Positions 1-55,736 are shown, counted from the first letter of the stretch. The stretch is DNA of 55,736 nucleotides from a virus (IMGVR_UViG_3300045120_000268:1-55736), one strand, 5' to 3'. Numbers and translations: made by a program. The notes: generated by a model not told the origin, from the letters alone.

Positions 1-127
1 CCCCACCGGCGGCGGCCTGACGTTCACCAACAGGGTTGACCAGAACGTCACCTCCCATTGCCGCGCCGACATCTGGACCGCGACCGTCGGCGGCTCCCCG
101 GTGGCGATGACGGTCTCCCTGACCGTC
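1..127 (+). repeat. Terminal direct repeat copy 1 (probable assembly circularisation overlap)
   Basis: 1..127 is identical to 55610..55736 and falls mid-gene. Confidence 0.95.
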
Positions 128-1618
128 GCCGCCAGCCAGCAGAACCATGCGTTTGTGGTGGAGCGGTGGTCGGGGGCGAAGCTCGCCGGGTCCCCGGCGG
201 TGATCAACGCGACCGGTTCCGGCGCCCCCTCCGCGGTGGAGACGACGGTCGCGAACAACTCAGTCATCTCGTGGGTGAACGGCGACTTCGACCAGGGCAC
301 CGGCGCCCGCACCTATAGGGGCACCCCGACAGAGGAGCAGTACTGGCCAGCGGGTGACTGCACCGGCTACTTCGCCTGGCAGACACAAGCGACCGCCGGG
401 GCGGTGACAGTCGGGCTGACCGCCCCAAGCCAGACGTGGACGATGGCCGCGATCGAAATCCAGGCGTTCAACACCGGCGCCCTCACTGATGGTGGCGCGT
501 CCACGTTCGACGGGACGGCGTTCATCGCCGACGGCGGGAAAAGTGTCCCGGTGAACACGGCCACGGGCGGCAGCGGCGGCCTGGCCAGCGCGTCGGTGGT
601 TCCGGCGGGTGGGACTACATTCAACGGGGGCAACGGGTTCACCGCGTCCACCACCGGCGGCGGCGCGGGCTCCTCAGCCGGTGACGCCCTGGCGGGTGTG
701 AACGCCGCCGGGCAGGCCGGTGCGACCGCCCCCACCGGGGGTATCAGCGGCGGTGCTGGTGGCGCGGCCGGCGGCAACAACGCGGGTGTCGTGCCCGGTG
801 GTGGGTCGTTCTCCATCGGCGGCTCCGTCTCCGGCGCCGCCGGCGCGGCCGGGAAGGTCACGATCACCTACACGCCGCCGCTCGCCGCATTCAAAACCTT
901 GGTGGCTCACTCGCCGAGCTACATGGCGCCGCCGACGCTGAACCCGCTGATCCCCACCGGCTCCGGCCTCGACCCACCCGACGGCCGCGAATACACGATC
1001 GCCTCCCCCGTCCCCGGCCTGCCCGCCAGGTACTACGGGACGTACACGATCATCGTTTTCTTCTCCACCATCAACACCCCCTCCGCGTCGCGGACCGTAA
1101 CGGTCACGTTCAAGCAATACGACTACACCGGCGGCCCATCCACCAGCCGGTCGGTCGCCCGCACCCTCACCCCGTCAACGGAGTCGCCGCCGATCGCCAA
1201 CGGATTCGTCGTCCTCGGGGAGATCACGCTCCCCTGCCGCGACCATGCCCAGGACAACACCGCCGCGTTCTACACCGCCGCCGTCAACTCGACCAACGCG
1301 AGCGACAGGGCGCTCGACATCGTGGCGATCGACGTCCGCGGGCAGACCGCGGCGATCAACATCTCCGGCACCGGGCACGTCAACTATTACCTGGACGAGC
1401 CGTCGACCGACCGGGACTGGGGACGGGTCCTCGCCTCCGACTATGACCGGGCGCAGGCGACGTCGGTGCTCGACGCGAACGACATGATCCTGTCCGGTGG
1501 GCCGCTGGTGATCGACCCGGCTGGTGCGGGCTGGTTGCTTGCCTACTCGCCGGACGCAGGGGCACCGGGACTCACCGCCACGTTCTATCCGAGATGGAGA
1601 GATTCGCGCCTGTCCTGA
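1..1618 (+). CDS. C-terminal part of the evolved distal tail/minor tail protein (continues from 54111; ~1038 aa total)
   Basis: ORF 101..1618 is in frame with the open frame from GTG 54111 across the junction; Gly-rich and beta-rich; directly follows the tape measure gene. Confidence 0.8.
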   Translation, partial: PTGGGLTFTNRVDQNVTSHCRADIWTATVGGSPVAMTVSLTVAASQQNHAFVVERWSGAKLAGSPAVINATGSGAPSAVETTVANNSVISWVNGDFDQGTGARTYRGTPTEEQYWPAGDCTGYFAWQTQATAGAVTVGLTAPSQTWTMAAIEIQAFNTGALTDGGASTFDGTAFIADGGKSVPVNTATGGSGGLASASVVPAGGTTFNGGNGFTASTTGGGAGSSAGDALAGVNAAGQAGATAPTGGISGGAGGAAGGNNAGVVPGGGSFSIGGSVSGAAGAAGKVTITYTPPLAAFKTLVAHSPSYMAPPTLNPLIPTGSGLDPPDGREYTIASPVPGLPARYYGTYTIIVFFSTINTPSASRTVTVTFKQYDYTGGPSTSRSVARTLTPSTESPPIANGFVVLGEITLPCRDHAQDNTAAFYTAAVNSTNASDRALDIVAIDVRGQTAAINISGTGHVNYYLDEPSTDRDWGRVLASDYDRAQATSVLDANDMILSGGPLVIDPAGAGWLLAYSPDAGAPGLTATFYPRWRDSRLS

Positions 1619-1917
1619 TCGTAGTCCGGGTGGTCCCGGTAGACGGCGGCGAGGCTGTAGAGGGCAAACGTCAGCACCGGCGAGTCAGAAGGGCTGGCTT
1701 CCCATTGCGCGAGGATGGCCCGCTTGGCTTCCACCTCGCGCAGCACCCGCACCGGGTTAACTGCCGCCTCGCGCCACGCGTACTCAGCGCCATCACGAAT
1801 GCCCCGGTCGATCTGCCGGTGCGCGTCATCAAGTTTGTCCCGCAGGGCCTGGGCCCGCAGCGCCGCAGCTTCGTCCTCGTCCAGCCGTGCCCGCAGGAAC
1901 GCCACCAGAGGGTGCAT
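1585..1917 (-). CDS. DUF6221-like protein (antisense moron)
   Basis: Motifs FLRARLDEDE, RVLREVEAKRAIL, LAAVYRDHPDY. Confidence 0.75.
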   Translation of the reverse strand: MHPLVAFLRARLDEDEAAALRAQALRDKLDDAHRQIDRGIRDGAEYAWREAAVNPVRVLREVEAKRAILAQWEASPSDSPVLTFALYSLAAVYRDHPDYDQDRRESLHLG

Positions 1918-2110
1918 GAACCCACGCTAACCGACTAGTTGCGGCGCGGGGGCGCCGGCATCGCCGGTCGGGGCATCTGGAGTGCCCGCATTCTTCCCGC
2001 CAGGGCACGCGCCCCACGCCGCCCGCCCAGTGTAGGAAACCCCCGCCATAAGTGCTAAAAACCCCCGAATAACTGCTAAAAAGTTGCGAATTAGCAGGTC
2101 AGGAGGGCCA

Positions 2111-2596
2111 GTGTTTTACCTGACCAGGCGGCAGGCGCGGGCCGCGATGTCCGCCGCCGCAGGCGCAGCCGTCTACCTCGCCGCGTCGGAGCTCGGCAAG
2201 GACCGGCTGAAACTGACCGGCCTGTTCGTCCTCGCCTCCGCGTCGATGGCCGGGATGGTCACCGCCAAAGCCAGCCCCAAGGCGGCCAACGTCGAGTCCC
2301 GGCTCAACACGCACGTCGCCGCGACCGCCCCCGCAGTCAACCTGCAAGCCAACGGCGGCACCATCGGCGGCACGCTGAACACCACCGGCAAGGTCAACCC
2401 GTCCGGCCAGGGCCGCGCCGACCTCAACTGGACACCCAACACCCACCAGGGCGGCGCACCCGCGTCCTACTCCCAGTCGTCGTTCGACGCCTGCATCAGC
2501 CGCGTCAGCGACCTGATCGACCAGGTGAGTCTTGTGTCCGACCGCGCCGACTGGCTCCGGCAGCAGCTGTCCAACGGCAACGTCGTCATCAACTGA
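2111..2596 (+). CDS. Putative tail-associated protein
   Basis: AGGAGG RBS at 2101, GTG at 2111; C-terminal coiled coil; lies among tail genes. Confidence 0.55.
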   Translation: MFYLTRRQARAAMSAAAGAAVYLAASELGKDRLKLTGLFVLASASMAGMVTAKASPKAANVESRLNTHVAATAPAVNLQANGGTIGGTLNTTGKVNPSGQGRADLNWTPNTHQGGAPASYSQSSFDACISRVSDLIDQVSLVSDRADWLRQQLSNGNVVIN

Positions 2597-2611
2597 CAGA
2601 GAGGCAGCGCC

Positions 2612-2899
2612 ATGGCGGTCGGTTTCCAGTTCGACCAGGACCGGGCGAACCAGCAACTCGGGGCGCTCGCTGTCCAGTTGCGGGACCTGATGGTGGCGAT
2701 CAGCTCCTACCACCAGAAGGTGACGGGCCTTGGCCACGCCGGGCAGATGGCCCTCGGGTTCAGCGACGCTGACGCGACCGATCTGCAGTTGCGCGCGGAC
2801 TACATCAACACGGTCGCGGCGCTGTATTACGGGACGGCGGCGCAGCCGTCGCCGTTCAACTTCGATGATGCGTTGTCTGGTGTCCGGGCTGGCCGCTGA
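2612..2899 (+). CDS. Hypothetical tail-region protein
   Basis: 95-aa ORF with GAGG RBS, in operon. Confidence 0.7.
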   Translation: MAVGFQFDQDRANQQLGALAVQLRDLMVAISSYHQKVTGLGHAGQMALGFSDADATDLQLRADYINTVAALYYGTAAQPSPFNFDDALSGVRAGR

Positions 2900-2901
2900 C
2901 C

Positions 2902-4026
2902 GTGTACGCCTATGACGTCACGCAGGTCGCCACCCGCGCACCCGACGGGTCGAACTTCACCCCCCTCGGCACCTTGGGTCACGTCACCCCCGCCGTCTAC
3001 TCCGACACGCTCCCCGGCGGCAACGACTCCCTCACCTGCACCCTCCAAATCCCCCCCTCCTACCGGCATCCCGCGTTCGACCCCGGCCGCATCCTCGAGG
3101 CATACAGGGGCGGCAGCAAAATCTGGGAGGGGATCCTGGGGGAGCCGCAGCCGGGTGACGGCGGATGGTCGCTGACCGCGCAGGGGGCGGGGAACTACGG
3201 CGACCGGTACCTGTCCATCTGGACCGTGTGGAACCAGAACAACCCGATCGACGCCGCGATCGTCCGCGGGCTGCGCTGGAACAAGCCGTCGTTCGCGTCC
3301 ACGGGGCTGTATCTGGCTGAGCAGCAGGACAGCGGGTCACAGACGATCAGCGACTTCTTGACGTTGGTCACAAGGCCTGGGGCGTACACGTGGCATGTGG
3401 GGCGCAGGAACACCTTGAGCGTGTTCCCGATCCCCACCACGCCGACCAGGATCCTGATGGCTGGCAGCCCCGCCGCGAGGAGCCTGGCCGGCTACATCAA
3501 CGCCTTGACCGGCCGCTACCAGTCCGCCGACGACAACGCCACCACCGGCGCCGCCGCGACCTTCGCCCTCACCACCGCCACCAACGCCGCCAGCATCGCC
3601 AAGCACCTGCGGACCGAGGCGTTCTGGGACATCACCCAGGCCGGCACCATCTCCGGCGGCGCCGCTGGCGGGTTCGTCGCCCAGGCCCTCACCCTCTACC
3701 AGGCCGCCTCATGGGCGGGGCCGCTCACCGTCCGGTACGGCTCCTACACCACCATGACCGGCGTCCCCGTCGACCTGGGCTGTGAGGTCGCGGGGGAGGT
3801 CGTCCAGTTGCAGCTGGCCGACGGCCCGTACGGCGGGGAAGTGTCACCGTCGCCTCCGGTGACGTTCCCCGTCGGGCGGGTCGAGTATGACGACGGGGCG
3901 CAGGTGCTGTCGGTGACGCCGTTCCAGTCGGTGCCGAACGACCTGCCGTCGCTGCTGTCGGCGCTCGCCACCACACTGCCCACCCCCGCGCCACCACCCA
4001 CCACACAGCCGATGATCTCCGCATAA
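2902..4026 (+). CDS. Minor tail protein (baseplate hub/Tal-like)
   Basis: 374 aa; LEAYRGGSKIWEGIL resembles the hub-protein motif; position in tail cluster. Confidence 0.65.
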   Translation: MYAYDVTQVATRAPDGSNFTPLGTLGHVTPAVYSDTLPGGNDSLTCTLQIPPSYRHPAFDPGRILEAYRGGSKIWEGILGEPQPGDGGWSLTAQGAGNYGDRYLSIWTVWNQNNPIDAAIVRGLRWNKPSFASTGLYLAEQQDSGSQTISDFLTLVTRPGAYTWHVGRRNTLSVFPIPTTPTRILMAGSPAARSLAGYINALTGRYQSADDNATTGAAATFALTTATNAASIAKHLRTEAFWDITQAGTISGGAAGGFVAQALTLYQAASWAGPLTVRYGSYTTMTGVPVDLGCEVAGEVVQLQLADGPYGGEVSPSPPVTFPVGRVEYDDGAQVLSVTPFQSVPNDLPSLLSALATTLPTPAPPPTTQPMISA

Positions 4027-4043
4027 CCGGAAACCGGGGGACG

Positions 4044-4697
4044 ATGGCCGCCGACGACCCCCGCGACGGGCACCAGCCCGACTGGCGCCCCGTCCCGGAT
4101 CCAACGACCCTGACGACCGAGCAGCTGCGCCGCGAACTGTCCGCGCTCCGCGAGATCCTCACCGCCCGCCTCGACGGCATGGACCGCGCCACCGACCTCC
4201 TGTCAGAGACGGTCAACCGCACCCCCACTGTCATCCAGACCGAGATCGCGCACCTCCGCGAACTGATGAACGAGAAGCTCGGCAGCCTCGGCGGGCAGGC
4301 CGAAGAGAAGTTCCATTCGATCGAGTTGCAGTTCGTGGAACGGGACGTCCGCACCAACCAGGCCGCCACCGCCAGCGCCCAGGCCCTCGCCGCCGCGCTT
4401 CAGGCCGCGAAAGAAGCCGTGTTCGAGCAGGCGCAGGCCGCCGCCAAAGCCGCCGAGAAAACCGAACTGTCGTTCACCAAGCAGATCGACCAGATCCAGT
4501 TGCAGATCAAGACGATCGGCGACGGGTTCGGCGACCGGCTCGCCGAACTGAAAGAACGCATCGACCGGGGTGAAGGCAGCACCACCGGCGCGGCGGGACT
4601 GCGCACCGAACGGCGCCTCGATTATGGGCAGGTCCTCGCTGGCCTCGCCGTCGTTGTCGCCGTCGTTGTCGCCGTCATCTCCATCCTTCACCAGTAG
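4044..4697 (+). CDS. Coiled-coil protein with C-terminal TM anchor (lysis-cassette associated)
   Basis: Long helical region ending in LAGLAVVVAVVVAVISILHQ. Confidence 0.7.
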   Translation: MAADDPRDGHQPDWRPVPDPTTLTTEQLRRELSALREILTARLDGMDRATDLLSETVNRTPTVIQTEIAHLRELMNEKLGSLGGQAEEKFHSIELQFVERDVRTNQAATASAQALAAALQAAKEAVFEQAQAAAKAAEKTELSFTKQIDQIQLQIKTIGDGFGDRLAELKERIDRGEGSTTGAAGLRTERRLDYGQVLAGLAVVVAVVVAVISILHQ

Positions 4698-4815
4698 CCG
4701 CCGACGGCCGCGCCACCCGGGCGGGGACAGGCGCTGCACCCGCAGCCACTGACGCTGCCGGATCTTCGGCCGCCACATGCCACGGTCAAACCAGCCCATC
4801 CACCCATCATGCGGG

Positions 4816-4837
4816 TTCTACTTTCTAGAAAGTAGAA
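4816..4837. promoter_or_regulatory. Perfect 22-bp AT-rich palindrome
   Basis: TTCTACTTTCTAGAAAGTAGAA is its own reverse complement; lies between convergent genes. Confidence 0.55.
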
Positions 4838-4855
4838 ACAGGCGTTCGTCCTGCA

Positions 4856-5194
4856 CTAATCCAGGTCATCGTCCGCCACTGCCGCAGCGTCCGCTCGGGC
4901 GAGTACCTCGGCGAGCGCGTCTGCACTCCATGAGTCGAACTTCCGGCTGTTGATCTTGTCCACGGCCTCATACCTGTCATGGACGTGGGCGGCAAGGTGA
5001 GCATTCTTCAGCACGGCCAGCGCCCAGGCGTGAGCGGACAGGATCGAATGGAACCGGGTGTGGGCTGGCTTGTCCTCGGTGTAGATGAGTGACCCGCAGT
5101 CCAGGCACCGTTCCAGGCCGTAGATAGCAACCATCTTCGGGTCGGGGAATGTGTATCTCGGCCCGGCCGGGTTCTCTGCTGGCGCTTCACTCAT
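4856..5194 (-). CDS. Hypothetical protein with C2H2-like Zn motif
   Basis: CLDC...HTRFH. Confidence 0.6.
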   Translation of the reverse strand: MSEAPAENPAGPRYTFPDPKMVAIYGLERCLDCGSLIYTEDKPAHTRFHSILSAHAWALAVLKNAHLAAHVHDRYEAVDKINSRKFDSWSADALAEVLARADAAAVADDDLD

Positions 5195-5214
5195 AGCCGC
5201 ATCATAGAAGGAGC

Positions 5215-5397
5215 GTGGTTCAAATCTTCGGTATAGCTAGCATCGTCGCGTTCGCCATCGCCTTGCTGATGCACCTGTTCGGCTGGGGCTCCGGCAAGGT
5301 CGACGAGACCCTGTTCACCCTCATCGGGCTGCTGTGCCTGGCGGTCCATGTGGTGACCGGCTGGTGGGGACCAGTCCGCCGCCACCCGGCAGCCTGA
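5215..5397 (+). CDS. Small 2-TM membrane protein (holin-like)
   Basis: Two hydrophobic helices; GAAGGAG RBS. Confidence 0.65.
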   Translation: MVQIFGIASIVAFAIALLMHLFGWGSGKVDETLFTLIGLLCLAVHVVTGWWGPVRRHPAA

Positions 5398-5398
5398 C

Positions 5399-5668
5399 AT
5401 GGCCGCACCAGTAGAGGCCAAGGTGACCGCTGGGTCGCTGTCCGCCGCCGCTGCAGGGGTCGCGCTGTGGGCGCTCCAGACCTACGTGTTCAAGAACGGG
5501 ATGCCCGCCGGGGCCGAGTCGCTGGTGTACCTGCTCGTGCCCGCCATCATCGCGTTCGCGGGTTCGTATGTCGCGCCGCACACACACCGGCCGGACCTCC
5601 TGCCCCCGCTCGTGTCCCCGCCGTCCCCGGCGGCCCCGCCGCTGCCGCCAGCCGGGCCAGTCGCATGA
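5399..5668 (+). CDS. Holin (actinobacterial type)
   Basis: MAAPVEAKV start, 2 TM segments, YVAPHTHRP end. Confidence 0.7.
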   Translation: MAAPVEAKVTAGSLSAAAAGVALWALQTYVFKNGMPAGAESLVYLLVPAIIAFAGSYVAPHTHRPDLLPPLVSPPSPAAPPLPPAGPVA

Positions 5669-5823
5669 TCATCCTCGGCATCATCCTGGTCATCGCCGGG
5701 CTCGTCCTCCCGCAGCTGGCGATCCTGATCACCATCGGGATCATCCTCATCGTCATCGGCGTGGTTCTGCTGATCCTCGGCCACGCCGGGCACGCGGTAG
5801 GCGGCAGGCGGCACTGGTTCTGA
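5665..5823 (+). CDS. DUF6131-like small membrane protein
   Basis: MIILGIILVIAG...GHAVGGRRHWF; ATGA overlap with upstream gene. Confidence 0.75.
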   Translation: MIILGIILVIAGLVLPQLAILITIGIILIVIGVVLLILGHAGHAVGGRRHWF

Positions 5824-6074
5824 TGACCACACCCCAGGGCAGCGAATGCTCCTGCGTCCTCTGCGGCCACACGTTCACCGGCCTCACCCTCTTCGACGCC
5901 CACCAAGACGTCGACTACGGCCGGGAGCCGGTCATCGTCTGCCGCGACCCCACCGGGCTAGGACTGGCGCAGGACGCCCGGGGTACCTGGGGTACCCCCG
6001 AAGGGATCGCAAGCCGGGATTTCCACGCCACGAGGCTCGCACGGGCCAACGCTGAACGCCGGGCCCAGGCGTGA
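5823..6074 (+). CDS. Phage FDxHR-type zinc-binding protein
   Basis: CVLCGHTFTGLTLFDAHQ...CRDP. Confidence 0.7.
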   Translation: MTTPQGSECSCVLCGHTFTGLTLFDAHQDVDYGREPVIVCRDPTGLGLAQDARGTWGTPEGIASRDFHATRLARANAERRAQA

Positions 6075-6370
6075 GACTGCGCGCGGGCCGGAAGCTGAGC
6101 CGCACGATCTACCTTCAGCTAGGCGATGAACCCAGCGACGACGACGAACTGCTCGGGCTGTTCCTTGACCCGGCGCGGGCGGACCTGGTGGTGAAGACCG
6201 TTAACGGACCGTCGCCGCCCAGCCGGTCACCCGACCCGGCCGACCTCGCACTCGCCAAAATCGCCGTCCCATGGATGGGACTCCACCAGAACACCCCACC
6301 CCACCCCGCAGGCAACGCCAAACTCGCCCAGGCCCTCGCCGCGTGGCTCACCGCCCGCGGCATCTACTGA
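6071..6370 (+). CDS. Hypothetical protein
   Basis: GTGA-coupled 99-aa ORF. Confidence 0.55.
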   Translation: MRLRAGRKLSRTIYLQLGDEPSDDDELLGLFLDPARADLVVKTVNGPSPPSRSPDPADLALAKIAVPWMGLHQNTPPHPAGNAKLAQALAAWLTARGIY

Positions 6371-6462
6371 CCCGCTACACTCAGATCGCCGCGAGGGAGC
6401 GCACTCCCCCGTTGACCGCGCCGCCCCCGGCTGCAGCACAGTCCAGGGGGCGGCGCGGTTCT

Positions 6463-6567
6463 CTATTTCCCTCGCCGCCACCGCTGCCACGCCAGCACAA
6501 GAAACGGGGCCACAGCGAACCCCACAAGGAACGCGGCGATGGCGACCAGGACAGCCTGATCGCTCAT
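6463..6567 (-). CDS. Small single-TM protein
   Basis: MSDQAVLVAIAAFLVGFAVAPFLVLAWQRWRRGK. Confidence 0.45.
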   Translation of the reverse strand: MSDQAVLVAIAAFLVGFAVAPFLVLAWQRWRRGK

Positions 6568-6641
6568 CCCGTCACCCCCTGCCACTAGGCTTGTCCTGCT
6601 GCGATCGCCGCACCCCTCCGCACTGCCAGACGGGTACACCC

Positions 6642-6824
6642 ATGCCACCATCCGACGAGTTCGACACCATCATCCAGGCCGTCAACGCCGGCTACCCAGC
6701 GCCGGGAGCTGGTCCCGTGAAACCGTCGTCTCATCCGGTGCTGTGGTTCGCTGCGGGGACCGGGCTGTGGGTGGTGGACGGGATACTGCTGTACCTGTTC
6801 CTGTGGCTCCTGCTGCACGGGTAG
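6642..6824 (+). CDS. Small membrane protein
   Basis: C-terminal TM segment; overlaps the tail of a convergent ORF. Confidence 0.45.
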   Translation: MPPSDEFDTIIQAVNAGYPAPGAGPVKPSSHPVLWFAAGTGLWVVDGILLYLFLWLLLHG

Positions 6825-7062
6825 CCCGCGCCGCAACGAGCTCGGCGCGTCGGCGCCTCGACACCGACACCTGCGCCGCGCCAGCCATCACCACCAGCCA
6901 CGCCACCACACCCAGCGCCCACGCATAACCCGACGCGACCACCCACCACAGGCCAGCCGCCGCCGCCGCCAGCCCAACGACCCGGGCGATCGTCCGCCGC
7001 GCGTGCCACAACTGATGCGGGCACGAACAATACGGCCTCAGATTCTCAGGCGTACACATCAC
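6682..7062 (-). CDS. 2-TM membrane protein (transfer-module accessory)
   Basis: GAGGGAG RBS; two TM segments followed by RRRR. Confidence 0.55.
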   Translation of the reverse strand: MMCTPENLRPYCSCPHQLWHARRTIARVVGLAAAAAGLWWVVASGYAWALGVVAWLVVMAGAAQVSVSRRRRAELVAARATRAAGATGTGTAVSRPPPTARSPQRTTAPDETTVSRDQLPALGSRR

Positions 7063-7135
7063 TTCTCCCTCACGGTTGACTAGGCCGGAGGGGATGCGGC
7101 AGCTACGTCCTGTCGCATCCCCTCACCCGGCGTCC

Positions 7136-7285
7136 TTACTTGCCCTTGCCGCCGTTCGGCTTGTTGTTCGGGTTGTTCTTGCTGTCGCGGCCGTAGTCCT
7201 TGTCGTTCTTCGCCACCTTCGCGGACCACTTGGCCACGTCGCCGCTCTTGCTGTCGTCCTTGCTGCTGCTGCTGAACAGACCCAT
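7136..7285 (-). CDS. Small Lys/Ser/Asn-rich protein
   Basis: GGGAGG RBS; 49 aa. Confidence 0.55.
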   Translation of the reverse strand: MGLFSSSSKDDSKSGDVAKWSAKVAKNDKDYGRDSKNNPNNKPNGGKGK

Positions 7286-7329
7286 CGTGGGCCTCCCTTC
7301 ACCCGCGCCGGGACCATCCCGGCCGGGAG

Positions 7330-7573
7330 TCACTTATCCTTGAGGCGGAGGACGCGGCGCCCCCAGCGGGGCACCCGCCCCTTGTCACAGCGGCGGCAGC
7401 ATCGTCCGCGCCCGGCATTCACCCGCCGCATACGACCACACCCACCCGGGGTGCTTCCCCCCGCCGCCGCACCGGTGACACGCCCGCGTCGGATTCCGTG
7501 ACAGCGAGTAACGGTAGCTCCCGGCAGCCAGGACCAAAATTGCTACCGTGAGTAGCCATCCTTGGGTGGTCAC
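7330..7573 (-). pseudogene. TM plus CxxCxGxG zinc-finger protein with apparent frameshift
   Basis: First frame has TM-CHRCGGGG and stops at 7385; the adjacent frame continues CRRCDKGRVPRWGRRVL to a stop at 7330. Confidence 0.5.
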
Positions 7574-7586
7574 CGACCCGCCTCCT

Positions 7587-7601
7587 GTCACACAGCGTCA
7601 C
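7587..7601. promoter_or_regulatory. BldD-box-like site
   Basis: GTCACACAGCGTCAC matches nTnACnCWGnGTnAn; adjacent to the RBS of 7573(-). Confidence 0.5.
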
Positions 7602-7738
7602 AGTCACTCCGGGTAGCATGTCCCTTTTGTCCTAGTTCTGTCCCAGTCGAGGGAGACACGAGCGACGAAGTCGCTCGCAAGAGCGTGCGAGTCTCCCCGC
7701 ACGCCAGGTTCATGATCATCTGGAAGGTGCCGGGAACC

Positions 7739-7797
7739 ATCACGCTGCGTCACCTCGCCGGAATCGGGCACGCAGAGTGGCGACCACGCTGCGTGAC
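7739..7797. promoter_or_regulatory. Cluster of three BldD-box-like sites
   Basis: 7739-7753 perfect match, 7767-7781 two mismatches, 7783-7797 one mismatch. Confidence 0.5.
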
Positions 7798-8411
7798 GGC
7801 GGCGCGGGCGGTGGTGGTCGCTGACCGTAACCGGCGTACCGGACCATCAGCGTGTGCAGATGCACCGCCGGGTAGTCCAGCCGTTCCGCCGCCGTCTCCA
7901 GCGTCACCCCCGACCACACCATCTCAGCGCCGTCCTCCGCGAGCTTCACCACACACTCATGGCATCGGCGGCCGCCCTTGCCCACGAAGCCGCCGCAGCG
8001 GGCATGGTTGAGGCACGGCTGCGGCGGCTTCGGTTCCCGGGGCGGACGGTTCCGGGCACGGTCCTCCACCCGGTTCTGCAGCGGCGTCCCATACACCAGG
8101 TTCCCGGCGCCCGAACGGCAGCCGTCCTCACCGCCCGGGGCCCACCGGTTGTCCAGCGGGTCGTCGTTCCAGTGCCGGGCTTCCATCCCCTCCGGGCACG
8201 GCCCCTCGAAGGTGAGCAGGACGACGCTGTGGACGGTGCGCGTCTCCCGCTTCCCCTCATCGGAGACCATCTTCACCAGCGGGTAGCCGGTGCCGCTGTG
8301 GCTGCGGGTCGTGGCCATGATCTCGCCACCGGGGCGGCGCCGGATCCGGCCGGCGTCGCTGGCCAGGTACCGGCCGAACCCCGGGATAGGCTTCCACGTC
8401 TCATCCATCAT
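7740..8411 (-). CDS. NUMOD4-HNH endonuclease
   Basis: ETWKPIPGFGRYLASDAGRIR; HSVVLLTFEGPCPEGMEARHWNDDPLDNR...NLVYGT. Confidence 0.85.
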   Translation of the reverse strand: MMDETWKPIPGFGRYLASDAGRIRRRPGGEIMATTRSHSGTGYPLVKMVSDEGKRETRTVHSVVLLTFEGPCPEGMEARHWNDDPLDNRWAPGGEDGCRSGAGNLVYGTPLQNRVEDRARNRPPREPKPPQPCLNHARCGGFVGKGGRRCHECVVKLAEDGAEMVWSGVTLETAAERLDYPAVHLHTLMVRYAGYGQRPPPPAPPSRSVVATLRARFRRGDAA

Positions 8412-10144
8412 CGGTTCCTCCCTGCCACATAGGCGTACAAGTCCGCCGGATCCCAGATGCGGGCGTTGCCCCGGTACCCCAGTTCCTTCGGGAACCCGTC
8501 GCGCTGGGATGCCTTCTGGGCTGCGCCGAGCGCACGGTGATAATCCCGGCCCGTGAATATGCCCTCCCGCACCGCCTCGCTGAGCGTTATCCCCTGGGGC
8601 AGTTCAGGGACATGTCCCTGAGACATCCGCAGGTCAGGAGCCCCCATAGGCAAGGCCACACGATCTGGGACAGCGATCCCCGGCATCCCCGCCGGGCACG
8701 GCGTCACCACACCCGCGACGGCGAGCTCCCGCGCCTGCTCGAGGTCCATCAGCGGTGTCTGCGCCTCGCTGATCGTCGCACCGGCGACGCACTGGACGCG
8801 GCCGATGACGTCCGGCGACGGAGGCATCGGCACGTCGCGGCCGACGAGCATGTTCCACGAGCCCTGCTGGTAGCGGGCCAGGCAGCGGACACCGATGTTC
8901 TCCCGCACGGAGCCACCGCCGAGGATTTCCGCGGTGAGCTGCTGGGCGATGATGATCTCATGCATGTCTACCGCCCGGCCCGCGAACGAGACCCGCGCCA
9001 TCCCCGTCAGCGCGGGGGATTTCTTCGGCGGCTCTTTCCCGCCGTGGGTGTCTGACCAGTCCTGTTTCACCACCGGGTCGCCCCAGTGCTCTTTCAGCAG
9101 CGGTGCCGCGAGGTTCAGCTCTTCCACGACGACCCACAGCCGGGGGCCGACGCTGCCGAGCAGGGTGCCTTTGGCGTTGATGATGCGTTCGGCGACCTGG
9201 TTGCGGCGCTCGAGTTCGTCGCTGAGCCACACCATCGCGTCATGCAGGTCAGAGGTGCGGCGGGCGTAGCCGACGTTGGGGATCTGGCCGTATTCGGCGT
9301 CCATGTCCTTGAACACCCACGGGTGGGAGAACAGCTTCGCGTCGAGGATGAGCGCGACCGCGCCGCGCTGCAGGTCCTGCACCAGCCAGAACGTCGTCAA
9401 GTTCGACTTGCCGGCCCCGCTGCCCATCGCGACGCCAAAATGGGGGGAATCGAGGTTGAGGGAAATTTTGACGGTCTTGCCCTGTTTCCCGATCCCCACC
9501 ATGAGCTCGTCGCGGCCCAGGGCCGCGACCCGCTGCTCAACGTCGTTTCCCCAGGTCACGAGGCTGGGTGGGGGTTCGCTGTGGGTGTAGACGACGTACC
9601 TGGCGCGGCCTTGCAACTGCCGGTCCACTGAGGGTGCCTCAATGCCGAGGGTGACACTGACGGTGTTGTCCAGCGCTGCCCACTCCCGGTCGGTGCCCAT
9701 CCACTCCGCCGGCAGCCACACCTTCGCCCGGGTCCGGTCGGGTTCGATCTGCAGCCGTGGCGGTACGCCCTCGAGCATCGGCGCGAGGCGGCGCTGCAGC
9801 GGCCGGACGTAGCGCCAGTGATGCGGCAGGTGCCGAAGCCGCCGGAACCACAGCCACCAGCCACCCACGCCGAGCGCGGCCAGGACCACGGCGGCGACAG
9901 CGCCGAGGGTGACGGTGCGGGCCGCCAGCAGGCCGTACAGCAAGCCGAACAGGGCGACGGTGCCGCCGGTGCGGACCGCGGCGTGGCGGCGGCGGCGCCA
10001 GCGGCGCGGGCGCGGCTGGCCGTCGAGGTCCAGGCCGGTGAACCAGCGCCACATGACCTGGACAAGCCAGGACTGGCTGGCCTTGCGCCACAGCCACGCG
10101 GCGGTAAGGCCAGCCAGCACCGTCAGGACGACCGCTGCTGCCAC
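8408..10144 (-). CDS. FtsK/SpoIIIE-family DNA translocase (TraB/TraSA-like)
   Basis: N-terminal TMs, Walker A GSGAGKS, Walker B VVVEE, GRAVDMHEIIIAQQ, C-terminal wHTH-like domain. Confidence 0.8.
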   Translation of the reverse strand: MAAAVVLTVLAGLTAAWLWRKASQSWLVQVMWRWFTGLDLDGQPRPRRWRRRRHAAVRTGGTVALFGLLYGLLAARTVTLGAVAAVVLAALGVGGWWLWFRRLRHLPHHWRYVRPLQRRLAPMLEGVPPRLQIEPDRTRAKVWLPAEWMGTDREWAALDNTVSVTLGIEAPSVDRQLQGRARYVVYTHSEPPPSLVTWGNDVEQRVAALGRDELMVGIGKQGKTVKISLNLDSPHFGVAMGSGAGKSNLTTFWLVQDLQRGAVALILDAKLFSHPWVFKDMDAEYGQIPNVGYARRTSDLHDAMVWLSDELERRNQVAERIINAKGTLLGSVGPRLWVVVEELNLAAPLLKEHWGDPVVKQDWSDTHGGKEPPKKSPALTGMARVSFAGRAVDMHEIIIAQQLTAEILGGGSVRENIGVRCLARYQQGSWNMLVGRDVPMPPSPDVIGRVQCVAGATISEAQTPLMDLEQARELAVAGVVTPCPAGMPGIAVPDRVALPMGAPDLRMSQGHVPELPQGITLSEAVREGIFTGRDYHRALGAAQKASQRDGFPKELGYRGNARIWDPADLYAYVAGRNR

Positions 10145-10704
10145 TAGGCGCCCCCGTGCCCGTTGAAGGCTGCCTTGACGGCTGCGCGCTCCCGCTTCTG
10201 GACGAGCCTGGCCGTCTTCGGCGAGACCCCCTCATCGGTCATGATCTTCCGTTGCGGTTCGGGCTGCCAGGCAGTTACACGCGGAGTTACAGCTGGCGGG
10301 GTCGTGCGGGCGGTGCGGCGCACCATCAGGATCGACATCTCCGCGCACCCGATGAACGCATACGCCGGCCACCCCGAAATCAGCGCCCCGGTGACACCGG
10401 ACGCGGCGCCGTAGGCGACGTTCGCGGCCAGTGTGGCGAGCACCGACGACAGGAGCATCACCTGCGCCAGCCACGGCGCGGCGAGACGCAGCCGGGCGGC
10501 GCGCAACAGGACGAGGCTGGAGGCGACGACGGTCCCGTCGATGGAGAACGGCAGCAGCACCGCCGCCAGCTGGGTCTGCCCGTGGGTGGCCGCGAGATCC
10601 CGGATGTGAATGAAGCTCACGGTTGCCGCGATGGCGGCGACGAACAGCACCGCGGCGGCGGTGCCGCGCCGGATCCACCGGTCGGGTTCTGTACGGTTCT
10701 GCAT
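10144..10704 (-). CDS. DUF2637 / SpdA-like 4-TM protein
   Basis: VAAIAATVSFIHIRDLA...HGQ...LLPFSIDG...ATLAANVA...WPAYA. Confidence 0.85.
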   Translation of the reverse strand: MQNRTEPDRWIRRGTAAAVLFVAAIAATVSFIHIRDLAATHGQTQLAAVLLPFSIDGTVVASSLVLLRAARLRLAAPWLAQVMLLSSVLATLAANVAYGAASGVTGALISGWPAYAFIGCAEMSILMVRRTARTTPPAVTPRVTAWQPEPQRKIMTDEGVSPKTARLVQKRERAAVKAAFNGHGGA

Positions 10705-10833
10705 CAGGACCTCACTCGGTTTGGGGTCTTAGGCCAGCGGGAGGCGTTTGCGCGCTAACCGCTGGCCGCCATAACTCATAGGTGGTGGTGGTGGGCACTG
10801 GGCATCACCTCCTACTCGGTTCAGGCTTGGGGT

Positions 10834-11178
10834 CTAGGTGCCTTCGATTGGCGATACGGGAGGCATGCTGATCTCAAGATCAACGCGCCACTTAACGAAC
10901 GATCCGGCATTGAGGTCCCAGATCCGCACAAGCTCGCTGACGTGAAAGCCCGACCCTTCCAGCAGCCAGACAGCACGCAGGCCGGAATGATCTCCACCGC
11001 CGAAGTAGATCACCGGATGTGGGTAGGCATGGCCCGGGCCACCCTGACAGGACGAGCCTGTCAGGACGCCATGATCGCGGAGAAGGATCACCGCATCGCG
11101 GATACCCGGATCGAGATCCGCGCGGATATCTTCCTCTGCCGGTTCCCATTTCTCGAAAGTGGCTGGGGTATCAGTCAT
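10834..11178 (-). CDS. Hypothetical phage protein (SCxG..H motif)
   Basis: LDPGIRDAVILLRDHGVLTGSSCQGGPGH. Confidence 0.65.
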   Translation of the reverse strand: MTDTPATFEKWEPAEEDIRADLDPGIRDAVILLRDHGVLTGSSCQGGPGHAYPHPVIYFGGGDHSGLRAVWLLEGSGFHVSELVRIWDLNAGSFVKWRVDLEISMPPVSPIEGT

Positions 11179-11194
11179 CCCTGCATCCTCCCTC

Positions 11195-11308
11195 TCAGTC
11201 GCCGCCGCGGTAAGCGGCCACGACCCACAGCGCCGTCCCCGCCGCGGCCACCAGCAGCACGACCGCCCACAGCGCCCACCACCGCCAGCGCACCCACCAC
11301 CGCCTCAC
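11195..11308 (-). CDS. 37-aa Trp/Arg-rich membrane peptide (not in ORF track)
   Basis: MRRWWVRWRWWALWAVVLLVAAAGTALWVVAAYRGGD; GTGA-coupled to upstream gene. Confidence 0.5.
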   Translation of the reverse strand: MRRWWVRWRWWALWAVVLLVAAAGTALWVVAAYRGGD

Positions 11309-11490
11309 CTCTCCCGCCGGGCGATCCACGCACGGACCTGGTCCCGCAGGTCCGTCCAGTCCTCACCCGTCAGCCAGGGCGACGGCGACGTCCTCAGCCG
11401 CCGCGCGTGCGGCAGCCGGTCCACCCCCACCGAGAACCGCCAGCCGGGAAACTCGCGTTCAAGATCCATCTGTCTCAGCTCGTCATCCAT
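11305..11490 (-). CDS. Small hypothetical protein divergent from GntR
   Basis: LEREFPGWRF; GGAGGGG RBS. Confidence 0.6.
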   Translation of the reverse strand: MDDELRQMDLEREFPGWRFSVGVDRLPHARRLRTSPSPWLTGEDWTDLRDQVRAWIARRER

Positions 11491-11531
11491 CTTCCGATCC
11501 CCCTCCAAGGTGTTCTACTATACTAACCACA

Positions 11532-11545
11532 TGGTGCCTATACCA
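11532..11545. promoter_or_regulatory. Candidate GntR operator
   Basis: TGGT-GCCTAT-ACCA inverted repeat in an AT-rich divergent promoter region. Confidence 0.35.
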
Positions 11546-11589
11546 GAGACTGGGCTCTATCGGCACGCAGGGGGTCCGATCACTACGTT

Positions 11590-11835
11590 GTGCAGGTGCA
11601 AATTGATCATGAGTCGGACGTGTTCCCGTACCGGCAGGTAGCGGACCAGCTCCGCGCGGCGATCGACGCCGGCGAATACGGGCCTGGCCGCAAGATCCCG
11701 TCGCTGCAGGCGCTGGTCCGTGAGACCGGGCTCGCGGTCGAGACGATCCGCCGCGCCATCCGCGTCCTCGTCGACGAGGGCGTCGTCTACACGGTGCAGG
11801 GCCGGGGCACATTCGTCAGCAAGGAGCGGAAATGA
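11590..11835 (+). CDS. GntR-family wHTH regulator (Kor-like, DNA-binding domain only)
   Basis: PYRQVADQLRAAIDAGEYGPGRKIPS...TIRRAIRVLVDEG...GRGTFV. Confidence 0.92.
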   Translation: MQVQIDHESDVFPYRQVADQLRAAIDAGEYGPGRKIPSLQALVRETGLAVETIRRAIRVLVDEGVVYTVQGRGTFVSKERK

Positions 11836-12053
11836 GCGATGGTGTCGTCCGCATGGTGGTCCTGGTCGAGCGCGACAGCCCCCAGAGCGTAGTGGCCGTG
11901 TCCCGTGGCTGGGTGATCCCGAAAGAGGTCTTCGCCGACATGGAAGCAACCTTCCGGCGCTACTACGGCCCCCCGGCGCAGGAGGGGATGCGCGACTTGG
12001 CGACCCGTGACGATGTGGTTATGGATAGAGAGAGAAGGGATACCGATGGCTGA
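11832..12053 (+). CDS. Hypothetical protein
   Basis: ATGA-coupled to GntR. Confidence 0.55.
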   Translation: MSDGVVRMVVLVERDSPQSVVAVSRGWVIPKEVFADMEATFRRYYGPPAQEGMRDLATRDDVVMDRERRDTDG

Positions 12054-12324
12054 GACCGTCCGTGTATCTCGCGCCCTGTACCGGCAGGCACTAGACGACG
12101 CCATCGAGTACACCATCGGGCAAGGGGACGTTCGTGAAGGAGCCAGGGCAATGACATGGGATAGCAAGACAGAGGATCTTGCGTGGCTGATGAAGGGCGG
12201 CGCTACAGGCATCTTGTTCGCCCACGAGAAGTACTACGTCATCGTTGCCGGGCGTCTGGTCGGGATCTGGACGAAACGCCGCTGGGCGAAGCGAGACCTG
12301 CGTTACCGGCTGCGGCACCCATGA
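12046..12324 (+). CDS. Hypothetical protein
   Basis: GAAGGGA RBS. Confidence 0.55.
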   Translation: MAETVRVSRALYRQALDDAIEYTIGQGDVREGARAMTWDSKTEDLAWLMKGGATGILFAHEKYYVIVAGRLVGIWTKRRWAKRDLRYRLRHP

Positions 12325-12567
12325 CGGTGCAGGCCAGGGCAATGAAAGGCAACCGCCGCCGGGGCGGCCTGGGGGCCCGTTGTCACTGACTGTCACCGCG
12401 TACCGGGCGCGGGGCTCTGCGGCTATACGCCAGTAGCCTCCTGTGACTGGTGAGGCGTTTCTGTGGCTCCCCGGAGCGCTTTCCCGGGTATGCGTAGTGG
12501 CGTGACTTACGAGCCATCGTATGTACAGGTTTACTGCTATCATCAGAGGGTGACGGAAACCGGGGCG

Positions 12568-12726
12568 ATGGCCCAGCGCATCACGATCTGCCAACTCTGC
12601 CGGAAGCGCGTCTACCGGGTGCGCAACGGCGAGTGGTACCACGACCGCAACGCCAGCGCGTTCTGCCACCCAGGCGACGGCACGCGCCGCAAGGCCCTGC
12701 CGCTGGAGATCGAGGTGGCGCGGTGA
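12568..12726 (+). CDS. Small Cys/His protein
   Basis: CQLC...WYH...C. Confidence 0.55.
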   Translation: MAQRITICQLCRKRVYRVRNGEWYHDRNASAFCHPGDGTRRKALPLEIEVAR

Positions 12727-12929
12727 CGTTCTACGTGATGGGGGACTCACGCCATCCTCAGGCGATCAGGCTGGTGGAGACCGAGACTGCGGGTCTTGAG
12801 CAGTGCGACGTGGACTGGGGCAACGCGACCACCTCTCAGCGTTGTGTGCGGGTTGGCGGCCACGGCGGCGTCCACGTTGACAGCGAAGGCCGTGAGTGGG
12901 GCTGGGTGCTCGCAGCGGAGATGTGGTAA
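12723..12929 (+). CDS. Small hypothetical protein
   Basis: GTGA-coupled; C...C....H...H motif. Confidence 0.5.
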   Translation: MTFYVMGDSRHPQAIRLVETETAGLEQCDVDWGNATTSQRCVRVGGHGGVHVDSEGREWGWVLAAEMW

Positions 12930-12997
12930 CCGGCGATGACGGCTCGCATGGCGGTGGTCACCAGCCGGGGGCAACTGGTCGGATGCTGTCTCGCTCA

Positions 12998-13048
12998 CCA
13001 TCGTGTGGTCTATCTGAGTATCTGGCAGGAGTGGACTCACACTGATGG
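12998..13048. other. Candidate attP
   Basis: 51-bp imperfect inverted repeat CCATC-GTGTG-GTCTA...TGGACTCACACTGATGG abutting the integrase start. Confidence 0.5.
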
Positions 13049-14484
13049 CCGGGTCTGTGACAAGCAGAACTGAGCCGCTGGAGGCCGGGATCTACTGCCG
13101 CCTCAGCCTCGCCCGCGACGGCGACACCACCAAAGTCGACGAGCAGGAACGCATCTGCCGCGAACTGCTCCGCCAGCGCGGATGGGAACCAGTCACCGGC
13201 TGCGGCTACCCCGACCCCAACGGCGTCTACACCGACAACAGCAAATCCGCGTGGAAGAAAAACACCAAACGCCCCGCGTGGGACCAGATGCTCACCGACG
13301 TCGACGCGGGCAAGCTCGCCGCGATCGTCGTCTACCACGGCGACCGCCTCGTCCGGCAGCCGTTCGACCTCAACCACCTCATCAAGCTCGCCGACGGCCG
13401 TGGTCTCAGGATCGCCAGCCCCACCGGCGACCGCGACCTCGACAACCACGACGACCGGTTCGTCCTCCGCATCCTCACCGACGTCGCCTGCAAAGAATCC
13501 GACGACACCTCCCGGCGGATGAAGACCGGCCACGCCCGCCGGCGCCGCGCTGGCATCGTCACCACCGGCGGCCGCGGCGGCAGGCTGTTCGGATTCGCCA
13601 AGGACGGCGTCACCCACGTCCCCAAGGAGGCGGCGATCGTCCGCGAGGTGACCGCCGCGATCCTCGCCGGCGGTTCCGTCCGCCACATCGCCGCGGACCT
13701 CCGGGAGCGGGGCGTCACCACCACGGCCGGGAAGCCCATGCACCCGCTCGCCATCCGCCGCATGATCGGCTCGCCGCGCTATGCCGGGCTGATGCCCGGC
13801 GGCGTCTCAGCTGCAGCATGGGCTCCCATCGTGGAACGCGAAGACTGGGAGATGGCGACCGCGTTGCTGGACAGCCGCGGCGGGATGCTGCCGGCGGGGC
13901 ACAATGCAGGCAAGTACCTGCTGTCCGGCCTGGCGGTGTGCGGGGTGTGCGGGCGCGGCCTTCAGGTGCTGCCCGCGCACACGGCGCGCTGGACGGGGAA
14001 GCCGGTTCACGTGGCGGCGCGGTACGGATGCCTGCGGGACGGCTGCCGCAAAGTGTTCCGCGACCTGGCTCTGCTCGACGGGTACGTATCGGCCCGCGTT
14101 GTGGAACGTCTGAACAACCCCGCCAGCCCGCCCGGGCGCCTGCCGTCCACGCCGGGACTGGCTGTCGAGCTCCGCGCACTGGCCGAGGAGCGCGAGCAGG
14201 TCGAGGCCGCGATTGCCGACCACACCAAGGGCCGACTCGCCGTTCTCCTCTTGCGCCTCGACTCCCTCGACACGCGGCTCGCCGATATCCGGGAGCTGGC
14301 CGGGGCCGGCGCACAGGCCCGCGTCCTCGGCCGCCATGCGGGCCTCAGCCTGGACGAGTTCGCAGGCCTCGAGCTTGGCGTTCGCCGGGCACTCGTCTCT
14401 GGGTGCTACAAAGTGGTAGTCCTGCCAGCGTCGGCCCGGGGGCCGGGGTTCCGCACGGACGACGTGACCCTGGAACCCCGGTGA
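13045..14484 (+). CDS. int: Large serine integrase
   Basis: IYCRLS catalytic motif, DNSKSA, DRLVR, recombinase domain, YLLSGLAVCGVCG zinc ribbon, coiled coil. Confidence 0.95.
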   Translation: MAGSVTSRTEPLEAGIYCRLSLARDGDTTKVDEQERICRELLRQRGWEPVTGCGYPDPNGVYTDNSKSAWKKNTKRPAWDQMLTDVDAGKLAAIVVYHGDRLVRQPFDLNHLIKLADGRGLRIASPTGDRDLDNHDDRFVLRILTDVACKESDDTSRRMKTGHARRRRAGIVTTGGRGGRLFGFAKDGVTHVPKEAAIVREVTAAILAGGSVRHIAADLRERGVTTTAGKPMHPLAIRRMIGSPRYAGLMPGGVSAAAWAPIVEREDWEMATALLDSRGGMLPAGHNAGKYLLSGLAVCGVCGRGLQVLPAHTARWTGKPVHVAARYGCLRDGCRKVFRDLALLDGYVSARVVERLNNPASPPGRLPSTPGLAVELRALAEEREQVEAAIADHTKGRLAVLLLRLDSLDTRLADIRELAGAGAQARVLGRHAGLSLDEFAGLELGVRRALVSGCYKVVVLPASARGPGFRTDDVTLEPR

Positions 14485-14769
14485 CCGGTACTGCCGGTCG
14501 ACGGAGAACACCGGGACGGGCCCGGCCATGAGGACCGCCACACCGAGGCAGGCGATGATCAAGGCGCGGACGACATACAGGTGGGTGCGGTCCCTGTTCG
14601 GGTCGCGCGGCGGCCGTTTGCGTTTCGGCGCGGCGTGGGCGCCGGTGGCGTCGGTGCGGCCCGCGGTGTAGAACAGGCCGGCGACTTTCGCGAGCGCGTC
14701 CACAGCGGCCTGAAGCCGCGCGATCTCGGCGCGTAGCCGTCTCACCTCATGCGTGTCGACCTCAGCCAT
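13807..14769 (-). CDS. Hypothetical membrane protein downstream of repressor; frame runs antisense into int
   Basis: GGAGGGG RBS, coiled coil plus TM; the part overlapping int is doubtful. Confidence 0.4.
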   Translation of the reverse strand: MAEVDTHEVRRLRAEIARLQAAVDALAKVAGLFYTAGRTDATGAHAAPKRKRPPRDPNRDRTHLYVVRALIIACLGVAVLMAGPVPVFSVDRQYRSPGFQGHVVRAEPRPPGRRWQDYHFVAPRDECPANAKLEACELVQAEARMAAEDAGLCAGPGQLPDIGEPRVEGVEAQEENGESALGVVGNRGLDLLALLGQCAELDSQSRRGRQAPGRAGGVVQTFHNAGRYVPVEQSQVAEHFAAAVPQASVPRRHVNRLPRPARRVRGQHLKAAPAHPAHRQAGQQVLACIVPRRQHPAAAVQQRGRHLPVFAFHDGSPCCS

Positions 14770-14821
14770 GATGTGGTTTCCCCTCCCGGCCGTCCCGCAG
14801 CGGGTGGGGCGGCGCCTTTGC

Positions 14822-15163
14822 CTATTGGGCCGGTGGTAATGCCGTCCGGCGTGCGTGCTCCCGTTTCGCACGACGGAGGTCGAAGATCAGGCCGCGCCGT
14901 TCCTCGTCGCTGCCGAGGGTGAGGTCGTCCCACACGGCCCGTTCGACCGGGTCGGTGTAGACCTCCGGGCCCGTGCCGTTGAGCAGGCTGATGCCCAGGA
15001 CATCCTCGATCGCGCCTTCGGTGCGGTCCGGGCGCTGCTTGTTCCGTTCCCACGCGGAGACGGTCGCCCGGTTGACGTCGAGACGGTCGGCGAGTTCCTG
15101 CTGGGTCCACTTGAGCGCCTGGCGGCGCAGGCGGATGCGCTCGCCAAGGGACCTGTCAGCCAT
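14822..15163 (-). CDS. Immunity repressor (XRE HTH)
   Basis: LGERIRLRRQALKWTQQELADRLDVNRATVSAWE; divergent from the Cro-like gene. Confidence 0.88.
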   Translation of the reverse strand: MADRSLGERIRLRRQALKWTQQELADRLDVNRATVSAWERNKQRPDRTEGAIEDVLGISLLNGTGPEVYTDPVERAVWDDLTLGSDEERRGLIFDLRRAKREHARRTALPPAQ

Positions 15164-15330
15164 GGCCGATATCAAAACCCACAACGCATCAAACGTCAAC
15201 CGGATGCAACGAACCACCGCAAAGGTTCACAAAGTGTCACCACCTCGCAACCCCTCAATGTTCAGGCAGGTAGCAGCGTTTTGTGAAATGCGACTTGCGG
15301 TGTTGCGTTGGGTTCGGTAGCGTGCTCGGC
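15164..15330. promoter_or_regulatory. Lysis/lysogeny switch region with inverted repeats
   Basis: AT-rich; CAACGCA, CACCGCAA and TTCACAAA are mirrored by TTTGTGAA, TTGCGGTG and TGCGTTG. Confidence 0.7.
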
Positions 15331-15573
15331 ATGGCACTTCGTAAGGCGAACGGCGTTGCGATTCGCGAGTTCCGCAAGGCCCTGGGGATCTCCCCCGCTG
15401 AACTCGCGGCATCGGCCGGTGTGGACAGGTCCACGCTGTGGCGGATCGAGGTCGGGACACACCAGCCCCGGCCGCCGACGTTGTGGAAGATCGCCGAACG
15501 TCTCCAGGTGCCGCTCGGCGCGATCAGCAGCACGATCCCCGAACCCGAACCCGAGGATCGGGTGGCGTCGTGA
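15331..15573 (+). CDS. Cro-like XRE HTH
   Basis: IREFRKALGISPAELAASAGVDRSTLWRIE. Confidence 0.88.
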   Translation: MALRKANGVAIREFRKALGISPAELAASAGVDRSTLWRIEVGTHQPRPPTLWKIAERLQVPLGAISSTIPEPEPEDRVAS

Positions 15574-17387
15574 TTTGCCGCAGCCTCGACGAGGTTTACG
15601 CCGCCGCCAAAGCCGACGCCGCCGATGAGCCACCGCTCGACCAGGACACCGCCGACCTCATCGCCGCGATCCTCGCACCCACCCGCACCAAGGACGGGGA
15701 CGCAGCCGCATGAACCACTTACCCGGCCCCCGGGGGGGAGCGGCCACACCAGCCTGACAACAGAACGGGCCGCCGTCCACCAACGGCAGCCCGTCCCCGG
15801 TCCCGCCCGGTGAGAACCCGAGCGGGAAGCCCGGGACAGGACCAGCACCAATCATAGGAGAACCCGAGCGAAATGAGCAGCAACAGCATCACCGTCAACA
15901 TCTACATGCGTGACGGCGCACCCGGGCCGCAGGTCCGCGACGCCACCGGAGGCGGCGCCCCGCTCGTCGTTGTCGAGTTCGGCGATTTCCCCTCCACCGC
16001 GTCCATCAGCGTCTCCTCCGTGGAGCAGGTGGACAGGCTGACGGCCGCGCTCGCTGTGGCGAGGGAACTGCTGACCGGCGGCGCGTCATGACCGCCCGCC
16101 TCGGCTACGTGGTCGCGGAAGTCAACCAGGCCAGTCACCAGGCTGAGCGGCTGACAACTGACGACCTCCACTGGGACCAGGAATGGGCCGAAGAAGTGGC
16201 CCGGATGTACCGCGACGACGCCCGCGAACGGGGCCGCCGTGAGCGGTACATCGTGTGCGAGGTCGTCCCGGTAGAGGACGCGTCATGATCCCCGTCCCAG
16301 GGCATCCCATCCATGCGATCGCCCTCCTGCCCGGCGACGACATCCACCTCGCACCCCACGACATCGAAGGCATCGACTGGGAGGGCCACCACTGGCGGGA
16401 GCACGTCGAATGCGCTGAGGCCGACGTCCAGGTCGACCGGGTCCGCCGCGAAGGCCCGGACAAGGCGTCGGTGTACTGGCACCAGGGGCCGTCGGTGACT
16501 GGGGTGACGGTGTATGGGCCGACGAGCCTCATCCCCCTCCTGCGGCGGGTGGCGTGATGACCCTCAACGCCGCTGGCGACCTGCGCCGCGAGGTCGGGAA
16601 GGGGCAGGCGACAGCGACCTGCTTGCACCGCAAGTACGGCGGCCAGTGCGACTTCATCGTCCGAAACGTCTGGCCCGCACAGGCGGGACGGCGAGCGCGA
16701 GCACACACCCGCGAGACCGGCCACATAACCCAGGTCAGGTACGAGCACATCACTGAGTACCTTCCCGGGACGACAGCATGAGCGGCGTCTACACGGTGGA
16801 GGCTTTCCGCCGCGCCGCCCCCCCAGAGACCCCCACCCGGCCCGCGCCCACCACATGGAACGGCCGCACCCTCGACCCCCACGAGCAGGCCATCGTCGCT
16901 GAGGGGCTGGCGCAGGAACTGGAACACGGCCACCAGCTCATCGCCGGGTGCCAGTCATGAGGCGCACGAACGTACGCGGCCATGCCCTCCGCAGCGAGGG
17001 CAAGTCCTATGGCCCGAGCCGTGACGACCCGTCGCAGTTTGAGCGCTGGCGCGGCCACATCGGCTACGGCCTGTGCGAGTGCGGCGCCCACTCCGACTGC
17101 GAGTGGAGCAACGCCGCCCGCCAGCGCTGGCACGCCACCCACAAGGCAGAAGTGAAGGCCACGTCGTGAGGCCCGCGACGGTGGTCATGCGTGACCCGCT
17201 GCTCCCGCACCAGATCTACGTTGGCAAACGGTGGCACCCCATCCGTGGCACCTACTGGCTGTACGTCAGCTGCAACTGCTTGCACGTCGCCGGGGACGTG
17301 TACGACCCGCTGGACACCCGCGAACTGTACGAACCCGGCGAGGCCCGCGCGATCTGGCGCGCTCACATGGCGGAGGTAGCGGCGTGA
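15570..17387 (+). other. Run of small, mostly coupled early genes (15570-15713, 15873-16091, 16088-16288, 16285-16557, 16554-16781, 16778-16960, 16957-17169, 17166-17387)
   Basis: Consecutive ATGA/GTGA overlaps; several Cys/His motifs. Confidence 0.65.
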
Positions 17388-17593
17388 ACTCCCGGCGGAT
17401 GCGGTTCACACCCGAACCGCTCTACACCCCAGCCGAAGTCGCCGCCCTGTTCGGCGTGCAACCGCAGACGGTCAACCGGTGGGTGCGCAGCCGCCGCATC
17501 CCCCCCGCCGCTGTTGTCCGCACCCCCGCCGGCACCCGCCGCTACCGCGCCAGCGCCATCGACCAGCTCCGGAACGGGGGCAGCGATGGGTGA
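17384..17593 (+). CDS. BldC-like / excisionase-family MerR-type HTH
   Basis: EPLYTPAEVAALFGVQPQTVNRW...RTPAGTRRYR. Confidence 0.8.
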   Translation: MNSRRMRFTPEPLYTPAEVAALFGVQPQTVNRWVRSRRIPPAAVVRTPAGTRRYRASAIDQLRNGGSDG

Positions 17594-19648
17594 CGGGATC
17601 GGCGTCAAGTGGGTCGCTGGCCGCCGCATCCACATCAAGGCCACACGCGGCGCCGTGACCACCGAGGCGACGCTCACCGAAGCCGAAGCCGGCCAGCTCC
17701 TCCGCAAGCTGGACAAGGTGCTCCGGGGGACGCGGGGACCTGACGCTGGGCCCGCGCCGTGAACGCCGCCCTGACGTGGCTCGCCACGAAACCTGCGTGG
17801 GCGCTCCAGGTGGCGTGGTGGGCGCTCCTGGCCGGTGCCACCGCGTTCGTGTTCATCCGCATCGGCGAGATCCTCCGCGACGAAGACATGCCCCTCACAC
17901 CCGTGCCTGTCCGTGGCCCCACACGGGTGACGGCGCCGGAACGGGCCGTCCCGATGACCCTCGACCTCGGCCTTTACGGCCCCAACCTCGACGCCCTGGA
18001 GGCGAGTTCATGAGCACCGACGACAAGCCCGCCCAGTTCCACGCGGGGGACCGCATTGAACACAAACTCATGCCCGGTTTCACGATGACCGTCCAGCAGT
18101 TGCGGCCATGTGAGACGGATGGCGCCCGGCCTGAGCCGCATTGGGCGTACAGGATCACCGACCCGGAAGGCAACGACGACTGGCTGTGCGCCTACGACGT
18201 GCGGGCCGCGGAAGAAGGACTCACCTCATGAGCACCGACGAAACGGTCACCGAGAACCTGGCCGCCGTCCGCGACGGCCACACCGGCGAACTCGCCGTCA
18301 TCCCCCCCGAAGCCGATGACGCGTGGCTCGCCATGCTCCGCGACGACGGGCAGCCCCTCCCCGACATCGGCCTCGGCCTCGCGTCTTACCCCGACCAGGT
18401 CGTCGCCGCCCTCCACGGCGACCCGCGTGTGTTCGACCTCGACCCCCTCAACCAGGCGTGCATCGCCTCCGCGTCCCGCGCATTCGGGCTGTTCGCCCGC
18501 GCGATTGTCAACAACCACGATCCGGCGGCCACAGCCAAACGGGCCGCGGTGCTCCTCATGGCCGGCGCCGAGGAGGTCGGCACCCCGATGCGCTGCCCCT
18601 GCACCGGCTGCACCCGCGAAACCACCATCACCGACAGCGAGCCCCCCGGGTGGAAACTGTCCCGCGCCCACAGCGGGCCATGCGACCAGATCCACATGCC
18701 GCTCCAGATCGGCGGCCCCATCCAGTGGGACGTCGCCGGGCGGCAAGACATCATGTGCCCGCCGTGCTGGAAGGCGCAGCCGAAACATGTGGTCAAGCCG
18801 ACGGCGCCGGTGAAGGCGAAGGCGGCGGCGAACGGGACACGGCGGCGGCGGCCCAGCACGGCACGCAGCAAGGCCGTCAACGGCACATCCCCGGCACCCC
18901 CGGACGCCGCGTGATGGCCACCCGGATGCTCTGCTCAGGGACCGGCGGCCCACCCAGCCCATACCGGTTGCCGGTGACGTGCCCCGTGTGCCTGCGCCGG
19001 TGGGACGACCTGCCGCTGTCAACGGCGATCGTGCCGCGGCACTTCATCCAGGCCAAGCCATGACCCGCGACGAGGCCGCCGCCTACGGGCGGAGCGTCTG
19101 GTCGGAGATCCGCGCCAGCCGTATCGAGGACTACCTGTGGATCGGCGGCGACCGGATGAGCGCCAGCCAGGCGGCGCGGCGCATCGGTGTGTCGCAGCGG
19201 ACGGTCGTCCGGTACCGGGCGACGCTCCGCGCCCAGCGGGAGCAGGTGGCCGCGTGAACGTCCCGGCGGCGGTGAGTAGACAGCAGGCCAACACTCCCCC
19301 TGGATGGCCTGTCCCGCCGCCGGGACCCAAAGGCTGGCTCCGGCGCGCCATCTTCGGCCGCCAGGACCACATGTGCCAATGCGGCCACCCGCGCCTCGTC
19401 CACGTCCACCTCCGCTACGCCGAATGCCTGCGCTGCGGCTGCACCGCATTCATCCGAGGAAGGCAGCCATGACCTACCACTGGCGGCTAGCGACAGCCAG
19501 CCCCGACGACACACCCGAGTACGCGTGCATCTGCGGCCCGATGCAGAGCGACCCGGAGGCGATCGACGAGCGGCCTGACTGCCCAGCCCACGGCGTGAAC
19601 AGGCCCTACGACCCCACGGTGTCAGACATCGGGGAGGTGCCGTTCTGA
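17586..19648 (+). other. Run of coupled early hypothetical genes (17586-17762, 17759-18013 TM, 18010-18231, 18228-18914, 18914-19063, 19060-19257 HTH, 19254-19472, 19469-19648)
   Basis: Start/stop overlaps; HTH motif SASQAARRIGVSQRTVVRYR; CxxC motifs. Confidence 0.6.
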
Positions 19649-20505
19649 TGGTGACCACCGTCGCGTTCGAGGCCGGCGTCTACGACATGCCTGAAGACGT
19701 CTACCACGCCGACCCGGTACCCGGCGGGTCGCTGTCATCCAGCGGGGCGCGCAAACTCCTGCCGCCGTCCTGCCCGGCACGGTTCCGGTACGAGCAGGAC
19801 CACCCCGTGCATAAAGACGTGTTCGACTTCGGCACCGCCGCGCACAAGCTCGTCCTCGGCACGGGGAAGCCGCTCGCCGTCCTCGACGCCGAGGACTGGC
19901 GCAGCAAGGCCGCGCGGGAATGGCGCGAAGGTGTGCGCGCCGAGGGAAGCGTTCCGCTGCTGACCGCCGAGCACCAGCAGGTGCAGGACATGGCCGCTGC
20001 GATCCGGGCGCACCCCCTCGCGTCGGCGCTGCTGTGCCGCGGCGACGTGGCGACCGAGCAGTCGTACTTCTGGCCCGACCCGGAGTACGGCATCTGGCGG
20101 CGTGCCCGGCTCGACTCGTTCCGTCAGGGCGGCGGTAGCGGCCGCCTCATCATCACCGACTACAAGACCACCGCCAGCGCTGACCCCGCCAGCTTCGCCA
20201 AGTCGGTCGCGAACTTCGGCTACCACCAGCAGGCGATGTGGTACCTCGAAGCCGTTAAGGCGTGCCTTGACGCCTTCAACCCAGCCTTCCTGTTCGTCGC
20301 GCAGGAGAAGGCCGCGCCCTACCTGGTGACCGTCTGCGAGCTCGACTCGGCCGCGCTGAGGGCTGGCGCCGAGCTCAACCGGCGGGCGATGGAGGTCTAC
20401 CGGGACTGCACCGAGGCCGACGCGTGGCCCGGCTACCAGCCAGACAACGACATCGCGCTCATCACACTGCCCGCCTGGGCGCGGCCACGAGAGGAATACG
20501 CATGA
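19648..20505 (+). CDS. RecE/exonuclease VIII-like PD-(D/E)xK nuclease
   Basis: SLSSSGARKLL, FDFGTAAH, RARLD, DYKTT, YHQQAMWY, FVAQEK. Confidence 0.88.
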   Translation: MVTTVAFEAGVYDMPEDVYHADPVPGGSLSSSGARKLLPPSCPARFRYEQDHPVHKDVFDFGTAAHKLVLGTGKPLAVLDAEDWRSKAAREWREGVRAEGSVPLLTAEHQQVQDMAAAIRAHPLASALLCRGDVATEQSYFWPDPEYGIWRRARLDSFRQGGGSGRLIITDYKTTASADPASFAKSVANFGYHQQAMWYLEAVKACLDAFNPAFLFVAQEKAAPYLVTVCELDSAALRAGAELNRRAMEVYRDCTEADAWPGYQPDNDIALITLPAWARPREEYA

Positions 20506-21608
20506 CCGCAGTAGATTCCATCCGCCCCACCCATCCCGCACCGTCCCGGCTCGGGCAGGCCACCGCCGTCGAACAGTCCCGCGCCGTCGCCGAAGTCGAA
20601 GCCGCGATCGTCGTCGCCATGCGCCACCCGCGCAACGTCCCCGCCGCCATCGAGGCCATGCGGGAGACGTGCCGACGCAAGGAACTCGCCGACCGGGCGT
20701 TCTTCCGCTACAGCCGCGGCGGCTCGCCCGTCACCGGCGCCACCGTCCACCTCGCCCGCGAGCTCGCCCGCGTCTGGGGCAACATCCAGTACGGGCTGTC
20801 CGAGCTGCGCCGCGACGACGACTACGGCCAGTCCGAGATGCTCGCCTACGCGTGGGACGTCCAGACCAACGCCCGCTGCTCGTCGGTGATCATCAACCCG
20901 CACAAGGGCTACACCGGCGGTCGGGAGCTGACCGAGCTGCGGGACATCTACGAGAACAACGCCAACGTCGGCGCACGCCGCGTCCGCGAGGCGATCTTCG
21001 CCGTGCTGCCCGCCTGGTTCACCGAGGAAGCCAAGGACATCTGCGCGAAGACGATCGCCGACGGGGGCGGCGTGCCGCTGCCGCAGCGCATCGCCAACGC
21101 GATTGGCGTGTTCGGGAACCTCGGCATCACCGTCCCGCAGCTTGAGGCCAAGGTCGGTACCCCGTCGGCGAAGTGGACCGACCAGGACGTGGCGCACCTG
21201 CGGGTCATCCGGCAGTCGCTGCTGCGGGGTGAGATCAGCAAGGACGACGAGTTCCCCGCAGCGGCTGACCGCGTGACCGCGGACGAGATCACCGGCAACG
21301 GCCAGCAGCCAGCGCCGGAGTCCCGCCAGCGCCCGCAGCGTGCCGGGAAAGCCGCCGTCGGGAAGCTCACTGGCCTCCTGCAGGCGCTCGAGCTCGGCAC
21401 CGACGAGGACATCGCCGCGCTCCTCGAATGGCAGTGCGGCGAGCCGTATGCGGGCACCCGCTCACAGGTGCAGCTCGTCACCTCCTACCTCGAGGACCAC
21501 CTGGCCGCCTGCCAGGGCGACACCGCGGAGGCCGCATCGGCGATCTGGGCGCAGTACCGGGCCGTCACCGAGCAGGACGCAGCCGAGACGGGGGACGGCG
21601 ATGGCTGA
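20502..21608 (+). CDS. Putative single-strand annealing/recombination protein
   Basis: Coupled to the RecE-like gene; QSRAVAEVEAAIVVA, LARELARVWGNI, GARRVREAI. Confidence 0.6.
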   Translation: MTAVDSIRPTHPAPSRLGQATAVEQSRAVAEVEAAIVVAMRHPRNVPAAIEAMRETCRRKELADRAFFRYSRGGSPVTGATVHLARELARVWGNIQYGLSELRRDDDYGQSEMLAYAWDVQTNARCSSVIINPHKGYTGGRELTELRDIYENNANVGARRVREAIFAVLPAWFTEEAKDICAKTIADGGGVPLPQRIANAIGVFGNLGITVPQLEAKVGTPSAKWTDQDVAHLRVIRQSLLRGEISKDDEFPAAADRVTADEITGNGQQPAPESRQRPQRAGKAAVGKLTGLLQALELGTDEDIAALLEWQCGEPYAGTRSQVQLVTSYLEDHLAACQGDTAEAASAIWAQYRAVTEQDAAETGDGDG

Positions 21609-21762
21609 GCCTGCCCAGGTGCTGTCGTCAGCCTGCCGGGACCGCATGTGCGACGCCTGCACTGGCTACTCCGACGGCCACGCCACCTACCGCTGCACAC
21701 ACCGCTGCCACCCGGAGGACGGCGATGGCTGACCCCTAGACGCTGGCCCGGGCGTCTCTGAC

Positions 21763-21833
21763 GCATCCTGCTCGGCGTCCCGGGCCAGCCACCACATGAC
21801 CCGGTCCCGCCTGGGAAGTCAGGGACCGGGTCA
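21763..21833. terminator. GC-rich hairpin region upstream of rep
   Basis: TGACCCGGTCCC...GGGACCGGGTCA, with GCTGGCCCGGG...CCCGGGCCAGC just upstream. Confidence 0.4.
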
Positions 21834-21875
21834 CCACCCCACCTATCCGCCAGCCGAGGAGACGGGACAACGTGA

Positions 21876-22577
21876 GTGCCTTGGGTCCGGTTCGATGACC
21901 AGTACCCGCTCCACTACAAGGTGGCCGGGCTGAGCGACAAGACGTACCGCCTCGCCACCGAGGCGATCTTCTGGTGCGCCCGCAATCTCACTGATGGACA
22001 CATTTCTGCGCAAAACCTGCACCAGATCCGTCCCGCACTACGCTCCCCAGCAAGTCACGCGGCGGTACTGGTTTCGCAGCGCCTCTGGCACCCAGCGGGC
22101 GAAGGCTGCGACGCGGAGAAGTGCCCCGCGCCGGTCGCCGGTGACGGCTGGGTCATCCATGACTACTGGCAATACCAGCCAACCAAGACCCAGGTCGTCA
22201 AGGAACGCGAGGCCGCAGCGAGACGGCAGGCGAAGTTCAGAGCCGCCCATAACGCTGTTAGTAACGCCGTTACTACACCCGTGACTGATGGCGTTACACC
22301 CCCCGTGACTAACGCTTCCCCGACCCGTCCTTATATAGGTACAGGTCCGTTCCAAGGTGACCCCCCCGCGCGCGCGCGCGCGAGACCCACCCCAAATCCC
22401 AGCGGGCAAGTCAACCCCGGCGAGGGTGCCGCAGCACGCCACCCATCCGCCAGACCACTCGCTGCCGCACTTGAAGACGCAGGCGTCAACGGCAAGCCAG
22501 CGAGCGACGAGACCGTCAACGCAATCGTCGCCAGCATCCGCCACGCCATCACCCCGCCGCCCAAGGACCCGCCATGA
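21876..22577 (+). CDS. Replication initiator protein
   Basis: MPWVRFDD...KVAGLSD...WCARNLTDG...GWVIHDYWQYQP, followed by a repeat-rich linker. Confidence 0.75.
   Translation: MPWVRFDDQYPLHYKVAGLSDKTYRLATEAIFWCARNLTDGHISAQNLHQIRPALRSPASHAAVLVSQRLWHPAGEGCDAEKCPAPVAGDGWVIHDYWQYQPTKTQVVKEREAAARRQAKFRAAHNAVSNAVTTPVTDGVTPPVTNASPTRPYIGTGPFQGDPPARARARPTPNPSGQVNPGEGAAARHPSARPLAAALEDAGVNGKPASDETVNAIVASIRHAITPPPKDPP
22250..22316. repeat. Iteron-like repeats, candidate origin
   Basis: TAACGCTGTTA, TAACGCCGTTA, TGATGGCGTTA and CCCGTGACT x2 inside the rep linker. Confidence 0.55.
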
Positions 22578-22699
22578 CTGACGACGCGCGGTGCCCAATC
22601 TGCGTCTACCAGGCCAGCCCCAGCGGCTGGCGGCTCCGCCTCATCCACCCCCGATGCCCCCAACACGGCGGCCACCCCCACTGGAAAGTGACCACATGA
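22574..22699 (+). CDS. 41-aa Cys/His protein, paralog A
   Basis: Ends [15 protein letters not shown]; not in ORF track; coupled at both ends. Confidence 0.55.
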
Positions 22700-23202
22700 C
22701 CCTCCGCACCGGCATCCCCTGCGCCGCCGCCTACCTGGCGACCATCGTCGGCGCGAACTGGGCCGTCCACCGCTTCGGCGTCGTCCCTGTCGGCTTCGGC
22801 TACCTCGCCCCCGCCGGCGTGTACTTCGTCTCTGCCGCGCTGGTGCTCCGGGACGCCGTCCAGTACACCCTCGGCAAGATCATCACCCTCGCTGTCATGG
22901 CCGCTGGCGTCGCGCTCTCAGCGCTCGTCGCCGGACCGCAGCTCGCCCTAGCATCCGGCGCAGCGTTCGCCGTCTCCGAAACCCTCGACTTCGCCCTGTT
23001 CACCTGGATAGCGCCCCGCTGGGCCCTCGCCGTCGCCGTGGGCGGCTTCGTGGGCCTCGTCGCCGACTCGATCGTGTTCCTGACGCTGGCGTTCGGGTCC
23101 CTGGAGTTCCTGCCTGGGCAGATCCTCGGCAAGTCCTACGGCGTGATCGTGGCGTCGCTGGTGATCGCATGGCGCAGACGCAGGAGGGTGGCGACCGCGT
23201 GA
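22696..23202 (+). CDS. yhhQ: VUT/YhhQ-family preQ0/preQ1 transporter
   Basis: TIVGANW...APAGVY...LVLRDAVQ...[17 protein letters not shown]...[11 protein letters not shown]...GQILGK. Confidence 0.8.
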
Positions 23203-23438
23203 CTGACTTGATCACATTCCTGCTCGCCCGGCTAGACGAGGACGAGGACGCGGCACATATGGCAGAAGCCGTACGCGCCATCCTGACTGAATACGCGCCA
23301 GTCGCCCGCAACGATGACGGCTCCCATGAGCCTGAGTACGCCTATGGATGGGCCGATGCCCTGGGGATGGCTGTGCGCGCCCTCGCCGCCTCCTACCGGG
23401 ACCACCCGGACTACGACCCGGCGTGGGACCCAGCGTGA
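23199..23438 (+). CDS. DUF6221-like protein (second paralog)
   Basis: [10 protein letters not shown]...[15 protein letters not shown]. Confidence 0.7.
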
Positions 23439-24226
23439 TGAAGTTCTACCTCGGCACCCACGAAACCAGCTGGCTCGCCCGGGTGGACTTCCCGCTGTTC
23501 GTCTCCCACATGCGCCTCCGCCAGCGCAAGACGCTGCCCCGCGCCCGCCACCCGTGGGCGCTCGACTCCGGCGGGTTCACCCAGCTCGCCCAGCACGGCA
23601 GCTGGACATTCACCCCCCGCCAGTACGTGACCGCGGTCCGCCGCTACGCAGACGAGATCGGCAGCCTGGAGTTCGCCGCACCGATGGACTGGATGTGTGA
23701 GCCGTTCATGACCGCCCGCACCGGCCTACCCGTCCACGAACATCAGCGCCGCACCACCGCGAACTACCTGGAACTGCGCCACATCGCCGGCGACCTGCCG
23801 TGGATCCCCGTCCTCCAAGGCTGGGAACCCGGCGACTACCTCCGCCACGCCCACGGCTACCTCCGCCACGGCATCGACCTCGCTGGCCTCCCACGTGTCG
23901 GCATCGGCTCCGTGTGCCGACGGCAGGACACCGCGCTAGGAGACTGGATCATCCGCTCCCTGGCACCCATCCGGCTCCACGGCTTCGGCATCAAAACCGG
24001 TGGCCTGCTCCGCTCCGGCCACCGGCTCACCTCCGCCGACTCGATGGCCTGGTCCTACAACGCCCGAAGGCACCCACCGCTAGACGGCTGCACCCACGGC
24101 AGCTGCGCCAACTGCCCACTGTGGGCAGCCCGCTGGCGCAGGAAAGTCCTGGCCAAATTCGCCGCCACCGAGGCAGCGGGACGGCAAGGCGACCTGTTCG
24201 ACCCCGACGAGGCGTGGGCGTCATGA
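23438..24226 (+). CDS. dpdA: DpdA-like 7-deazaguanine DNA transglycosylase (TGT superfamily)
   Basis: WALDSGGF, APMDWMCEP, IPVLQG, VGIGSVCRR, LHGFGIK, SADSMAWS, C-terminal CTHGSCANC. Confidence 0.8.
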   Translation: MKFYLGTHETSWLARVDFPLFVSHMRLRQRKTLPRARHPWALDSGGFTQLAQHGSWTFTPRQYVTAVRRYADEIGSLEFAAPMDWMCEPFMTARTGLPVHEHQRRTTANYLELRHIAGDLPWIPVLQGWEPGDYLRHAHGYLRHGIDLAGLPRVGIGSVCRRQDTALGDWIIRSLAPIRLHGFGIKTGGLLRSGHRLTSADSMAWSYNARRHPPLDGCTHGSCANCPLWAARWRRKVLAKFAATEAAGRQGDLFDPDEAWAS

Positions 24227-24441
24227 TCAAGTCGCATCACGTCATCCACTGCGACTACCACGCCGGCTGCCCCGAAACCGTCAGCGGCGACGGGGGGTCT
24301 CTGGACACCATCGCCCGCGCACGCACAGCCGGGTGGGTGTGTTTCATGGGCGAGCATTACTGCCCACATCACAACGCAGGTCCACTCTGCGATCAGTGCG
24401 GCCTGCTCACGTGCGTCTGCATCCCGGAGCCCCAGCCGTGA
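24223..24441 (+). CDS. Cys-rich small protein
   Basis: CD...C...ARTAGW...HYCPHH. Confidence 0.6.
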   Translation: MIKSHHVIHCDYHAGCPETVSGDGGSLDTIARARTAGWVCFMGEHYCPHHNAGPLCDQCGLLTCVCIPEPQP

Positions 24442-24557
24442 GGTGGCGGTGTATCTGCATCACCCCGGTCGACCCGGCCCACCCGGTCAAACGCATCACC
24501 CACTGGCGCTGCCCCCAGCACACCAACGACACCGGCCACTGGAAGGTGACCACATGA
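24438..24557 (+). CDS. Small Cys/His protein, paralog B
   Basis: Ends RCPQHTNDTGHWKVTT. Confidence 0.55.
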   Translation: MRWRCICITPVDPAHPVKRITHWRCPQHTNDTGHWKVTT

Positions 24558-24856
24558 CCATCCCCGACGAGATCATCCTCGCTGGCCTCACCGCAGGCAC
24601 CAGCTACCTGGCGGAGGCCGGTGAGGCGTGGGACGCGGGGGAACTTACCCGGGTCACCCTCGAGGCCGCCGCGCCGCACATCGCCGCCGCCGAACGCGAG
24701 CGCATCCGCCACGCCATCTCGGCCCTCGCCGACGAGATCGACCGCACGATCGTCGGCGGACTCACCGCCGACGATCGCCTCGTCGCCACCGAAACCCTGC
24801 GCGAACTCGCCAGCGAGGGCCGCCTGCAACAACTCACCGAAGGGACCACCACATGA
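24554..24856 (+). CDS. Hypothetical protein
   Basis: LEAAAPHIAAAERERIR...EGTTT. Confidence 0.65.
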   Translation: MTIPDEIILAGLTAGTSYLAEAGEAWDAGELTRVTLEAAAPHIAAAERERIRHAISALADEIDRTIVGGLTADDRLVATETLRELASEGRLQQLTEGTTT

Positions 24857-25557
24857 CCCTCCGCATGCTCGACTCGATCACCCCCGCCAACCTCCCGGTC
24901 GGCGCCGACGCATACCTCACCTACGTCGACGGCAAATGGCCCACCCACAGCGCCGTCAAAACCCGCTTCCCCCACGCCCACATCCTCTCCCTCGCCGTCT
25001 TCACCGCCGACAACGCCGACGGCTGCGACGTCGAACCCGGCGACTTCCTGCCATGGCAGGTCGGCCCGTGGGTGAAACGGCAACTCGCCCGCGGCGCCTG
25101 GCGCCCAGTGGTGTACGCGTCCGCATCGCTGATGCCCGTCGTACTCGCGGACCTGCTCGTCGCCGGCCTGCACCGCCCGCAGGTGCGGCTCCTGTCCGCC
25201 CACTACGGCGCGGGCAAGCACATCTGCGGCCCCGCGACCTGCGCGTACCGCGGGGTCCCACCGTGCGACGGCACCCAGTGGACCGACGCGGCACTTGGCA
25301 CCGGCGATAACAAGATCGACGAGTCTGTCCTGCTGCCCGGGTTCTTCACCCCACCACCGCCGCCACCACCGCCCGTGGGCCCATACCGGCATCTGACGAA
25401 AGCGGGGGACACCCTCGACCACATCGCGCCGCAGCGGGCCACCACGGCCCGGCATCTGCTCACGGTGTCGGCTGGCGCGTACACGGACGCGGACCTGATC
25501 ATGCTCGCCGGGGCGAAACTCCCCGCTGGCCTGCCGTACTACACGACGAACCCATGA
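24853..25557 (+). CDS. Putative endolysin 1 (GH25-like muramidase plus LysM-like C-terminus)
   Basis: DVE (DxE), RPVVYAS, SAHY, QWTD, IDES; Pro linker; TKAGDTLDHIA. Confidence 0.7.
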   Translation: MTLRMLDSITPANLPVGADAYLTYVDGKWPTHSAVKTRFPHAHILSLAVFTADNADGCDVEPGDFLPWQVGPWVKRQLARGAWRPVVYASASLMPVVLADLLVAGLHRPQVRLLSAHYGAGKHICGPATCAYRGVPPCDGTQWTDAALGTGDNKIDESVLLPGFFTPPPPPPPPVGPYRHLTKAGDTLDHIAPQRATTARHLLTVSAGAYTDADLIMLAGAKLPAGLPYYTTNP

Positions 25558-25967
25558 CCGGCATCCCCAAAGCCGCCATCGACGCGACAGTCCTGACCGC
25601 TACAGATCGGGAAACGGTAGCGCTGCTTGGGCACGCACTAGCGACCGTCAGCGATGTTGCCCAGGCACTCGGCATTCGGCCTACGGCTGCCTACCAGCGA
25701 CTGGAACGGCTGCGCTCCCAGGGAATCGTTATCCGCCACGACCGGCCCGGAACAAGGGCCAACCTGTACGAGCTGCATGATCCCACCGGGCGTGCGGTGA
25801 GACTCACCGAGGCGATAACACCGGAGCTGCCCCCACTGGAAGCAAGGCAATTCGCGGCTACCGTGCTAGGTGCGCACCGCTGCGTCGCGTGCGGCAACCA
25901 GCACGCCGCCTGCTGCGGCCAATGCCCACACTGGCGACCATTGCCAGGCGAAGGGCGACGTGCATGA
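25554..25967 (+). CDS. wHTH DNA-binding protein with C-terminal Cys cluster
   Basis: TVSDVAQALGIRPTAAYQRLERLRSQGIV. Confidence 0.65.
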   Translation: MTGIPKAAIDATVLTATDRETVALLGHALATVSDVAQALGIRPTAAYQRLERLRSQGIVIRHDRPGTRANLYELHDPTGRAVRLTEAITPELPPLEARQFAATVLGAHRCVACGNQHAACCGQCPHWRPLPGEGRRA

Positions 25968-26446
25968 CCGAGATCCCGCGAGCCCAAGCCGAGCGCATCG
26001 TCTCGGCGATCTTCGCCTGCCGCGCTGAGGACTGCCCGCAGCCGTTCGCGCTCTACCGCCACCAGGACGTCACCGGCGTCTCCGGTACCGGCACCGTCGC
26101 CCACGGCGTCCAGTTCGCTGACGGCCAGGTCGTCATCCGCTGGCTCGGCACCTCGCCGTCAACGGTCGTCTGGAACTCGCTGGGCGACGCGATGAGGGTC
26201 CACGGCCACGACGGCAAGACGCATGTGGTGTGGCTGGCGGCCGAGTTCAGCGAGATGGCGAAGGCCGAGGAGGGAGCGGCCGCCGCCGAACGCGAACGCA
26301 TCCGCCAGCTCGCCACGTCGGTCGCTGCCGAGTACGCGGACATCGACCCGTGCAAGTGCGGCCGGATCCACTGCCGGGGAGTCATCAAAGACGCTCATGC
26401 CCCGTTCGCCGACCTGCTCACCGACCCCGAAGGGACCACCACATGA
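25964..26446 (+). CDS. Conserved phage hypothetical protein
   Basis: RHQDVTGVSGTGTVAHGVQFADG...HGHDGKT; ends AAAERERIR...EGTTT. Confidence 0.7.
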   Translation: MTEIPRAQAERIVSAIFACRAEDCPQPFALYRHQDVTGVSGTGTVAHGVQFADGQVVIRWLGTSPSTVVWNSLGDAMRVHGHDGKTHVVWLAAEFSEMAKAEEGAAAAERERIRQLATSVAAEYADIDPCKCGRIHCRGVIKDAHAPFADLLTDPEGTTT

Positions 26447-27141
26447 CCCTCCGCATGCTCGACTCGATCACCCCCGCCAACCTCCCCACCGGCGCAGACG
26501 CCTACCTCGGCTACGTCGATGGCCGCTATGCCAACTACGCCGAAGTCAAAGCCCAGCACCCCAAAGCCCACATCCTGTCAATCGCCGTCTTCCCCCAGCA
26601 CGACGCCGACGCGTGCGACTGCGAGACCGGCGACCTCAACCCAGACCAGGTCCCCGCGTGGGTGCGGCGGCAGCTCACCCGCGGCGGCTGGCGCCCGGTG
26701 GTGTATGCGTCGGCGTCGGTGATGCCCGGTGTCCTCGCCCACTTGCACGCCGCCGGTATCGCCCGCGGCCAGGTCCGCACCTGGTCCGCGCACTACGGCG
26801 CCGGGAAGCACATCTGCGGCCCGAAGTCCTGCGGCTACCCGGGCGTCCCTGACTGCGACGGCACCCAATGGACCGACAACGCCAAAGGCACCGGCACCAG
26901 CAAGATCGACGAGTCCATCCTGCTGCCGGGGTTCTTCACCCCACCGAAACCACCGTCCGCCGGCCCCTACCGGCACCTGACTAAGGGCGGCGAGACGTGG
27001 GATGGCATCGCCGCCGCCAGGAACAGCACGTTCGAGCACATCGCCAAGGTGTCCGCTGGGGCGTACACCCCGGCTGATCTGGCGCTGCTGGGGCAAGCGC
27101 GGCTCGACGCCGACGTCCCCTACTACACGACGAACCCATGA
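26443..27141 (+). CDS. Putative endolysin 2 (paralog of 24853..25557)
   Basis: DCE, RPVVYAS, WSAHY, QWTD; same architecture. Confidence 0.7.
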   Translation: MTLRMLDSITPANLPTGADAYLGYVDGRYANYAEVKAQHPKAHILSIAVFPQHDADACDCETGDLNPDQVPAWVRRQLTRGGWRPVVYASASVMPGVLAHLHAAGIARGQVRTWSAHYGAGKHICGPKSCGYPGVPDCDGTQWTDNAKGTGTSKIDESILLPGFFTPPKPPSAGPYRHLTKGGETWDGIAAARNSTFEHIAKVSAGAYTPADLALLGQARLDADVPYYTTNP

Positions 27142-27365
27142 CCGCTGCACTGGACCCGTTCAGGCGCCGCCAAGTCCCCGACGTCGCAGGACGATTCCGG
27201 CGGGAACGCCAGCAGTACCAGCGCCAAGCCGACCGGATGTGGCTCGGTACCCTCGTCACCTTCAGCGACCACGAGCTACGGCTCCTAGACGACCTGGGCG
27301 TCCTGTCCCAGCACGACCGGGATCTGCTCCGCCAGGCTGGCCGCACCCCCCTGGAGGTCCTGTGA
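27138..27365 (+). CDS. Hypothetical protein
   Basis: Coupled 75-aa ORF. Confidence 0.55.
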   Translation: MTAALDPFRRRQVPDVAGRFRRERQQYQRQADRMWLGTLVTFSDHELRLLDDLGVLSQHDRDLLRQAGRTPLEVL

Positions 27366-27958
27366 GCCTTGTGGCTGACGCGTGCCACGAGCTCGCCCAG
27401 CTCACCCCCCACCTCATCCCCGCGCTCACCCGCGACAACACCGGCGCCACCCTCGTCACCCGGTGGGAATCATCGCTGTCCCTCGTCAACACCGACGTCC
27501 TCTCCGCCATGATCACCCTGCGGTACCAGATCCCCGCCGTCACCATGCGCTCCGCCCAGCTCATCCACGAACCGTGGCAGCCACGCACCCACACCGCCTG
27601 CCTCATCGCCCTCCCCAGGCTCGACGAACGGATCCGCAACCTCGGCCTCGCCGTCGACCACCGGCACCTGGAGACGATCACCGCCGGGTGGGTGCGGCTC
27701 ACCAAACGCGCGTTGGGCCTGCGTAAACCAGACATCCCCCTCGGCGAACAGTGCCCCCGCTGCGACGGCACGTTCGCCGGCGACCTGTTCGTCGCCGGGG
27801 CTGAGGGCTACCTGCGGGAGGGCCGCGACGGGATCACCATCGACTGGCACCACGACCCCAGGGTCTATTGCCCGGTGTGTGGTGAGTGGTGGCCGCAGCG
27901 GGAATGGGAGTTCCTCCTGTCCCTCATCAACCAGCGGCATGGCCAGGTGACCGCATGA
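27362..27958 (+). CDS. Zinc-ribbon protein (possible late regulator)
   Basis: CPRC...CPVCGEWW; last gene of the early operon. Confidence 0.6.
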   Translation: MSLVADACHELAQLTPHLIPALTRDNTGATLVTRWESSLSLVNTDVLSAMITLRYQIPAVTMRSAQLIHEPWQPRTHTACLIALPRLDERIRNLGLAVDHRHLETITAGWVRLTKRALGLRKPDIPLGEQCPRCDGTFAGDLFVAGAEGYLREGRDGITIDWHHDPRVYCPVCGEWWPQREWEFLLSLINQRHGQVTA

Positions 27959-28050
27959 ATGTCCTGGTCAGCGATAGGATGGACTACGTAAAGCCCCCGC
28001 ACCTGCTCACACAGGCCGGGGGTGTGGCCACACCGGTTGGACGGTGCGAC

Positions 28051-28551
28051 ATGAGCGATTCTAAGCCTGACAAGGTTCCCGCTGAGCGCCGCGTCATGAG
28101 CGATGCGGAACGCCTCGCCCGGCGCCGTGAGTCCAGACGCCGCTGGCGGGAGAACAATCCGGAGAAGAATCGCGCATCGAAAGTTCGGTCCAGGCAGTCA
28201 TATGGGCGTGCCAGGGCCATCAAAGACACACAGCGCTGGCGTGCGGCCAAGGTCTATCCCGACTTCAACACGATGTGGGAGGCGCAAGACGGCCGCTGCT
28301 ACCTGTGCCGCAAGCCGCTGAAACCAGGCCGCGGAACGCAGATGGACCATGATCATTCTTGCTGCCCGTCGGGGATCTCATGCCGCATCTGCCGCCGTGG
28401 TCTCGCGTGCGGGGGCTGCAACACAATCCTTAGCCGGGTGAATGACGACCCGGACCTGCTGCACCTGATCGCCGACAACTTCGCGCCCGTGCTGCTCGCC
28501 ACGCGCGCCCGTATCGCTGCCGAACGACGCGTTCAAGATGGGCTCTTCTGA
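28051..28551 (+). CDS. Recombination endonuclease VII-family protein
   Basis: QDGRCYLC...DHDHSCC...CRRGLACGGCN. Confidence 0.88.
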   Translation: MSDSKPDKVPAERRVMSDAERLARRRESRRRWRENNPEKNRASKVRSRQSYGRARAIKDTQRWRAAKVYPDFNTMWEAQDGRCYLCRKPLKPGRGTQMDHDHSCCPSGISCRICRRGLACGGCNTILSRVNDDPDLLHLIADNFAPVLLATRARIAAERRVQDGLF

Positions 28552-28637
28552 CATCGTTTGCCTGTCCGTCAAGCCGCATCAGCCCCGCTGGGTGCGGTTC
28601 GCAGGAGAGACAAACCCCAACGGAAGGATCACCCTCC

Positions 28638-29486
28638 ATGCACCGCATTCGCACCTGGGTCGCCCTCGCGGCGTCCCTCGCCACGGCGGCCCTCACGGCG
28701 CTCGCACTCGCCGCACCCGCAGGCGCGACCATCTCCCCGACGATCACCCCGACGTCGTGCAACACGGCGTTCCCCACCACCCCACCGTCCGACTGCCTCG
28801 CCGGCGTCTACCTCGCACCGAACGCGAACCGCACCGCCAACGGCGACCACATGACCGGCGTCAAAGACCAGTTCGTCCTCACCTCGGCGCTGCAGGCCCG
28901 TTCCGGTGGGGTAGCGGTCAACGCACCCGGTGTCGCCCTCTGCCAGTTCAGGTCCCTCGGGGTGCCCGGGTTCAAGGCCGTGCTCTACGCCCAGTGGAAC
29001 CAGGGCGAAGGCGCGTACGACATCTTCGAGGGACACGCCGCGTCAGCGCAGTGCCTGAAGGGGTTCACCGACGTCCCCGTCACCAAGATCGACCAGGTCG
29101 CGCCCGGGCATGTGCTGTTCCTGGCGATCACCCAGAACCACTCCACCCACCACATCCTGTTCACCGACTCCGATGAGACGACCCTCACTGGGGCGGCGAC
29201 GTCGTTCTTCGGGTTCCACGCGTGGTTCAACCGCGCCGGTATCGGCGATGAGGGCACCGTGAACCTGCTGACCACACCGGCGAACAACCTGCTGTTCACC
29301 CCCACCCACGCCCGCGTCCGTGACCTGGTCGGGTGGACGAACATCAACCGTCCCACCCTCACCCGCCTGATCCTGAACCGGGTCATCGGCACCACCGACG
29401 GCACCCTCTCGGGTGGGGTGCTGCTGACACCGGGGAGCATCGGCTCGAGCAGTTTCCCGGTGCTTGAGGGGCAGCTGGGGATCTGA
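28638..29486 (+). CDS. Secreted beta-rich protein
   Basis: Sec signal peptide ending APAGA; four Cys. Confidence 0.75.
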   Translation: MHRIRTWVALAASLATAALTALALAAPAGATISPTITPTSCNTAFPTTPPSDCLAGVYLAPNANRTANGDHMTGVKDQFVLTSALQARSGGVAVNAPGVALCQFRSLGVPGFKAVLYAQWNQGEGAYDIFEGHAASAQCLKGFTDVPVTKIDQVAPGHVLFLAITQNHSTHHILFTDSDETTLTGAATSFFGFHAWFNRAGIGDEGTVNLLTTPANNLLFTPTHARVRDLVGWTNINRPTLTRLILNRVIGTTDGTLSGGVLLTPGSIGSSSFPVLEGQLGI

Positions 29487-29569
29487 CCCTGTGAACGTGC
29501 CCGGGGCCGGCACCGTGTCCCCCGACTCCCACCCGGCCCCGGGCACACCCACCGAAGGACACGCCCACC

Positions 29570-30847
29570 ATGCACGTCATCTCGCGCAGCACACCCCGCC
29601 TGTGCCATGATGCACACACGCACCTTTTGCGTGCCCACACTCAGGCAGCAAGGTGCCGTTTCATGCCGGAAGGCACCCCCGTGACCTGGCGATGCTGGCG
29701 ACACCGAAACCACCTGGTGCAGATCCCAGGTGGCTGGCGGTGCAACCACCTGCGCTGCCTAATCATGCTGTGGAGCTGGAAGGCAGCCCCGTGACCTGGT
29801 TCCAGATGCCCGCCATGCTGGCCGACATCCAGCGCACCACCCACCGACTTGAAGCGAAGGTGACCGCCTTGTCTGAGCAGAGCGCCGAAATCCAGCAGGA
29901 CGTCACCGACATCGAGGCCGCCGTAGCCAAGATCAACGATGGCGTGGCACGTGCCACCGCCCTCATCCAGCAACTAGAAGCCGGCCAGGGCCAGCCCATC
30001 GACCCGGCCGTCCTCGCCTCGCTGAAGCAGGCCGTCGCTGATGTCAGCAGCGCCGCCGCACCCGTCGCCGGTCTCGCGCCCTGACCCCATGCCAGCCGCC
30101 CGCTGCGGCAAACCGATGGCCGCGTTCATGTACCAAACCGGCCGCACCTGCGGCCGCCCCAACGGACACCCAGGCCCATGCCGCAGCACCCGCTCCCTCC
30201 AGCAACGCCAAGACACCCACCGCATCCGCCGCCGCCAGGCCAACCCATGAGGTCCTGCGGGTGTGACATCGACATCGGCGTCTTCGGTCACATCATCTGC
30301 TGGTCCCAGCCGTTCCCCTACGGCAAGCACTTCACCTGCCGCTGCACCACCTGTCCCTGCACCATCTGCCACAAGCCGGGTCAGGTGTGGACAGCGACCC
30401 CTACCGCGGCGACAGTGACAGTGAGCGTGTGACCATGGGACTGCGCATCAAAGTCTGGGACGATCCCAGCCAGCCAGATGACACCTACATCCTGGACCAG
30501 CTCATGGTCCTGACCAGCATGTCCCTCGACCAGCTCCGCACGGTGATCCAGCAAGTCAACGCCATGTGCCACCAGCGGGACCGGTGACCATGGCCCTCAC
30601 CCCCGACGACGTGCCCGCGTGGCTCCGCGATATCAAACCCGGCGACCCCATTGAACTCACCATCCGCGGCGTCCTCACCGAGAAGATCCTCAGCGCCGAC
30701 GGGGAACACGTCCTCATGTCCATCCGCTACGGAAACCCGCAGGAACGCGCCTCGCAGTTCGATGGCCCTGACCCCGTCCTAGCCGCGTGGCCCCCACCCG
30801 ATGGCCTCACCCTCCGCGGATTCATTCTGACCCCAACGGACGGCTGA
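29570..30847 (+). other. Small genes (29570-29794, 29791-30084 coiled coil, 30089-30250, 30247-30432, 30435-30587, 30590-30847)
   Basis: Coupled or closely spaced ORFs. Confidence 0.55.
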
Positions 30848-30849
30848 CC

Positions 30850-31161
30850 ATGGCACGGTGGAAGGGCACCACCACCCAGCGCGGCATGGGCAGCGGACAC
30901 CAGCGCCTGCGTCAGCAACGGCTAGCCGTGTACCGGCCGGGTGACATATGCACCCACGGCGGCGAACCCATGTTCTACCCGCCGCCCGTCCGGGTTAACG
31001 GGCGGCTTGTCTCCCCGTTCCTCGACCTGCCGCACACGGCGGACCGCAGCGGCTACCTGCCCGGCCTCTCATGCGCACACCACAACCGCAGCGAAGGCGT
31101 GACCAGGCGCAACCGCATGCGTGGCGTGGCCAGCACATGGCGCACAGCACGTAGATGGTGA
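30850..31161 (+). CDS. Terminase-associated HNH-like protein
   Basis: TTQRGMGSGHQRLR...LDLPH...SCAHHNRSEG; last gene before terS. Confidence 0.65.
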   Translation: MARWKGTTTQRGMGSGHQRLRQQRLAVYRPGDICTHGGEPMFYPPPVRVNGRLVSPFLDLPHTADRSGYLPGLSCAHHNRSEGVTRRNRMRGVASTWRTARRW

Positions 31162-31445
31162 CCACCCAGTACGGAGGGTGGACATGGATGGTGGACAGGA
31201 TGGGTGCATGGTTGATGGTGACCATGCACACGGAGGGTGACCATCATAGGGACTGCCTACCACCCCACCACCACCCCACCATCCGGCCCTCCTACCACCC
31301 CACCACCCACTGATCGACCATCCAGGGTCCTGACCTGCGACGATGACCACCCTTCGAATCGGCGATGAACTTCGGACCATCTCGTATGACCCCACAGCCA
31401 ACGTTCATACACGCAGAGTTACCGCTCACGTGATCAGGAGGGTTC
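31162..31445. other. Putative cos/packaging-site region
   Basis: Non-coding gap between HNH and terS; repeats ACGGAGGGTG x2 and CCTACCACCCCACCACC x2; C-to-G skew flip. Confidence 0.6.
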
Positions 31446-31766
31446 GTGGCTGACAGTGACGCCCTGCGGCAGCGGCGCCGGAAGGCGCACATGCAGGGTG
31501 ATCATGCGCTGTGCCGCCGCTGTTCTGCGGTGAAGGGGGCGCCCATGTCCCCGGTTCCCGATCTTCCGGTGGGTGCGGGTGAGGTGACGGATGCGCCGTC
31601 GGAGCTGCGGCAGCTGGCGTGGCGGATGGCTGAGGCGCACCGGGCTGACCCGGCGAACGCGATCCTGGCGCGGGAGTTGCGGCTGACGCTGCAGGCGCTG
31701 ATCCCTGCGGGCAAGGTGGAGCTGGATGCCGATCTCACGGGACTCTTCGGCTCCTTGCAAGCCTAG
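31446..31766 (+). CDS. terS: Terminase small subunit
   Basis: AGGAGG RBS; helical 106-aa protein (LARELRLTLQAL) overlapping terL. Confidence 0.7.
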   Translation: MADSDALRQRRRKAHMQGDHALCRRCSAVKGAPMSPVPDLPVGAGEVTDAPSELRQLAWRMAEAHRADPANAILARELRLTLQALIPAGKVELDADLTGLFGSLQA

Positions 31767-32643
31767 GTTCGCGACGCCTGCGACGGGCAGGCCGCATCTC
31801 GCGGAGGGCATCGGGCAGACGGCGGCGCTGCTGGGGTTTGACCTGATGCCGTGGCAGCACGGCACGAACTCGGTCGCGACGGAACTGGGCCCGGATGGCC
31901 GGTTTGTGTACCGGCAGGTGGTGCTGGAGGTGATGCGGCAGCAGGGGAAGACGGTGGACCTGCTGGCGATGATGCTGGCGCGGGGGCTGCGCCGGCCGGG
32001 GACGCAGATCGCTTATACGGCGCAGACGCGGCTGGATGCGCGGCACCGGCTGCTGGATGTGTGGTGGCCGCTCATTGAGCGGAGCAAGCTGCGGCGGTTC
32101 ATTGAGCCGCGTAAGGGGTCGGGGTCTGAGGCGTACCTGTTCTCGAACGGGTCGATGCTGAGCCTGGTGTCGGGGACGCAGACGTCTGGCCACGGTGACA
32201 GCCTCGATCTGGGTGTGATCGACGAGGCGTGGGCGCAGCGTGATGACCACATTGAGCAGGCGATGCGCCCGGCGATGATGACCCGTGACGCGCAGTTGTG
32301 GATTGTGTCGGCGGCGGGTGATGAGACGTCGGAGTATTTCCGGGGGAAGGTGGAGGACGGCCGGGCGCGTGCTGAGATGGGCGTGACGGAGAACGGCTGT
32401 TACATCGGCTATTCGGCGGCTGATGATGCGGATCCTGCGGATCCGGCGGTGTGGCGGGGGTGTATGCCTGCGCTGGGTGCCACGGTGAGTGAGGAGACCG
32501 TGATGGCCGACTTCGAGCTGATGGACCTGGCGGAGTTCCGCCGCGCCTACCTGTGCCAGTGGCCGGAGGTCGCGAAGCCGGGCTGGGACGTGATCGGGCA
32601 GGATGAGTGGGCTTCGGCTGCTAATCCCCAGGCGCGGCTGTGA
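31726..32643 (+). CDS. terL: Terminase large subunit, ATPase part
   Basis: LMPWQ, Walker A RQQGKT, Walker B GVIDEAW, SAAG, FRRAYLCQW. Confidence 0.92.
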   Translation: MPISRDSSAPCKPRFATPATGRPHLAEGIGQTAALLGFDLMPWQHGTNSVATELGPDGRFVYRQVVLEVMRQQGKTVDLLAMMLARGLRRPGTQIAYTAQTRLDARHRLLDVWWPLIERSKLRRFIEPRKGSGSEAYLFSNGSMLSLVSGTQTSGHGDSLDLGVIDEAWAQRDDHIEQAMRPAMMTRDAQLWIVSAAGDETSEYFRGKVEDGRARAEMGVTENGCYIGYSAADDADPADPAVWRGCMPALGATVSEETVMADFELMDLAEFRRAYLCQWPEVAKPGWDVIGQDEWASAANPQARL

Positions 32644-33167
32644 ACGGCGAGGTTGCGTTCAGTGTGGAGATCAGCGATGACTGCACCTGCCATCCGGGGA
32701 AGGCGCGGCGGCATTGCGCGATCGTTGCTGCTGGGCGGGGTGCTTCGGGCCGGATCGTGGCGGACCTGGTGTGGTATGAGCATCCGCGCGGGGCGGTTGC
32801 CCGGATGACTGAGTTGAGCGAGAAGCATGATCCGCTGGCTGTGGTGATTACTGAGAAGTCGCAGTCGGCGACGTTGCTGAAGCCTCTCGCTGACGCGGGG
32901 GTGTGGGTGACGCCGGTGATGCAGCCGGATACCGCTGTTGCCCACGGCGAGTTCCTGGACCTGGTGGCCGAGGGCGGGCTGGAGCATCTTGACCAGCCGC
33001 CGCTTACGGCTGCGGTGCGGGCGGCGCAGCAGAAGCCGCTGTCTGGTGCGCAGACGTGGGAACGGAAAGTCGCTGTTGATCAGGCGCCGTTGCGGGCGGC
33101 GACGCTGGCGGTGTGGGCGTTCCGTGGCTGGGAGCTGAACTCGCAGCCGGGTACCTGGGCGGTCTGA
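32640..33167 (+). CDS. Terminase large subunit, nuclease part (separate ORF)
   Basis: VAFSVEIS...AIVAAG...LEHLDQPPLTAAV...DQAPLRAATLAVW. Confidence 0.8.
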   Translation: MNGEVAFSVEISDDCTCHPGKARRHCAIVAAGRGASGRIVADLVWYEHPRGAVARMTELSEKHDPLAVVITEKSQSATLLKPLADAGVWVTPVMQPDTAVAHGEFLDLVAEGGLEHLDQPPLTAAVRAAQQKPLSGAQTWERKVAVDQAPLRAATLAVWAFRGWELNSQPGTWAV

Positions 33168-33168
33168 G

Positions 33169-33261
33169 GTGGATCAGTCGCCGTTGATGGCGGCGACGTG
33201 GGCGTGCTGGGGGTTCCGCCGGTGGGAGGAACTCGCCCAGCCCGGCGCCTGGGTCATGTAG
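33169..33261 (+). repeat. Diverged tandem copy of the terL 3' end (33075..33167)
   Basis: VDQSPLMAATWACWGFRRWEELAQPGAWVM vs VDQAPLRAATLAVWAFRGWELNSQPGTWAV; 18/30 identical. Confidence 0.85.
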
Positions 33262-33402
33262 GTGCCGGGACCTTCGGAGTGTAGGCGTTCCGTCCGCTGG
33301 CATCGGCTCGGCATTACCCGGTCAGCCCCCAACCCACGGTCTTCGCGCCGGAGTCTTCCCCGCGCCGAGTCCCGGCACCTATCCCAATCTTAGGAGGTCA
33401 CC

Positions 33403-33621
33403 GTGCGGTTGTCGGTCGTGCTGCTGCTGGTGTCGCTGGCTGGTGTGCTGGGCGGCGCGGCGCTGATCGGCCTCCCCGCGCTCGGTGCCGCGGTCATCTT
33501 CGACAGCCTGTGCGTCGGCGTGTGGGCGCTGGCGCGTGATGACGGCCTGCCGTCGGTGCGGGCGGTGCGTGGGACGCCGACGGTGGCGCAGGCGCTGGAA
33601 CGGTTCCGGGACGCCGCGTGA
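33403..33621 (+). CDS. Small 2-TM protein before portal
   Basis: AGGAGG RBS; coupled to portal. Confidence 0.7.
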   Translation: MRLSVVLLLVSLAGVLGGAALIGLPALGAAVIFDSLCVGVWALARDDGLPSVRAVRGTPTVAQALERFRDAA

Positions 33622-35084
33622 GGCTCTGGGACCGGCTGATCTCACGCCAGGGCGGCTACTGGGAAGGGATGGCCTCCGGTGCGGCTGTCCTCACCACGTC
33701 CTACGCCGGCCCGGACCGGGAACCGCTGCAGCCGCAACTCGCCGCGTTCGCGCAGAAAGCCAACGCTTCGAGTTCGCCGGTGTTCTCGGCGCATCTGGTG
33801 CGGCTGGCCCTGTTCTCCGAGGTCACGTTCGCCTGGCAGGCGAAAGATGACAAGCATCTGTGGGGTAACACGGACCTGGCGAAGCTGGAGGAACCGTTCG
33901 GCCCGGACACGACGACGGGGCAGCTGCTGGCGCGGATGGAGCAGGACGCGTTCCTCACCGGCCAGGCGTACATCTGGGACCCGCCGGGTGAGGACCGGCT
34001 CGTCAGGCTGCGGCCGGACTGGGTGACGATCGTCTCCGAGGTCGTCCGCCTGGATGGCGGCGGCTGGTACCGGCGGCCGCGGGCGTACTGGTTCGAGCCA
34101 CCGAAGGGCCTCCTCGAGGACCGCGACGGGTTCATGGTCCCCGCCGCCGAGTGTGTCCATTTCGCGCCGATCCCGGACCCGGTGGCCGATTTCCGGGGCA
34201 TGACGCCGCTGACCGCCATCATCCGCGACGTCCAGGGCGACGACGGCATGGGCCGGTACAAGATCCGTTACCTGAATAACGACGCGACGCCGAACATCGT
34301 CATCAAGTATGCGCAGAAGCTGGCGCCGGGGACGGTCGACCGGATCCGGGAACGGGTCACCGCGAGATATGCCGGGCCGGACAACGCGGGGAAGACGCTG
34401 ATCCTGGACCAGGGCGCGGACCTGACGCTGGCGGGGAATTCGCTGCAGCAGATGGATTTCTCGAACGTGTCGGCGGTCGGGACGGAGCGGATCCTGGCGG
34501 CGTGCGCGGTCCCGGGTGTCCTCGTCGGCCTCGAACCGCTGCGCGGCGCTGGCCGGGGTTATCAGGAGTCGATGCAGAAGCTGGCGAATGTGTGGGCGCG
34601 TCCGCAGTGGCGTGCGGTGTGCGGGGCGCTGTCGAAGATCGTGAACGTGCCGCCGGGCAACCGGTTGTGGTTCGACCCGTCGGACATCGCGGCGTTGCAG
34701 GACGGGGAGATGGAACGCGGCCAGGCCGCCCTCGTCCGCGCCCAGGCGCTGCTGGCACTCGTCCAGGCCGGATACACGCACGAAAGCGCGGTCGCGTACC
34801 TGGACTCGGCGGACCCGTCGCAGCTGAAGGCCGGGGGGATCGGCACACCATCCACGGGGCCACAGGTGCAGCATCTGCTGCCGCAATCCCAGCCGGGTGC
34901 GGTCGCGTCGCCGCTGCCGCCGACTTTGGGGCGCCTGCCGGTGGGGCCGGCGTCGGTGGGTTCCGGTGGTGACGGGTCACGGCCGATACCGCGGCCAGCG
35001 TCGGCGAGGCGGGCACTGACCAACGGTCACGACGACTGGGAGCGGCTCATGAAGACGCCGCCTCAGCCCTCCGAACGTAGTTAG
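33618..35084 (+). CDS. Portal protein (HK97 type)
   Basis: LTGQAY...LRPDWV...FRGMTPL...YAGPDNAGKTLILDQG. Confidence 0.92.
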   Translation: MRLWDRLISRQGGYWEGMASGAAVLTTSYAGPDREPLQPQLAAFAQKANASSSPVFSAHLVRLALFSEVTFAWQAKDDKHLWGNTDLAKLEEPFGPDTTTGQLLARMEQDAFLTGQAYIWDPPGEDRLVRLRPDWVTIVSEVVRLDGGGWYRRPRAYWFEPPKGLLEDRDGFMVPAAECVHFAPIPDPVADFRGMTPLTAIIRDVQGDDGMGRYKIRYLNNDATPNIVIKYAQKLAPGTVDRIRERVTARYAGPDNAGKTLILDQGADLTLAGNSLQQMDFSNVSAVGTERILAACAVPGVLVGLEPLRGAGRGYQESMQKLANVWARPQWRAVCGALSKIVNVPPGNRLWFDPSDIAALQDGEMERGQAALVRAQALLALVQAGYTHESAVAYLDSADPSQLKAGGIGTPSTGPQVQHLLPQSQPGAVASPLPPTLGRLPVGPASVGSGGDGSRPIPRPASARRALTNGHDDWERLMKTPPQPSERS

Positions 35085-35097
35085 GGGGTGATGCCGT

Positions 35098-35217
35098 ATG
35101 ACCAGCGTGAACGACGCTGCCCGTGCCGCCGGGATGATCACTAACCCCGGGGGGACCGAGCGCCTGCACCAGTACTGGGTGCATGGCGAGGGTGCCGCGA
35201 AGATCCGCTGGGGTTGA
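35098..35217 (+). CDS. N-terminal fragment of protease gene (frameshift at ~35213)
   Basis: RLHQYWVHGEGAAKIRWG* continues in the -1 frame as ..APGDFDRCVMHLGKY. Confidence 0.6.
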   Translation: MTSVNDAARAAGMITNPGGTERLHQYWVHGEGAAKIRWG

Positions 35218-36473
35218 ACGGCGCCCCCGGGGACTTCGACCGGTGCGTCATGCACCTCGGCAAGTACATCAAGGACCCGAAGGGCTACTGCGCAAACGCC
35301 CACCACGCCGCGCTCGGCATCTGGCCGGCGACCCACGCGGCGATGGAACACGCAGGAAGGGCATCCGTGACGACACCAGCAGGCGACCACGACGCCGACG
35401 GCCTGGACTCGTCCTGGGACGGCGACTGCTCCGACCTCCCCGACCTGACCGGGCTGCACGTCCACCACTTCGAGGCCGCCGAGCAGGCGATGGGCACACC
35501 GGCGCCAGATGCACCCGCGCAGCGGGCCATGCCGAAACTCGGCACCGGTGCCCGCTTCAAGAAGCTTTCCGCCTCGCTGGCGGCCAAGGGCGCGCACAAC
35601 CCGGACGCGCTCGCCGCCTATATCGGCCGGCGCAAGTTCGGCAAAGCTAAGTTCTCCAAGATCGCCGCGAAGGCACGCGGGAAGGGCGGTTCGACCCGGA
35701 TGGATACCCCCCGCGCTGAGTACATGCGCCTGTACCCGCTTGAGGACATCCACATCCTCCGCTCCGCCGACGGTGGTGACGGCCGCACCGTCGAGGCGTT
35801 CGCCGCCGTCTTCGACGACCCTGCTGAGATCCAGGACCACGAAGGCCACTACGTGGAGACGATCGACCGGTCGGCGTTCAACAAGGTCATCGCCGACGCG
35901 TCCCGCGCCCGTGGCGGGTTCCCCGGGTCGGTGAAGGTGCTTTACAACCACGGCATGACCATCCAGGGCACCCCGTCGGAGCGGTTCTCCATGCCGATCG
36001 GTGTGCCGGTGGACATCCGCGCCGAGCAGCGCGGTCTCCTCACCCGCACCCGTTACAGCGACACGCCGCTGGCCGAGGAGATCCTGGAGAACATCCGCGC
36101 CGGGTCCATCACGTCCCAGTCGTTCACGGGGCGGATCGTCCGGTCGGACCCGTCGCTGCGCCGCGGCGACCGTTACCGCCCCGACAGTGCCGGGAACCTG
36201 CGCACTGTCCGCCGCACCGAACTGGGCCTGCGTGAGTACGGCCCGGTGCTGTGGCCCGCATACTCGGGCGCCGAGATCCTCGGTGTCCGCATGTCCACTC
36301 CCGGCACGTGGGAGCCGGACGAAGAGATCGACCCTGGCACTTCCCCCGATGGCGAAGCCGCCGCCGGTGAGCCGCTGACCTCCGATGGTGAGCACTCGGC
36401 CCGGTATCACCAGCACGCCCTCTACCGCCTGCGCTCCGAGAAGCTGCGCGAAGAGGCCGGGCTGGACTGGTAA
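35214..36473 (+). CDS. Capsid maturation protease (HK97 family) with N-terminal extra domains
   Basis: VEAFAAVFD, VLYNHG, SQSFTG, LREYGPVLWPAY. Confidence 0.9.
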   Translation: MNGAPGDFDRCVMHLGKYIKDPKGYCANAHHAALGIWPATHAAMEHAGRASVTTPAGDHDADGLDSSWDGDCSDLPDLTGLHVHHFEAAEQAMGTPAPDAPAQRAMPKLGTGARFKKLSASLAAKGAHNPDALAAYIGRRKFGKAKFSKIAAKARGKGGSTRMDTPRAEYMRLYPLEDIHILRSADGGDGRTVEAFAAVFDDPAEIQDHEGHYVETIDRSAFNKVIADASRARGGFPGSVKVLYNHGMTIQGTPSERFSMPIGVPVDIRAEQRGLLTRTRYSDTPLAEEILENIRAGSITSQSFTGRIVRSDPSLRRGDRYRPDSAGNLRTVRRTELGLREYGPVLWPAYSGAEILGVRMSTPGTWEPDEEIDPGTSPDGEAAAGEPLTSDGEHSARYHQHALYRLRSEKLREEAGLDW

Positions 36474-36496
36474 CCAGCCGAAAGGACGGCGGTCCC

Positions 36497-37909
36497 ATGG
36501 CCGCACTGAAGGACCTGCTCGCCGAGCAGGCCAGGATCAAGGAAGAACTCCAGCGGATGGAGTCCGACGACGAGACCACCGAGGAAGGCGACGGGAACTA
36601 CCGCGACACCCTCATCGCCCGGTGGCGTGAGCTCGACGAGCAGGCCAAGCCGGTCATCGCCCGGATGGAAGAGATCAAGGCGATCACCAAGGCCGCGCAG
36701 GACCCGGCGAACCTCGAACGGCCCGACGCCGCCGACGGCACCTCCGCGTCCCGGTTCGGCAACCCCGACCTGGTCATCTCGAACCGCCGCGACCCGTACG
36801 ACGGGAACAACCTGATCCGGCACGAGAAGCAGATCCTCATGCCCCGCTCCGAGATCAGGTCCCGCGCCCTCGACGCCGTCGAACTCGAAGCGAAGCGGGG
36901 GAACCTGCCCCACGACTTCGCCGAAGAGGCGACCAGCAAGGCGCAGGGCAACGCCGGTATCGCCCGGCACATGCTGCTGTACGGGTCGCAGGAGTACCAG
37001 GACGCGTTCCGCGCCTACACCGAAGACCCGGAACACGTGGATGAGGTCTCCCGTGCTGTGCTGACCCTCGCCGGCGGTTCGGTGATGCTGCCGTTCGTGC
37101 TTGACCCGACGATCGTGCTGACGAACGGTGCGAGCGCGAACCCGTGGCGCCGGATCTCCAACGTGAAGCAGACCACGTCCAACACGTGGAACGGTGTCGC
37201 GTCGTCCGGCGTCAACGCGGCGTGGATCACTGAGACAACGATCGCCACCGACGTCACCCCGACCGTCACCGCGATCACCGTCACCCCCGTCAAGGCCGCC
37301 GCGTGGATCACCGGCACCTACGAGCTGCTGGAGGACAGCAACTTCGGGGAGCAGCTCCCGGTGCTCCTCGCGGACGCGAAGGACAGGCTGGAAGAGGCCG
37401 CGTTCGCCACCGGTACCGGCGCGGGTGTGCCACCTGGTGTGGTGCCCGGCGCGACCACGGTCGTGACCACGGCGACCACCACGGTGATCGCGCTCGGCGA
37501 CATCTACGCGGTACAGGCGGCGCTGCCGCCCCGGTTCCGTAACGCGCCCGGCGCGGCGTGGGTGGCCAACGTGGCGATCATCAACAAGATCCGGCAGCTC
37601 GACACCGCGGGTGGGTCCTCGTTCTGGACGAACCTCGGCAAGGGGCAGCCGGAGACCCTGCTCGGCGCACCGATCTACGAATCGACCACCATGACCGGGT
37701 CGGTCGCCACCACATCCCTGGAAGCGATCTTCGGGGACTTCGGGCAGTTCCTGATAGTCGATCGCGTGGGGGTCAGCATCATCTACGACCCCCTGGTCCA
37801 GGGTGCGGGTGGCGTCATCCCGGTCGGCGAGGCAGGGTGGTACATGTTCTGGCGAACAGGTTCCGCACTCACGTCCGTGAACGCATTCAGGGTCATGAAG
37901 GGCCTCTGA
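36497..37909 (+). CDS. Major capsid protein (HK97 fold with N-terminal scaffold/delta domain)
   Basis: Coiled-coil N-terminus; TLLGAPIYES; FGDFGQFLIVDR. Confidence 0.93.
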   Translation: MAALKDLLAEQARIKEELQRMESDDETTEEGDGNYRDTLIARWRELDEQAKPVIARMEEIKAITKAAQDPANLERPDAADGTSASRFGNPDLVISNRRDPYDGNNLIRHEKQILMPRSEIRSRALDAVELEAKRGNLPHDFAEEATSKAQGNAGIARHMLLYGSQEYQDAFRAYTEDPEHVDEVSRAVLTLAGGSVMLPFVLDPTIVLTNGASANPWRRISNVKQTTSNTWNGVASSGVNAAWITETTIATDVTPTVTAITVTPVKAAAWITGTYELLEDSNFGEQLPVLLADAKDRLEEAAFATGTGAGVPPGVVPGATTVVTTATTTVIALGDIYAVQAALPPRFRNAPGAAWVANVAIINKIRQLDTAGGSSFWTNLGKGQPETLLGAPIYESTTMTGSVATTSLEAIFGDFGQFLIVDRVGVSIIYDPLVQGAGGVIPVGEAGWYMFWRTGSALTSVNAFRVMKGL

Positions 37910-37978
37910 CCTGCGGGTATGTTCTGGCGGGCCGTTCTTGCGGCCCGCCAGAACATGAACCACCAAAAGGAGTAAACG

Positions 37979-39772
37979 ATGGTCGCTAACTACGCGACGC
38001 AGCCGATGACGGGCCGCACAGCCGCCGGCGCGGACTTTTTCGTGGACGCCGGGGCGCAGCGGGACAGCGTGACGGATGCGGCGATCATCGCGTTCTGGGC
38101 GTCGAACTTCACGGTGACGGCACCGGTGGCCGGGGTGGGGAACGTGACGGGGGTGCTGGCGCAGTACCTGGCCGCGTACCCGAAGGGCCCGTGATGGCTG
38201 CCCGGTATGCGCTGACCACGTTCAACATCCAGCTGCCCACGGGCTCCCACACGGTGATCGAGGGTTCGCTGCGCGACTCCACCCACGGCGCGGTGACGGG
38301 CGCACCGGCGCTGTTCGGCACCGTCGCGCCGGTGCTGAACCAGGGGCACTGCAACGACAAGCTGTTCAACTTCCTGACCGCGAACCCGAAGGGACCAGGC
38401 GAATGACGTGGGTCGCGCAAGACAACTTTGTGGGTGAGTCGGCGGAGGGTGCGTGGCTGACGGTTCAGAAGGGGCAGGCGTTCCCGGACAACCACCCGCT
38501 GGTGCGCCTGGACCGGGACGCGGCTGAGGCGGCGGCGAAGGACGGCCGGACGCGGACGGCACTGTTCGCGCCGATGGACCTCGGTGAGGACGAGGAGCCC
38601 GCGCCGAAGGCGGCGAAGGCCCCGGCGTCGCGTAAGGGTGCCTGATGCCGCTCCACAACGGTGACGTGATCTGGGAGACGCTGACACCGACGCTGCTGGT
38701 GAACTCGCCGGTGCTGGGGCCGTGGGTGGAGACGTCGGGCTGCACGCAGGCGCTCGGCTGGCTCGCGGTCGCCGGCGGCACGACGGTCGTCACTGTCGAG
38801 TACGGCACCGACGGCAGCACGGCCGACGCGGACTTCACGCCGGTGACGATCGCCGCCGGTGCGAACGTGCCGTTCAACCTGTACGGCCGGTTCGCGCGGG
38901 TGCGGATCGTGCAGACGATCGCGGACGCGACGAAACTAAAGCTCTACCTCCAGGCGAAGGCGTGATCTTATGCCGTACTGGCCTCCTGACACCCCGCCGC
39001 CGGCGGATGGTGTGCCGCAGATGCCCGCCGCGCCGAACTCGGGCCCGGCTCCGGTGCCGTACAGCGGCCCGGACTGGCCGCTGGCCCCAGACTCGGGTGC
39101 GCCGCTGCCCGATGTTTCCCCGGGGTCCACGCCGGGCCCGGAGGTGATGGACTCGGTGCCGGGCGGGTCGCCGCTGGCTGCGCCGAACGTGAACCCGTAT
39201 GAGGCGGGCAGTGTGTCGCCGGTCGTGTGGCCTGGTGACAGCGACCCGGGTGGCCGTGACATCGTGTCCGGCGCCGTCGCGGGCGCGGTCGCTGCGGCGG
39301 AGGCGCGGTTCGGTGAGCTGCGGGGCGACACGTACGGGCTGGGGTCGCACATCGGTGACCTGATGAGTTTCCCGCCGTCGCCGCTTGATCCCGGTGTGGG
39401 TTCGCTTGGTGAGACGCTGCCCACCGGCCACTACTACACGCCACCCCGTGGCTATGAAGGGAACGAGCCAGCATGATCACACCATCTGATTCCCCGTCGT
39501 CGCCGCAGCATTACGCGGAGGTCGCGGTGCAGCCGGTGAACATCCAGGCGCCCCTGTCCGATGGTGAGATCACAGCGGCGTTCGATGCCGCGAACGCGAC
39601 CGGCGGGTCTGGGGTGCTGTACCCGATGGGGCAGCGGATCGCGGACACCAAGACGATGATGGAGTCGCCGCAGGGGTTCGGCTCCGGTGGTTACGACATC
39701 ATCGGCGGCTACCACCAGGGCGGCGGCGACGGGTGGCCGAACGACGTTGAGCCGGTGCATGGCGGCCCCTGA
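37979..39772 (+). other. Small putative virion genes (37979-38194, 38191-38406, 38403-38645, 38645-38965, 38970-39476 Pro-rich, 39473-39772)
   Basis: Coupled ORFs downstream of the capsid gene. Confidence 0.65.
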
Positions 39773-40418
39773 CCACGCGGTCATCGGCTACGTCCGTCCC
39801 GCCCTCGTTTACGGGGAGTTCTGCGAGTCGCTGGTCAGCACCGCGATGGAGTGCCGCACCCTGCTGGATGCGGTGCTGCGGTACGAGTCCGGCCCGAACA
39901 TCAGCACGCCGCGGAACCTGGTCGTGGATGAGTTCCTCCGCCGCTATGAGGCGCCGTGGCTGCTGATGGTGGACACGGACATGGTGTTCGCCGGTGACGC
40001 CCTCGACCGGCTCATCGCCGCCGCTGATCCGGTGGAACGCCCGCTTGTCGGTGCGCTGTGCTACAGCCCGGCCGCTGGTGAGGTGCGCCCGACGATGTAT
40101 GAGATCACGCAGAAGGAGTCGGGGGCGCTGGGATTCGTCCACCTTGAGACGTGGCCGGAGGACACGTGTGTGCGCGTGTCGGCGACGGGGACGGGGTTCC
40201 TGCTGATGCACCGGGACGCGCTGCAGCGGGTGCAGGCGTCCAGTGGGGATGTGGCGGCGCCGTGGTTCCGCGAATCGCCGGTCGGTGCCCCGTTGTCGCT
40301 GATGGGGGAGGACATGACGTTCTGCCTCCGCGCCGCCGCCGCCGGGATCCCGGTCCACGTCCACACCGGCGTCCAGGTCGGTCATATGAAACCAGAGATG
40401 CTCGGAAAGGTGACCTGA
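39759..40418 (+). CDS. Glycosyltransferase (GT-A/GT2-like)
   Basis: WLLMVDTD (DxD), GTGFLLMHR, GEDMTFC, QVGH. Confidence 0.8.
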   Translation: MAAPDHAVIGYVRPALVYGEFCESLVSTAMECRTLLDAVLRYESGPNISTPRNLVVDEFLRRYEAPWLLMVDTDMVFAGDALDRLIAAADPVERPLVGALCYSPAAGEVRPTMYEITQKESGALGFVHLETWPEDTCVRVSATGTGFLLMHRDALQRVQASSGDVAAPWFRESPVGAPLSLMGEDMTFCLRAAAAGIPVHVHTGVQVGHMKPEMLGKVT

Positions 40419-40761
40419 TGCATCTGCTGCGGCTGGACGCGCCGCCGGAACCGGCGTGGGAACCGGACCAGGGATGGCGGGTCCTCGACGCGGACGGCCA
40501 TGTGGTGAACGCCGGTCCGCGGACCATCCTGACCGTGACGCTGGATCTCGGGCAGCTGCTCGGGATCGACGAGGAACAGGTGCCGTTGCTCGGCACGGAA
40601 CGGGAGCGGCAGTGACCGAACCGGACGAGCAGCCGGACGAGCCGATCGGGTGGATGGTGCTGGACCCGGACGGCAACGTCGTGGCAACAGGGGGACAGAC
40701 CGGGATTGAAGCGACCTCAGACACGGGCGAAGCGGTAGGAGACGTAAATGGCGGCGATTGA
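40418..40761 (+). other. Two small paralog-like genes (40418-40615, 40612-40761)
   Basis: GWRVLDADGHVVNAG vs GWMVLDPDGNVVATG. Confidence 0.6.
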
Positions 40762-41200
40762 CCAGGCGCTGGTGTCGATTCTGCTGAATGGGCTGACGCC
40801 GACGGGTGCGGCGGGTATCCCAGGGACGGCGATCGGTACGCCGGTGGGGACGTCGGCGATGCGGATCCGGCTGAACTCGACCCTGTCGACTGCGGCGGCG
40901 GCGGGGACGGAGATCTCTACGCAGACGTCGGGATATACGGCGGGCACCGGGTGGAACGCGCTCGGCCAGTCGGCTGTGTCGTCGGCGGGGTCGGCGGTGG
41001 GTGTGCCGCTCACGACCCAGTCGTTCGTGTCGAACGGTTCCCCGACCAACGTTGTGAGCCTGGACCTGACGGGGTCGGCGGGGCAGCGGGGGTTCTGGGG
41101 GCCGTTCAACGGGCAGCCGGTCGCTGTGGCCAGCGGCAATACATTTCAGGTAACGGGCGGGTCCGGCGCCGCCGCTGGTATCCAGATTTCGCTGACGTGA
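40748..41200 (+). CDS. Putative fibre/structural protein
   Basis: Gly/Thr/Ser-rich beta protein, 150 aa. Confidence 0.6.
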   Translation: MAAIDQALVSILLNGLTPTGAAGIPGTAIGTPVGTSAMRIRLNSTLSTAAAAGTEISTQTSGYTAGTGWNALGQSAVSSAGSAVGVPLTTQSFVSNGSPTNVVSLDLTGSAGQRGFWGPFNGQPVAVASGNTFQVTGGSGAAAGIQISLT

Positions 41201-41211
41201 GGCGCTGACAT

Positions 41212-41793
41212 ATGTCCTTCATCACCGGTACGCAGGCTGAGCTGCTGTACACGCTGACCACGGCGATCACGAAGAACACGTACACGACGGAGGCGGCGTT
41301 CTCCGGGGTGCTGGGCACGAACACGGTGTGCACGCTGCCCGCTGGGTGGCTCCTCAACGACTCGCCGAACCCGGTTGGCCGTTCGCTGTACATGCTGGCG
41401 ATGGGAACGACTGCCACCACGACGGCGGCGACGATCGCTGTCCGCCTGGGGATGGACCCGGCGGCGGGGACGATCAACCAGGCCGTCGGTGTCTCGGGTG
41501 CTCTCGCGCCGACCGCCGCCGTTACCTGCCCGTTCCGGCTCGAGGCGTGGTACACGTGTACGGCGTTCCTGACGAGCACGGCCACGTTCCAGGTGAACGG
41601 TTCGTGGCGGGTTGAGTCGGTCGCGTCCGGCGGTGTGCCCACGACCGCCGCCCAGTCCAGCGCGTTCACGGGTACCCACACTGGTATCGACCCGCGGGTG
41701 GCGAACTACATCGAACTGTTCGGCACGTGGTCGGCGTCGGCGGCGGGTAACACGACCACGATCCAGCAAATGTTTTTGTGGGGCCTGAACTAG
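41212..41793 (+). CDS. Putative structural beta-sandwich protein
   Basis: Thr/Ala-rich, 193 aa. Confidence 0.6.
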   Translation: MSFITGTQAELLYTLTTAITKNTYTTEAAFSGVLGTNTVCTLPAGWLLNDSPNPVGRSLYMLAMGTTATTTAATIAVRLGMDPAAGTINQAVGVSGALAPTAAVTCPFRLEAWYTCTAFLTSTATFQVNGSWRVESVASGGVPTTAAQSSAFTGTHTGIDPRVANYIELFGTWSASAAGNTTTIQQMFLWGLN

Positions 41794-41796
41794 CCG

Positions 41797-43752
41797 ATGC
41801 CGTTCATCCCGCTGGAGGTTTTCGCTAACAACCCGTCCACGACGGTCTCCTCCGGCGGCACGGGTACCCCGTCGTCCGGTACGCAGGAGACGTGGACGGT
41901 CGCGAGCTCGGCGTCGTTCCCGGCGGTGCAGATCGGCGCGCAGCAGTTCCATGTGGCGGACCCGGCGCTCCCGTCGGAGATGATGACGGTCCTGAACGTG
42001 TCCGGGACGACGTGGACGGTGCTGCGCGGCGCGGAAGCTACGGCCACGGTAGGGCATACGGCCGGGTTCACTGTGGTGCAGGTGGTGACGGCGGCGGCGC
42101 TGGCGAACCTGGCGTATCCGCCGTGGCAGTTCCCGGTGCAGGGGTACGGCGCGCAGGGTGATGGGAAGATCGGCACCGGCGGCACGGGTGCCAGCGGGCA
42201 GGCGGTGTTCACCGACGCGGGCGCTGCGTTTGTCGCGGGTGCGGCACCAGCGGGGGATGTCGGCAAGGTCGTCGTCATCAACCAGGGCACCGGCAGCGCC
42301 ACGGTGGGGACGAACCCGTTCTGCGGGACGATCATCGGGGTGAACTCGGCCACGTCGGTCACTCTGTCGGCGAACCTGGCCTCGACCTGCGCGTCAGCGC
42401 CGTACGTGTACGGCACCGACGACTCGGCTGATATCACCGCGGCGGTCACTGCGGCGGCGCAGTGGGCGGTGGCGACCGGGAACTACAAGGCGCAGATCAT
42501 GTTCGAGCCGCAGCTCTACATGTGCGGCGCGCTCACCCAGACCACCACCCAGCAGTGGTCCCCGTTCAACACCGGCGCTAACTACACGTACAACACGCAC
42601 ATCCCGATCCCGTTCACCACCCAGTTCGCGCGGAAACTGATCCTGGATTTCATCGGCGTCGGCGACGCGGCGGAACCGGATTTCTGGGGGTCGGCGGTCC
42701 CGGCGGTGGAAGGGACGTGCCTGGTGTCGGCGGTGTTTCCCCCGTCGCAGCCGGATGCGACGTTCGGGCAGATGTCGGTGATCGGCACCCCATCGGTGAC
42801 GACGAACATCGGCAACGGCGGCATCACCAACGGCAACTATGCGAACGTCCTGGTCAACATCGACGGCATCACTGTTGTGACACCGTTCAACGGGCAGCAG
42901 TTCGGGTTCGATCTCCGCTGGGCGGCGCAGGCGCATGTGGACCAGGCGGCGGCGGTGGCGTTCGCGCCAGTGAACTTCGCATCGCAGACGGTCGGCGGTC
43001 CGTGGCTGCGGTCCACGAACCTGCCGTCGAACACGGTCGCGGTGGGGCTGGCGATGCCAGCGGTGGGGAACAATGCCCTCGCCCATGTTGGCCGGTTCTC
43101 CGCTGAGGGCCTGTCCACCGGGGTGCAGATCAGCGAGCATTTCACGGCTCAGCATCTGGTCACGATGTACTGCGGCACCGGGATAGCGGTGAACATCACC
43201 CTCCCGGCGGGGTCGATCGTCCACGGCGGGTCGATCCTCATCTGGACCTGTGAGGGTTCCAACATGGGGATCGTCACCAACCAGTCGTCGACGGTCCAGT
43301 ACAACCTGTTCATCGGTGACGCCGACTTCGAGGTGATGATCACCGGGTATGTGAACGACCCGAACGGGAACCTGAACGGGACCATGTACTGGCATGACCT
43401 GTCCACGTGGACGCCGGCGGGGGCGGCGACGGTCGCCTACAACTGGAAGATCGTCAACACGCGGATGACGGTCGGGCCGTGGCTGGTCAACGCGGGCCTG
43501 TCGATTCCCGCTGCGCCTACGGCTCCCACGTCGACGACGGCGCAGCAGAACACTGCGTACCGGGACGCGACCGTCTACGCCTCCGCCGCCACGTCGATCA
43601 CCAACACCGCCGTCGGGCCAGTATCCGGGTCGCTGACGGCGCTGGGGCAGACCGCCGGCGCCGGGGTGGTGGTCCCGATCCGGGTGCCGGGCGGCCACTG
43701 GTACTCGGTCACCTACACCGGGGCGCTGACCACCAAATGGGTCCTGGAGTGA
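41797..43752 (+). CDS. Spike/fibre protein with pectate-lyase-like beta-helix
   Basis: VQGYGAQGDG...GTDDSADITAAV cap motif; Asn/Gly/Thr-rich. Confidence 0.7.
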   Translation: MPFIPLEVFANNPSTTVSSGGTGTPSSGTQETWTVASSASFPAVQIGAQQFHVADPALPSEMMTVLNVSGTTWTVLRGAEATATVGHTAGFTVVQVVTAAALANLAYPPWQFPVQGYGAQGDGKIGTGGTGASGQAVFTDAGAAFVAGAAPAGDVGKVVVINQGTGSATVGTNPFCGTIIGVNSATSVTLSANLASTCASAPYVYGTDDSADITAAVTAAAQWAVATGNYKAQIMFEPQLYMCGALTQTTTQQWSPFNTGANYTYNTHIPIPFTTQFARKLILDFIGVGDAAEPDFWGSAVPAVEGTCLVSAVFPPSQPDATFGQMSVIGTPSVTTNIGNGGITNGNYANVLVNIDGITVVTPFNGQQFGFDLRWAAQAHVDQAAAVAFAPVNFASQTVGGPWLRSTNLPSNTVAVGLAMPAVGNNALAHVGRFSAEGLSTGVQISEHFTAQHLVTMYCGTGIAVNITLPAGSIVHGGSILIWTCEGSNMGIVTNQSSTVQYNLFIGDADFEVMITGYVNDPNGNLNGTMYWHDLSTWTPAGAATVAYNWKIVNTRMTVGPWLVNAGLSIPAAPTAPTSTTAQQNTAYRDATVYASAATSITNTAVGPVSGSLTALGQTAGAGVVVPIRVPGGHWYSVTYTGALTTKWVLE

Positions 43753-43784
43753 CCGCGCCACCATCCCGGTAGGGGGGGTAAACC

Positions 43785-45731
43785 TTGCCCGCCCCCACCC
43801 TGATTCAGTACGGCCAGACCGCCTGGACGGGCACCGGGGCGAAGAACGTCACCGGCCTGGCCTGGAACGCTGGGGACCTGATCGTCGTCATCGGCGGCGA
43901 CGAGACCGGCACCACCGTCGTCGCCGCCCCGACCAACGCGAACCTGGGCTTCGCCGCTGGCACGGCGGTCGGGGCCGACGGCACCCACTGTTACGGCAAC
44001 ACGTGGACCGCGACCGCCGCATCCACCCAGTCGGCGCAGACGATCGCGGGGACCGGCGCGGGCGCCCTGGTGTGGGGAATGGCCGTCTGGGTATTCCGCG
44101 GCCACGGCGGCATCGGCACCCGCGCGACCGATGTCACGACCGCGCTCACGGTCAGCCTCGCCCGCGCCGGCGCGAACTCGCTGGTCGTGTTCGGCGGGTT
44201 CGACTTCGGCGCCAGCGCGACCGCCGGTTACAGTTTCACGCCCACCGTCGCCAACGACCGTGAGCACACCCAGCACAGCCCCAACTACACCACGTTCGTA
44301 GCTGACTTCGGCGACCAGGGCACCGCCGGGACCACCTCCTACGGCGTGGCGGGTGTCACCCTCGGCGCGACCACAAAGATCGCGCTGGAGGTCAAGGGGC
44401 TGCCCGGCGGCGCTGTTGTAGCACGGGCCGCACCGGGTCAGACGTGGCTGCGCCGGTTCCACCACCGGCAGACCCCAGCGCAGCCCGTATTCGCGGCGCA
44501 GACGATCATCGCCACCGCGAACCTCGCCGGCGCCGGCACGGTGACCGCTGGGACCCTCGCGTTCCCGGCGATCCCGGGGAAGGCGCGGCCCGGCCAGTTC
44601 ACCCCGGGGAACCCGGGCAGCAGCGCCATGGTGCTCCCACCGGCGCCCCCGGTGCCCACCCCGGCGATGGTGGCGCGGCCGGGGCAGACGTGGCTGCGCC
44701 GGTTCCACCACCGGCAGCAGGCCGCCCCCCCTGCGGCTGCGGGCGCGGTCACTATCATCGCCACCGCGTCCCTCGCCGGCGCCGGTGCCGTCGCCACGGT
44801 TGTCACGCAGGACGCGGGCACCGCCACATCACTGGCCGGTGCCGGTGCTGTCGCAGCGGCCGTCACTGAGATTGCCCCGGCCGCTGCTGCTGGTGCGGGC
44901 GCTGTCACGGCGCAGGTCACCCAGCTCGCCCCAGCCACCCTGGCCGCTGCCGGGACGGTCGCGCCGCCCCCGGTCACGCAGGCTGTCATCGCCACCGCCG
45001 CCGGTGGCGGGGCGGTCACCGATGTTGTCACGCAGACGGCCACCGCATCGCTGGCCGGTGCGGGTGCAGCCGCTGCGGTTGTCACTGAGATCGCCCCAGC
45101 CACCCTCGCCGGTGCTGGCGCTGTCGCCCCAGTCCCGGTCACCGAGGCTGTCACCGCGTCCCCCGCGGCCGCTGCCGCCGTCACCGACGTCGTCACCCAG
45201 ATCGTCATCGCGTCCCCTGCGGGCGCGGGTGCGGTCAACGCGAACGCCGCAGGCAGCGGAAGCACCGCCGCACTAGCGGGCGCCGGGTCGGTCACAGCGG
45301 CAGCGACGCAAGCTGTCACCGCTGCTCCCGCCGGTGCCGGGAGCCTGTCCGCCGCAGCCACCGAGGCGGCGAAAGCCACCCTCGCGGGCGCCGCTACGGT
45401 CAGCGCCTCCGGGCAGATCACCGGCACCGCGAACCTGGCCGCCGCGGGCAGCCTCGCCGCGCTGGCGACGCAGCAGGCGGGGTCCACTCTCGCGGCGGCT
45501 GGGGCCGCATCCGCCAGCGCGGGGCTGCGGTCCACCGCGGCCCTGGCCGCCGCGGGCACCGTCACCGCCGTCAGCGGCACCCAGACGGCGTTCACCGTCG
45601 GCGCCCTCAGCGCCTCTGACAAGCCCACAGCCGTCCTGGTGGCCTCCGGTGCCACCAGCGCCCTCACAGCCGCCACAGCGCCGTCTGGGGCGCTCACAGC
45701 CACCGACAAGCGGACAGGAGGCCCACAGTGA
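43785..45731 (+). CDS. Ala-rich repetitive fibre-like protein
   Basis: Many A(S/T)LAGAGAV..VT repeats; PGQTWLRRFHHRQ x2. Confidence 0.7.
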   Translation: MPAPTLIQYGQTAWTGTGAKNVTGLAWNAGDLIVVIGGDETGTTVVAAPTNANLGFAAGTAVGADGTHCYGNTWTATAASTQSAQTIAGTGAGALVWGMAVWVFRGHGGIGTRATDVTTALTVSLARAGANSLVVFGGFDFGASATAGYSFTPTVANDREHTQHSPNYTTFVADFGDQGTAGTTSYGVAGVTLGATTKIALEVKGLPGGAVVARAAPGQTWLRRFHHRQTPAQPVFAAQTIIATANLAGAGTVTAGTLAFPAIPGKARPGQFTPGNPGSSAMVLPPAPPVPTPAMVARPGQTWLRRFHHRQQAAPPAAAGAVTIIATASLAGAGAVATVVTQDAGTATSLAGAGAVAAAVTEIAPAAAAGAGAVTAQVTQLAPATLAAAGTVAPPPVTQAVIATAAGGGAVTDVVTQTATASLAGAGAAAAVVTEIAPATLAGAGAVAPVPVTEAVTASPAAAAAVTDVVTQIVIASPAGAGAVNANAAGSGSTAALAGAGSVTAAATQAVTAAPAGAGSLSAAATEAAKATLAGAATVSASGQITGTANLAAAGSLAALATQQAGSTLAAAGAASASAGLRSTAALAAAGTVTAVSGTQTAFTVGALSASDKPTAVLVASGATSALTAATAPSGALTATDKRTGGPQ

Positions 45732-46099
45732 ACTGGATACGCCGCGCCGCCGCCATAACACTCCCCGCCGCCGCGATCGTGGTGGCCGCCGCCGCGCCCG
45801 CACTCGCCGCAGTACCTTCCGTCTCCTACAGCGAAACCGGCACCTGCGGCAACGGCGCCTGCACCACCCACATCACCATCGACTCCAACCCGAACAACAA
45901 CGGGGTCCGGGCGTGGGAACACTGCAGCAACGGCCAGATCCACCTCGGCAGTTTCCACTTCAACGTCGGCGAGACGAGTAACACCGCCTCGTGCGGCACC
46001 GGGAACCCCGTCACCAGCGCCGGGTTCGACTACCGCACGTCCAACCCGGTCCGGGTGACCTGTTACAGCTTCGGCGGCTCGCGTTCGGGGTTCTGCTGA
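45728..46099 (+). CDS. Small secreted Cys-rich protein
   Basis: Signal peptide ending APALA; six Cys. Confidence 0.7.
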
Positions 46100-46740
46100 G
46101 CGAGTCTCTCGCGCCGGTCCTTGCTGTAACAGGCGGCGCAGAGACCGTGGGCGGTCATCAGCTTGCCCGGGTGACATGTCGCTGGTTTCCGGGTCCGCTG
46201 ATTGCGCCGGTTGTTCGCCTGCTCTGCCGGTGTGGCCCAGCGGCAGTTCTCCGGCGAGTACGGGCCGCTGTTGTCGATGCGGTCCAGGGTCATGCCAGGT
46301 GGTCGCGGTCCCATGTCGGCGAGGAAGACCGCGAAGTCGTCCCACTGCGGGCAGATCGTGATGCCCCGGCCGCCGTAGCGTTCATGGCCGGGGCGGTTGG
46401 TGTCACGGACACGCTGCCGCATCGCTGACCAGGAGATGTACTCCGGGTGGCGGCCCGGGCTACTGCGTGACATGCCGTGAGTGCGGGCCGTCTCGCTCAT
46501 CCGCTTAGCCGCTACTTCCCGGTTCCGGCATCCGCAACTGGTCGTAAGGCCTTTCCGCAGATTGCCTGTCACGACTTCGCGCTCTGTGCCGCACTCGCAG
46601 TGGCACAGCCAGTAACTGTCGCGGACGACGCCTTTGGGGCTGCGCCGGGCAGGCGCCTCAGCCACGACGGTCCACCTGCCGAAGATCTGGCCAGCCAGAT
46701 TGAGGCGGTTGGGAGAGCGGTCGCCCTGCTTAAAGGTCAT
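46063..46740 (-). CDS. HNH homing endonuclease
   Basis: FGRWTV...WLCHCECG...SCGC...YGGRGITIC...[19 protein letters not shown]. Confidence 0.9.
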
Positions 46741-46773
46741 GTCTAAAAGGATACCGAGTAATGGGAGGCTGGC

Positions 46774-47661
46774 GTGCGCTATCCTGCCGGCCAGCCAATT
46801 CGTCTCAGTACGACGGTCCGTGACGTCACGGGGACCCTGGTCGACGCTGGGGCTTTGACGCTGCTGGTGAAGCTCGCGGCGGTGGATGGCACGTGGACGA
46901 CGACCGGCACCTATGCGTCGCCGGCGCATGACGGGGTGGGGCTGTACCACCAGGACATCCCCGTCACCGACCTCGCCGCGCTCGGCCACTACCAGTACAC
47001 GTGGACCGCGACCGGCACCGGCGCCGGGGTGTCGTTCGGCGACTTCGACGTGTTCGACCCGTTCGAGAACGCCGTCCTCCCGCTGCAGGACGCGAAAGAC
47101 ATGCTCAACATCCCGCAGACGACCACCACCTCCGACGCGGAAATCCAGTCGTTCATCTCAACCATTGAGAGCAGCCTCCGGGGCATGACCGGCGGCCCGC
47201 TCATCAACCGCACCATCACCGAACGCGCCGAGATGACCGGCTACCAGACCGTCATCTCCGTCCGGCAGCGGCCCCTCGTCTCTGTCACATCGATCGCGTC
47301 CGCGTCCGGTGGGGCAATCGACATTTCCGCCGGCCTGGACCTGGACGCGAACGCGGGGACGATCCGCCGCAAACTCGGCCTGCCGTTCTACGGCCCGTTC
47401 TTCCAGTGGCTGCCGCAGGTCAACGTCACCTACGTCGCCGGGTGGGGCACGAGCGTCCCAGCGGCGTTCAACATGGCCGCGCGGATCATCCTCGCCCATC
47501 TGTGGGAGACGCAGCACGGTCCCCCTGCCCGGCCGTCGATGGGTGGGATGGACATGGTGCAGCCGCAGGGGTTCGGGTTCGCGATCCCCAACCGGGCCGC
47601 TGAGCTGCTCGAGGGCGGCAGCCAGGATGGTATGCCGTTCATGTCCGAGGCGTACGTGTGA
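46774..47661 (+). CDS. Head-tail connector (adaptor) with N-terminal extra domain
   Basis: [10 protein letters not shown]...VTYVAGW...[13 protein letters not shown]. Confidence 0.75.
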
Positions 47662-48140
47662 CCACCAGCCGCATCGGGCCGCTGATCGACTACTTGGTCG
47701 CCACGTTCACCGCCGCGACCACCCTCGGTGCCGCCACACCGCCGGTGCTCGTCTTCGACGGCCCGGTGGTCACCGCAGCCCCCGCCCAGCTCGCCCTGTA
47801 TGTCGGCGTGGACGACGTGTTCACCGACCAGGCGCCGATCTCGGCCACGTCGGAGCAGGTGCGGCAGGGCCTGGCGCAGAAGAAGCAGGAGACGGTCACG
47901 ATCCACTGCGCCGCCGTCGCGTGGGCCGGTACTGATGACTCCCGCACCGTCCGCCAGCAGGCGTTCGCCATCTTGGCCGCCGTTGAGGACCTGATCCGCG
48001 GCAACACGGATGGTTTCGGCGGCAACGCTGGCGCGGCGCTGCCGGGGGTGTCGGGGATCGGGCTGCAGCAGTCCACCGCGGACGGCTCAACCGCGCAGGT
48101 CGCGTTCACGATCACGTTCCTGAGCTTCATCGGCACCTAG
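47658..48140 (+). CDS. Tail terminator-like protein
   Basis: VFDGP...QAFAILAAVEDLIR; position in module. Confidence 0.65.
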   Translation: MTTSRIGPLIDYLVATFTAATTLGAATPPVLVFDGPVVTAAPAQLALYVGVDDVFTDQAPISATSEQVRQGLAQKKQETVTIHCAAVAWAGTDDSRTVRQQAFAILAAVEDLIRGNTDGFGGNAGAALPGVSGIGLQQSTADGSTAQVAFTITFLSFIGT

Positions 48141-48343
48141 CGGCTGATGACGTCCTCCGGCCATCTGGCCAGGATCGCCTGAGCTACGTCATCGGCGACG
48201 TACTGCTGATCGACCATCCAGCGGTACTGCCCATCGATCCACTCACCCGCACCTACAGCGGCGTAGCCGATGCCCCCCAGTTCGATCTGCTCGACCTCTT
48301 TGAGCAGGCGGCCGCTGCAGAACGTCTCGTATCGAACTCGCAT
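48137..48343 (-). CDS. Hypothetical antisense moron
   Basis: 68-aa ORF exactly filling the gap. Confidence 0.5.
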   Translation of the reverse strand: MRVRYETFCSGRLLKEVEQIELGGIGYAAVGAGEWIDGQYRWMVDQQYVADDVAQAILARWPEDVISR

Positions 48344-48366
48344 CTCATCAAGGTACAGGGAGAGAC

Positions 48367-48702
48367 ATGGCCACCTACGCAGTTCAGGCCCCGATACACC
48401 GTCCCGCGGGGGCGATCACCCTCCAGGCGCCCGCCGTGTCCGGCGACCTGGCCCCCACCGGCGCCGGGCTCGCGCTGTACGTCGGCAACGGCGCCACACC
48501 GACCACCGTCTCCTTCGCCGTGCCCACGTACGACGGGATGACGGTCACCTTCCCGGCGATCACCATCGCCGCCTCCTCGGTCTACCTGATCCCCCTCCCC
48601 TCGAGCGTGTATGGGGCCGGGACGGTCGCGGTCACCTACGGCAACGTAACCACGCTGACCGGCACCGGCCTGTCCGGTGTCGCGGTGGTGACGATCCCGT
48701 GA
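48367..48702 (+). CDS. Putative structural protein
   Basis: 111-aa beta-rich protein with RBS. Confidence 0.65.
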   Translation: MATYAVQAPIHRPAGAITLQAPAVSGDLAPTGAGLALYVGNGATPTTVSFAVPTYDGMTVTFPAITIAASSVYLIPLPSSVYGAGTVAVTYGNVTTLTGTGLSGVAVVTIP

Positions 48703-48881
48703 GCGACGTCATCATCTACCACCCGGAGACGCAGGCGCGGGTGGCTGTGCCGGAGGAAGCCGTGCCGCATCACCGCCGGTCCGGGTGGGTGCTGCTGTCC
48801 GAGCACGAGGAGAACGAGGCCGCCCGCGCCGAGCGTGAGGCCGCAACCAGCAAGGCCAGCGTCAAGAAGGGTGACCTGTAA
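48699..48881 (+). CDS. Small hypothetical protein
   Basis: IYHPET...VPEEAVPHHRRSGW; coupled at both ends. Confidence 0.6.
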   Translation: MSDVIIYHPETQARVAVPEEAVPHHRRSGWVLLSEHEENEAARAEREAATSKASVKKGDL

Positions 48882-49360
48882 TGGTGGCACCGCCTATCTC
48901 TGCATCTGACCGGTTCATACCCGAGGGCGCGACCCAGTTCTACTTCGTCGTTACGATGGCTTCCTACCTGTCGCCGACCCGGGGCGAGCTCAACGCCGGG
49001 ACGAACCTGACACCGGAAGTCGCGTCGTCGGGGAACTGGGGGATCGTGTCGAACGCGATCGACACCCCGGACCTGGCGACCACGTTCACCGGCCAGATCC
49101 CCGGCAAGATCACCATCGACGGGTCGACGCTGGCCATGTACTCCGACGACAACCAAGCGGATGCCAGAACGTTGATGCCGCGTAACACGGTGGGGTTCAT
49201 CGTGAAGTTCCCCGGCGGCGACATCACCGGCCGCAAGATGACCGTGTTCCCCGTCAAGGTCGGCAGCGTTGCGGAGCCGACGGCGTTCGGCGCGCCGACG
49301 GAGCTGAACTTCTCGTTCTACGTGACGAAGATCCCGGCGGAGAACATCACGGTGCCTTAA
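48881..49360 (+). CDS. Major tail (tube) protein
   Basis: PTRGELNAGTNLT...IDTPDL...GFIV...VFPVKV. Confidence 0.8.
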   Translation: MVAPPISASDRFIPEGATQFYFVVTMASYLSPTRGELNAGTNLTPEVASSGNWGIVSNAIDTPDLATTFTGQIPGKITIDGSTLAMYSDDNQADARTLMPRNTVGFIVKFPGGDITGRKMTVFPVKVGSVAEPTAFGAPTELNFSFYVTKIPAENITVP

Positions 49361-49875
49361 TGGCTCAGGCGCGGCTGGAGGTCGATGCGCGCAGCCAGGG
49401 CGCGAACCTGCGGACGATCGCCCGCGAGCTGGCGCGCATGGACGACCGGACAGTCAAAGATCTGTTCACCAAGCGGCTGACCGATGCGGCGCGGCCGTTC
49501 GTCCCGGCGGTCCGTGCGTCCGCTCTGGCGATCCCCACGACGGGCCTGCGGCACACGGGGCTGCGTGCCCGGATCGCAGCGTGCGCCGAGGTCGCGTCGT
49601 GGGAGTCCGGTGCCCGGCAGGTGAACGTCGCGGTGCAGATCCAGCCGAAGCACATGCCCGAGCACGAGAAGGGCTTGCCGCTTTACATGGAGGGCGTGCC
49701 GGACAAGGGGCGCCATGAGCGGTGGCGTCACCCGGTGTTTGGCCGACGGAAGGATCCGTGGGTGCCGCAGGACGCGCATCCGTATTTCTTCCGGGGTGCG
49801 GCCGGGTTCGGGCGGGCGTCAGAGGCCGCGATGCGGCGGGCGCTGGATGACATCACCGGCAAGCTCAACGGCTAG
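49360..49875 (+). CDS. Tail completion/neck protein (gp10-like)
   Basis: Basic protein; RWRHPVFG...WVPQ..HPYFF. Confidence 0.7.
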   Translation: MAQARLEVDARSQGANLRTIARELARMDDRTVKDLFTKRLTDAARPFVPAVRASALAIPTTGLRHTGLRARIAACAEVASWESGARQVNVAVQIQPKHMPEHEKGLPLYMEGVPDKGRHERWRHPVFGRRKDPWVPQDAHPYFFRGAAGFGRASEAAMRRALDDITGKLNG

Positions 49876-50191
49876 GCGGGCGGTCCATCAGTTCCGCGTG
49901 CTGTAGCCGGCCGATCTCGCGCTTCCGCTCGGCACGTCCCGCCGCCCGGACCACCACTAGCACGATCAGCGGGAGCACCCCGCAGAGGGCCAGCAGCGCA
50001 TAAAACGCGGCGACGCCGATGACTGCGGCGGCGAGCAGCGACCAGAGTGTGGCTTCACGCCCGGCGCGGGTCCAGCCGTGGACGTCGAGGGTGCGTGGGG
50101 CGAAGTGGCGCCAGATGCGCGTGCTGGCCCCCGTCCAGGACAGGGGCGAAGCGAGTATCACTTGCTCGCTCGGCAGTAGTCCGGTGTTCAT
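49865..50191 (-). CDS. Membrane protein (moron)
   Basis: Long hydrophobic segment; coupled to the Arc-like gene. Confidence 0.6.
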   Translation of the reverse strand: MNTGLLPSEQVILASPLSWTGASTRIWRHFAPRTLDVHGWTRAGREATLWSLLAAAVIGVAAFYALLALCGVLPLIVLVVVRAAGRAERKREIGRLQHAELMDRPPSR

Positions 50192-50337
50192 GACTGATCC
50201 TTGCTGGGTTCGAGGACTGCCAGGGCCTCATCCAGCAGGATGAGGATTTCGCTGTTCAGGGACCGCTTGTCCTGCCTGGCGACCCTCACCAGCCGGGCGT
50301 GCAGTTCGTCGTCCAGTCGCACATTCAGGTTCTTCAT
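50188..50337 (-). CDS. Arc/ribbon-helix-helix regulator (not in ORF track)
   Basis: MKNLNVRLDDELHARLVRVARQDKRSLNSEILILLDEAL. Confidence 0.85.
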   Translation of the reverse strand: MKNLNVRLDDELHARLVRVARQDKRSLNSEILILLDEALAVLEPSKDQS

Positions 50338-50376
50338 ACACCCACCATAGCACCATCCCGGCTATTAGGAGATCCC

Positions 50377-50811
50377 ATGCCCCTGCTGTCCAAGGGCGAC
50401 ATCCTCGAGGCCAAAGATCTTCGCACCGAAGAGGTTGAGGTCCCCGAATGGGGCGGCTCGGTCCTCGTGCGCGGCATGACCGGGCGGGAGCGGGACGAGT
50501 TCGAGGCGTCGGCGATGGATCAGCGCAGCGGCCGGATGAACCTGGCGAACACCCGCGCGAAGATCGTCCTCCGCTGCGTCGTGGACGACGACGGCAAGCG
50601 CCTGTTCGACAACGCCGACATCGACGTGCTCGGCGCGAAGTCCGCCGCGGCGCTCGACCGCGTGTTCGCTGTGGCGTCCCGCCTGTCGGGGCTGGGTGAG
50701 CGCGATGTGGAGGAGCTGGCCGCAAATTTCGGCGGGACGAATGGCGGCGGTTCGTCTTCCGCCTCGCCCGCGACCTCCACAAAACCGTCGCGCAGCTCCT
50801 CAGTGAAGTGA
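50377..50811 (+). CDS. Tail assembly chaperone (G)
   Basis: EVEVPEWGGSVLVRGMTGRERDEFE...DDDGKRLF. Confidence 0.88.
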   Translation: MPLLSKGDILEAKDLRTEEVEVPEWGGSVLVRGMTGRERDEFEASAMDQRSGRMNLANTRAKIVLRCVVDDDGKRLFDNADIDVLGAKSAAALDRVFAVASRLSGLGERDVEELAANFGGTNGGGSSSASPATSTKPSRSSSVK

Positions 50812-50903
50812 GCAGCGCCGAACTCACCGAGTGGGCCGGCTACCACCTGTTCGAAGCCGAGCAGCGCAAACAGCAGCAGGACGCCGGGATGGAGGGCGTG
50901 TGA
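50724..50903 (+). CDS. Tail chaperone GT extension via -1 frameshift at A AAT TTC
   Basis: Slippery heptamer at 50724-50730; -1 frame RRFVFRLARDLHKTVAQLL...SSAELTEWAGY stops at 50903. Confidence 0.8.
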   Translation, partial: KFRRDEWRRFVFRLARDLHKTVAQLLSEVSSAELTEWAGYHLFEAEQRKQQQDAGMEGV

Positions 50904-50904
50904 C

Positions 50905-53900
50905 GTGGCGACCCTCACCTATACCGTCCAGGCGATCGACTCCGCGTCGGGCACGTTCGCGAAGATCGCCCTGTCAGCTAAGGACCTGGAAGACAAGGTC
51001 GACAAGCTGGCGAAAACGCGCGCGGACATCCCCGTCAATCTTGAGGACAAGCAGGCCCAGGCGTCGCTGAAAGACCTGGACCTGAAGCTGACGAAGCTGA
51101 AGACGAAGGTCACCGATCCCAGCATCAGCCTCAAGGGCCTGGAGGCGGCGTACTCCGGGATCGCCCGCCTGGATGTGGCGCTGGCCAGGCTCAGCGCCAA
51201 AACCGCTACCCCCGGGGTTGACGTCAAGGGGGTGGATCGTTCGCTCACCGGGATCAGGCTCCTGGACGCGGCGCTGGACAAGATCGGCCTCAAGACCGTG
51301 ACGGCGCGCGTGAAGGTGTCTGTGGACCGCAGCGAGCTGGCCGGCTTCGCCCGCTACCTCACTGGCGCCGGCGGTGGCGGCGGCGGTGGTGCGGGCGGCG
51401 CTGCCTCCAGTGGCGGTGGCCTGCTGAGTTCCCCCCTCGGGATCGGTGCCATCGTCGGCGGCGCCGCCCTCGCCGCGGGCCTGGTGCCCAGCGTCGTGGG
51501 GCTCGGCATCGGCGGCATCGCGGGCGCGGGTGCGGTCGCCGGTGGCCTGTTCGGCGCCTCCGAAGGGAAGAAGCAACTCAACGCCGACCTGGCCAGCATC
51601 AAGACGATCACCACCGCGCTGAAGGGCGCCATCGGGAAGCAGAAGACCGACCTGTCCGCCGCGCTGAAAGACGCGAACAAGCAGTACTCGAAGGACGCGG
51701 CGTTCTTCCAGCCGTTCACCAACCTCCAGTCGTCGCTGCAGCAGCTGCTGCATACGGTACTGGTGCCGCTGCGGACGGTCATGAACCCGCTGGCGGCGAT
51801 CTTCACCCAGTTCGGGAAGGGCCTCACCGGGCTCGGCCCGCAGTTCGCCGCCCTGTTCAAGGCGTCGCTGCCGTTCATCAAGCAGTTCCTCGACTTCATG
51901 CTGCAGGCCGGGAAGATCCTCCTCCCGGCGTTCACGCAGGCGATGAACACGATGGTGAAGTCCGGGGCGCTGCAGCAGATGATGCAGGGCCTCGTCGTAC
52001 TGGTGCAGGGGCTCGCTGATTTCACTATCGCGCTCGGCCCGGGGATGGCGGCCAGCGCCCAGATTTTCGCGCGGCTGATGACGTTCCTCGCCCGCGGAAT
52101 GGGCCCGCTCGGGACCGCGTTCTCAGTGATCGCGAAGATCCTGACGTTCGATGTCCCGAAGGCCGCCAGCCAGGGCACCGATGCCGTAATCCGCAGCTTC
52201 GACGCCCTCCGCGGCAACGCCGCAGCCACCTGGAACGCGATCGGGAATGTCGTCGGCCAGGTCATCGGGAACGTCGAACATGCGGTCGGCAACTTCGGCC
52301 ACGCGCTCCTCACGGCGTTCGACTCGACGACACACTTGGTCTCGGCGGTGTGGCGGCAGTTCTGGGAGGCGACCGTCGGCAACGCGGTCAAACACGCGTT
52401 CGATAACGTCACCAACATCCTGGACCAGCTGCGGCATGCCGTCGCCGTGGTTTTCGGCGCCATCGCGCACAGCACCGCCGCCGTCTGGAATGCGCTGTGG
52501 GCAGCTGTTAAAGGCACGCTGACCAGCGGCGTCAATTTCGTGACGTCCCATATCGGCCAGTTCCACATCAGCCTGACCGGCACGTTCAACTCGATCAAGA
52601 CGACGCTGTCGAACATCTGGCACACCATCTGGTCCACGCTGGAATCGGCCACCAGGACGGGGATCAGCCGCATCGGCTCCGTCCTGAACGGGATTAAGAA
52701 CGCGTTCATGACCCCTATCCGCTGGGTCGTCAGCAACGTCCTCACCCCGCTGGTCAACGTGTGGGACAAGATCGCCGGTGCGGTCGGGCAGAAGAACCTG
52801 GTGTTTCATCTGCCGGCGTTCGCTGAAGGTGGGAAGGTCACCGCCGGGACCGGCCCCACCGCCGATGATGTGCTGGTCCGTGTCTCCAAGGGGGAGACGA
52901 TCGTCTCCGCCGCGCATTCGGCCGCGCTCGCGCCGTTCTTCAGGGCGGCTGGGGTTCCCGGCTACGCCGGCGGTGGGAAGGTCGGCCAGAATCCACCGCC
53001 GGGGGTGACTGCGCGAGTGGGGCCGGCGGCCAGCGTCGGCGGCCCGGATCTCAACATAGGCAACCTGATCGGCAAGGGCCTGTCGTGGGTGACGGGTCAT
53101 CTCCTCGCCCCCATCACGGGCCTGCTCGGCCACATCCCCGGCACCGCGTCAGGCGTCGGCCAGCTGATCGGGGGCATGGGGAAAACCCTCGCCGGTGCTG
53201 TCGCCAAGGGCATCGCCGGGATGATCTCGGGCCTCGGTGCGTCCGGGTCGGCGATCGTCCGGGACGCGATGTCCTGGCTCGGGAAGATCCCGTATGTGTG
53301 GGGCGGTACTGCCGTCCCGGGTGGCGCGGACTGCAGTGGGTTCGTCCAGACGATCTACGGCCGGCACGGCATCTCGGCGCCGCGGACGTCGGAGGCGCAG
53401 GGCGCGTGGGTACATAGGAGCGGCCCCACACCCGGAGGGCTCGCGTTTTACAACAGTCCGGCTGGTGGGCCTCCACCCGGGCATGTGGCGATCATCGGTG
53501 AAGGCGGGAAGGTCATCAGCCAGGGCGGCGGGATGGGGCCGCAGCTGGTGGGCCTGCACGCGTTCCCGCTGATGTGGACAGGTGTCCCGCCGGGCGGTCT
53601 CTCCAAACCCGGCGGTCTCGGCCGGGCCGGGGCCTATTCGGTAGCGGGCATGGCCCGGCTGTGGCAGCAAGTCGGCGGCGCGGCTGGTGTGGCTCACCTG
53701 ATGGGCGCGATCGGGATGGCCGAGTCCGGTGGCGACCCGCGGGCACACAACCCCTCCGGCGCCTCCGGGCTGTGGCAGATCCTTGGGCTGCCGTTCCCCG
53801 GTAATCCGTTCATCCCCGCCACCAACGCCCGGATGGCCCTGTCCAAATACCGCAGCCAGGGCCTCGGTGCGTGGTCGGCGTACACCAACGGCTCCTACCG

Positions 53901-54114
53901 GCAGTTCTTCGACCGCGGCGGCCTGCTGATGCCCGGGGTGACGCTGGCCGTGAACAACACCGGCGCCCCTGAGCATGTCGTCCCCAACTCTGGGCAGGGG
54001 TCGATGGCTGAAGTCGTCGCGTTGCTGCGGCAGATCCTGCGCGCCACCCAGCTCGCCCCCGCCGCCACCTCGGTGGGCATGACCCGGGCGCTCAACGGCA
54101 TGGTGCCCCGGTGA
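50905..54114 (+). CDS. Tape measure protein with NlpC/P60 and lytic transglycosylase domains
   Basis: 1069 aa, helical W/F repeats; PYVWGG..DCSGFV..GHVAI; MAESGG..ASGLWQI. Confidence 0.93.
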   Translation: MATLTYTVQAIDSASGTFAKIALSAKDLEDKVDKLAKTRADIPVNLEDKQAQASLKDLDLKLTKLKTKVTDPSISLKGLEAAYSGIARLDVALARLSAKTATPGVDVKGVDRSLTGIRLLDAALDKIGLKTVTARVKVSVDRSELAGFARYLTGAGGGGGGGAGGAASSGGGLLSSPLGIGAIVGGAALAAGLVPSVVGLGIGGIAGAGAVAGGLFGASEGKKQLNADLASIKTITTALKGAIGKQKTDLSAALKDANKQYSKDAAFFQPFTNLQSSLQQLLHTVLVPLRTVMNPLAAIFTQFGKGLTGLGPQFAALFKASLPFIKQFLDFMLQAGKILLPAFTQAMNTMVKSGALQQMMQGLVVLVQGLADFTIALGPGMAASAQIFARLMTFLARGMGPLGTAFSVIAKILTFDVPKAASQGTDAVIRSFDALRGNAAATWNAIGNVVGQVIGNVEHAVGNFGHALLTAFDSTTHLVSAVWRQFWEATVGNAVKHAFDNVTNILDQLRHAVAVVFGAIAHSTAAVWNALWAAVKGTLTSGVNFVTSHIGQFHISLTGTFNSIKTTLSNIWHTIWSTLESATRTGISRIGSVLNGIKNAFMTPIRWVVSNVLTPLVNVWDKIAGAVGQKNLVFHLPAFAEGGKVTAGTGPTADDVLVRVSKGETIVSAAHSAALAPFFRAAGVPGYAGGGKVGQNPPPGVTARVGPAASVGGPDLNIGNLIGKGLSWVTGHLLAPITGLLGHIPGTASGVGQLIGGMGKTLAGAVAKGIAGMISGLGASGSAIVRDAMSWLGKIPYVWGGTAVPGGADCSGFVQTIYGRHGISAPRTSEAQGAWVHRSGPTPGGLAFYNSPAGGPPPGHVAIIGEGGKVISQGGGMGPQLVGLHAFPLMWTGVPPGGLSKPGGLGRAGAYSVAGMARLWQQVGGAAGVAHLMGAIGMAESGGDPRAHNPSGASGLWQILGLPFPGNPFIPATNARMALSKYRSQGLGAWSAYTNGSYRQFFDRGGLLMPGVTLAVNNTGAPEHVVPNSGQGSMAEVVALLRQILRATQLAPAATSVGMTRALNGMVPR

Positions 54115-55736
54115 GCAGCGCCGACTCCCTCATCTTGGCGGACGTGGTTGAGCTCCTCGGCGGTGGTGTCATCTCGCAGCACCCCCTGTGTCCCGGTGCG
54201 CAGATCACCCTCGTCGGCGTGGATTTCGGGGCGCCGCAGCCGCAGACCGAGGTCGTCGCGTCGCTCCTGCTGGACGGCGAACGGCCGTCGGGCCGGCGGG
54301 CGAGCAACAGGACGATCTCGCTCCCCATCCAGATAAGGGGCCCGTCGCGGCCCATCATGGACGGCGCCCGCGAACTGCTGCAGCAGCTGGTGGACGCCGA
54401 CACGTGGCGCCTCACGTGGACGCCGGACCCGGGGACGGGCACGGCGCTGCCGATGATCTTCGACTGTTTCCGGGCGACCGCTGTCGTCAACCGTGACCTG
54501 CTCCTTGAGGACTCGCTGGTTTCGCAGCTGACGATCACGTTCCCGGCGTTGCCGTTCGGCCGGTCGGACACGCAGACCACTTTGGTGTTCCCGACGCCGT
54601 CGTCGTTCCCCACGCCGGCGAACCCGGTCCGCATCGACGACTACTCGACGGTGTCGACGACGACGCAGACGACCGCCGGGTGGTGGACCCAGTCCAGCCA
54701 GCACGTCGCCGACTCGTTCTCCGCATTCTGGAATCAGCCCGTTACCGACCGGGACAGCGGCCCGTTCTATACGCATACGCTCGCCGCGCCGCTGGACATC
54801 ACCGGCCTGCCGAACCTGACATTCCAGTTCGGCCTCGGCACCAGCAACTACAAGTCGTGGCACGCCGGGAACGTCACCTTCGCCATCACCCTGACCGACA
54901 ACGCGGCGCACACCCTGGCAGCCGGCGGCGTCGCGTACTGCGTCGCGTCGAACAACACGCTGTTCCCGTCGTGGACGCAGGTCACGTTCCCCATCCCCAC
55001 CTCGGTGGTGTTCGACTACACCCACCTCAACTCGTACAGCATCCACGCGTGGCGGTTCGTGGACCGCGACGGCGCATTGGAGCTGGACTCCGCGGCGTAC
55101 CTGAACGGGTTGACGGCGATCGCGTCGGCGCAGAACCCGATCGCCGCGATCAGGGGCACCCTCTATCAGATCCCGCCCCGGGGGACGGCGCGGGCGCCGA
55201 TGTCGACCCAGTTCCAGTCGCCGCCGATCACGACGCCGGCGACGGTGACGTTCAACACGGCGGGGCCGTTCACGTGGCCGGTGCCGGCGGGCGTCACGGT
55301 GGGCGCGGTGAGTGTTAAGGGCGCCACCGGGAAAGGCGGCGACCGTACCACGGCCGGTGCCGGTGGCGGCGCTGGTGGCGGTGCTGGCGCCACCCACGCC
55401 ACGTATCCGCTGGTGCCCGGCACGGTTCTGTCGGGCTACATCGGCGCCGCCGGCGGTTCCGGCGGGTTCCCCACCCTGGTCGCGTCGTATTTCGATCATG
55501 AGGATGCGTGGAACTACAACACGCTGGTCACGCCGTCGTTCACCCCCACGGCGGGTGAGCTGATCGTTGTCAAGGCGCTCAACTCGGAACGGTCGCAGAC
55601 GTTCGGCACCCCCACCGGCGGCGGCCTGACGTTCACCAACAGGGTTGACCAGAACGTCACCTCCCATTGCCGCGCCGACATCTGGACCGCGACCGTCGGC
55701 GGCTCCCCGGTGGCGATGACGGTCTCCCTGACCGTC
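54111..55736 (+). CDS. N-terminal part of the evolved distal tail protein (joins 1..1618)
   Basis: GTGA overlap with the tape measure stop; open to the window end; ASNRTISLPIQI...LTITFPALPFGRS. Confidence 0.8.
   Translation, partial: MSSADSLILADVVELLGGGVISQHPLCPGAQITLVGVDFGAPQPQTEVVASLLLDGERPSGRRASNRTISLPIQIRGPSRPIMDGARELLQQLVDADTWRLTWTPDPGTGTALPMIFDCFRATAVVNRDLLLEDSLVSQLTITFPALPFGRSDTQTTLVFPTPSSFPTPANPVRIDDYSTVSTTTQTTAGWWTQSSQHVADSFSAFWNQPVTDRDSGPFYTHTLAAPLDITGLPNLTFQFGLGTSNYKSWHAGNVTFAITLTDNAAHTLAAGGVAYCVASNNTLFPSWTQVTFPIPTSVVFDYTHLNSYSIHAWRFVDRDGALELDSAAYLNGLTAIASAQNPIAAIRGTLYQIPPRGTARAPMSTQFQSPPITTPATVTFNTAGPFTWPVPAGVTVGAVSVKGATGKGGDRTTAGAGGGAGGGAGATHATYPLVPGTVLSGYIGAAGGSGGFPTLVASYFDHEDAWNYNTLVTPSFTPTAGELIVVKALNSERSQTFGTPTGGGLTFTNRVDQNVTSHCRADIWTATVGGSPVAMTVSLTV
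55610..55736 (+). repeat. Terminal direct repeat copy 2
   Basis: Identical to 1..127. Confidence 0.95.

Follow-up and report, generated by a model that had tools for sequence, protein, structure and literature searches.

An FtsK/TcpA-fold ATPase operon in a temperate phage genome resembles transfer-type modules of Streptomyces plasmids

Results

The locus described here, a leftward operon with a divergent GntR-family gene, lies in the interval from the end of a phage's late operon to its integrase gene, within a window of 55,736 nt (the whole stretch of DNA analysed, IMGVR_UViG_3300045120_000268:1-55736). The GC content of the block is no different from that of the remaining genome. The window is a complete temperate phage genome, in agreement with the original prediction of an apparently intact temperate phage: it assembles into a circle of 55,609 bp by way of a 127-nt overlap of its ends, its record is of the direct terminal repeats class with a completeness of 100, and genes were found for terminase, portal, capsid, adaptor, major tail, chaperone and tape-measure proteins as well as for a cI/cro-like pair. 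The integrase (13045-14484, forward strand; Resolvase 1.2e-21 and Recombinase 6e-11 in Pfam; phrog_95 2.3e-66) lies outside the module and gives its context. It starts 1.2 kb past the GntR gene, the approximate distance that had been proposed, and it is a large serine recombinase, as fits the earlier remark that no tyrosine integrase is visible. The sole replication-type match among the phage ORFs scanned was phrog_2447, and a six-frame search of the genome gave no match to ParB_N or ParA (AAA_31). The host is a putative soil actinomycete.

The leftward operon was recovered with its ORFs, and the GntR gene diverging from it, at the predicted positions. Its first gene, orf67 (11305-11508, reverse strand; GC3 0.87), has profile matches at 2 of 62 related loci, while orf114 (10834-11178, reverse strand) has a GC3 of only 0.64 and no homologue among the same 62 loci, and is doubtful as a gene. 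The next three genes, all on the reverse strand, encode an integral membrane protein of the DUF2637 family (10144-10704, 186 residues), an FtsK/TcpA-fold ATPase of the pRL2-11/‘Tra protein’ family (8408-10144, 578 residues) and a NUMOD4 + HNH_3 endonuclease (7740-8411, 223 residues). Because stop and start codons overlap by 1 nt between the DUF2637 and ATPase genes and by 4 nt between the ATPase and HNH genes, the three are translationally coupled. The endonuclease gene was not part of the operon as originally described.

About 185 nt past the HNH stop, a terminator-like hairpin with a T-run (7533-7556, reverse strand), found by consensus scan only, probably marks where the operon ends; the small ORF that spans it (7385-7591, reverse strand) may not be a gene. 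Further leftward lie orf65 (7136-7333, reverse strand), with a hydrophilic, Lys/Asn/Asp-rich product, a GC3 of 0.91 and no homologue in the 62 related loci, and orf126 (6682-7062, reverse strand; 126 residues), which has two hydrophobic segments (24-43 and 40-68), no match in Pfam, PHROG or PADLOC, and a relative at only one of the 62 loci (L004). Membership of orf126 in the module is uncertain because of its position beyond the hairpin. It is also the one clear case among the several small membrane proteins that had been predicted, for orf65, orf114 and orf67 contain no hydrophobic segment and the ORF at 7385-7591 is doubtful as a gene.

The divergent gene encodes a mini GntR-family regulator of 81 residues (11590-11835, forward strand; PF00392 8.1e-18, residues 13-76), a winged helix alone without an effector domain, which shares 35-39% identity with the winged helices of pIJ101 KorA and of a pZL12 GntR protein. 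The prediction of a divergent Kor-like GntR was correct as to orientation and winged helix, but the UTRA domain that follows the GntR domain in pIJ101 KorA is not found here. Between the regulator and the operon lies an 81-bp control region (11509-11589) that is AT-richer than its flanks and contains two GGTG...CTATAC words, candidate operators of the GntR protein; a consensus scan of this region gave no sigma-70 match. As for the DUF2637 protein, its predicted family was confirmed (PF10935 5.3e-14; phrog_733 6.7e-11), with three to four hydrophobic segments counted in place of a definite four.

The structure model of the ATPase (pLDDT 90.3) begins with a set of helices (residues 1-124) in which three hydrophobic segments were counted. 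An FtsK/TcpA-like core follows, joined through a disordered linker (494-514) to a small domain at the C-terminus (515-578). The Walker A motif reads GSGAGKS (241-247), and G245, K246, E341 and E342 are invariant across 48 sequences. In a Foldseek search TcpA (7.4e-15) and the FtsK motor (3.2e-14) ranked above EccC/EssC, HerA and VirB4, and TcpA was also the sole, weak match in a PDB sequence search (E 0.034). The C-terminal domain is a helix-helix-hairpin-helix with a pLDDT of about 90, conserved in 33 sequences; its Foldseek matches, the best at E 0.55, were mostly winged-helix and excisionase proteins, and its likeness to the small winged helix of excisionase/MerR-like proteins is weak. A TraB-type architecture, that is, an N-terminal membrane anchor with a C-terminal winged-helix-like domain, is therefore predicted for the protein, and in the model the anchor, fold and C-terminal domain originally proposed are all present. 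What did not hold was the family call to Pfam FtsK_SpoIIIE: PF01580 gave no match in six frames even at E 10, a profile against which pIJ101 Tra scores 9.3e-10. Because the ATPase has no family match in Pfam (E <= 0.01), PHROG or NCBIfam, ‘TraB/FtsK’ is a fold-level and not a family-level label.

Relatives of the ATPase were found at 62 loci on IMG/VR contigs, and 50 whole records were checked for capsid and integrase genes. An HK97 capsid is also encoded in 32 of these 50, and an integrase (PF00589 or PF07508) is present in only 20 (11 of the 23 records that are at least 90% complete). A DUF2637 homologue occurs at 32 of the 62 loci, upstream and on the same strand in 23, and a GntR homologue at 13, divergent and no more than 2 kb upstream of the ATPase gene in 10; in the relative L004 an equal layout stands beside a serine integrase. 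In the tree the phage ATPase belongs to a well-supported clade with 22 viral rows and 3 from genome contigs, 25 in all, and a clade of four plasmids is nested among viral rows, so that the plasmid proteins lie inside the ATPase family. The nearest clusters of the protein atlas have a viral share of 66-78%. The ATPase family is mostly phage-borne. A tblastn search of 50,697 phage records (E <= 1e-5) matched Dagobah only, at 30% identity over a 309-residue, core-only protein annotated as hypothetical. FtsK-like genes of the Streptomyces phages Mandalore, Naboo, Geonosis, Jaresh and AndoPrime are presented, in the excerpts available of three reports, as common in actinophages and with no tested role (10.1101/2024.02.16.580700, PMC11536984, PMC13587820); these too are phage-borne FtsK-like ATPases, but they belong to other branches than the window ATPase, since tblastn matched Dagobah only.

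The original prediction allowed that the block might be a decaying independent insertion, for instance a fragment of an AICE or plasmid, and the nearest annotated relatives are indeed plasmid genes. We consider this scarcely credible. The genes keep intact, coupled frames and the ATPase its invariant catalytic residues; the ATPase lies in a largely viral clade, and the four-plasmid clade is nested among viral rows; L004 shares the layout beside a serine integrase; and the block has the GC content of its surroundings. Given relatives on 62 IMG/VR contigs, an HK97 capsid in 32 of the 50 records and an integrase in only 20, the block is instead a native phage module.

The HNH protein (NUMOD4 5.1e-07, HNH_3 1.8e-06; phrog_1492 1.9e-23) deserves separate comment. 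An HNH ORF is present at 21 of the 62 loci and abuts the ATPase gene at 14, often with overlapping stop and start codons as in the window, and a Pseudonocardia plasmid carries an HNH gene two genes downstream. This could mean that the ATPase and the HNH protein act jointly on phage DNA during lytic growth, for example by cutting and threading it, or that the two form a selfish HNH-linked cassette without benefit to the phage. Either version seems quite improbable, as the ATPase occurs without a detected HNH gene at 41 of the 62 loci, the abutting HNH gene lies upstream in 6 and downstream in 8, as for a mobile homing endonuclease, a second HNH-like ORF of the phage already adjoins its terminase gene, and PADLOC labels the protein ‘homing endonuclease’ (7.6e-07). 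Most simply, the gene encodes a homing endonuclease riding beside a conserved gene.

With regard to plasmids, tblastn with the ATPase (E <= 1e-3) matched 63 plasmid records, 59 of them from Streptomyces, and the protein shares 33% identity with the pFRL6 ‘Tra protein’ (E 2e-47) and with a protein of an S. goshikiensis plasmid, at E-values down to 1e-57. The proposed resemblance to the layout of Streptomyces plasmid modules was thereby upheld. In pRL2 (NC_007927, a 20-kb linear plasmid) a GntR gene diverges from an operon of small genes, DUF2637 and pRL2-11, the same order as in the phage, and in pFRL6 (NC_023286) a DUF2637 gene directly precedes ‘Tra protein’ and then ‘conjugal transfer protein’. 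Both plasmids thus share with the phage a homologous ATPase and a homologous DUF2637 gene directly upstream of it (the phage DUF2637 profile aligns with the pRL2 protein at an hhalign probability of 82%, E 1e-5). There are nevertheless differences: pRL2 encodes a full-length GntR protein of 245 residues as compared to 81, the plasmid DUF2637 proteins have 351-445 residues as compared to 186, the pFRL6 operon goes on with ‘conjugal transfer protein’ and ‘ATP-binding protein’ genes that are absent from the phage module, and both are linear plasmids whereas a tailed phage is the carrier in the present case. The names ‘Tra protein’ and ‘pRL2-11’ come from annotation, not from experiment, and we found no experimentally shown function for any family in the ATPase clade, plasmid- or phage-borne.

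One alternative is that the ATPase is a pump for segregation, similar to host FtsK or SffA, clearing or moving phage DNA through closing septa, so that a prophage or a replicating or episomal genome arrives in spores or daughter compartments without any cell-to-cell transfer. In fold, the FtsK motor matches the ATPase no less well than TcpA does, the family is common in phages lacking an integrase, and the parts seen of two reports tie FtsK-like genes of Streptomyces phages to host development, though without tests (PMC13587820, 10.1101/2024.02.16.580700). We think this fairly unlikely, since the nearest annotated relatives belong to plasmid transfer-type operons (in pFRL6, beside ‘conjugal transfer protein’) and not to chromosomal division loci, and the constant DUF2637 partner and Kor-like divergent repressor likewise fit plasmid transfer modules. 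Alternatively, a prophage membrane complex might block or expel the incoming DNA of other phages or conjugative plasmids. A site between the late operon and the integrase, with its own repressor and apart from the lytic cascade, is the usual place of lysogen accessory genes, and the ATPase and DUF2637 proteins are both membrane proteins; but neither matches any of 5,027 PADLOC models, the two are also found together on small plasmids with no other translocase, pRL2 among them, and many records carry the module but no integrase. A role in superinfection exclusion or defence is on balance unlikely.

Discussion

The module was originally likened to the single-protein transfer systems of Streptomyces plasmids and AICEs, with korSA/traSA/spdA of pSAM2 as the example. 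Partial text of one report describes TraB/Tra, Spd and TraR/KorA proteins of pSVH1, pIJ101 and pSAM2 as a single-protein system for conjugation of double-stranded DNA (PMC4447253), and from that account the phage module follows the same logic: an anchored FtsK-like motor that ends in a DNA-binding domain, membrane partners and a divergent GntR-family repressor. Membership of the TraB-TraSA, SpdA and KorSA families of pSAM2 and pIJ101 was not supported. Besides the missing PF01580 and UTRA domains, BLASTP of the ATPase gave no alignment with pIJ101 Tra better than E 0.09 and no match to the SLP2 FtsK-like protein or pZL12.71c, and hhalign of its profile against pIJ101 Tra, which aligned the ATPase core, reached a probability of only 15% (E 0.0017). 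The DUF2637 protein has no BLASTP match to pIJ101 SpdA/SpdB, which belong to no Pfam family, or to the SLP2 spdB2-like protein, and its hhalign probability against Spd proteins is below 1%.

Canonical TraB identity of the ATPase is ruled out by the absence of PF01580 and of BLAST similarity. The hallmarks of AICEs are a tyrosine integrase, a RepSA/RepAM-type Rep, Nudix/Pra accessory genes and a size of 9-24 kb; an AICE of the pSAM2 or SLP1 type is likewise rejected, for the integrase is of the serine and not the tyrosine type and virion genes mark the 55.6-kb element as a phage. The two proteins whose solved structures fit the ATPase core best, the FtsK motor and TcpA from Clostridium perfringens pCW3, share 15-18% identity with it and have other N- and C-terminal domains, and TcpA acts inside the multi-protein Tcp apparatus.

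We tentatively favour the interpretation that this block, native to the phage, is a copy of a pRL2-type DNA-translocation module that drives the capsid-free spread of phage DNA, a form of spread that we consider plausible. This builds on what can be read directly: coupled genes, the fold of the ATPase and its conserved catalytic residues, a gene order shared with plasmid modules, and recurrence in many phages. In such a scenario the short GntR-type protein would repress the divergent operon, whose core would be the DUF2637 membrane protein translationally coupled to the membrane-anchored ATPase. The ATPase, presumably an FtsK-like hexamer, might be docked on DNA by its C-terminal winged-helix-like domain and use ATP to pump the phage's double-stranded DNA through a membrane or septum. 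As a result the excised or replicating phage genome could spread without virions between hyphal compartments, if the host is mycelial, or between cells.

Many carriers may be lytic, as an integrase was found in fewer than half of the records, and this is a poor fit to conjugation from lysogen to recipient; with its nearest clusters so largely viral, the ATPase family may even serve a purely viral purpose. We note that the absence of similarity to the studied translocases of pIJ101, SLP2 and pZL12 counts against this interpretation, as do a GntR protein without an effector domain and the lack of a convincing docking array.

The suggestion that the phage spreads by two routes, as virions and by TraB-mediated transfer, is not new. 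Zhong et al. (2010) reportedly described the plasmid-phage pZL12/phiZL12 of Streptomyces, and Chen et al. (2012) are said to have described a second, pFP4. The accessible portion of one report describes such a plasmid-phage as conjugating and also forming particles (PMC4170104), and the idea of Spd proteins in phages is already in print (PMC4447253, in the part available). pZL12 (GQ919031) is likewise a tailed phage genome with an FtsK-like transfer gene under a divergent GntR gene (pZL12.71c-73c and pZL12.80), but it is a 90-kb ParAB plasmid-prophage as compared to an integrating phage of 55.6 kb that lacks ParA and ParB matches. The two translocases have no detectable relationship, and pZL12.73c is unrelated to the DUF2637 protein of the window. 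In comparison with the pZL12/pFP4 type, the phage described here combines virion genes with a tra-like locus of another family and has an integrase in place of ParAB.

With regard to a docking site of the clt type, no convincing or significant repeat array was found in the 4.7-13.1 kb region. Just downstream of the operon, a loose cluster of GTGAC/GTCAC-core words (7383-7650) holds 7 matches on both strands to TGTCACAG with at most one mismatch, a weak candidate docking site that is not significant alone, since the word occurs genome-wide at chance level (48 matches as compared to 43.2 expected). In the relative L006, GCGACA occurs 7 times in 140 nt within its own DUF2637 gene.

Operon structure and genomic setting

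The module is a leftward operon that is divergent from a small GntR-family gene, as originally predicted, across an 81-bp control region (11509-11589). The GntR-family gene (11590-11835, plus strand) encodes 81 aa comprising a winged helix only (PF00392, E 8.1e-18), and the large serine integrase gene (13045-14484) starts 1.2 kb further rightward, the spacing that had been described. On the minus strand, reading away from the control region, lie orf67 (11305-11508), a 44-aa ORF (11195-11329), orf114 (10834-11178; doubtful, with a GC3 of only 0.64), the gene for a DUF2637 protein with 3-4 hydrophobic segments (10144-10704; PF10935, E 5.3e-14), the gene for the 578-aa ATPase (8408-10144), a NUMOD4 plus HNH_3 endonuclease gene (7740-8411) that the original prediction did not include, a terminator-like hairpin (7556-7533), the hydrophilic orf65 (7136-7333) and orf126 (6682-7062), which has two hydrophobic segments; the small ORFs are named by their length in amino acids. 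Several small membrane proteins had been proposed here, of which one is clear and a second only doubtful. Overlaps make these three genes translationally coupled: the end of the DUF2637 gene shares 1 nt with the beginning of the ATPase gene, whose own end shares 4 nt with the beginning of the HNH gene. With its own divergent small GntR-type gene, the operon stands apart from both the cro-led early operon and the late operon. At the DNA level the 5.15-kb block had zero matches in 50,697 phage records.

Comparison of the ends revealed that the window closes by repeating its first 127 bases, and the assembly is therefore circular (55,609 bp); in its collection the record is classed as a virus with direct terminal repeats and a completeness of 100. 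GC content is 65-75% across the genome, with no dip in the module region. Genes were called by third-position GC and then scanned against PHROGs and Pfam, which placed the terminase large subunit in two ORFs (31726-32643 and 32640-33167, in two frames with a 4-nt overlap), followed by the portal (33618-35084), a protease-like protein (35214-36473), the major capsid protein (36497-37909), a head-tail adaptor (46774-47661), the major tail protein (48881-49360), a tail assembly chaperone (50299-50811), the tape measure protein (50905-54114) and a Dit-like gene that spans the circle junction. A divergent cI-like/cro-like pair (14822-15217, minus strand, and 15283-15573, plus strand) and a replication-initiator-like gene (21876-22577) were also found. 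The virion genes, serine integrase, cI/cro pair and complete circular record uphold the description of an apparently intact temperate phage. The window has no tRNA genes, and so offers no clue of that kind to host or attachment site, and a six-frame search of it gave zero matches to ParA or ParB.

The ATPase is an FtsK-branch motor outside the TraB family

The ATPase had zero family matches in Pfam, PHROG or PADLOC; a six-frame search of the record with PF01580 returned nothing, even at E 10, and NCBIfam yielded TraD only, far below threshold (15 bits against cut-offs of at least 366). A word-indexed search that scored 8,000 candidates nevertheless recovered 129 proteins with E <= 1e-5, and among the 120 of these that were listed none has a Pfam domain and all the named ones are called "hypothetical". 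An alignment of the window ATPase with 47 of the 120 shows no variation at G245 and K246 (GSGAGKS), E341, E342, Q401 and R424; Walker A and Walker B are names assigned in the present analysis.

An AlphaFold model built from this 48-sequence alignment (pLDDT 90.3) comprises helices (1-124), a small beta domain, an alpha/beta core (200-480), a disordered linker (494-514) and a compact C-terminal domain (515-578). Foldseek against the PDB placed TcpA, the pCW3 conjugation coupling protein, first (7.4e-15), followed by the FtsK motor (3.2e-14), EccC/EssC (1e-9 to 1e-6), HerA (about 1e-5) and VirB4 (about 1e-4). By this order the ATPase is an FtsK-branch motor and not a HerA protein, so that the structure search proposed earlier did not bear out a HerA grouping. 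The C-terminal domain keeps the motif TL-EA...R-A..R...FP.P.G.RG....Y...L..W across the family and, folded alone from 33 sequences, gave a pLDDT of 89.6. When this isolated domain was compared with the PDB, Foldseek found nothing at E <= 0.001 (best row E 0.55), hence no significant match to FtsK-gamma, but winged-helix, excisionase, BldC and MerR-type proteins abound among the rows returned; "wHTH-like" is a fair description of the predicted fold. Prediction of a complex of the ATPase with the DUF2637 protein returned "no answer" (score 0.00), which is neutral either way.

Membership of the TraB/TraSA family, which had been proposed, is not upheld. BLASTP with the window ATPase gave zero hits to pIJ101 Tra, the SLP2 FtsK-domain protein or pZL12.71c, and pIJ101 Tra carries PF01580 (9.3e-10) and a C-terminal MarR-type winged helix, whereas the window ATPase lacks PF01580. 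The family profile matched pIJ101 Tra at a probability of 15% (E 0.0017), colinear over the ATPase core, and found nothing in pZL12.71c. We therefore regard the window ATPase as a distant cousin of TraB and not as one of its family.

Counterparts on plasmids and in isolated phages

The nearest annotated counterparts are plasmid proteins of another type. By tblastn, 58 plasmid records were matched at 1e-5; relaxing the threshold to 1e-3 raised the number to 63, of which 59 are from Streptomyces, with about 24-34% identity and annotations such as "pRL2-11", "DUF87 domain-containing protein", "cell division protein FtsK" and "Tra protein". BLASTP hits include a Streptomyces goshikiensis plasmid protein (E 1e-57) and the pFRL6 "Tra protein" (E 2e-47, 33% over 337 aa). 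Among isolated phages, tblastn at E <= 1e-5 found one record only, Streptomyces phage Dagobah (30% identity; BLASTP E 1e-24), whose 309-aa relative is annotated as hypothetical and corresponds to the core only. FtsK-like genes as such are described as common in isolated Streptomyces phages, with a role that has had no test, in three reports (10.1101/2024.02.16.580700, PMC11536984, PMC13587820).

The gene order is likewise that of pRL2, a 20-kb linear plasmid. There a GntR gene (245 aa) diverges from an operon in which a sigma factor gene and four small genes come before those for a DUF2637 protein (351 aa) and for pRL2-11 (517 aa), the sole translocase. In pFRL6 a DUF2637 gene (445 aa) is followed, in order, by genes for a "Tra protein", a "conjugal transfer protein", further products and an "ATP-binding protein". 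The phage DUF2637 profile matched the pRL2 DUF2637 protein (probability 82%, E 1e-5) and did not match the SLP2 "spdB2-like" protein or pIJ101 SpdB (probability below 1%). Neither pIJ101 SpdA nor pIJ101 SpdB contains any Pfam family, and we reject an equation of DUF2637 with SpdB2, for although both have about four transmembrane helices they share zero detectable homology. The likeness to a plasmid transfer module is thus real, in the GntR/DUF2637/ATPase arrangement of pRL2, but the pSAM2/pIJ101 type (SpdA, KorSA, TraB) that had been named is not the one matched. Our literature search found no paper testing the pRL2-11 family and nothing on DUF2637 function, and the plasmid gene names are annotation rather than functional evidence.

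Plasmid-phage precedents have been published in pZL12 and pFP4, and the idea of Spd proteins in phages appears in PMC4447253. Besides ParAB and virion genes, the GenBank record of pZL12 contains an FtsK-like gene (71c) whose leftward operon is transcribed away from a GntR gene (80). Compared with the published plasmid-phages pZL12 and pFP4, the window module differs in that its host is an integrating phage, its translocase belongs to another, Pfam-invisible family, its regulator is truncated and an HNH gene is linked to it.

The module belongs to a phage lineage

An IMG/VR scan with the alignment yielded 62 loci encoding a relative of the ATPase, and profiles of the window genes were searched against every ORF of these loci. 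DUF2637 is present in 32 of the 62, upstream on the same strand in 23, downstream on the same strand in four, downstream on the opposite strand in four and as one overlapping call. GntR genes occur in 13, in ten of them divergent and no more than 2 kb upstream of the ATPase gene. An HNH gene is found in 21 loci and abuts the ATPase gene in 14 (six upstream, eight downstream); a joint ATPase-HNH role in DNA processing, or a selfish cassette, is nonetheless a very unlikely account of the module. A serine integrase like that of the window occurs in four loci, and other window genes seldom recur (73 window ORFs compared); thus the module is common to otherwise different phages.

Whole records were searched for 50 of the 62 loci; the other 12 had the shortest contigs, none exceeding 23.5 kb. 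Of the 50 records, 32 encode an HK97-type capsid (PF05065), and among the 23 with a completeness of 90% or more the number is 15, so the co-occurrence with virion genes that the original prediction proposed to check is seen in relatives. Integrases are less frequent: 15 of the 50 records have a tyrosine integrase and five a large serine recombinase, with no record having both (20 in all; 11 of the 23 near-complete ones).

A midpoint-rooted tree with 69 rows was built by a quick IQ-TREE method from the window protein, all viral ORFs that reached 450 aa (57, with five shorter ones dropped), Dagobah, five plasmid proteins and five genome-contig proteins. The window falls in well-supported clades that hold 5, 11 and 25 rows; the largest comprises 22 viral and three genome proteins. 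Four of the plasmid proteins together make up a single well-supported clade, which lies nested within the viral part of the tree. In the ESM-Atlas, the closest clusters carry viral labels at 66% and 78%. A genome-contig scan with a 13-row alignment gave only five loci, a number too small for chromosomal contexts to be described. They come from MAGs of Streptosporangiaceae, of an uncultured Actinomycetota and of an organism labelled as a delta proteobacterium, and from two Streptomyces contigs. The relative on the 130-kb contig of the MAG "uncultured delta proteobacterium" is 48% identical, the other relatives being actinomycete or viral, and its label is possibly a binning or labelling error.

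Census, tree and atlas together show a lineage resident in phages, with the plasmid genes as one of its branches, a statement to be read with the small plasmid sample and with the chance that IMG/VR includes misfiled plasmids (18 of the 50 records lack a PF05065 hit, one family having been searched). That the block is a decaying insert is scarcely credible, being contradicted by the synteny of the loci, the capsid-bearing records, the tree and the atlas clusters. Judged by these comparisons, the module is at home in a broad lineage of phages. The 62 contigs, the 32 of 50 records with a capsid and the nesting of plasmid proteins in a viral radiation further suggest that automatic labels on Streptomyces plasmids, such as "Tra protein" and "DUF87", may name a family that resides mainly in phages.

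Proposed function

The module couples a membrane protein to a membrane-anchored ATPase of FtsK fold, whose catalytic residues are intact and whose small DNA-binding-like tail is conserved; plasmid operons contain this pair as well. The ATPase might assemble as a ring in the membrane, its tail docking on phage DNA, and pump double-stranded DNA through the membrane or septum, with the DUF2637 protein as channel or anchor. By analogy the GntR protein would hold the operon low in the manner of Kor proteins, which keep toxic tra genes low (PMC4447253). The biological role would then be to let phage DNA spread without capsids, inside a mycelium or from one to another, a tentative reading that we place a little short of an even call. 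The original observation is for the most part borne out. Its interpretation stands by analogy, as a module that would work like a plasmid dsDNA-transfer system, and falls as to TraB/TraSA/SpdA/KorSA membership.

Alternatively, the pump might serve segregation through closing septa or into spores, which we consider unlikely, or exclusion or defence, which is quite unlikely: the module occupies a position typical of lysogen-expressed genes, but a PADLOC match is absent. About half of the near-complete carriers have no integrase, which argues against a role tied to the lysogen; it agrees with a role in moving phage DNA while it replicates, or with a function that is viral only.

Arrays of short repeats that TraB-type pumps read, the clt sites, are described for pSVH1, pJV1 and pWTY27 in PMC3583192. 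Repeat finding and exact and one-mismatch k-mer clusters revealed no convincing clt-like array at 4.7-13.1 kb, and the strongest local arrays lie elsewhere in the window (31.1-31.4 kb, 22.4 kb and 44.7-45.7 kb). The best candidate is a loose set of GTGAC/GTCAC cores (7383-7650) directly after the HNH gene and spanning the terminator-like hairpin, though this word occurs genome-wide at chance frequency. DUF2637 genes were checked for arrays in the window and 15 relatives. The viral locus L006 has GCGACA seven times on one strand in 140 nt (12933-13072) inside the DUF2637 gene (codons about 184-230), with an array noted in L010 too, and strong arrays beside the pump were found in L003 (CGGAGC ten times in 250 nt, 5214-5458) and L032 (GGGTAC six times, 3822-4049). 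In the window, the DUF2637 protein stops at residue 186, lacking both a tail of this kind and the array.

Should the pump move phage DNA in the absence of particles, actinophages of the temperate kind, and perhaps lytic ones too, would gain a second transmission route, one that escapes receptor-based resistance and extracellular inactivation, and the line between phage and conjugative element would be blurred in the main antibiotic-producing bacteria. In its boldest form we speculate that tailed actinophages, among them many that lack an integrase, are the native carriers of a large, Pfam-invisible family of membrane-anchored FtsK-like pumps with a DUF2637 partner, that this family moves their genomes independently of capsids through septa or between hyphae, and that the pRL2-11-type "Tra" genes of Streptomyces plasmids are an offshoot of this phage stock and not its source. 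As a whole this is somewhat unlikely, yet if true the pump would be a bacterial counterpart of a viral movement protein.

Other features of the genome

The viral locus L005 splits its terminase at the same junction as the window, hits to both parts meeting at one coordinate in frames 3 and 2, which points to a truly split TerL or a conserved frameshift. Upstream, the interval 30850-31440 holds an HNH-like ORF (about 30850-31160) and, after it, 250 non-coding nt dense in short repeats (ACCACCC six times, GTGACCA and ACCCCAC four times each). These come directly before a small ORF that lies ahead of the terminase, and they probably represent the cos/pac region for packaging that depends on HNH. 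The virion module is broken at 39687-45731 by a glycosyltransferase-like gene (phrog_34859), a pair of genes on the minus strand (40717-41681) and two large genes (41797-43752 and 43785-45731). Each large gene encodes about 650 aa and had zero Pfam or PHROG matches, the second having a GC2 of 0.68 and many short internal repeats.

No endolysin was identified in the gene scans of the window. After the tail genes, small rightward Ile/Leu/Gly-rich ORFs at 5215-5830 (repeat family D1, 5666-5789) may encode holin-like membrane proteins. Just downstream of the cro-like gene, GAACCCGA occurs four times in 400 nt (15541-15940) as candidate regulatory repeats, and an alternating-CG run at the end of the replication-initiator-like gene (22367-22400) holds five of the six genome-wide copies of CGCGCGCG. 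Finally, a Vut_1/YhhQ-like transporter gene (PF02592, E 4.3e-06) adjoins a queuine tRNA-ribosyltransferase-like gene (phrog_1279, E 5.5e-93) at 22591-24226, a pair that suggests what we take to be 7-deazaguanine modification of the phage DNA.
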